A stretch of 31,856 nt of DNA from Crocosphaera subtropica ATCC 51142. GTDB lineage: Bacteria > Cyanobacteriota > Cyanobacteriia > Cyanobacteriales > Microcystaceae. Shown in pieces: positions 1 to 31,856 of the stretch. The notes below the pieces were generated by a model that was given only the letters and a program-made list of their open reading frames with translations, ran no database searches and was not told where the DNA came from. Both the position numbers and the translations under genes were made by a program. The stretch covers positions 1 to 31,856 of the forward strand of contig NC_010541.1 of NCBI RefSeq assembly GCF_000017845.1. The letters run 5' to 3'. Numbering within the stretch: position 1 is the stretch's first letter; each line of letters opens with the position of its first letter.

Positions 1-10
1 AAAGTTCTCA

Positions 11-40
11 AGTGACCTATTAATAATGGGTCACTTTTTC
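11..40 (+). terminator. Rho-independent terminator-like hairpin
   Basis: Stem AGTGACC (11-17) pairs with GGTCACT (29-35) across an AT-rich loop, followed by TTTT (36-39). No gene lies upstream inside the window. If the replicon is circular, the hairpin sits about 10 nt after the stop of the giant ORF (31854-31856). Confidence 0.5.
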
Positions 41-95
41 TGGTTTTCAGTTTGACGATTAACCACTTTATCCCAACTCATTTTCTTGGAGATTT

Positions 96-926
96 ATGAC
101 AATGAACCCTCAAAACCTTCAATCTTTGAAGAAAACTATGGCTTTTAAAGTATCAGTTGCTATGGTGCCAATTCTGACTATTAGTAGTTTAATAATATCT
201 CCATCGGCTCAAGCTGGACAGATGAATCCTGGTTTTGAAAATGGTCTAGCTAATTGGACACCTAGTGGTGATGTTAGCCTTGATACCGGACTTCTTGGTA
301 GTGGGCCTTTATTTGGTAATTCTCAGGCATTGTTAACAACAGCTTCGTTGGAACAAGATGATTCGCCTTCCCCTGCTGGAGCGTTCAATTTTTCAGGAAA
401 TTCTGCTGTTTCAACTGGTTCGCCTTCCGATCTAGAAACCGCATTAGGTTTATCACCAGGAGACTTAGATATATCTCCATTTTTACAAGCCTTTGAAGGG
501 TCTGCTATTGTTCAAAGCTTCACCGTTGAAGAAGGAGAAACTATCAGTTTCAGTTGGAATTTTTTGACTAATGATTCTAATTCTGATTTTCCATTGACTT
601 TTGGAAGTCCGAGAGATTATGCTTTCATTGTGCTTGATGGCACAATTACAACCCTTGCTGATACCAATTCATCCTTATTATCTTCTTCTAGTACCCTTTT
701 TAACCAAGAAACGGGATTCCAAACATTTACCTCAAATCCTCTAACTGCTGGTGTTTACACTTTGGGTATTGGCATTGTGGACATCCAAGATACGGCTTCA
801 ACTTCTGCACTACTAATTGATGCACCCCAAGAAACACCTGTCACAACACCTGAACCCAGTTCTAAACTAGGTTTATTGTTATTAATCACCCTTGGGGTAA
901 GTTCTTTAGTTAAGAGATGGAGTTAA
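96..926 (+). CDS. Secreted PEP-CTERM sorting-domain protein
   Basis: 276 aa. N-terminal signal peptide with a hydrophobic core and a SPSAQA/GQ cleavage-like site. C-terminus TPEPSS + LGLLLLITLGVSSLV + KRWS gives the PEP motif, a TM helix and a basic tail. GGAG at 88-91 precedes ATG 96. Confidence 0.85.
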   Translation: MTMNPQNLQSLKKTMAFKVSVAMVPILTISSLIISPSAQAGQMNPGFENGLANWTPSGDVSLDTGLLGSGPLFGNSQALLTTASLEQDDSPSPAGAFNFSGNSAVSTGSPSDLETALGLSPGDLDISPFLQAFEGSAIVQSFTVEEGETISFSWNFLTNDSNSDFPLTFGSPRDYAFIVLDGTITTLADTNSSLLSSSSTLFNQETGFQTFTSNPLTAGVYTLGIGIVDIQDTASTSALLIDAPQETPVTTPEPSSKLGLLLLITLGVSSLVKRWS

Positions 927-953
927 GTCACATCTCAAGTTTTTTTAATGAAG

Positions 954-992
954 TTGAGCCAAGATGTTTATTAAAACAAAATCTTGGCTCAA
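954..992 (+). terminator. Stem-loop downstream of the PEP-CTERM gene (possible terminator)
   Basis: Perfect 12-bp inverted repeat TTGAGCCAAGAT (954-965) / ATCTTGGCTCAA (981-992) with a 15-nt AT-rich loop, 28 nt after the stop. No clean T-run follows, so terminator function is uncertain. Confidence 0.35.
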
Positions 993-1026
993 CGCTGATC
1001 TGACTAGCAAAAGCTTACGAAAAATT

Positions 1027-1338
1027 TCATTATCGCCTTTGTATAGCAGACGAGAAATTTTGGTCGCTAAGGGATTTTTTTTATAAACTGTCCCATTTAC
1101 GATGGTTGGTAATCAAATTATTGATCGCCTGTGATAAAGATTTAGCAATGGTTTGAGAAAAAACTGTCCCAGAAAAAGGCTAAAGTGGGACACTAACTCA
1201 AAACCGCTCATCTTCTCCATGAGCGAGCGCAATATAATTTTACTCTTAAAAGCAAGACCCTTTATCTATAGGAGTTTCAGCGTTTAAATTTTCCTTACCG
1301 ACCAAAATTTCCCCATTACTATACAAAGGCGATTATCA
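1027..1338. repeat. 312-bp non-coding segment bounded by 48-bp imperfect inverted repeats (MITE-like or structured region)
   Basis: Arm 1027-1074 matches the reverse complement of arm 1291-1338 at 39 of 48 positions by hand alignment, including the blocks ATCGCCTTTGTATAG and GAAATTTTGGTCG. An internal 7-bp hairpin is present: CGCTCAT 1205-1211 / ATGAGCG 1219-1225. No ORF and no obvious target-site duplication. Confidence 0.4.
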
Positions 1339-1356
1339 TCCCTTATTTTTATTTTA

Positions 1357-1392
1357 AACATCTGAACATCTGAACATCTAAACACCTAGATG
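1357..1392 (+). promoter_or_regulatory. 8-bp iteron array upstream of parA (candidate centromere/operator)
   Basis: Tandem AACATCTG AACATCTG AACATCTA AACACCTA with a strict 8-bp period. It ends about 45 nt before the parA start. A TAAAAT -10-like hexamer lies at 1404-1409. Confidence 0.6.
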
Positions 1393-1435
1393 CTCACTTA
1401 AGCTAAAATAAGATGATCCATTAATTCATCTCCCC

Positions 1436-2026
1436 ATGATCATCACCGTCGCCTCGTTCAAGGGAGGCGTAGGAAAATCCACCACGGCCTTACATTTAGC
1501 AGCTTACTGTCAGCAATTAGCCCCTTCGCTGTTGGTAGACGGGGACTTAAACCGCAGTGCTTTAGACTGGGCTAGTCGGGGACAACTACCCTTTAAAGTC
1601 GTGGATGAAAAACAGGGCGTGAAATATGCCAGAAACTACGAACACATTATTATCGACACCCCTGCTCGTCCTGCACCCGACGATCTTAAAACCATTGCTG
1701 AAGGATGTGATTTACTAATTCTGCCTACCAGTCCCGATGCTTTGGCTTTAGGAGCAACTTTGCAAATGGTTGATGCTCTGCACTCGTTAGAAGCAAATTA
1801 TCGAATTTTACTGACCTTAATACCTCCACGTCCCTCTAAAGCAGGCTCTGAAGCAAGAACCGCCATTAAAAATGCCCAATTGCCCCTGTTTAAAACAGGG
1901 ATTCGGCGGTTGGCAGTGTTTCAAAAAGCAGCCCTTGAGGGGGTTCCTGTCAATCAAGTTAAAGACCCCTACGCTAATGCAGCGTGGGATTGTTATGTCA
2001 AAGTCGGCCAGGAGATCCTACCATGA
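1436..2026 (+). CDS. parA: ParA-family partition ATPase (small, type Ib-like)
   Basis: 196 aa. Deviant Walker A box SFKGGVGKST at the N-terminus and IIIDTP Walker B-like. No N-terminal DNA-binding extension. Its stop overlaps the next ORF's start (ATGA at 2023-2026). Confidence 0.9.
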   Translation: MIITVASFKGGVGKSTTALHLAAYCQQLAPSLLVDGDLNRSALDWASRGQLPFKVVDEKQGVKYARNYEHIIIDTPARPAPDDLKTIAEGCDLLILPTSPDALALGATLQMVDALHSLEANYRILLTLIPPRPSKAGSEARTAIKNAQLPLFKTGIRRLAVFQKAALEGVPVNQVKDPYANAAWDCYVKVGQEILP

Positions 2027-2283
2027 ACAAAAAACCATCAAGCCGTTTTGATGACCTGTTCAGTGCAGCCCGTAATAAAACCCAAGAGACTTCATCAGAG
2101 TCAACAAAGACATCTCCTACAAAAAAAAGCAAAAGCCGTGACCCTGATTATGTGAGGACAACCATCTATCTTCCCAAGCGACTCCATCAACAACTGAAAG
2201 TGGCTGCCGTTCAAGGGGATAAGGATATGAGTGAGATTATAGAAGGGTTGGTCGATGCCTGGGTTCAGTCTGAGGACACTTAA
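2023..2283 (+). CDS. Ribbon-helix-helix centromere-binding partner (ParG-like)
   Basis: 86 aa from ATG 2023, with AGGAG at 2010-2014 and translational coupling to parA. The GTG at 1984 in the ORF track is probably not the real start. Basic, disordered N-terminal tail; C-terminal RTTIYLPKRLHQQLKVAAVQGDKDMSEIIEGLV fits a strand-helix-helix (RHH) pattern. Confidence 0.7.
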   Translation: MNKKPSSRFDDLFSAARNKTQETSSESTKTSPTKKSKSRDPDYVRTTIYLPKRLHQQLKVAAVQGDKDMSEIIEGLVDAWVQSEDT

Positions 2284-2331
2284 ATGTTTAGATGTTTGAA
2301 TGTTTAAACGTTTAAATAGCTAGATGTTTAG
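2284..2331 (-). promoter_or_regulatory. Inverted 8-bp iteron array downstream of the par operon (second candidate centromere)
   Basis: ATGTTTAG ATGTTTGA ATGTTTAA ACGTTTAA ATAGCTAG ATGTTTAG: six 8-bp units starting at the base after the stop codon. The reverse complement gives AAACATCT-type units matching the upstream array. Confidence 0.6.
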
Positions 2332-2436
2332 TCAAGGCTCAAGACCGATCTAAGTACAGAAAATCAGGGGTGAGAATGGGCAATCATTGTTTTGACAGAT
2401 TGATTTTTCTACCACACTATTTATCATGGGGGTATT

Positions 2437-2450
2437 TAGGAATATTCCTA
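2437..2450. promoter_or_regulatory. Perfect 14-bp palindrome TAGGAATATTCCTA (candidate operator)
   Basis: Perfect palindrome ending 10 nt upstream of ATG 2461 of the HTH gene. Confidence 0.4.
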
Positions 2451-2460
2451 GTATTTTTAA

Positions 2461-2736
2461 ATGTCTAATTCCCTAACCAGTTCAGAACATAATGTTTTGC
2501 GTCCCGAAGATTTTGACCCGCCTCTCAAGAGAAAAAAGGCGACTATACCTGGTTATTGGACAATTGAAGAGATTGCTAATGAGATTGGGGTGACACCGCG
2601 TCGGGTACGCTATGACATTACAGGACGACCCGAAACCAAAATTGAGCCATCCCTAGAAGCTTACAGAATTGGAAATTCATTGCTTGTTGCTGAACAAAAT
2701 GCGCTTGAATACATCCAGAGACAACGCAAACGTTAA
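2461..2736 (+). CDS. Excisionase-family / MerR-like helix-turn-helix DNA-binding protein
   Basis: 91 aa. WTIEEIANEIGVTPRRVRYDI followed by AYRIGNSLLVAEQNALEYI resembles the excisionase-type HTH pattern (HTH, then 'Y/F-R-hG-..-hh' wing). Located directly upstream of the rep gene. Confidence 0.6.
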   Translation: MSNSLTSSEHNVLRPEDFDPPLKRKKATIPGYWTIEEIANEIGVTPRRVRYDITGRPETKIEPSLEAYRIGNSLLVAEQNALEYIQRQRKR

Positions 2737-2972
2737 GAATCTTAATATTTTTTGAGTCAAAATTAGTTCCTCTACAAGAACAAAAAAGATATAATATTTC
2801 CCAATAGGTAAAAACCCCGCTAATCGTCTTACTTACTAGCCGGGCTTTTTGCATAACAAAAAAATTTTTTAATTACTAATGATCCTACCTCATCTTGGGC
2901 GGGAAAGACAAGTGCGCCCAAAAATTCTGCTGCGTGGCATTCCTCTACAACAACCAGGGGGAGTAGCCTAGC

Positions 2973-5900
2973 ATGAGAAACCAACTCACCCCAACTAACC
3001 GCTTTAACCCCTGTCCCATCTGCACCGACCACAGTGGAGACTGTCGAATCTCAGGGGACACCATGATCCTCTGTCATGGTTACATCGACAGTGATTCCCC
3101 CCTATCCGGCTGGAAATGGACAAAAACCAGCAGTAACGGAGTCTGGGGCGTTCATATCGTTGACGACGGCAAAGAATTCAACCGTGAACAATGGGAACGA
3201 GACAAGCTGCTAAGACAGCAACGAGAACTAGATAAACTCAACTTCCTAGGGAAAAATGCCCTACCCATTGGCCAACGAGATCAAAGCTACAAGCGACTTT
3301 CAAAGTATCTAGGACTAGGAGATCGGCACCGAAAAGACCTCCAGAAACGGGGGTTAAGCGACCTTCAAATCGATGAAATTCCCTTTTTCTCCCTCGACCA
3401 ATATTCCCCTATCCCGTCAGGAATCCCTGACAATTTGCCAGGAATAGGAACAGATTATTATTCGGGAAATGTTAAATTTTGTGTATCTGACCCTGGCTAT
3501 TTTTGCCCTAGCTTTGACATCAAAGGGAAAATTAACGGCGGTCAGGTTCGCTACGAAACCAAGAATAATAAATACCGATGGTTAAAAGGGGTCTTCTCAT
3601 CCCATTTACCCAATGGAGAATTACCTATCACCCTGGTAAGGGGGTATAAGGGGACAAAGGGACAAGAGGATTCTAAAGACGCTACTCAAACTAACCATCC
3701 ACCAGACCCCACCAAAAATGAGCTTGAAGACCCCTCAACCGACTCAAAGGTATCAAACCCCCTTTACCTCGTTGAAGGCATCTTAAAGCCCGTTATTGCC
3801 TCAAAGAATTTAAAGATTGATGTTTGTGGGGCCAGTGGTGGCCACTTCAAAGGTTCCCCAAAACAGTTCAAAGAAATCATCGCCCGTTACCAAACCCTGA
3901 TTCTCTGTCCCGATGCAGGGGATATCCTCAACCCCCAAGTGATGCAGCGATGGTTAAGCCAAATTGAGTTTATTAAATCATTAGAATTAGGTCACACCCT
4001 GAAAATTTTATGGTGGGGGCAAACCATAAAAAACTCCAGTGACCTTGATGAAATTCATCGGGAAAGATTTAGGAAAGCCAATGAAATTAGCGTTGATCAT
4101 TTTCTCGAAATCGCTAACTTAGAACAATATCGAGAAAAGACTCAAAAAGCTTGGCAAACCACCAAACATTTTACCCCTGATGTCACTATTGACCAGACCT
4201 TTATTAACCTACCTTGCCCCCAAGACAATACCATACTTTGCCTCAAAAGCGGACTAGGAACCGGCAAAACCACCGACTTAATTAAACATCTCAATGGTTA
4301 TGAAAATGAAAATGGAGAGTGGATTAATGGTCAGTGGTTTGGAGAAGGAGCCGTTAATTTAGGCTATCGAAATACCTTACTTTTACAATTCTGTGAGAAA
4401 TCAGGGTTCTTACACATTCACCATGATTCTCGCTTCATTGATATTACCAAACCCTATAGTCGAACCGCAGCTTGTGTCAACAGTTTATTGAGACACTATA
4501 CCCTAGAATCCTTTGACGACAAAATCCTCATTTTAGATGAAGTTGTTTCTATTATTAAACATCTCCTCTTTAGTGGCACCATCAGGCAAAGGTCAGAGAC
4601 GATTGCGATGTTTATGGAAGCTATTAAACGGGCGAAAACTGTGGTCTGTTTAGATGGTAATCTCTCGGATATGTACTGTCAGTTCATGGCAACTTGTGAC
4701 CCCAGTAAACGACTGATAAAAGTTGAGAATACCTATCAAGGAAACAAACCCGAACTCATCCTTTTAGAAGGAACCATTAATAATAAAGGGAATCTCAGAA
4801 AACGAGATAATGCTCCTTGGTTAAATGCCCTCTTAAACACAGCCGAATTGCCAGTGGTGGCTGCCGATTCTCAAATCTTATTAGAATCCATTGATGACTT
4901 ATTTATCGCTCAAGGAAGGAAGGGCATTCGCATTGATTCTAAAACGATTAATCAGAAAAAAGTCAAAGCCTTTCTTAAAGACCCGGTGGCTTGGATTAAG
5001 AAACATCAACCCGACTATTTATTATTTAGTCCCAGTTGTGAAAGTGGGCTTGATGTAGCCATTACCAACTATTTTAGTCACTTTTTTGGCTTCTTCTTTG
5101 GGGTGATTGATGCCGATGCCATTACCCAAATTATTGCCCGTGTTAGAGATGCTAATCTCACTCGTTATTTATGGGTCATGCCCTATATTAAACAGGATAA
5201 TCCTGATAATATTAATAGTCCCTTAGTCGAAAATCTCCAGTATCATTTGAACCAAAGATTAGTCTCTGACATTCATAATGTCATGAGTGGGTTAGCTGAT
5301 GCCGAAAAATTAATCTCAGAGATTGTCACCGAGTTTAAAGACTCACAAAATACCCCTCAACATCAACTCGCTCAACGCATTCAAGCCATGAAAAACTATG
5401 AGAAGTCTAATCTCAGAGAATGTGTTTATTGGCTACTAGCAGAATTCGGCTATGATATTTCTCAAAGAGTGGCCCCGCTTGAGGATGCCCAAGTTAAAGC
5501 AACCGGTAAAAAAGTCTCTGAAACTAACAAGTTAAACAAACAAAGTAACAGTAAAGATATTGCCAATGCGTCTGATAAATACATTGGTCAACCGGAAACC
5601 CTGCTTAATTATGATGCCTCCTGGGAAGAACGATGTGCTTTAATGAAAGCGTGGATCGTCAATACCTTACCTGGAATTCATGAACAGGAAATTTGGTCCG
5701 GTGATTTTGTCTATCAGATCAAATACGAATATCCCAACCTGATTAATCAATTAGAGGATCGTTACTTACTCCATAACCTCGATAAGTGTAAAGAACGATC
5801 TCAACGCATTTACCATTCTCAGTTAGTTAAGGGACGTTTGGGTAATACTTTGACCCCTTGGAAACATAACCCCCGCTATCTACGCTTAAAGGTATTAGAA

Positions 5901-6722
5901 ACCATTGGCTTAAAAGATTTTATCCATAATCATTACGATCTTGAATTTACCTCGGATTATGAACCCCTTCAGGCCATCTTGAAACAATGTCGTTATAAGA
6001 AACATTGGCAAGATTTAGGGAAAAAACCTGGATCTAATCCCATGAGGTATTTTAAATGGTTGTTAAACCAGATTGGTTACTCTCTCATCTCACGACGAAT
6101 CAAGACGAAAGAGAAACGAGATAGCTATGTCTACAGAATTTGTTCAGTTCCCGATGCTAAGTGTGCTTATTTAATAGATCCCATTATGGCGGCCATTGCT
6201 ACTCGTTATGAGCAAGACAAACCACGGTTAAATTGGGATGAAGGACGGGAACATATATTACAAATTGAAACTATGTTACAAGAAACGAGGGTGAATAATG
6301 CTCCGAAAATTTTCAACCATGATAATGCTGAAAATCCGCCACCCGAAAGGATTATGGATGGGCTTAAACCTCCCAACACTCTAGGAGAAGGTTTAACGGT
6401 TATCGCCCAGGAACTTGATACTACAAATAAGCCAAATTCTGGGAATGAGGATCATGTATCAGCGATTGTGTCAGCTTCAAACTCAGACAAGGGGGATCAA
6501 CTATCGGATGTCCCTGAAAAACCAACTCAACCCCAAGCATCTGAAGATGAAGGGTTCCATTGGAAGGACATTATTAATGATATGAACCGTCATTTGAAGC
6601 GGATAGGATGGACTATAGAGAAGGGGAGAAACTATCTCAATTCTCGTTATGGGGTTAGATCCAGGCTACAGTTAACGGATGATCAACTGATAGAATTTTG
6701 GGACTTCTTGAAGATGGCTTAG
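2973..6722 (+). CDS. Plasmid replication primase-helicase fusion (Zn-finger + Toprim + P-loop NTPase; CyRepA-like)
   Basis: 1249 aa. CPICTDHSGDC..LCHG cysteine/histidine cluster (nt ~3009-3077). Toprim-like Glu in LYLVEGILK (GAA 3774-3776) and DAGD (3912-3923). Walker A GLGTGKTT (4251-4274) and Walker B ILILDEV (~4524-4544). GGGGGAG RBS at 2957-2963. Confidence 0.8.
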   Translation: MRNQLTPTNRFNPCPICTDHSGDCRISGDTMILCHGYIDSDSPLSGWKWTKTSSNGVWGVHIVDDGKEFNREQWERDKLLRQQRELDKLNFLGKNALPIGQRDQSYKRLSKYLGLGDRHRKDLQKRGLSDLQIDEIPFFSLDQYSPIPSGIPDNLPGIGTDYYSGNVKFCVSDPGYFCPSFDIKGKINGGQVRYETKNNKYRWLKGVFSSHLPNGELPITLVRGYKGTKGQEDSKDATQTNHPPDPTKNELEDPSTDSKVSNPLYLVEGILKPVIASKNLKIDVCGASGGHFKGSPKQFKEIIARYQTLILCPDAGDILNPQVMQRWLSQIEFIKSLELGHTLKILWWGQTIKNSSDLDEIHRERFRKANEISVDHFLEIANLEQYREKTQKAWQTTKHFTPDVTIDQTFINLPCPQDNTILCLKSGLGTGKTTDLIKHLNGYENENGEWINGQWFGEGAVNLGYRNTLLLQFCEKSGFLHIHHDSRFIDITKPYSRTAACVNSLLRHYTLESFDDKILILDEVVSIIKHLLFSGTIRQRSETIAMFMEAIKRAKTVVCLDGNLSDMYCQFMATCDPSKRLIKVENTYQGNKPELILLEGTINNKGNLRKRDNAPWLNALLNTAELPVVAADSQILLESIDDLFIAQGRKGIRIDSKTINQKKVKAFLKDPVAWIKKHQPDYLLFSPSCESGLDVAITNYFSHFFGFFFGVIDADAITQIIARVRDANLTRYLWVMPYIKQDNPDNINSPLVENLQYHLNQRLVSDIHNVMSGLADAEKLISEIVTEFKDSQNTPQHQLAQRIQAMKNYEKSNLRECVYWLLAEFGYDISQRVAPLEDAQVKATGKKVSETNKLNKQSNSKDIANASDKYIGQPETLLNYDASWEERCALMKAWIVNTLPGIHEQEIWSGDFVYQIKYEYPNLINQLEDRYLLHNLDKCKERSQRIYHSQLVKGRLGNTLTPWKHNPRYLRLKVLETIGLKDFIHNHYDLEFTSDYEPLQAILKQCRYKKHWQDLGKKPGSNPMRYFKWLLNQIGYSLISRRIKTKEKRDSYVYRICSVPDAKCAYLIDPIMAAIATRYEQDKPRLNWDEGREHILQIETMLQETRVNNAPKIFNHDNAENPPPERIMDGLKPPNTLGEGLTVIAQELDTTNKPNSGNEDHVSAIVSASNSDKGDQLSDVPEKPTQPQASEDEGFHWKDIINDMNRHLKRIGWTIEKGRNYLNSRYGVRSRLQLTDDQLIEFWDFLKMA

Positions 6723-6789
6723 TTGAGGTGGATTCAACTAATTTCTGTATAGCGTGGAATTCAAGCTGAATCTAACTGTACATCTAATT

Positions 6790-7182
6790 CTATTGTCTCT
6801 CTGTAGAATTATCAGCAAGCCAGTCATTAAGTTGCTGTTCACTAAGCTCACCAGCAGCTAAGGCCAACATAACCGTCACCACTTCCACTTCCGGCGCAAT
6901 TAAATCAATCCCATTGACCTTGAGAAACACTGCCATGACTACGAAAGCCGTTCGCTTGTTGCCATCAACAAAAGGGTGGTTTTTGGCGACTCCCCAACCA
7001 ATGGCCGCAGCTAACTCATACAGACTAACATCTTGTTGATAAGTGTAAAGGTGTTTGCTTCTGGCCAAGGCCGAAGATAATTTACCTTCATCCAAAATAC
7101 CAGAAGCCCCACCAAACAAAGCAAGCTGCTGGCTATGAATCGCCCTAGCCATTCTTTCAGTAATCCAGATTGGTTCCCTCAC
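6790..7182 (-). CDS. doc: Doc (death-on-curing) / Fic-family toxin
   Basis: 130 aa with the Doc signature HPFVDGNKRTAF. Overlaps the upstream antitoxin gene by 4 nt. Confidence 0.9.
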   Translation of the reverse strand: MREPIWITERMARAIHSQQLALFGGASGILDEGKLSSALARSKHLYTYQQDVSLYELAAAIGWGVAKNHPFVDGNKRTAFVVMAVFLKVNGIDLIAPEVEVVTVMLALAAGELSEQQLNDWLADNSTERQ

Positions 7183-7400
7183 TTAGCCAACTCTTTTAAA
7201 GCATTACGGTAATGGCGGGTGATTTCCCCTGCAGCTTCCATCACCTGTTCAAATTCAGGATCGTAAGCGGTTAACTCTATTCCATCGGGGGTTTCAGTCA
7301 GATAGAGGGTGTCTCCTTCATTGACTTGTAACTTATCAAGGATTTCTTTGGGAAAAGTCGTTCCGATGGAATTTCCAATCTTCCTGAGTTTTAACTTCAT
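7179..7400 (-). CDS. AbrB/MazE/SpoVT-family antitoxin paired with Doc
   Basis: 73 aa. N-terminal LRKIGNSIGTTFPKEILDKLQVNEGDTL is the swapped-hairpin AbrB/MazE pattern. Translationally coupled to doc. Confidence 0.85.
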   Translation of the reverse strand: MKLKLRKIGNSIGTTFPKEILDKLQVNEGDTLYLTETPDGIELTAYDPEFEQVMEAAGEITRHYRNALKELAK

Positions 7401-7420
7401 GATTTTCTTATTCGTGATGA

Positions 7421-7440
7421 GTAATTACAATTGTAACTAC
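7421..7440. promoter_or_regulatory. Near-palindromic operator candidate for the Doc TA operon
   Basis: GTAATTACAATTGTAACTAC contains the perfect 12-bp palindrome TTACAATTGTAA (7425-7436), 21-40 nt upstream of the antitoxin start (7400, minus strand). Confidence 0.45.
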
Positions 7441-7556
7441 CAACTTTTCATAACTTATATAAAGCCAGGGAAAATTCCCCTGATTTAGCTAGGCTAGGAT
7501 TTAGGAGACTCAAGATTAACTTATCAATCGAGCGTTAAATCAGTAGGGAAGTTTAA

Positions 7557-7612
7557 GAAATTTGGCTAGAGTTAGCTTTGAGATCAAACAGATGAGTTAG
7601 TAGCCAAATTTC
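7557..7612 (-). terminator. Stem-loop just downstream of the relaxase stop
   Basis: Perfect 12-bp inverted repeat GAAATTTGGCTA (7557-7568) / TAGCCAAATTTC (7601-7612) with a 32-nt loop, 12 nt after the relaxase stop on the minus strand. The large loop and lack of a T-run keep confidence low. Confidence 0.3.
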
Positions 7613-7623
7613 TGACCTGGCTT

Positions 7624-10600
7624 TTACAAACTCAACCCATTATCTCGACTACGCTGTTGAGACTTTTGAACAAGTTTCTGCTTAAGCTGATTTAATCGTT
7701 GCTCAATTTCTGGGTCAATCTGAGCAATTAACTCTCTATCTTTTTCATTAAGATTACCTTGAATTCGTCCATCTTTTTTCTGGAGAATTAAACCTCGTTG
7801 ACTAGCAGAATATAATTCTATTGTCTCATAGTCAGTAGAGGCTTTAATCATATAACGTGGCCGTTTCAATCGTCGCCATCCGTGTTGAGGTGGGATATTT
7901 AAGAACTGCATTAATTTAGTCAGGGACTCAATAGCTTTTACGTTATTCAAGTCCGCTAACCGTTGCTCAGATGAAGGGGTTTGTAAAGTTGTCTTTGAAG
8001 CATCGGGCTTATTTTGAGAGGGTTTTACCGTCTGTTTAGGAGTAGGAGAAACTGACGATTGTTTCTCAATCGGTTGCTTTTTAACTGCTTTCTTTTCTGT
8101 AGTTTCCTTCTGGTTTTTATCCCCTTTAAGACGTTCCGCTAATTCCTGTAATCGTTGTTGGTTTTCGTCAGAAAGTTGGTTAGATTTAGCCAGAGTGTCT
8201 AAGAGTTCTTTCAGTTTTTTATTAAGGTTAGCATCAGCTTCATTGAAAATAATTAATGGTTCAGCTATCTCTTTATCAAGATGATTATTAGGTTTCTTGA
8301 CTTCAGCATTGGTCACAGCTTCAGACTCAGTAACTTCTGATAAGATTGTATCATTATCTGTCTCAATTTTTTCATCGGAAATTATTTTAGATTGAGAAAC
8401 GGACTCAGGAATTGGATTAGTTAAATCCCTATTTTTTTTAGTTTCAATTTCTAAGTTTCGCTTAACTGATTGAGAAGCTTTCTGTTCTAAAGGCTTCAAT
8501 TCTTCATCACTAATTTGGTTATAATTCTCAATTAACTTCTCATCCTTATCCCTTATTGGCTTCTTATTCGACGGAAATGATGAAACAGTAGTTACTGGTT
8601 TTTCTTGAGGTACATTAGTAACATTACTTGAAGAATCAACAACTGAAACTGAAGAGGGTTGAGTGGTAAAACTTGATACTTCTTTCCCATCTGCCCCTCT
8701 TTCTTTTGTTTTATATTTACCCTTAAGTAAAGCCTTTTGACGAGCGCGTAATAATTCTAAAGGATTCTTTTTCGCCCTCGATGCTTTAGCCAAGTCCAGT
8801 AAATTATCTTTATCCAAAGTATATAACTTTAAGTCAGACTTGACCCTAGAAACCGCTACATAAAAGCTTTCCTTGCCAACAGTATAATCAGCCGAAATTA
8901 ACACTTGGTCTGCGGTTTTACCTTGGGATGAATAAGTCGTACTAACTAACCCATAATCTAAATGTTGGGGAACACTAAAATTAAAACTATCTTGTTGGCC
9001 ATCCTTGTATTCAATGGTGGCTATTGTCCCTTCAATAGCTTTAACCGTAAATTCTTGACCGTTTCTGCGTCCTTGTTTTCTATCATTCTTAGTCCACTTT
9101 AATCTATCTCCTACTGCAATTTCAATCTCCGAACTCCCATAAACCGCTTTCTCAAATAAAGGATCGACTTTAACCCTGTTTCCTGTCGAATCTTTCAGAG
9201 TTAAACTATCAACATCTTTATCAATGATTTCATAAAGTTCCCCTTTGCTTAATTGACGTTGTTTGTAATTAAAAGCAGGACTGACTAAATCCCCGATTTC
9301 TAAATGATGGGTAAAGCGCATTTGTACCCTCGTTAAATCCTTACTTTTCAGTTGGGTAAGCTTGACCCCTTCTCCTAACTTTCCTTCCTCTTTTAATCCT
9401 TGACGAATAGTTTGAGTAATGGCCAACCGTTCCGCATTCGTTCCTGCCAAAATTAAGGTTTTTTCTCTATCCGCTTCAGGGATTTTCAAGTAATCATTAA
9501 CAATCTGATTAATTTTCTCCTCTTCAGCCACTTCAATTAAACAATTAGCCTGATTAAGAATACCAAACCCTGCATCAATTTCCCCCTTAGAAATGAAATC
9601 CACGGCGGTTTGTAGTTCAGGGGTGCGCTGTCGTAGGGATTGATTCATTCGAGCAGTGGTCATTCCTGCTGCTTGTAAAGACTTGAACGGGTTTCCTGCT
9701 TCTACGGCGGATAATTGGCGCGTGTCTCCCACTAACAACACTCTGGCGTTTTCAGCTTTTGCCCGTTTTAATAATTCATAAGCTGCTTTGGCACTGAGTA
9801 ACCCAGCTTCGTCAACGATCCAAATTTGGTTAGGTTCTACCTGTTTTGCTTGTTTGGAATACAGTAAACTAGCCACTGTATCGGCTTTAATGCCAACCTC
9901 AAATCCTAAAACCTTGGCCGCTTCAGCAGACGGGGCAAACCCTTTAACTGAGTAGCCATTTTTTTGACTCAAAGTAGTGAAATGATTTAACGCGTATGTT
10001 TTCCCGGCACCTGCTACCCCTTGCCATGCCATTACGGTGTCACGGCTACTTAACGCGGTGGTGATGGCTTCCTGTTGTCCCTCTGTTAGCGAGATGGGGG
10101 CTAAACCCTGATTAATCTTTGCTTCTGAGCAGATAGGACGTTCTTTATTTTTCCCTTCTAACATTAAACGAATGGTGGCCAGTTCTCGTTGTAAAGCAGC
10201 TTCGGTGGTATAGCGACGGTTAAGGTTGTCACTAACGTTAATTAATTGAGAATGCTGACCAATGGTTTTATCAAGGTTCTTTATATTAATGGGTTGACCA
10301 TTTAATAAGATAAATTTTTCTACCTCTTCAAGCCGAAAGGCCACAGCCCTTTCTTCACAATGAGCGATGGCATCATTGACAATATTAGCCTTAATAGGGC
10401 TTGGTTGAGAGATAGCATTTTGGTCAATATTGCCTTGATTTGCCTGATAATCACTCCCCCTGCTCCTCTGCTCCCTCTGCTCCCTCTGCTCCCTCTGCTC
10501 CCTCTGCTTCCTCTGCTCCCTCTGCTCCCTCTGCTCCCCTAACCCTTCACCTTTTTTATCCAAACCAGTATTAGGATTAACAAATTTAACCCCTAATTCA

Positions 10601-11418
10601 CTGGCTTCTCGTTGCCATTTCTGCTTCAACTCAGATGGGGATACCACTTCTTTTTTGACACGGGTATTGCCCCAAGCGATGTTACGCTCAACCACACTGG
10701 CATTTTCCCCGGCTTCGGCTAAAATCTGTTGTCGCCGTTTAGAAAAGAATTCCAGGTCTTTTTTCTCATAACCAGCAATTTCAAACTGTCCATGCTGTTT
10801 GGCTTCTACTTGATAACCCAGCTTCCTTAATTCCAAGGCTAAGTTATGTTGATAGACCATCCCTAATAATTTCTGTTGGCGGTAAATGGCATCGTTGTGG
10901 AGGCTGCGCCATTGGCCATCGTCTCGTTGGGTGACGTTCATGACCACACAATGGGTATGTAGATGGGGGTCTAAGTTTCTGGTTTCGATGTGGTCAAATT
11001 GAGCAACGGCTAACTTGCCGGTCTGAACCACTTGCCGGGGCTGTCCTTTCTTTAAAATGCGACTTTGAGCATAACGGGACTCCATCAAGGCTAGGGTTTG
11101 GTTGACAGCCTTGCGATGAGCTTCAATTAGTCGTTCGTCTCCACCGACTAAGGCTTGTAAACTGACACTTTTGGGGGCGTTAAAGGTACAGTCAATGGCG
11201 GCGCGGTGTTGATTGCCTTTGATTTTCCGCCCCATGAGACAGTGGTTGCCGTCGGGGGACTGGCCATCTAAGAGGTTATTGTAAGCGTCATGGTTTTTAA
11301 TTTCTCCCGTCAAGTTGAGATTGGCTGCCCCTTCACCGAACCATCGGCCTTCCTCGTAGTAGCCTTTTTCAAAGTAGGTCTTAGCCAGTTCTGCATTAAC
11401 GTTCTTAATGGTCAGCAT
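7624..11418 (-). CDS. MobF-family (TrwC/TraA-like) conjugative relaxase fused to a RecD-like helicase, with a long low-complexity tail
   Basis: 1264 aa. N-terminal MLTIKNV...YFEKGYYEEG..WFGEGAANLNLTGEI (TrwC-type Tyr motif) and the His-triad DHIETRNLDPHLHTHCVVMN. Helicase Walker A GVAGAGKTYAL and Walker B IWIVDEAGLL. The last ~385 aa are Lys/Glu/Ser/Gln-rich. Confidence 0.9.
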   Translation of the reverse strand: MLTIKNVNAELAKTYFEKGYYEEGRWFGEGAANLNLTGEIKNHDAYNNLLDGQSPDGNHCLMGRKIKGNQHRAAIDCTFNAPKSVSLQALVGGDERLIEAHRKAVNQTLALMESRYAQSRILKKGQPRQVVQTGKLAVAQFDHIETRNLDPHLHTHCVVMNVTQRDDGQWRSLHNDAIYRQQKLLGMVYQHNLALELRKLGYQVEAKQHGQFEIAGYEKKDLEFFSKRRQQILAEAGENASVVERNIAWGNTRVKKEVVSPSELKQKWQREASELGVKFVNPNTGLDKKGEGLGEQREQREQRKQREQREQREQREQRSRGSDYQANQGNIDQNAISQPSPIKANIVNDAIAHCEERAVAFRLEEVEKFILLNGQPINIKNLDKTIGQHSQLINVSDNLNRRYTTEAALQRELATIRLMLEGKNKERPICSEAKINQGLAPISLTEGQQEAITTALSSRDTVMAWQGVAGAGKTYALNHFTTLSQKNGYSVKGFAPSAEAAKVLGFEVGIKADTVASLLYSKQAKQVEPNQIWIVDEAGLLSAKAAYELLKRAKAENARVLLVGDTRQLSAVEAGNPFKSLQAAGMTTARMNQSLRQRTPELQTAVDFISKGEIDAGFGILNQANCLIEVAEEEKINQIVNDYLKIPEADREKTLILAGTNAERLAITQTIRQGLKEEGKLGEGVKLTQLKSKDLTRVQMRFTHHLEIGDLVSPAFNYKQRQLSKGELYEIIDKDVDSLTLKDSTGNRVKVDPLFEKAVYGSSEIEIAVGDRLKWTKNDRKQGRRNGQEFTVKAIEGTIATIEYKDGQQDSFNFSVPQHLDYGLVSTTYSSQGKTADQVLISADYTVGKESFYVAVSRVKSDLKLYTLDKDNLLDLAKASRAKKNPLELLRARQKALLKGKYKTKERGADGKEVSSFTTQPSSVSVVDSSSNVTNVPQEKPVTTVSSFPSNKKPIRDKDEKLIENYNQISDEELKPLEQKASQSVKRNLEIETKKNRDLTNPIPESVSQSKIISDEKIETDNDTILSEVTESEAVTNAEVKKPNNHLDKEIAEPLIIFNEADANLNKKLKELLDTLAKSNQLSDENQQRLQELAERLKGDKNQKETTEKKAVKKQPIEKQSSVSPTPKQTVKPSQNKPDASKTTLQTPSSEQRLADLNNVKAIESLTKLMQFLNIPPQHGWRRLKRPRYMIKASTDYETIELYSASQRGLILQKKDGRIQGNLNEKDRELIAQIDPEIEQRLNQLKQKLVQKSQQRSRDNGLSL
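10468..10539 (-). repeat. 9-bp coding microsatellite (CTGCTCCCT)x8 encoding (EQR)n in the relaxase linker
   Basis: Eight head-to-tail 9-bp units (one CTGCTTCCT variant, last unit CTGCTCCCC) plus a partial unit at 10459-10467. Translated on the minus strand this gives EQREQREQRKQREQREQREQREQR, between the relaxase and helicase domains. Confidence 0.95.
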
Positions 11419-11767
11419 TCCCTTCCTCTTCTACCAGTGGTTCAAGTTGAAGATCAGGGAGTGCCTTTAACTGAGTGATAAGACTTTCACTCAGTTCGGT
11501 TCGGATGCACCAGATGCTAATCTGTTTAAACCGGTTCACTTTGTTTTGATAAAAGAACCGATCTATTTCAGGCAAGGCTTTGATTAGTTCTACTGCTGAT
11601 GAGTGGTAACGGGTAAATAACAAAGCCACCCAGTCAGTGAACTTCAACGGATAAATATAAACCACTTCTTTTCGTAAGCTTCCATCGAATAACAGACGGT
11701 CACTTATCTCCTTACACTCTATTTGTAATTGTCGTTTGGGCCAGCTTTTCTCTTCTACAATCATCAA
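11405..11767 (-). CDS. Hypothetical protein, possible relaxosome accessory factor
   Basis: 120 aa, no motif recognised. Its 3' end overlaps the relaxase start by 14 nt (operon coupling), the position usually held by MobF accessory proteins. Confidence 0.5.
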   Translation of the reverse strand: MMIVEEKSWPKRQLQIECKEISDRLLFDGSLRKEVVYIYPLKFTDWVALLFTRYHSSAVELIKALPEIDRFFYQNKVNRFKQISIWCIRTELSESLITQLKALPDLQLEPLVEEEGNADH

Positions 11768-12132
11768 TCAATCAGTAATACGTTTGAAGTTATTTTGTCG
11801 TTAAATTTACGAATTAGTAAATTCTCATAGAGGGGGTGTTAGAATCTATTATAATGGTTTTGCCAAAACTTGGCGTAATGTGCAAAGTCATATGAAAAAA
11901 AGTAGGTTGCTCATAGCTAGTCAGTTTTTGAGAAAATTAGCTCATAAAGGAACTCGGTAGGTGAGCCGAATGGGGTCAGTTGGGGTCACTGAATAGAAAG
12001 ACTGTAACTGTATTGAGCCTAGTATGAGCAAAAATAAAAGCTTTTTAGGGTATCTTGAGTCAGTTTTGAGCCAGCGAAACGGTCAAAAAATCGCTAGAAT
12101 CAGATCATGGTGATATTAACTGATGTGAGGAG
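11768..12132. promoter_or_regulatory. Repeat-rich divergent intergenic region (candidate oriT and/or centromere and promoters)
   Basis: Lies between the mob operon (minus) and the actin-like operon (plus). Contains tandem TGGGGTCAGT/TGGGGTCACT (11971-11990). GTCAGTTTTTGAG (11920-11932) and GTCAGTTTTGAG (12059-12070). Inverted TTGCTCATA (11907-11915) / TATGAGCAA (12023-12031). TGAGCC occurs three times. Confidence 0.4.
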
Positions 12133-13617
12133 ATGCCAGATTTAATACTTGCCCTGGATTTTGGAGCTAGTGCGACTAAGATCGCGTATCGAAGTGGGTC
12201 AACGGAAGGTTCATCGAAGTTTGAGGTGGTGATGATGCCTCCGGACATTGAACCCATTGACCGTGACAAATTAGAACGGTATCAGACGAGAGACACCATA
12301 GTTGTGACTCAAGTCCCTGAGATAGAAGAGATTTGGATTGAGACTAAGGATAAACTGTATGCAGTCGGTCACTTAGCACGATTGTTTGAGCCGGTGGATA
12401 AGATCAAAGATGTCAAATATGAAGTGGCTGCCTATAAAACCCTGGCTGCAATGGGTTATGTTCTGTCTACCCTGACTCAACAAAACCAGTTACCCAAGAA
12501 AAAGAATTATAAAATTGCCCTAGCGGTGGTGCTACCGTGGGAAGAGTTTCCTGATAAAGATCGTTTCAAGTCCTTTTTAGAATTGCTCCTGTCTAACTGG
12601 AAATATAGGGATAAAAAATGGGGCATTAAACTGGAATCTTTCTCAGTGCGTCAAGAAGGGTTCGGGTTATTTTACCTGTATCAAAAGAGTATGTTCAAAC
12701 CATCGTTAGATCGTATGGCGATTTTGATGTTTGGGCATCGTAATATTTCGGCCCTATATTTTAAGGATAAAAAGCTTCATAGTGGCTCTTCCCCACTGCT
12801 AGGATTTCACCAAGTATTTGATCGTGTTGCTCAATCCATTTCTTGGTTAGATAGACAGACCATAGTTAACACCTTTGAAACCATCTGGCAGAATCATCGA
12901 CAGGCTTTTTTTAAAACCACCTACATCGAGAAAAAGCCAGAAAATCAGCCCTTGCTCCAGCGATGGAGGATCAAAGTAGGAACCTATCACCATTATGTGG
13001 CTATTGAGATGAAGTTTCCTAATTGGGCTGCACTCAAACCGATTCAGGATTTAGCCAGAGCATCAGATCCCGACCTCAGACAAAGGGAAATTAATGACAT
13101 TGCCCATGCCATCACTTTAGCCTTAGAGGAATATATTGAGTCGTTTCAAAAATGGTATAACTCAATGTTTCCTGAACCGCTTTCGACAATAGTAATTAGT
13201 GGAGGAGCGAGTTGGTTTATTCGCCCCTTACTATCTGAATGGTTCTCAGAAGGGATTGGTGTCGGCTTTAATCTTGGCTATAATAATTCGCTTCAAAGAC
13301 TGTCTGAATATCAATCGGCTAAATCTCTTGATGAAGTAGGTTTATCTATTTATTTATCTAATTTTCCCGACTCTCTAAGTGACTGGGAAAAAAGAAGAAA
13401 TTGGTTTCATGTCAGTCCAATTTACCGTCCTTATGAAGCTAACCCAAGGGGAATCGAGAAAGAGATTGTTAAAGAAAGACGGCTATATTTCACCATGTCC
13501 AAATATTCTCAAATTCCCAATCTTAATGCTTATGAATCTTTTTCTTTCTCTTATCAACGTAAGGCCGATGTGATTGGATTAGGGGCTTATCTCATGGATA
13601 AAACCTTAAAGACTTGA
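12133..13617 (+). CDS. Divergent actin-like ATPase (ParM/Alp superfamily-like)
   Basis: 494 aa. LILALDFGASATKIAY (phosphate-1, nt 12154-12180), LAVVLPWEEF, VRQEGFGLFY and IVISGGASWF (adenosine motif, ~13194-13211). The phosphate-2 position is degenerate (AILMFGHRNISALY). The call rests on motif order only. Confidence 0.55.
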   Translation: MPDLILALDFGASATKIAYRSGSTEGSSKFEVVMMPPDIEPIDRDKLERYQTRDTIVVTQVPEIEEIWIETKDKLYAVGHLARLFEPVDKIKDVKYEVAAYKTLAAMGYVLSTLTQQNQLPKKKNYKIALAVVLPWEEFPDKDRFKSFLELLLSNWKYRDKKWGIKLESFSVRQEGFGLFYLYQKSMFKPSLDRMAILMFGHRNISALYFKDKKLHSGSSPLLGFHQVFDRVAQSISWLDRQTIVNTFETIWQNHRQAFFKTTYIEKKPENQPLLQRWRIKVGTYHHYVAIEMKFPNWAALKPIQDLARASDPDLRQREINDIAHAITLALEEYIESFQKWYNSMFPEPLSTIVISGGASWFIRPLLSEWFSEGIGVGFNLGYNNSLQRLSEYQSAKSLDEVGLSIYLSNFPDSLSDWEKRRNWFHVSPIYRPYEANPRGIEKEIVKERRLYFTMSKYSQIPNLNAYESFSFSYQRKADVIGLGAYLMDKTLKT

Positions 13618-13650
13618 AGGACATAAACAGAAAAAAGGTTATTTAATTGA

Positions 13651-14136
13651 TTGATGAAGCTGTTAACTGGAGTGAACATGGACAAAGGGAGAAAGAACTT
13701 TCATATTAGATTACAACCTGATAGCGAGAGTTTATTAGGGGAAGTCATCGACTATTTACAGACCTTAAAAAAAGAGGAGTTAAATAAGCGAGTGGGAGAG
13801 CTTTTAGTGGCTGCTTTTTTACCCCTAGCGAGGTATCATCAAAACACTTCTGACTCTGAAGAGTTAAGAATTACTTGTATTAATTCCTGTGATGCTTTGA
13901 GTCGTCATAGTGAATATTTGCGTCAGTTATTGAAAGTGAATCATCCAACAACATTGCATTTAGTTTTGTCGAGTAATGTTGTTGCTGACCCCAATCAAAT
14001 TGTTTCTCAAGTGACTCATCAAGCGTCACCAGTGGTTAATCAGACTCCTGAACAAAATGGGGATAAAGAAGTTGAGGAAGATTCATCTCCTCCTCTTGAA
14101 GAAACCGATGATGTTTTTGGAGGGTTTGATGATTAG
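13651..14136 (+). CDS. Hypothetical RHH-like protein with acidic C-terminal tail (possible ParR-like adaptor)
   Basis: The ORF track starts at TTG 13651. ATG 13678 preceded by GGAG (13669-13672) is the more likely start (152 aa). RKNFHIRLQPDSESLLGEVIDYLQTL resembles an RHH strand plus helix. The C-terminus EEDSSPPLEETDDVFGGFDD is strongly acidic. Confidence 0.45.
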   Translation: MMKLLTGVNMDKGRKNFHIRLQPDSESLLGEVIDYLQTLKKEELNKRVGELLVAAFLPLARYHQNTSDSEELRITCINSCDALSRHSEYLRQLLKVNHPTTLHLVLSSNVVADPNQIVSQVTHQASPVVNQTPEQNGDKEVEEDSSPPLEETDDVFGGFDD

Positions 14137-14172
14137 AAGTAGAGAAGAGAAACTATTAAATCTAGACTCATA

Positions 14173-14559
14173 TTAGACTTCTAATTCTAATTTTAATTGA
14201 CCTGGACTGATATTGCCTCGTTGTCCTCGGTGCAGATAAAGATGACAGGCACTACACAAAGGAATAAGATTAGATTCATGATTATTACTTGGATCATAAT
14301 CGCTATGATGGACGGTTAAAGTATATTTGGTTCTTACACTTTTATCGGTTAACCATTGTTGTATTATTATTAACCAAAATAGGAGTAATGATAGGGGATG
14401 AATAGCTTTATATAGGATGGTAGGACAAAGGTTAATCGATAATTTGTCATCAGGAGATAGACAGATTTGCCCACATTTAGAACAAGTCCAATTAGCCGAC
14501 TGTTTAACCCTTAAGGCAATTTCGTCCCAATCATCAGGATATCTATCTCTATTTTTCAT
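14173..14559 (-). CDS. HNH endonuclease-family protein
   Basis: 128 aa. CSKCGQ near the N-terminus and TLTVHHSDYDPSNNHESNLIPLCSACHLYLH give the HNH motif with a flanking Cys pair. Confidence 0.75.
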   Translation of the reverse strand: MKNRDRYPDDWDEIALRVKQSANWTCSKCGQICLSPDDKLSINLCPTILYKAIHPLSLLLFWLIIIQQWLTDKSVRTKYTLTVHHSDYDPSNNHESNLIPLCSACHLYLHRGQRGNISPGQLKLELEV

Positions 14560-14885
14560 TGATTCTTTATCCTATTTTTATAAGTGTATCAAACCAAGGG
14601 TATTTTATTCACAAAATAGCTAAATAATTAGGAATTACTGTTACTACAGCGAGAAAAATAAAAGCTATATTGGCTCAATAAAAAAAATCTACCGAACATA
14701 ATTGAGTACGGTTTTCAAGACCGAAACGCTCTTTAATTGGTTCGGTGAGTAAACCCTACCAAATAGGGGATAGAAGCCCCACTTACGTTCCTCTTGCCAT
14801 CTGATTAATATAAAAATAACCAAACAAATAAATAAAACAGGTTACATTAATCAACTATCAGACTATTACTAAAGGAGACAGCATC

Positions 14886-15347
14886 ATGGCATTAGTACGT
14901 TATAATCCTTGGCAAGAAATGAATTCTTTACAACATCAATTAAATCGTTTATTGGATGAAGCTTTAACCCCTACTAATTGGGAAGATTTTGGAAATTTCT
15001 CTAAAATACCTGCTGCTGAATTAACCGAAACTGATGACGCTTTGCATCTCAAACTTGAAGTTCCTGGAATGTCAGCTAAAGATTTAGACATTCAAGTAAT
15101 GGTAGATCGAGTGGCTATTGCTGGTGAAAGAAAATCGGAAACTAATACCTCTGAAAATGGTAAGACTCGCTCAGAATTCCGTTATGGTAAATTCCAAAGA
15201 GTAATTCCTCTTCCTGTACGCATTGAAAACACTAACGTTAGCGCAGATTATAAAGATGGTATTCTTCATTTAAACCTACCCAAGTCAAATGAAGAAAAAA
15301 ATAAAGTTGTTAAAATTAGTATTCCTGAAGCTGAAGCGACTGCTTAG
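14886..15347 (+). CDS. Small heat-shock protein, Hsp20/alpha-crystallin family
   Basis: 153 aa. MALVRYNPWQEMNSLQHQLNRLLDE N-terminus, and an alpha-crystallin core (PAAELTETDDALHLKLEVPGM...DIQV...AGERK...FRYGKFQRVIPLP...ADYKDGILHLNLPK). AAGGAG RBS upstream. Confidence 0.92.
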   Translation: MALVRYNPWQEMNSLQHQLNRLLDEALTPTNWEDFGNFSKIPAAELTETDDALHLKLEVPGMSAKDLDIQVMVDRVAIAGERKSETNTSENGKTRSEFRYGKFQRVIPLPVRIENTNVSADYKDGILHLNLPKSNEEKNKVVKISIPEAEATA

Positions 15348-15371
15348 TAGTTTAAGAGAAACATTACTGAG

Positions 15372-15397
15372 TCCCTATCATTAGATAGGGATTTTTT
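15372..15397 (+). terminator. Rho-independent terminator of the Hsp20 gene
   Basis: TCCCTATC (15372-15379), loop ATTA, GATAGGGA (15384-15391), then TTTTTT (15392-15397). Begins 25 nt after the stop. Confidence 0.8.
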
Positions 15398-15511
15398 GTG
15401 ACAATTATCAAAGTGTCCCCTATCTATTGAATCAAAACAGTGGCGATTTTAAGCTTATTGTAAATCGATAATTAATCGGTCATTTGTGGTGTGAGAGGGT
15501 ATGTAAGAAAG

Positions 15512-15550
15512 CACTTGGGGTCGAAACACGGCAAGACTCCCAGGTGTTTT
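15512..15550. terminator. Bidirectional terminator-like hairpin
   Basis: CACTTGGGG (15512-15520) pairs with TCCCAGGTG (15538-15546) as a 9-bp stem with two G-U pairs. It is flanked by an A-rich stretch (AAGAAAG) upstream and TTTT (15547-15550) downstream. It lies ~50 nt beyond the stop of the minus-strand gene 15601-16482. Confidence 0.5.
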
Positions 15551-15600
15551 CTATTAGCAATAAATAAGCACAGTTCAATGGTGTAACTATTAAATCATTT

Positions 15601-16482
15601 TTAAGAATTAACTATTTCTTGAATCGCTTGTATCATCAGAACTTGATTCTCTTTTTCACGAGTTAGAACATCAATGATTAAATCAGTTTTTCGACGCTTT
15701 CTAGACTGTGAATAATCCCGACTTGTAAAAACTGTCTTCCCTTTTAATGAATTAAACTGTTTCATTATTTGTTGAAGCTGTGTGACTGTTAATTTTCGCA
15801 CCTTGGAGATCGTTTTCTTGACCTCCTCATCGTGAGATAAGCTAGAATCCTTCTCAGTTTCTTCATGGGGTAGATTATTAGCTTCTACCACTTCACTCAA
15901 TGGAGTGTCCTCATCCTCCATTTTGGATGTATCCTCAAGAGAATCATCTCTGTTGACCGTATTATCTATTACTGGTTCAATGGATTGATTATCAGTCTTA
16001 AGCTCTTTTAGCTCCTGAATTGCTTTTGTTAACCCATCTAAATAATGATCTAATGAATCTATATGGGTTTTCATCGATTGGATCGTGGGATGTTTGGAAA
16101 TCGCCTCTTCTAATGATTCTGGGGATTGATTAACAGATTGTTGAACAAATTGTTTGACAGATTTTAATAACTCCTGTTTGACGTTCTGTATATCGTTTTG
16201 ATAAACAGTCTTCTCTAATTCTTGTGTAACAGTCTGTTGTACAAGTTGTTTAACGTCAACTTGATTAACACTTTGTTGAACAGATTGTGATACACTATCA
16301 AATCCTAAGCCTTTGGTGATGAGATCAATGATGGTGGCTGTTTTATCGTACTTCCCGTCACCCTTGGCAAAGTGAGTCATCCCATAGGCTTCTATTTGGT
16401 GATAGAGGTTATGGGGGATTCTAGCAGCTATGGCTATGCTCTTAGAAGTTATCCAGGTTTGATTGGGGTTCGTCTCACTCAT
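15601..16482 (-). CDS. Hypothetical Gln/Val-rich repeat protein with RHH-like N-terminus
   Basis: 293 aa. N-terminal SIAIAARIPHNLYHQIEAYG resembles an RHH strand-helix. The central degenerate repeats are VSQSVQQSVNQ / VKQLVQQTVTQ / VKQFVQQSVNQ. An acidic middle is followed by a basic C-terminal region. No family recognised. Confidence 0.6.
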   Translation of the reverse strand: MSETNPNQTWITSKSIAIAARIPHNLYHQIEAYGMTHFAKGDGKYDKTATIIDLITKGLGFDSVSQSVQQSVNQVDVKQLVQQTVTQELEKTVYQNDIQNVKQELLKSVKQFVQQSVNQSPESLEEAISKHPTIQSMKTHIDSLDHYLDGLTKAIQELKELKTDNQSIEPVIDNTVNRDDSLEDTSKMEDEDTPLSEVVEANNLPHEETEKDSSLSHDEEVKKTISKVRKLTVTQLQQIMKQFNSLKGKTVFTSRDYSQSRKRRKTDLIIDVLTREKENQVLMIQAIQEIVNS

Positions 16483-16490
16483 CGTTATTC

Positions 16491-16590
16491 AATTGTTCAA
16501 CAATGTGTTATACAAACTAGAGTAACCTATAAAGGAAACCAGGGGATAGACTGATTTACAAATTGTTAAACGTTTTGTTTAACAATTTGG
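16491..16590 (+). repeat. Repeat module A (TTGTTCAACAA / TGTTATACA / ACTGATTTACA motifs)
   Basis: ATTGTTCAACAATGTGTTATACA...ACTGATTTACAAATTGTTAAACGTTTTGTTTAACAATTTGG. It aligns without gaps to 19010-19100, with identical flanking blocks and 20 of 35 matches in the middle (hand alignment). Confidence 0.7.
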
Positions 16591-16633
16591 GAGAGAGTTC
16601 GTATTTGTTGCGCCTCAAGGAGAGTATTTTTAC

Positions 16634-17179
16634 TTAATCATCTAACAAAATCTTCGGGAGTCTAGAGATCGCTCGTTTAAACGGTTGAGTATTGTTAGTG
16701 ACTCTAACTAATACTAATGCCCCTTGTACCATCATTAGTGCATCTTCGGCTCTTTGTTTGGCAGTATCGGCAGTAACTCCTGTTTCTTGCACAACCTTTG
16801 TCAGAAGATCAAGCCAATGTTTAAGAGACGTTTCTAGCTGTTGATGAAATAAATTATTAGCTTCTCCAATAGACATAACCGAAAGAAGACAGGGGACTTC
16901 ACCACTATGATAAAACTCCTCTAAACCTTGACTCATCTCTTGAATACGCTCTCTTGGCGGTTGTGATGATTGCAAAGGGGTAAACACATTTTTATCAAAC
17001 CAATCAGCAACATACTCTAAAACAGCAGAAGCCATTTGTTCTTTCCCACCTTGAAAATAATGGTAAAGGCTTGCTTTTTTCAAGCCAGTGGTATCCGATA
17101 ATCGGGCAAGCGTAGCCCCTTCATAGCCGTAATGTTGGAAGACGGAGACGAGTTGGGGGAGGACTTGTTCTTTGGACAT
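16634..17179 (-). CDS. TetR/AcrR-family transcriptional regulator
   Basis: 181 aa. N-terminal HTH GYEGATLARLSDTTGLKKASLYHYFQGGKEQM is the classic TetR signature. Divergent from the PNPOx-like/hydrolase genes. Confidence 0.9.
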   Translation of the reverse strand: MSKEQVLPQLVSVFQHYGYEGATLARLSDTTGLKKASLYHYFQGGKEQMASAVLEYVADWFDKNVFTPLQSSQPPRERIQEMSQGLEEFYHSGEVPCLLSVMSIGEANNLFHQQLETSLKHWLDLLTKVVQETGVTADTAKQRAEDALMMVQGALVLVRVTNNTQPFKRAISRLPKILLDD

Positions 17180-17213
17180 AGCCGAAATGTGGGTGATAAA
17201 GTGATCCCTATTT

Positions 17214-17229
17214 TACCGAATGTTCGTTA
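17214..17229. promoter_or_regulatory. Imperfect copy of the TetR operator palindrome
   Basis: TACCGAATGTTCGTTA has two mismatches to the perfect palindrome at 17343-17358. It lies 35 nt upstream of the tetR start (17179, minus strand). Confidence 0.55.
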
Positions 17230-17342
17230 AAAACGCAAATAAGAGGTACTGCCTTTTAAAAGTTGGAGATCCTTAAAAGACCTGATTTGGCGGAATCATA
17301 GGGGAGCGACACACTAAGAGCAACAAATTAGCCTTGACTTTT

Positions 17343-17358
17343 TACCGAACGTTCGGTA
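17343..17358. promoter_or_regulatory. Perfect 16-bp palindrome TACCGAACGTTCGGTA (candidate TetR operator)
   Basis: Perfect palindrome 56 nt upstream of ATG 17414. An extra half-site ACGTTCGGTA lies at 17383-17392. Confidence 0.65.
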
Positions 17359-17413
17359 ACTTAGAAATAAGCAACAAAACAAACGTTCGGTAAAAGCTGC
17401 CAACACAAAGATC

Positions 17414-18028
17414 ATGGCCAAACAATTTACTAACATTGCTTTCACAGAAGGAGTCAAACAGGCTCAAACTGACTATGGTTCCCGTGAGATTTACCAAAAA
17501 TTCGAGCAACGGGGTATCAGCGAAGATGTGCTGAGTGCGAGAGAAATTGAATTCATTGGTGCCAGAGATAGCTTCTACATGGGAACTGTCAATAGCAATA
17601 ACTATCCTTATATTCAATTTCGCGGTGGTCCGGTTGGATTTTTAAAAGTTCTCCATGAGAAAACCTTGGGTTTTGTCGATTTTGTCGGGAATTTGCAATA
17701 TCTTAGCGTCGGCAATCTGCGAGAAAACGATCGCGTGTTTTTATTTCTGATGGACTATGCTCACCGTCGGCGATTAAAAATTTGGGGACGCGCTCAAGTC
17801 ATTGACGATAACCCAGAATTGCTAGAAGCCTTATCAGATCCTAATTATCAAGCCCAGAAAGCCAGAGTATTTCTGATTAAAGTCGAGGCATTTGACTGGA
17901 ATTGCCCCCAACATATTCCTATTCGTTATTCAGAAGCAGAAGTTGCCCAAATGACAGAGCCTTTTCTAGCTCGCATTCAGGAGCTAGAAAAACAGGTTGC
18001 TCAACTTCAAACCTCACATCAAAGCTAA
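17414..18028 (+). CDS. Pyridoxamine 5'-phosphate oxidase-family (FMN-binding split-barrel) protein
   Basis: 204 aa. SFYMGTVNSNNYPYIQFRGGPVGFLKVL...LGFVDFVGNLQYLSVGNLRENDRVFLFLMDYAHRRRLKIWGRA...FDWNCPQHI matches my recollection of the ~200-aa PNPOx-like family. Confidence 0.75.
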   Translation: MAKQFTNIAFTEGVKQAQTDYGSREIYQKFEQRGISEDVLSAREIEFIGARDSFYMGTVNSNNYPYIQFRGGPVGFLKVLHEKTLGFVDFVGNLQYLSVGNLRENDRVFLFLMDYAHRRRLKIWGRAQVIDDNPELLEALSDPNYQAQKARVFLIKVEAFDWNCPQHIPIRYSEAEVAQMTEPFLARIQELEKQVAQLQTSHQS

Positions 18029-18100
18029 TAACTTGAGCTTATATCGTTTAAATCTTCCCAATACAATCAATTCCTTTCACTAATACCGGAGATATTTACC

Positions 18101-18979
18101 ATGACTAACTTCAATACAACCATGCACAAAACCATTGACATTGATGGACTCAATATTTTCTATCGAGAAGCAGGCAACCCAAATGCCCCTACCCTCCTCT
18201 TATTGCATGGATTTCCTACATCCTCTCATATGTTCCGTAACCTTATTCCCATTTTAGCCGACGAATTCCATCTGATTGCTCCCGATTATCCTGGGTTTGG
18301 GGCTAGTTCCATGCCTAGAGTTGATGAATTTGAATATAGCTTTGATAAATTGGCAGAGATTCTTGAAAAATTCACCATCAGATTGAATTTACAACAATAC
18401 TTTCTCTATTTGATGGATTATGGCGCACCGGTTGGCTATCGTCTCGCCACTAAATATCCTGAAAAAGTATTAGGGTTAATTGTACAAAATGGTAATGCCT
18501 ACGAAGAAGGGTTGCGAGATTTTTGGCAACCGCTTAAAGCTTACTGGAAAGATAAAACGAACGAAAATGCTCAAGTTTTGGCTGATAATATTCTCACCCT
18601 TGAAGCGACAAAGTGGCAATATACCAATGGGGTTCGCAATGTAGAGGCTATTGCTCCTGATAATTGGTTCCATGACCAATATTTACTAGATCGCCCTGGC
18701 AATCAAGAAATTCAATTAGAATTGTTCTACAGCTATGGTACTAATCCTCCTCTGTATCCACAATGGCAAGAGTATTTTCGCTCTATTCAACCTCCTACTC
18801 TGATTGTTTGGGGCAAAGGGGACTACATTTTCCCAGAAGAAGGGGCCCATCCTTACAAACGGGATCTTAACAATCTCGAATTTCATATTCTAGGTACCGG
18901 ACACTTTGCACTCGAAGAGGATTTAGAGATGATTGCTGATTACATTCGTAACTTCGTTCGCTCCAATAGCTCTAATTAA
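18101..18979 (+). CDS. Alpha/beta-fold hydrolase (epoxide hydrolase / haloalkane dehalogenase-like subgroup)
   Basis: 292 aa. [29 protein letters not shown], a nucleophile-elbow-like [10 protein letters not shown] (Asp nucleophile type), and a C-terminal GTGHFALEE His motif. Confidence 0.88.
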
Positions 18980-19009
18980 TTGGGTTTCGTCCTCCTCAGC
19001 CTCCCATCA

Positions 19010-19171
19010 CTTGTTCAACAATCTGTCATACAGAATTGGGGAACCGATAAGTTGAACAAGTGGAGCAACTGATTTACATATCGTTGAACAATTTGTTAAA
19101 CATAATAGAGCTAACCATAAGTTGAGCAAGGGAAGAAAATATTTAACATAATGTATGACATCTGTTATACA
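19010..19171 (+). repeat. Repeat module B (second copy of module A plus extra TGTNATACA sites)
   Basis: CTTGTTCAACAATCTGTCATACA...ACTGATTTACATATCGTTGAACAATTTGTTAAACA. TGTCATACA (19024-19032) is inverted at TGTATGACA (19152-19160), and TGTTATACA occurs at 19163-19171. Confidence 0.7.
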
Positions 19172-19209
19172 TTATGAGCTATCCTTAAAGTACCGAACTC
19201 TTAAAACTG

Positions 19210-19785
19210 ATGCCGAATGTGTATGTAATTGGTGGGGCTAATGGGTCAGGGAAAACCACCGTTGCTCGGATATTATTACCCAACTTCCTTGACGTTTTTG
19301 AATACGTCAATGCCGATGAAATTGCTGCCGGACTGTCTCCTTTTAATCCTGAATCGGTAGCTATGCAAGCAGGACGGTTAATGTTAGACCGTTTAGATAC
19401 TCTAGTTCAAGAGAGAGCGGATTTTGCCTTTGAAACCACCTTGGCTGCTCGGAACTTTGCCCGTTTTTTGAGAAAATGTAAAGCTCACGGATACACCATC
19501 AACTTGATTTATTTTTGGTTACAAACCCCTGAATTAGCCATAGAGAGGGTAATAAGACGAGTAGAAAGTGGCGGTCATAATATTCCCCTTGAAGTGATTC
19601 GTCGTCGCTATGAAAGAGGACAAAGAAACCTAACTCAGTTATATTTACCTCTGTGTGATAGATGGATTGTCTATGATAATTCTAGGAATAATCCCCAATT
19701 AATAGCTGAATGTCCACTTAACAAACCAGCAATTATTTATCAACCCTTTATCTGGCAACAAATAACCAAGGAAAGTAATGGCTAA
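19210..19785 (+). CDS. Zeta-toxin-like P-loop kinase / AAA-type ATPase
   Basis: 191 aa. Walker A VIGGANGSGKTT at the N-terminus, ETTLA, and RVESGGHNIP. The size and motifs are typical of zeta/PezT-like small kinases. Confidence 0.75.
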   Translation: MPNVYVIGGANGSGKTTVARILLPNFLDVFEYVNADEIAAGLSPFNPESVAMQAGRLMLDRLDTLVQERADFAFETTLAARNFARFLRKCKAHGYTINLIYFWLQTPELAIERVIRRVESGGHNIPLEVIRRRYERGQRNLTQLYLPLCDRWIVYDNSRNNPQLIAECPLNKPAIIYQPFIWQQITKESNG

Positions 19786-19978
19786 AAAAAACCCTGATAA
19801 ATTATCTGACCAAATTGATGCAGGAGTCAAAACAGCGATTTCAAAAGCGATTGAGAGACACCGAAGATTAGGGGAGTCAATTAGTATTCTTAAAGATGGC
19901 AAAGTTGTGACTTTAAATGCTGACCAAATACCACCTTTAGATGAGCCAAAAAATAACGACCTATTAGACAATACCTAA
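19778..19978 (+). CDS. Small hypothetical protein translationally coupled to the zeta-like kinase (possible antitoxin)
   Basis: 66 aa. Its ATG lies inside the last codons of the kinase gene (8-nt overlap), preceded by AAGGAAAG. No motif recognised. Confidence 0.5.
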   Translation: MAKKNPDKLSDQIDAGVKTAISKAIERHRRLGESISILKDGKVVTLNADQIPPLDEPKNNDLLDNT

Positions 19979-19995
19979 CTAAGCGATTAGCCTTT

Positions 19996-20422
19996 TTAGC
20001 TCAAAAATATCCGTTCAAAGGGTTGTTTTCGATAACGACGGTAAATGTCAAAATCACTGTCTAAAGTAATAATTGCTGAAATATTGAGTCTTTCAGAAAT
20101 GGCAATTAAGGATAGATCAGCAAAATCTCCAGGTAAGTCAGCATACTGTTCATTGAGTTGTTTAATTCGGGCAAAGTCTTCTGATATGAGAGGAATACAT
20201 TGATAAAGTTTTAGGGCTAAATCGTGTTTGAAATTCATTCTGTGTCCGATAATCTGAACTGAGAAGATACATGACTTCCGTAACACAAGCCGTAGTAGTA
20301 ATTAGTTCACTGGTACATTGTTCAAAAAAGCGACAAACCTTCTCATGATAGTTATCTTTGGCACTGTAATAAGCGATTAAAATACTACTATCCGTGAGAA
20401 TAATCGGGGGATAATTCTTCAT
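19996..20422 (-). pseudogene. vapC: PIN-domain (VapC-like) toxin disrupted by a frameshift
   Basis: ORF 20162-20422 carries the PIN N-terminal half (IILTDSSILIAYY, TTTACVTEV). ORF 19996-20286 carries the C-terminal half (DFADLSLIAISERLNISAIITLDSDF) in another frame. The 427-nt span is not a multiple of 3. The frame switch is near 20221-20245 (TGTTTGAAATTC). Confidence 0.75.
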
Positions 20423-20685
20423 TAATTGGATTTTTGATGACGGTTTTTAATATGACTGGCTACGATGTTTTTACGATTTTCTCGTAATGATAAGTCAGCT
20501 TGAGCGTCTTGAAGTAAATGCTTGGGGTGTCCTCCTCGTCTTTCTACTAGGGTTTGACGGGGTTGTAAGGTTTGCCAATGTTGGTAAATTAGCTGTTTTA
20601 ATAATTCTTCTGAGGTAATGTTCTCTTTGGAGATGATTTCTGCTAGGTAGCTTTCAGTTTCTTTATCTAGATTGATAGATAACAT
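20422..20685 (-). CDS. RHH (CopG/VapB-like) antitoxin
   Basis: 87 aa. N-terminal LSINLDKETESYLAEIISKE fits an RHH strand-helix. Its stop overlaps the PIN start codon (TAATG). Confidence 0.7.
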   Translation of the reverse strand: MLSINLDKETESYLAEIISKENITSEELLKQLIYQHWQTLQPRQTLVERRGGHPKHLLQDAQADLSLRENRKNIVASHIKNRHQKSN

Positions 20686-20744
20686 GGGTGTTGGTTTTAT
20701 AATGGTTTTCTCTATTTTATTCGGGAATAGCCGTTCTCACTTAA

Positions 20745-20770
20745 CGTCGGATAAGAGTAATTATCCGACG
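20745..20770. promoter_or_regulatory. dif/cer-like core site or TA operator: 10-bp inverted arms with 6-bp spacer
   Basis: CGTCGGATAA (20745-20754), GAGTAA, TTATCCGACG (20761-20770). A third arm copy TTATCCGACGC lies at 20830-20840, abutting ATG 20843 of the recombinase. Confidence 0.5.
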
Positions 20771-20842
20771 CATTATGGTATCCTGATGAGGTCAGTATCG
20801 GGCATCTAGAGCCTGATCTACAATAAGATTTATCCGACGCTT

Positions 20843-21931
20843 ATGCTGACTCATTCCACCCCCTCGGATCTTACCCCCACAGACTTACTCGACAACTTTG
20901 CTGCTTTCGTTCGCCTGGACACTGCTGATGGCAATGCTGCCGATGATACGGTGAAAACCTACGCTTGTACGGTCAAACAATTTTTTAGTTGGTGCCATGT
21001 TCAAAGACTTCATCCCCTCGATGCTACAAGGGATGACATTAAACTATACCGTCGTTGGTTGGTGGAAATTCAGGATTATAAATGTGCCACCATTGCTTTA
21101 AAATTGACGGTGGTGCGTCGCTTCTATGCCGGGGCGGTGGAACGGGGTCTAATTCTGGCTAATCCTGCTTTGGGCATTAAACCCCCTAGAGAAAACATTG
21201 ACCCGGCTGAACGCATTAATTACCTTGAAGAAGCTGAAGTGACAGGGTTATTGGCGAGTTTGCCTACTGAGAATACCATTGGGGGGTTACGGGATAGGTT
21301 TTTAGTGGCGGTGATGGTTTTAGAAGGATGCCGAACCGTAGAAATGCACCGTGCTTCGATTGGGGATATTGTTAAACGAGGGTCTGATATTGGGATTAGG
21401 GTATCGGGGAAACGGTCACGACGCATTGTGCCGTTGACCCCTGATTTGGCGAAGCTGCTTAATAAGTATCTTCAGGCTAGGAAGCGGTCAGGGGAGGCGT
21501 TAAATGGGGATACTCCTTTGTTTATTGCCTTAGATAAAAGAACGTATGGGGGGCGGTTAAGTCGTCGTTCCATTCAACGAGTCATTGATAAGTATTTACG
21601 AGCAGCAGGGTTAAAGGAACAGCCAACGAAACACAAAAGCAAAAAACGGGCATCAAACAAGTCTCATCAACCGTCTAACGGGGAAAAACAAAACTCTTCA
21701 CAATCCGCTTCGGCTAAGTCCCATAAGTTTCAACAACCACAGCGACAGTTGAGCGCACATTCTCTGAGACATACGGCAGGGACATTGGCTATCAGGGCCG
21801 GGTCGGATTTAAGGCAGGTGCAGGATTTGTTAGGCCATGCTGATCCCAGGACAACGGCTTTGTATGCTCATGTGGCTGATCGGTGGCGTAATAATCCGGC
21901 TTTAAAGTTGGGGGTAAAGGTTCCGCTTTGA
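20843..21931 (+). CDS. Tyrosine site-specific recombinase (XerC/XerD / phage-integrase family)
   Basis: 362 aa. SAM-like N-domain (TVKTYACTVKQFFSW). Catalytic residues in context: LEGCRTVE (Arg), HSLRHTAGT (His-x-x-Arg), LLGHADPRTTALYAH (His...Tyr). A basic low-complexity insert precedes the HxxR box. Confidence 0.92.
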   Translation: MLTHSTPSDLTPTDLLDNFAAFVRLDTADGNAADDTVKTYACTVKQFFSWCHVQRLHPLDATRDDIKLYRRWLVEIQDYKCATIALKLTVVRRFYAGAVERGLILANPALGIKPPRENIDPAERINYLEEAEVTGLLASLPTENTIGGLRDRFLVAVMVLEGCRTVEMHRASIGDIVKRGSDIGIRVSGKRSRRIVPLTPDLAKLLNKYLQARKRSGEALNGDTPLFIALDKRTYGGRLSRRSIQRVIDKYLRAAGLKEQPTKHKSKKRASNKSHQPSNGEKQNSSQSASAKSHKFQQPQRQLSAHSLRHTAGTLAIRAGSDLRQVQDLLGHADPRTTALYAHVADRWRNNPALKLGVKVPL

Positions 21932-21942
21932 CAATGAACTAT

Positions 21943-21967
21943 GTCTAGCCAGTTCGCTGAGCTAGAC
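21943..21967 (+). terminator. Weak terminator-like hairpin after the recombinase gene
   Basis: GTCTAGC (21943-21949) / GCTAGAC (21961-21967) with an 11-nt loop, followed by GTTTCTG. Short stem and poor T-run. Confidence 0.3.
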
Positions 21968-22149
21968 GTTTCTGAGGCTTTATTTATCCTATTTAGTTGC
22001 AATCTTTAATAATCATCGCAACTCAATTGAAAACTGCTATCTTGAAGTTTTAAAATTTTGTTAAGTACGTAAACAAGTTATACATGAAAACTAACATCGA
22101 CTCTGTAAAATCTAATGTAAAGTTTTCTAATTGAAAACTTTTTTAAGTA

Positions 22150-22189
22150 ATAAAGGTAACAATTAATTATTATTTGTTGTTACCTTTAT
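22150..22189. promoter_or_regulatory. 13-bp perfect inverted repeat upstream of the giant gene
   Basis: ATAAAGGTAACAA (22150-22162) / TTGTTACCTTTAT (22177-22189) with a 14-nt AT loop, about 85 nt upstream of ATG 22275. Confidence 0.4.
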
Positions 22190-22274
22190 CCAAATTTAAC
22201 TTATGTTAAACAGCTTGACGTGAGGCTGCATTTATTCAATCAATTTCAGTAATATAGTGTGACAGGAGTTAACA

Positions 22275-25200
22275 ATGGCACTTAGACAATGGGATGGAGA
22301 CGAAGGTAATGGTCTCTGGAGTTTCGCAAGGAACTGGGACAATGATACTCCACTTGCAGATAATGATGACATTCAAATCGGAGCAGGTTTTGGGACGACT
22401 ATCTTTAATGGTCAAATTAATGGTCAAAATACCTTAACAATTGGCACTTTAACGTCTCAAAGTGCTTTAGAAGTCTCAGCAGGAACACTAACGGCTACTA
22501 ACACCTTTGATGTTGATGATAATCTCACCATAAGCAATGGGACTCTTGAGCTTAATGGAACAAGTACCGTTAATACCTTTACGCAAACAGGTGGCACTTT
22601 ACAAGGTAGCGGAGTCTTAACCATTAGTGGAAATGCTGAGTGGGACGGAGGAAACCAAAGAGGAACAGGTATCACTGAAGTTGACGGGACTCTGACCTTT
22701 GGGGGAGTCGGACAAAAGATTTTAGGGGGTAGTGGAGAGTCAAGAACCCTAGAAATTAATAATGGAGCTATTTGGAATACCACCAGTAGTCTATTCTTAC
22801 AGGGTGACTCCATCATCAACAATAATACAGGGTCAACTTTTGATATCCAAGAAGATAGTACAGGCTTTATTGGTATCTTCAATAGTATCGGCACCAATAA
22901 TACCTTTAATAACGCTGGAACCCTAGTCAAGTCAGCAGGGGATGACCGTTTTATTATTGATATTGTCTTTAACAACACAGGAACCGTTCAAGCCACCAAT
23001 GGCATTTTAGACTTAGGGGGAGGTGGCGACCATAGTGGAGACTTTGAAGGAACCGCTACCTTAGAATTTGGAGGGGGAACCCATAATCTCAACAGTGGTA
23101 GCAGTGTGACGGCTTCAGATGTTGATATTACTGGTGGTACCGTTAATGTCAATACAGGAGCTACCTACAACACGAACAGAACCGATGTTAGTTTCGGGAC
23201 ATGGGAAATTGCCAATGCTGCTACCATCGGCACAGGGAGTCAAAGTGGTGGCACTATAACAGGGGCAGGAAACCTGCAAGTTACAGGAGACTTCGACTGG
23301 AACGGAGGAAACCAGAATGGTACAGGCACCACTGAAGTCGATGGCACTCTCACCTTTGGGGGAACCGGACAAAAGATTTTAGGAGCCTTTGGAGAGTCAA
23401 GAACCCTAGACATTAATAATGGAGCCATTTGGGAGACCACTGGTAACTTATTGTTACAAGGTGGCTCTATTATCAATAACAATGTGGGGTCAACCTTTAA
23501 TATTCAAGAAGACAGCACGGGCTTTATTGGTATCTTGAATGGTGGTGCAGGGGGAGGAACCTTTAATAACGCCGGAACCCTAGTTAAGTCAGCAGGGGAT
23601 GACCGTTTTGCCATTGATATTGTCTTTAACAACACAGGAACCGTTCAAGCCACCAATGGCATTTTAGACTTAGGGGGAGGTGGCGACCATAGTGGAGACT
23701 TTGAAGGAACCGCTACCTTAGAATTTGGAGGGGGAACCCATAATCTCAACAGTGGTAGCAGTGTGACGGCTTCAGATGTTGATATTACTGGTGGTACCGT
23801 TAATGTCAATACAGGAGCTACCTACAACACGAACAGAACCGATGTTAGTTTCGGGACATGGGAAATTGCCAATGCTGCTACCATCGGCACAGGGAGTCAA
23901 AGTGGTGGCACTATAACAGGGGCAGGAAACCTGCAAGTTACAGGAGACTTCGACTGGAACGGAGGAAACCAGAATGGTACAGGCACCACTGAAGTCGATG
24001 GCACTCTCACCTTTGGGGGAACCGGACAAAAGATTTTAGGAGCCTTTGGAGAGTCAAGAACCCTAGACATTAATAATGGGGCCATTTGGGAGACCACTGG
24101 TAACTTATTGTTACAAGGTGGCTCTATTATCAATAACAATGTGGGGTCAACCTTTAATATTCAAGAAGACAGCACGGGCTTTATTGGTATCTTGAATGGT
24201 GGTGCAGGGGGAGGAACCTTTAATAACGCCGGAACCCTAGTTAAGTCAGCAGGGGATGACCGTTTTGCCATTGATATTGTCTTTAACAACACAGGAACCG
24301 TTCAAGCCACCAATGGCATTTTAGACTTAGGGGGAGGTGGCGACCATAGTGGAGACTTTGAAGGAACCGCTACCTTAGAATTTGGAGGGGGAACCCATAA
24401 TCTCAACAGTGGTAGCAGTGTGACGGCTTCAGATGTTGATATTACTGGTGGTACCGTTAATGTCAATACAGGAGCTACCTACAACACGAACAGAACCGAT
24501 GTTAGTTTCGGGACATGGGAAATTGCCAATGCTGCTACCATCGGCACAGGGAGTCAAAGTGGTGGCACTATAACAGGGGCAGGAAACCTGCAAGTTACAG
24601 GAGACTTCGACTGGAACGGAGGAAACCAGAATGGTACAGGCACCACTGAAGTCGATGGCACTCTCACCTTTGGGGGAACCGGACAAAAGATTTTAGGAGC
24701 CTTTGGAGAGTCAAGAACCCTAGACATTAATAATGGGGCCATTTGGGAGACCACTGGTAACTTATTGTTACAAGGTGGCTCTATTATCAATAACAATGTG
24801 GGGTCAACCTTTAATATTCAAGAAGACAGCACGGGCTTTATTGGTATCTTGAATGGTGGTGCAGGGGGAGGAACCTTTAATAACGCCGGAACCCTAGTTA
24901 AGTCAGCAGGAGATGACCGTTTTGCCATTGATATTGTCTTTAACAACACAGGAACCGTTCAAGCCACCAATGGCATTTTAGACTTAGGGGGAGGTGGCGA
25001 CCATAGTGGAGACTTTGAAGGAACCGCTACCTTAGAATTTGGAGGGGGAACCCATAACCTCAGTAGTAATACCACCGTCTCTGTTCCCAATGTTATTTTT
25101 AGTGCTGGCACAACCAATTTAGCGGGAGACTATGTCTTACCCAGTGGCGGTACCACAACCGTTTCAGGAGGAACAGCCAACTTTACGGGAACGATTACAG

Positions 25201-28200
25201 GTAATAGTATCGGCGATGTTACTCTCAGTTTTGGGACACTGAACCTAAGTACAGGGAGTGCAGTAACAGCCACCAGTCTTGTCCAAACAGGGGGAACTCT
25301 TACTGGTAGCGATGATTTGACTGTCACAGGAGACTTCGACTGGAACGGAGGAAACCAGAATGGTACAGGCACCACTGAAGTCGATGGCACTCTCACCTTT
25401 GGGGGAACCGGACAAAAGATTTTAGGAGCCTTTGGAGAGTCAAGAACCCTAGACATTAATAATGGGGCCATTTGGGAGACCACTGGTAACTTATTGTTAC
25501 AAGGTGGCTCTATTATCAATAACAATGTGGGGTCAACCTTTAATATTCAAGAAGACAGCACGGGCTTTATTGGTATCTTGAATGGTGGTGCAGGGGGAGG
25601 AACCTTTAATAACGCCGGAACCCTAGTTAAGTCAGCAGGAGATGACCGTTTTGCCATTGATATTGTCTTTAACAACACAGGAACCGTTCAAGCCACCAAT
25701 GGCATTTTAGACTTAGGGGGAGGTGGCGACCATAGTGGAGACTTTGAAGGAACCGCTACCTTAGAATTTGGAGGGGGAACCCATAACCTCAGTAGTAATA
25801 CCACCGTCTCTGTTCCCAATGTTATTTTTAGTGCTGGCACAACCAATTTAGCGGGAGACTATGTCTTACCCAGTGGCGGTACCACAACCGTTTCAGGAGG
25901 AACAGCCAACTTTACGGGAACGATTACAGGTAATAGTATCGGCGATGTTACTCTCAGTTTTGGGACACTGAACCTAAGTACAGGGAGTGCAGTAACAGCC
26001 ACCAGTCTTGTCCAAACAGGGGGAACTCTTACTGGTAGCGATGATTTGACTGTCACAGGAGACTTCGACTGGAACGGAGGAAACCAGAATGGTACAGGCA
26101 CCACTGAAGTCGATGGCACTCTCACCTTTGGGGGAACCGGACAAAAGATTTTAGGAGCCTTTGGAGAGTCAAGAACCCTAGACATTAATAATGGAGCCAT
26201 TTGGGAGACCACTGGTAACTTATTGTTACAAGGTGGCTCTATTATCAATAACAATGTGGGGTCAACCTTTAATATTCAAGAAGACAGCACGGGCTTTATT
26301 GGTATCTTGAATGGTGGTGCAGGGGGAGGAACCTTTAATAACGCCGGAACCCTAGTTAAGTCAGCAGGGGATGATAACTTCACTATTAACATTGATTTCA
26401 ACAATACAGGGACAGTTTCAGCCAATAATGGTATTTTAACTTTCAGTGACAACTATACTCAAAGTGCAGGAGATACTCGCCTCGATGGTGGAAGCATTGT
26501 TGTTAGTTCTAATCCCCTGGATATTAATGCAGGGAATGTCTCTGGTTTTGGTAGTATTGATGGGGATATTGATAACGACGCAGGGAGGATTACCCCTGGT
26601 TTATCGGTAGGTGATATTGCAATGTTAAATATCACAGGGGACTATAGCGAAACCGATTTCTCTAACATTGACATTGAAATTGGTGGCCTCACTAATTTCG
26701 ATATCCTTGATATTGACGGGACAGCAACTTTAGATGGTACTGTCAACGTTAGCTTGGTTAATGGTTTTACCCCAACCCTCGGTCAAACCTTTGAAATTAT
26801 TACCTTTGATTCGGCTCCTGATATTGCCACGAATCTTTCCTTTAGTGGGTTAGATATTGGTGGAGGATTAGCATTCGCTCCTGTGTTTAATACCAATGAC
26901 TTGAGCCTAGTCGTAGTAGAAACCGCAGCCTTATCTGTCAGTGATGTCATTATTTCAGAAGGAGATAATGGAACCACCAATGCAACCTTTAACGTTACCC
27001 TGAATGGTGAGACGGATGCCTTCGATGTTGATTTTGCAACAGTTGACAGCACGGCAACGGTGGCAGATGGTGACTATATAGCTAATAGTGGCACCCTAAG
27101 CTTTGATGGCACAGATGGTCAGACTCGCACCGTTACGGTTCAGGTGAATGGGGATAATAAGGTAGAGCTAAATGAAACCTTTGACCTCGTTCTCAGTAAC
27201 CTTCAAGGTAATGGAACGTTACCAGTTCTCGTGTCTGGCACTGGCACTATCAATAATGATGATAGTGCTAACATCAGCATTGACAATGTGACCCAAAGTG
27301 AAGGAAATAATGGCACAACGCCTTTTACCTTTACTGTTACCCTCAACAATGAAGTGGATACTGGGTTATCAGTGGACTTTGCTACCGCCAATGGTTCAGC
27401 CACTGTGGCCAATAATGATTATCAAGCTACCAACGGAACCCTCAACTTTACAGGGAATGCAGGGGAAACCCAAACCATTACGGTTGACGTAGTCGGAGAT
27501 ACTACCGTTGAACCGGATGAAACGTTTGTGGTCAACCTCAATAACCTGCAAGCTAACGGACGGAATATTATTCTGAGTGACTCGCAAGGGATTGGAACCA
27601 TTGAAAATGATGATGGAGCCAATCTTTCCATCACTAATGTTAACTTAGTCGAAGGAGATAATGGGACTCAGCAATTTGTCTTCAGCGTTACTCTCAGCAA
27701 CACTATTAGTGGCGGTGCAACGGTTGATTTTACCACTGCTGACAACACAGCTACAACCACTGATAACGACTATACTGCCACCAGTGGCACGTTGACTTTT
27801 AGCGGTAATGCAGGGGAAGTTGAAACCATTACCGTTGACGTAATTGGAGATACTGAAGTAGAACTGAATGAAACCTTCTTGGTTAATCTTTCTAATGCGT
27901 CGTCAGGAGTAACCATTGCTGATGGACAGGGAACGGGAACCATTGTTAATGATGATGCTGCCAGCTTAAGTATTAGCGATGTCACTCTCAGCGAAGGAAA
28001 CAACGGCACTCAACTCTATACCTTTACCGTCACCTTAGATGAAGCGGTTGATACAGGGTTTACGGTTGATTATGCTACAGCCAACAATACAGCTAGTATA
28101 GGAGATGGTGACTACACGGCGGTTAATGGCACTTTAAGCTTTGATGGAAACGCAGGGGAAACCCAAACCATTACGGTTGAAGTGAATGGAGATAACAAAG

Positions 28201-31200
28201 TAGAACTCGATGAAACCTTCTTTGTTAATCTCTCTAATCTACAAAACAGTGGTCGCAATGTTGTTATTACTGACGGACAAGGTGTTGGAACCATTAGCAA
28301 CGACGATAGTGCTTCTTTGAGTATTAACAACGTCACTCAAAGCGAAGGGAACAGTGGCACCACTGCTTATACTTTCGATGTCACCTTAGATAACGAAGTG
28401 GACACAGGGTTATCCCTTGACTTTGACACAGCCGATAATACGGCAACCGTTGCTGATAATGATTACACGGCTAACAGTGGAACCCTCAACTTTACAGGGA
28501 ATGCAGGAGAAGTCCAAACCATCACCGTTGAAGTGAATGGAGATACTAAGGTTGAACCCAATGAAGCGTTCTTGGTTAACCTGTCTAACCTCAATGCTAA
28601 TGGCCGTGATGTAACGATTAGCGATGCTCAAGGCATTGGAACCATTGAAAACGATGATGGTGCCGGCTTCTCTATCAGTAACGCCACCGTAACAGAAGGG
28701 GATAATGGCACTCAAACCTTAACCTTTGATGTCACCCTCAATAATGCTGTTAGTGGTGGCGCAAGTGTGGACTTTGACACAGCAGACGGAACAGCCACCA
28801 CAGCAGATGGGGATTATACGGCTAATAGTGGCACTCTAACCTTTGCTGGTAATGCAGGGGAAACCCAAACTATTACGGTTGAAGTGAATGGAGATAACAA
28901 GGTTGAACTCAATGAAACCATCTTGGTTAACCTTTCTAATGCCATCGGAGCCGATATTGTAGATGGACAGGGAACAGGAACCATTGTTAATGACGATAGT
29001 GCTTCTTTGAGTATTAACAACGTCACTCAAAGCGAAGGAAATAGTAACACCACTATCTTTACCTTCGATGTCACCCTAGATAACGCAGTGGATACAGGGT
29101 TATCCCTTGACTTTGACACAGCCGATAATACGGCAACCGTTGCTGATAATGATTACACGGCTAACAGTGGAACCCTCAACTTTACAGGGAATGCAGGGGA
29201 AGTCCAAACCATCACCGTTGAAGTTAATGGAGACACCATCGTTGAACCCAATGAAGATTTCTTGGTTAACCTGTCTAACCTCAATGCTAATGGCCGTGAT
29301 GTAACGATTAGCGATGCTCAAGGCATTGGAACCATTGAAAACGATGATGGTGCCGGCTTCTCTATCAGTAACGCCACCGTCACCGAAGGGGATAATGGCA
29401 CTCAAACCTTAACCTTTGATGTCACCCTCAATAATGCTGTTAGTGGTGGCGCAAGTGTGGACTTTGACACAGCAGACGGAACAGCCACCACAGCAGATGG
29501 GGATTATACGGCTAATAGTGGCACTCTAACCTTTGCTGGTAATGCAGGGGAAACCCAAACTATTACGGTTGAAGTGAATGGAGATAACAAGGTTGAACTC
29601 AATGAAACCATCTTGGTTAACCTTTCTAATGCCATCGGAGCCGATATTGTAGATGGACAGGGAACAGGAACCATTGTTAATGACGATAGTGCTTCTTTGA
29701 GTATTAACAACGTCACTCAAAGCGAAGGAAATAGTAACACCACTATCTTTACCTTCGATGTCACCCTAGATAACGCAGTGGATACAGGGTTATCCCTTGA
29801 CTTTGACACAGCCGATAATACGGCAACCGTTGCTGATAATGATTACACGGCTAACAGTGGAACCCTCAACTTTACAGGGAATGCAGGGGAAGTCCAAACC
29901 ATCACCGTTGAAGTTAATGGAGACACCATCGTTGAACCCAATGAAGATTTCTTGGTTAACCTGTCTAACCTCAATGCTAATGGCCGTGATGTAACGATTA
30001 GCGATGCTCAAGGCATTGGAACCATTGAAAACGATGATGGTGCCGGCTTCTCTATCAGTAACGCCACCGTAACAGAAGGGGATAATGGCACTCAAACCTT
30101 AACCTTTGATGTCACCCTCAATAATGCTGTTAGTGGTGGCGCAAGTGTGGACTTTGACACAGCAGACGGAACAGCCACCACAGCAGATGGGGATTATACG
30201 GCTAATAGTGGCACTCTAACCTTTGCTGGTAATGCAGGGGAAACCCAAACTATTACGGTTGAAGTGAATGGAGATAACAAGGTTGAACTCAATGAAACCA
30301 TCTTGGTTAACCTTTCTAATGCCATCGGAGCCGATATTCTAGATGGACAGGGAACAGGAACCATCAACAACGATGATAGTGCATCTATCAGTATCAACAA
30401 TGTTAGTCAAGCAGAAGGAAATAGTAACACCACTATCTTTACCTTCGATGTCACCCTAGATAACGCAGTGGATACAGGGTTATCCCTTGACTTTGACACA
30501 GCCGATGATACGGCAACCGTTGCTGATAATGATTACACAGCTAATAATGGCACCCTTAACTTTACAGGGAATGCAGGGGAAGTCCAAACCCTTACCGTTG
30601 AAGTTAATGGAGACACCATCGTTGAACCCAATGAAGATTTCTTGGTTAACCTGTCTAACCTCAATGCTAATGGCCGTGATGTAACGATTAGTGAGGCTCA
30701 AGGCATTGGAACCATTGAAAACGATGATGGTGCCGGCTTCTCTATCAGTAACGCCACCGTCACCGAAGGGGATAATGGCACTCAAACCTTAACCTTTGAT
30801 GTCACCCTCAATAATGCTGTTAGTGGTGGCGCAAGTGTGGACTTTGACACAGCAGACGGAACAGCCACCACAGCAGATGGGGATTATACGGCTAATAGTG
30901 GCACTCTAACCTTTGCTGGTAATGCAGGGGAAACCCAAACTATTACGGTTGAAGTGAATGGAGATAACAAGGTTGAACTCAATGAAACCATCTTGGTTAA
31001 CCTTTCTAATGCCATCGGAGCCGATATTGTAGATGGACAGGGAACAGGAACCATTGTTAATGACGATAGTGCTTCTTTGAGTATTAACAACGTCACTCAA
31101 AGCGAAGGAAATAGTGGCACCACTGCTTATACTTTTGATGTCACCTTAGATAACGAAGTGGACACAGGGTTATCCCTTGACTTTGACACAGCCGATGATA

Positions 31201-31856
31201 CGGCAACCGTTGCTGATAATGATTACACAGCTAATAATGGCACCCTTAACTTTACAGGGAATGCAGGGGAAGTCCAAACCCTTACCGTTGAAGTGAATGG
31301 AGACACCATCGTTGAACCCAATGAAGATTTCTTGGTTAACCTGTCTAACCTCAATGCTAATGGCCGTGATGTAACGATTAGTGAGGCTCAAGGCATTGGA
31401 ACCATTGAAAACGATGATGTACCTTCAGGTCCGATAGAAATCAATGGCACACCCGGTCGAGATAACCTGATTGGAACTGCTGAAAGTGAAATTATTACTG
31501 GGTTTGCAGGTAGTGATATGCTGACTGGTATGGGAGGCGGTGACGTGTTTGCTTTCCAAAATGTTGATGATGGCTTAGATTTAATTTCTGATTTTGAATT
31601 AGGTCTAGATGTTATTGATCTCTCGCAACTCCTTAGTAACGACACTGACTTTAACCCGTTTGGTCAAAATCCCCTTGACTTAGGCTATGTACAAATCGGT
31701 TCCTTTGCTGGATTTACCACCATCGGCATTGATATAGATGGCTCGGCTGGTGCTAATAGTTATGTCAGAACCTTGGCGGTTGTACAGGGAACAGGTGTTG
31801 ATCCCAATACCCTTAACGATCCCAATAACTTTATTTTTGCTTCTGCTCTTGATTAA
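22275..31856 (+). CDS. Giant (3193 aa) repetitive T1SS-type surface/adhesin-like protein: beta-helix-like repeats + 13 Calx-beta domains + RTX nonapeptides + C-terminal secretion target
   Basis: AGGAG at 22264-22268 and no signal peptide. N-terminal Gly/Asn/Thr-rich ~219/243-aa repeats. 13 units with the Calx-beta pattern (D.A/T.DGTAT..DYTA.SGTL.F.GNAGE.QTITV.V.GD..VE.NE.F.V.LSN). The C-terminus has GTPGRDNLI GTAESEIIT GFAGSDMLT GMGGGDVFA nonapeptides. Then DLISDFELGLDVIDLSQLL, which resembles the VC_A0849-type T1SS C-terminal target domain. Confidence 0.9.
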   Translation: MALRQWDGDEGNGLWSFARNWDNDTPLADNDDIQIGAGFGTTIFNGQINGQNTLTIGTLTSQSALEVSAGTLTATNTFDVDDNLTISNGTLELNGTSTVNTFTQTGGTLQGSGVLTISGNAEWDGGNQRGTGITEVDGTLTFGGVGQKILGGSGESRTLEINNGAIWNTTSSLFLQGDSIINNNTGSTFDIQEDSTGFIGIFNSIGTNNTFNNAGTLVKSAGDDRFIIDIVFNNTGTVQATNGILDLGGGGDHSGDFEGTATLEFGGGTHNLNSGSSVTASDVDITGGTVNVNTGATYNTNRTDVSFGTWEIANAATIGTGSQSGGTITGAGNLQVTGDFDWNGGNQNGTGTTEVDGTLTFGGTGQKILGAFGESRTLDINNGAIWETTGNLLLQGGSIINNNVGSTFNIQEDSTGFIGILNGGAGGGTFNNAGTLVKSAGDDRFAIDIVFNNTGTVQATNGILDLGGGGDHSGDFEGTATLEFGGGTHNLNSGSSVTASDVDITGGTVNVNTGATYNTNRTDVSFGTWEIANAATIGTGSQSGGTITGAGNLQVTGDFDWNGGNQNGTGTTEVDGTLTFGGTGQKILGAFGESRTLDINNGAIWETTGNLLLQGGSIINNNVGSTFNIQEDSTGFIGILNGGAGGGTFNNAGTLVKSAGDDRFAIDIVFNNTGTVQATNGILDLGGGGDHSGDFEGTATLEFGGGTHNLNSGSSVTASDVDITGGTVNVNTGATYNTNRTDVSFGTWEIANAATIGTGSQSGGTITGAGNLQVTGDFDWNGGNQNGTGTTEVDGTLTFGGTGQKILGAFGESRTLDINNGAIWETTGNLLLQGGSIINNNVGSTFNIQEDSTGFIGILNGGAGGGTFNNAGTLVKSAGDDRFAIDIVFNNTGTVQATNGILDLGGGGDHSGDFEGTATLEFGGGTHNLSSNTTVSVPNVIFSAGTTNLAGDYVLPSGGTTTVSGGTANFTGTITGNSIGDVTLSFGTLNLSTGSAVTATSLVQTGGTLTGSDDLTVTGDFDWNGGNQNGTGTTEVDGTLTFGGTGQKILGAFGESRTLDINNGAIWETTGNLLLQGGSIINNNVGSTFNIQEDSTGFIGILNGGAGGGTFNNAGTLVKSAGDDRFAIDIVFNNTGTVQATNGILDLGGGGDHSGDFEGTATLEFGGGTHNLSSNTTVSVPNVIFSAGTTNLAGDYVLPSGGTTTVSGGTANFTGTITGNSIGDVTLSFGTLNLSTGSAVTATSLVQTGGTLTGSDDLTVTGDFDWNGGNQNGTGTTEVDGTLTFGGTGQKILGAFGESRTLDINNGAIWETTGNLLLQGGSIINNNVGSTFNIQEDSTGFIGILNGGAGGGTFNNAGTLVKSAGDDNFTINIDFNNTGTVSANNGILTFSDNYTQSAGDTRLDGGSIVVSSNPLDINAGNVSGFGSIDGDIDNDAGRITPGLSVGDIAMLNITGDYSETDFSNIDIEIGGLTNFDILDIDGTATLDGTVNVSLVNGFTPTLGQTFEIITFDSAPDIATNLSFSGLDIGGGLAFAPVFNTNDLSLVVVETAALSVSDVIISEGDNGTTNATFNVTLNGETDAFDVDFATVDSTATVADGDYIANSGTLSFDGTDGQTRTVTVQVNGDNKVELNETFDLVLSNLQGNGTLPVLVSGTGTINNDDSANISIDNVTQSEGNNGTTPFTFTVTLNNEVDTGLSVDFATANGSATVANNDYQATNGTLNFTGNAGETQTITVDVVGDTTVEPDETFVVNLNNLQANGRNIILSDSQGIGTIENDDGANLSITNVNLVEGDNGTQQFVFSVTLSNTISGGATVDFTTADNTATTTDNDYTATSGTLTFSGNAGEVETITVDVIGDTEVELNETFLVNLSNASSGVTIADGQGTGTIVNDDAASLSISDVTLSEGNNGTQLYTFTVTLDEAVDTGFTVDYATANNTASIGDGDYTAVNGTLSFDGNAGETQTITVEVNGDNKVELDETFFVNLSNLQNSGRNVVITDGQGVGTISNDDSASLSINNVTQSEGNSGTTAYTFDVTLDNEVDTGLSLDFDTADNTATVADNDYTANSGTLNFTGNAGEVQTITVEVNGDTKVEPNEAFLVNLSNLNANGRDVTISDAQGIGTIENDDGAGFSISNATVTEGDNGTQTLTFDVTLNNAVSGGASVDFDTADGTATTADGDYTANSGTLTFAGNAGETQTITVEVNGDNKVELNETILVNLSNAIGADIVDGQGTGTIVNDDSASLSINNVTQSEGNSNTTIFTFDVTLDNAVDTGLSLDFDTADNTATVADNDYTANSGTLNFTGNAGEVQTITVEVNGDTIVEPNEDFLVNLSNLNANGRDVTISDAQGIGTIENDDGAGFSISNATVTEGDNGTQTLTFDVTLNNAVSGGASVDFDTADGTATTADGDYTANSGTLTFAGNAGETQTITVEVNGDNKVELNETILVNLSNAIGADIVDGQGTGTIVNDDSASLSINNVTQSEGNSNTTIFTFDVTLDNAVDTGLSLDFDTADNTATVADNDYTANSGTLNFTGNAGEVQTITVEVNGDTIVEPNEDFLVNLSNLNANGRDVTISDAQGIGTIENDDGAGFSISNATVTEGDNGTQTLTFDVTLNNAVSGGASVDFDTADGTATTADGDYTANSGTLTFAGNAGETQTITVEVNGDNKVELNETILVNLSNAIGADILDGQGTGTINNDDSASISINNVSQAEGNSNTTIFTFDVTLDNAVDTGLSLDFDTADDTATVADNDYTANNGTLNFTGNAGEVQTLTVEVNGDTIVEPNEDFLVNLSNLNANGRDVTISEAQGIGTIENDDGAGFSISNATVTEGDNGTQTLTFDVTLNNAVSGGASVDFDTADGTATTADGDYTANSGTLTFAGNAGETQTITVEVNGDNKVELNETILVNLSNAIGADIVDGQGTGTIVNDDSASLSINNVTQSEGNSGTTAYTFDVTLDNEVDTGLSLDFDTADDTATVADNDYTANNGTLNFTGNAGEVQTLTVEVNGDTIVEPNEDFLVNLSNLNANGRDVTISEAQGIGTIENDDVPSGPIEINGTPGRDNLIGTAESEIITGFAGSDMLTGMGGGDVFAFQNVDDGLDLISDFELGLDVIDLSQLLSNDTDFNPFGQNPLDLGYVQIGSFAGFTTIGIDIDGSAGANSYVRTLAVVQGTGVDPNTLNDPNNFIFASALD
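22629..26400 (+). repeat. Near-identical in-frame tandem repeats: 657-bp units then 729-bp units
   Basis: The landmark GGAGACTTCGACTGG recurs at 23286, 23943, 24600 (period 657) and at 25329, 26058 (period 729). A diverged first unit starts at 22629. Near-identity begins ~22958 and is lost ~26365. Confidence 0.95.
26925..31418 (+). repeat. Array of 13 Calx-beta-like domains; the last nine form a 690-bp two-domain higher-order repeat
   Basis: Domain starts read ALSVSDV, ANISIDNV, ANLSITNV, ASLSISDV, then alternating ASLSINNV / AGFSISNA. The landmark GCTTCTTTGA recurs at 28311, 29001, 29691, (30381 variant) and 31071, a 690-bp period. Confidence 0.9.

Follow-up and report, generated by a model that had tools for sequence, protein, structure and literature searches.

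The window analysed here (the whole stretch of DNA, 31,856 nt) contains two adjacent open reading frames on the + strand, one encoding a 494-aa ParM-family actin-like protein (12133–13617) and the other, directly downstream, a putative cognate adaptor of 152 aa (13678–14136). Both sit where an earlier note on this DNA had placed them. The adaptor gene is followed by an HNH gene in the opposite orientation. Transcribed divergently from the ParM-like operon, and sharing a control region with it, is an operon on the − strand that encodes a MOBF (TrwC-type) relaxase-helicase of 1264 aa (7624–11418) and a 120-aa relaxase accessory protein of unknown family (11405–11767), whose gene overlaps the relaxase start by 14 nt. 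Between the two operons lie a predicted MOBF-type oriT nic region (11862–11884, + strand) and a candidate adaptor-binding array, parC or operator, of six TGAGC/GCTCA cores (11909–12071). A separate type I partition locus occupies 1436–2283 (+ strand). Its ParA-like gene (1436–2026) has CbiA/ParA Pfam matches and an NCBIfam ParA_partition match of 1.3e-25, below the cutoff of that model, and the small RHH-like protein encoded at 1984–2283 has weak RH3/RHH_10 matches. The earlier note's view that the two genes make up a further segregation-type module in addition to a ParA locus is thus supported. A DNA search among plasmids returned no near-identical record for the window.

Profile and structure comparisons place the 494-aa protein in the ParM family. 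It covers the whole Pfam ALP_N model (PF17989) with an E-value of 1.5e-5 and 25.7 bits, just under the gathering threshold of 26.3 bits, and precomputed PF17989 matches are present in three relatives (P0001, P0005 and P0038). A family profile searched against the PDB found CorM (5.8e-20), Cb-ParM (8e-9) and Alp12 (1e-4). The best Foldseek matches to an AF2 model of the protein (pLDDT 81.9, pTM 0.82) were CorM, Bt ParM, R1 ParM, pSK41 ParM and Alp12; all of the top 20 were ParM-type proteins (E 2e-13 to 3e-8), with filament-forming ParMs ranked ahead of Hsp70 and sugar-kinase-type folds, at a sequence identity to solved ParMs of only ~10–15%. The ASKHA/actin elements occur in order (phosphate-1, connect-1, phosphate-2, adenosine and connect-2), and each of the five motifs that the earlier note had quoted falls on conserved columns of a 28-sequence family alignment: D9-x-G11-x-S13 in phosphate-1, L134-P135-x-x-E138, E175-G-x-G178, G201-H-R203-N204 and G357-G358. 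Relative to 433-aa members of the family, the protein has an insertion at ~aa 255–300 and a C-terminal extension at ~aa 380–470, both partly of low AF2 confidence. The actin fold that the earlier note had proposed is therefore borne out by Pfam, Foldseek and family-profile searches, checks of the kind it had recommended; judged by these profiles and the predicted model, the fold is that of the ParM family.

The phosphate-2 position sets the protein apart. Here the sequence reads M199-F-G-H-R-N rather than D-x-G-G/S-x-T, and residue-level alignment puts Met199 opposite the Asp of CorM (VDIGHQT) and of a Clostridium ParM (LDLGSRT). Met occupies this position, that of D170 in R1 ParM, in all ~60 clade members examined, a count in which one of two scan patterns selected for the motif; plasmid homologues recovered by tblastn show Met too. 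A second acidic residue seven positions downstream, Asp in both CorM and R1 ParM, is Ser or Thr in the clade. The anomaly remarked on in the earlier note is thus real. In R1 ParM, the D170A substitution abolishes filament dynamics while filaments still form (PMC5539076). With Met in place of this Asp, the protein probably differs from R1 ParM in hydrolysis and filament dynamics, and since the whole clade is without the residue needed for R1 dynamics, ParM-like dynamics may not apply to it.

Another reading is that the protein is a non-polymerising ASKHA-fold protein or pseudo-ATPase that lost its filaments together with the Asp and acts on the small protein as a regulator that binds nucleotide, or as its chaperone-like partner. 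The change of the second acidic residue to Ser/Thr, the ALP_N score just under its cutoff and the partly low-confidence insertion and extension would all suit this. Phosphate-1 D9, E175 (the equivalent of R1 E148) and the adenosine GG motif are nevertheless invariant in the clade, the best structural matches are to filament-forming ParMs, R1 D170A still forms filaments, and an adaptor with phased DNA sites fits a filament-cargo system, all of which makes this reading very unlikely.

The closest solved relative is CorM of the CorMR/FcmBC system (PDB 9rmi; NCBIfam NF052678), which is the top Foldseek match, has a profile E-value of 6e-20 and shares a G-H-x-T/N-like phosphate-2 motif with the window protein; both belong to a monophyletic cyanobacterial ParM radiation (10.1101/2025.06.27.661541). 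This kinship, together with a weak NCBIfam FcmB match, might suggest a cortical cytoskeleton controlling cell shape, but we consider that extremely improbable. The FcmB match reaches 25.8 bits where the cutoff is 300, CorM retains the phosphate-2 Asp, CorMR has a 40-aa N-terminal IDR whereas the window protein has no N-terminal extension, and parC-like repeats are absent from CorMR whereas the window clade has candidate sites of this kind. CorMR/FcmBC is moreover chromosomal and confined to filamentous orders (10.1101/2025.06.27.661541; PMC12645912), whereas the module described here is plasmid-borne in a Crocosphaera-like unicellular lineage. Membership of FcmB/CorM was rejected on the score, the plasmid backbone in this lineage and the missing IDR. 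Also comparable are the cyanobacterial ParMR clades on plasmids that Springstein et al. catalogued, one of them mostly plasmid-borne and of unknown function (bioRxiv 10.1101/2025.06.27.661541), which likewise pair a cyanobacterial plasmid ParM with a small downstream 'ParR' called by context. Pairs like those formed by the relatives of the window protein on PCC 7120, Crinalium and Calothrix plasmids are listed in their Supplementary File 1. The text of that preprint contains 0 occurrences of relaxase or oriT and does not discuss the Asp-to-Met change (10.1101/2025.06.27.661541). The family numbers 667 representatives at 50% clustering.

For the downstream gene, both its homologues and the gene calls in databases favour the ATG at 13678 as the start over the alternative TTG at 13651, which would give 161 aa; the second open reading frame is most likely 13678–14136. 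The N-terminus and the DDVFGGFDD tail that the earlier note had quoted are both present, so that the gene for the 494-aa protein is indeed followed by one for a small partner whose acidic/aromatic C-terminal peptide is conserved. The protein consists of a conserved N-domain (~aa 1–95), a disordered linker and the C-terminal DDVFGGFDD peptide; a low-confidence AF2 model built from five sequences has coil at 1–18, three helices and disorder at 86–152 (pLDDT 50). All 85 relatives found are unnamed and without a Pfam domain. A search for an RHH fold gave no Pfam match in the window protein or any of 28 family members, and no PDB sequence match with these members or the family profile; a clade-wide pattern, basic-x-x-[FL]-x-[FLW]-R-[LY]-Q-P with a helix after it, would fit an RHH strand. 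The tails differ by subgroup (FGGFDD, DDEFG, ALFGD, DWDDNAW, DFDDSGLAGW and RATRTMWQ), and such subgroup-specific acidic/aromatic tails are consistent with a C-terminal peptide that binds ParM. As read from sequence, the layout of the adaptor is ParR-like.

The relaxase is matched by Pfam TrwC (6e-87) and AAA_30 (9e-54) and by NCBIfam MobF (1.4e-90, above its cutoff), and is 53% identical to the MobF relaxase of pNPUN03. The accessory gene upstream of it is kept with the MOBF relaxase in four loci (L001, L006, L007 and L008), and its product has no Pfam or NCBIfam match; an identity with TrwA was considered and rejected, as BLASTP similarity to TrwA was absent. Close to and upstream of this operon, as expected of a MOBF oriT, an inverted repeat, GCCAA (11862–11866) and TTGGC (11870–11874) separated by AAC, is followed by GTAATGTGC (11875–11883) and A (11884), with the nick predicted on the + strand between 11883 and 11884. 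The block TTGGCGTAATGTGCAAA is invariant in five loci, one of which has intergenic DNA that is otherwise unalignable. Its geometry and strand match the R388 nic GGTGC-GTATTGTCT/A, with 7 of 10 positions identical to R388 nt 17–26, and it has the features of a MOBF oriT, namely an inverted repeat, a nic core ~8–9 nt further on, T23 and a purine at +1. It also has G24, as in some MOBF plasmids (PMC4176350). A diverged copy, TTTGCGTACTGTGCG, is found at the same place and on the same strand in two distant MOBF loci, on pNPUN03 and a Tolypothrix plasmid, and the PF03432 subgroup has a MOBQ-like block (...ACAMTGCGCCT) after an invariant inverted repeat on the ParM strand. The hairpin is thermodynamically weak, no more stable than shuffled sequence (z −0.7 to −1.3, in a fold test whose windows for L009 and L006 missed the element), and Rfam has no match in the locus. 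Given this predicted nick position, the ParM-like operon lies on the leading side of oriT, in the same layout and on the same strand as stbABC in R388.

The earlier note had described the region upstream of the ParM-like gene as repeat-rich and as a place for the centromere, claims that hold only in part. Tandem repeats upstream of the gene were not detected by TRF, and exact k-mer and degenerate-repeat counts showed no clear excess over shuffles in the window (P 0.03–0.7) or in most relatives. Only conservation and helical phasing gave a signal among the repeat tests. TGAGC/GCTCA occurs six times in 243 nt, all between the predicted nick and the ParM-like start codon (11909–11913, 11940–11944, 11962–11966, 12014–12018, 12025–12029 and 12067–12071); at 5 bp these cores are short, and the word was chosen post hoc because it is repeated more often than any other that is not a homopolymer. 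In the two closest relatives (L007 and L008), 30 of 30 core positions are invariant against a background of 73% (P = 0.0008), a signal that drops once L009, a 76%-identical relative, is included. All six cores fall on one helical face (R = 0.975 at 10.5 bp; P = 1e-4 to 5e-4). At the equivalent place, two distant members, pNPUN03 and Tolypothrix plasmid p5, have clear plasmid-specific 10–11-bp iterons. A footprint test of the word GCACA in the PF03432 subgroup was partly circular, as the word was picked after the conserved columns had been seen. What stands of the repeat claim, then, is the six conserved and phased cores; tandem arrays and a clear repeat excess do not. Likewise, the phased 5-bp cores provide a candidate centromere with no obvious repeat array, and the best-conserved upstream element is predicted to be the MOBF-type oriT nic region instead. 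A sigma-70-like promoter was not found in 11768–12132 with a consensus that may not suit cyanobacterial promoters.

Conservation of the gene neighbourhood, which the earlier note had proposed to survey, is extensive. The ParM-like gene and the adaptor gene are adjacent in ~50 cyanobacterial loci across the clade, and in ~47 of 52 informative loci the module is divergent from a relaxase operon. The linked relaxases belong to three classes (MOBF, PF03432-type and MOBV), and PGAP annotation independently confirms the linkage; two plasmid copies that are CorM-like and of the Asp type lack a neighbouring relaxase. Leading-region genes further downstream in relatives encode a TraL/MobD-like ATPase, DUF6753 and ArdA, and many relatives of the module are co-operonic with the ATPase. 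The TraL matches are weak but full-length and occur only in relatives; a StbB/TraL/MobD-type Walker ATPase and a StbA/TraK-type adaptor are absent from the window, where the adaptor present is unrelated to StbA.

One explanation for these arrangements is a plain, self-contained parMRC cassette that acts in segregation at cell division only, its position beside relaxase and oriT reflecting inherited backbone synteny with no function. Every plasmid ParM characterised so far is, to our knowledge, a segregation motor, relatives carry the PGAP name 'ParM/StbA family, plasmid partitioning', and the ParM fold, the adaptor and the upstream sites or iterons are what such a cassette would have. It is hard to square inheritance alone, however, with an adjacency that persists though the relaxase is swapped among three unrelated classes. 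The co-operonic TraL/MobD-like ATPase, the ParA system co-resident in the window and at least eight other loci (the ParA-like and RHH genes noted earlier in the window are confirmed) and the CorM-like copies without relaxase linkage also count against this explanation, which we regard as fairly unlikely.

Alternatively, the module could be a dedicated conjugation or establishment accessory, in which the filament or ATPase positions the relaxosome and oriT or aids the incoming plasmid, vegetative segregation being left mostly to the ParA locus. The leader-operon position 3' of the predicted nick, the linkage to three relaxase classes, the presence in relatives of a TraL-like ATPase and ArdA within the operon or its surroundings and the co-resident ParA system would agree with such a role, as would precedents in which R388 StbB is required for conjugation but not for stability (PMC3098194) and R1 ParM and ParR stimulate TraI and bind TraD and TraC (PMC4949242). 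So would the copies on chromosome-sized contigs (L029, L058 and L059), which adjoin MobV; this suggests that they are integrated mobilizable elements. Yet plasmid-specific 10–11-bp iterons are typical of centromeres, 30 of 104 host plasmids are typed non-mobilizable, and no T4SS or coupling-protein gene lies within the 31.9-kb window, so that we hold a dedicated role of this kind to be improbable.

The explanation that we modestly favour combines these functions: 12133–13617 and 13678–14136 would together encode a DNA-positioning module of type II (ParMRC-like) that occupies the leader position at oriT on a mobilizable cyanobacterial plasmid and probably serves establishment and segregation with relaxosome cross-talk. 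In this scheme, adaptor dimers would bind the six TGAGC cores that share a helical face, an array of ~160 bp lying between the predicted nick and the start of the ParM-like gene, and because the array probably overlaps the operon promoter, the adaptor would also autoregulate. Its FGGFDD peptide would dock on the ParM-like protein and tie the plasmid to filaments, as the architecture and the subgroup-differing tails suggest. The ParM-like protein would polymerise with nucleotide and move or position plasmid copies. Lying 3' of the predicted nick on the nicked strand, the operon would be the first DNA to enter the recipient, and this leader position, together with the control region common to the relaxase operon, suggests that the module probably serves both establishment and segregation, with relaxosome cross-talk, as do R388 stbABC and R1 ParMR. 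The co-resident ParA system, the weak nic hairpin, the clade-wide loss of the phosphate-2 Asp, an adaptor with no match to a DNA-binding family in the searches above, the shortness and post hoc choice of the TGAGC cores with their weaker conservation in the 76%-identical relative, and the lack of a T4SS or coupling-protein gene in 31.9 kb are points against this scheme, as are the copies on chromosome-sized contigs, where partition would be needless unless the element excises.

Set against known systems, the module reads as a variant of the ParMRC type placed in the oriT leader position. With ParMRC (R1 parMRC, pSK41 parMR, the Clostridium and Bacillus ParMs and Alp12) it shares the actin/ParM fold, the order of NTPase and small adaptor, an adaptor in which a flexible linker joins an N-terminal domain to a short C-terminal peptide, and candidate upstream cis sites with helical periodicity (iterons in relatives, phased cores in the window). 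It differs in the low identity to solved ParMs, the phosphate-2 Met, the length of 494 aa with insertion and extension, an adaptor without detectable similarity to ParR or any RHH family, and its fixed place beside oriT and relaxase where ParMRC is free-standing. With R388 stbABC and RP4 traK-L-M it shares an operon that diverges from the MOB operon, with oriT in between, and lies 3' of the predicted nick (the stbABC-oriT-MOB arrangement of R388; PMC3098194), predicted entry of this leader operon into the recipient first, an operon that starts with a putative DNA-binding adaptor system, and occurrence with several MOB classes. Its relatives even carry a StbB/TraL/MobD-like ATPase as third gene, though the window copy does not; in contrast to both systems, the motor is of actin type rather than a Walker ATPase and the adaptor is unrelated to StbA/TraK. 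SrpMRC, present on ICEs (PMC4489591), also combines a highly diverged ParM with an adaptor lacking recognisable ParR homology on a conjugative element, and has a partition-transfer link that was measured but is unexplained; it differs in being of proteobacterial lineage, co-transcribed with an integrase and not at oriT. More tentatively, and as a possibility we rate well below even, the whole clade might be an actin-based counterpart of Stb/TraKLM leader systems, in which a remodelled (Met for Asp) motor would couple the relaxosome and oriT to a filament through an adaptor bound beside the nick. Such a machine, repeatedly recruited by MOBF, MOBP/Q-type and MOBV modules across cyanobacteria, would determine whether the plasmid is segregated vertically or transferred horizontally; alternatively, its genes, expressed before any others in the recipient, would help to drive the establishment of the newly arrived plasmid there.

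Plasmid partition and conjugation are usually seen as separate functions. We know of few links between them (R388 Stb, R1 ParMR-TraI and SrpMRC), and of none for which the mechanism is resolved. Here, a whole family of actin-type modules is fixed at predicted oriT sites beside three unrelated relaxase classes. The literature searched contained no paper linking cyanobacterial ParM to relaxases. The Asp-to-Met swap is a natural experiment on ParM-type filaments without the residue needed for R1 dynamic instability. A relative on pCC7120delta in the genetically tractable Anabaena PCC 7120 offers a natural system for cytoskeletal coupling of plasmid inheritance to transfer, and the predicted oriT and the par module are useful components for building cyanobacterial vectors. 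The tie to relaxase and oriT, which the earlier note had overlooked, also bears on the option it had left for an actin-like machine with another role.

Both open reading frames described in the earlier note are present: a ParM-like gene (12133-13617, + strand, 494 aa) is followed on the same strand by a smaller gene (13651/13678-14136) whose start is most likely the ATG at 13678, giving 152 aa, because database gene calls and all homologues start there. The motifs quoted for the 494-aa protein all fall on columns that are conserved in an alignment of 28 family sequences: phosphate-1 (D9-x-G11-x-S13), a second and a third motif (L134-P135-x-x-E138 and E175-G-x-G178), the phosphate-2 position (G201-H-R203-N204) and the adenosine motif (G357-G358). 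Pfam ALP_N matches over the full length, 0.6 bit under its gathering score, and the family profile retrieves CorM (9rmi, E 5.8e-20), Clostridium ParMs (~1e-8) and Alp12 (1e-4) from the PDB. With an AlphaFold2 model built from the alignment (pLDDT 81.9, pTM 0.82; parts of residues 380-470 are of low confidence), the best Foldseek matches are CorM, Bacillus thuringiensis ParM, R1 ParM, pSK41 ParM and Alp12, and ParM-type matches rank above Hsp70, MreB and MamK. Profile search, model and Foldseek thus bear out the proposed actin/ParM fold, and on these matches we assign the protein to the ParM family of actin-like proteins. Orthology to FcmB/CorM was rejected, as NCBIfam FcmB scores 25.8 bits against a cutoff of 300. 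Compared with relatives of 377-440 aa, the protein is longer through an insertion at ~aa 255-300 and an extended C-terminus; the family is large (667 representatives at 50% clustering in an exhaustive profile search, 370 of them with E <= 1e-30) and the 485-494-aa subgroup is small.

Residue-level alignments confirm that the phosphate-2 site is non-canonical, Met199 aligning with the Asp of CorM (VDIGHQT) and Clostridium ParM (LDLGSRT). In all clade members examined the motif is [LA]-M-[FI]-G-[HY]-R-N; one of the two scan patterns that collected clade members selected for this motif, and the same Met motif is also found in plasmid homologues recovered independently by tblastn. D9, E175 and the adenosine GG are kept. 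According to PMC5539076 (which cites Jensen & Gerdes 1997 and Moller-Jensen 2002), R1 ParM D170A loses filament dynamics while still forming static filaments, and from this analogy we infer that in the Met199 clade hydrolysis or dynamics would be altered rather than polymerisation lost.

A homologous small protein lies directly downstream of the ParM-like gene in ~50 loci, so the pairing is conserved. These homologues share an N-domain of ~100 aa (a basic stretch, then [FL]-x-[FLW]-R-[LY]-Q-P, then a helix), a variable low-complexity linker and a short acidic/aromatic peptide at the C-terminus, which varies from subgroup to subgroup (FGGFDD, DDEFG, ALFGD, DWDDNAW, DFDDSGLAGW, YDDTGLSNFL); Leptolyngbyaceae adaptors (loci L022-L038, e.g. 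L022:9128-9514) are 128 aa long with a basic/aromatic RATRTMWQ tail. Docking of each tail on its own ParM would predict such subgroup-specific tails. None of the 85 relatives found has been named. Of the RHH-like partner proposed earlier, the ParR-like layout is borne out. As to an RHH fold, neither a Pfam family nor a solved structure was matched by any member or by the family profile, and the AlphaFold2 model (coil 1-18, three helices, disordered tail) is of low confidence (pLDDT 50). By architecture, then, we regard the partner as a ParR-like adaptor. The adaptors with the RATRTMWQ tail pair with short 312-aa relaxases, and in one relative (P0048, L003:7369-8190, 273 aa) the N-domain is duplicated in tandem, so that one chain might stand in for a dimer.

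A 120-aa accessory gene (11405-11767, - strand) and a TrwC/MOBF relaxase-helicase gene (7624-11418, - strand) run divergently from the window's ParM-like operon, across a gap of 365 bp. Of the 63 related loci collected from metagenomes and genomes, 52 are informative, and ~47 of these have a divergent relaxase directly upstream; the window's subgroup has MOBF relaxases, most other loci have a PF03432-type relaxase with NikA/MobC-like accessories, and Nostocales have MOBV. Independent confirmation of the linkage comes from PGAP-annotated complete plasmids, with MobV beside the module on pCC7120delta of Anabaena PCC 7120 and on pTCL26-01_B, MobC plus a MOBP relaxase on pCAL6303.01, MOBP on pGLO7428.02, and MobF on pNPUN03 and a Tolypothrix plasmid; the exceptions are two sampled plasmids, one with a transposase inserted upstream. 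In a small control (n=2), no relaxase lies within 4 kb of plasmid-borne ParM genes that are CorM-like and of the Asp type. The window relaxase is 53% identical to the MobF relaxase of pNPUN03, which lacks the low-complexity (REQ)n insertion at 10360-10542 (relaxase aa ~295-320); read from the other strand, this insertion gives a spurious ORF of LLP repeats. One relative, L004, carries an HNH gene within its relaxase operon.

The module could be a partition system only, or it could also work with the relaxosome. Several observations speak for the latter: the linkage is kept across three relaxase classes and ParA systems are co-resident; the window has the separate ParA-type locus noted earlier, a ParA-like gene with a small RHH-like gene at 1436-2283. 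On many Nostocales and other plasmids, moreover, the ParM-adaptor operon continues into genes for a TraL/MobD/StbB-like P-loop ATPase and a DUF6753 protein (L069:5705-7508, L070:5885-7780, L072:6045-7927, L068:5856-7347), where the TraL matches, though weak (E 4e-6 to 6e-10), span the full length; both genes are missing from the window copy. ArdA, a typical leading-region gene, lies near the module on pNPUN03. The module also sits beside MobV relaxases on chromosome-sized contigs of 1.1-8.7 Mb (L029, L058 and L059, the last being AP018248.1, 4.97 Mb), probably as integrated mobilizable elements. Precedents for coupling are R388 Stb (PMC3098194), R1 ParMR-TraI/TraD/TraC (PMC4949242), type I Par proteins binding oriT (PMC12421886) and SrpMRC (PMC4489591).

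Alignment of five MOBF-subgroup loci leaves a single invariant intergenic block, TTGGCGTAATGTGCAAA, which is kept even in one locus whose intergenic DNA is otherwise unalignable and which follows a 5-bp inverted repeat (GCCAA-AAC-TTGGC, 11862-11874) in a nic hairpin of unremarkable thermodynamic stability. Compared with R388 nic (GGTGC-GTATTGTCT/A), the block is alike at 7/10 positions across nt 17-26 and shares the extruded T23 and a purine at +1; it has G at position 24. The purine is required, and G24 occurs "as in some MOBF plasmids" (PMC4176350). The R388 nic sequence, matched exactly in R388, has the same strand and place relative to trwABC and stbABC as the window block. pNPUN03 and the Tolypothrix plasmid carry a diverged copy, TTTGCGTACTGTGCG, inside an invariant 28-nt block at the corresponding place and on the same strand. 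In the PF03432 subgroup an inverted repeat of its own is invariant, together with an ...ACAMTGCGCCT block on the ParM-coding strand, which we take to resemble the MOBQ nic core of RSF1010 and pSK41. We predict that the oriT nick falls between 11883 and 11884 on the + strand; the operon would then lie 3' of the nick and be the first DNA into the recipient, like stbABC of R388 (PMC3098194).

The earlier note had described a repeat-rich upstream region. Standard repeat detection found nothing convincing in 11768-12132, and what survives of the claim is TGAGC/GCTCA, the most frequent non-homopolymer word, with six copies between the predicted nick and the start codon. The cores are invariant at 30/30 positions in the two closest relatives, against a background of 73% (permutation P = 0.0008), a signal that weakens once a 76%-identical relative is added. 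Their centres are spaced by 31, 22, 52, 11 and 42 bp, which places all six on one helical face (R = 0.975 at 10.5 bp, P = 1e-4; P = 5e-4 when maximised over periods of 10-11 bp). In the equivalent place, between a nic-like block and the ParM start, pNPUN03 (L071:3732-3949) and the Tolypothrix plasmid (L073:3633-3842) have clear iterons of 11-bp and 10-bp periodicity, respectively, unrelated in sequence. Plasmid-specific, helically phased arrays are what parC looks like, and the window cores are thus a centromere candidate. In a k-mer scan, only locus L040 had a highly significant exact-word iteron, the 8-mer TTCACCAA, six copies of which lie upstream of its ParM-like gene (7700-7989).

Judged from sequence, structure prediction and synteny, on which all our functional statements are based, the module is best described as a ParMRC-type positioning module in the oriT leader position, in which the adaptor would bind sites between nick and start codon and the control region would be common to the relaxase operon. 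Cyanobacterial plasmid ParM/'ParR' pairs have already been catalogued, with one mostly plasmid-borne ParM clade flagged as of unknown function, in a study that mentions neither relaxase nor oriT (bioRxiv 10.1101/2025.06.27.661541), and our literature search found no paper tying cyanobacterial ParM to either. What is new is the relaxase/oriT linkage; the module is also distinctive in its ParM family, whose phosphate-2 site is remodelled, in its uncharacterised adaptor family and in its fixed place beside oriT.

Some carriers may be linear, hairpin-ended replicons, since L004 (a 114-kb contig) encodes a ResT/TelK-type telomere resolvase (8180-9205) 1 kb downstream of the module and pGLO7428.02 is recorded as linear. 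Outside the module, family and profile scans describe the window as plasmid backbone, with a large primase/helicase-type protein, Fic, zeta and PIN toxins, an integrase and the MOBF relaxase; the closest relatives are from Crocosphaera (94-95% identity). An HNH-like nuclease gene (14173-14559, - strand; weak HNH and ZorE-like matches) is convergent with the adaptor gene. A Cyano-1 sRNA (Rfam RF01701, 46.7 bits, above the gathering score) at 15485-15555 (+ strand) sits between an Hsp20 gene and a 293-aa ORF (15601-16482, - strand) that matches no family and contains internal repeats (VKQLVQQTV and SVNQ, among others). A giant ORF (22275-31856, + strand, >3193 aa), the first 1000 aa of which gave no Pfam match, continues past the window end and carries 9.4 copies of a 351-nt repeat at 28152-31418.
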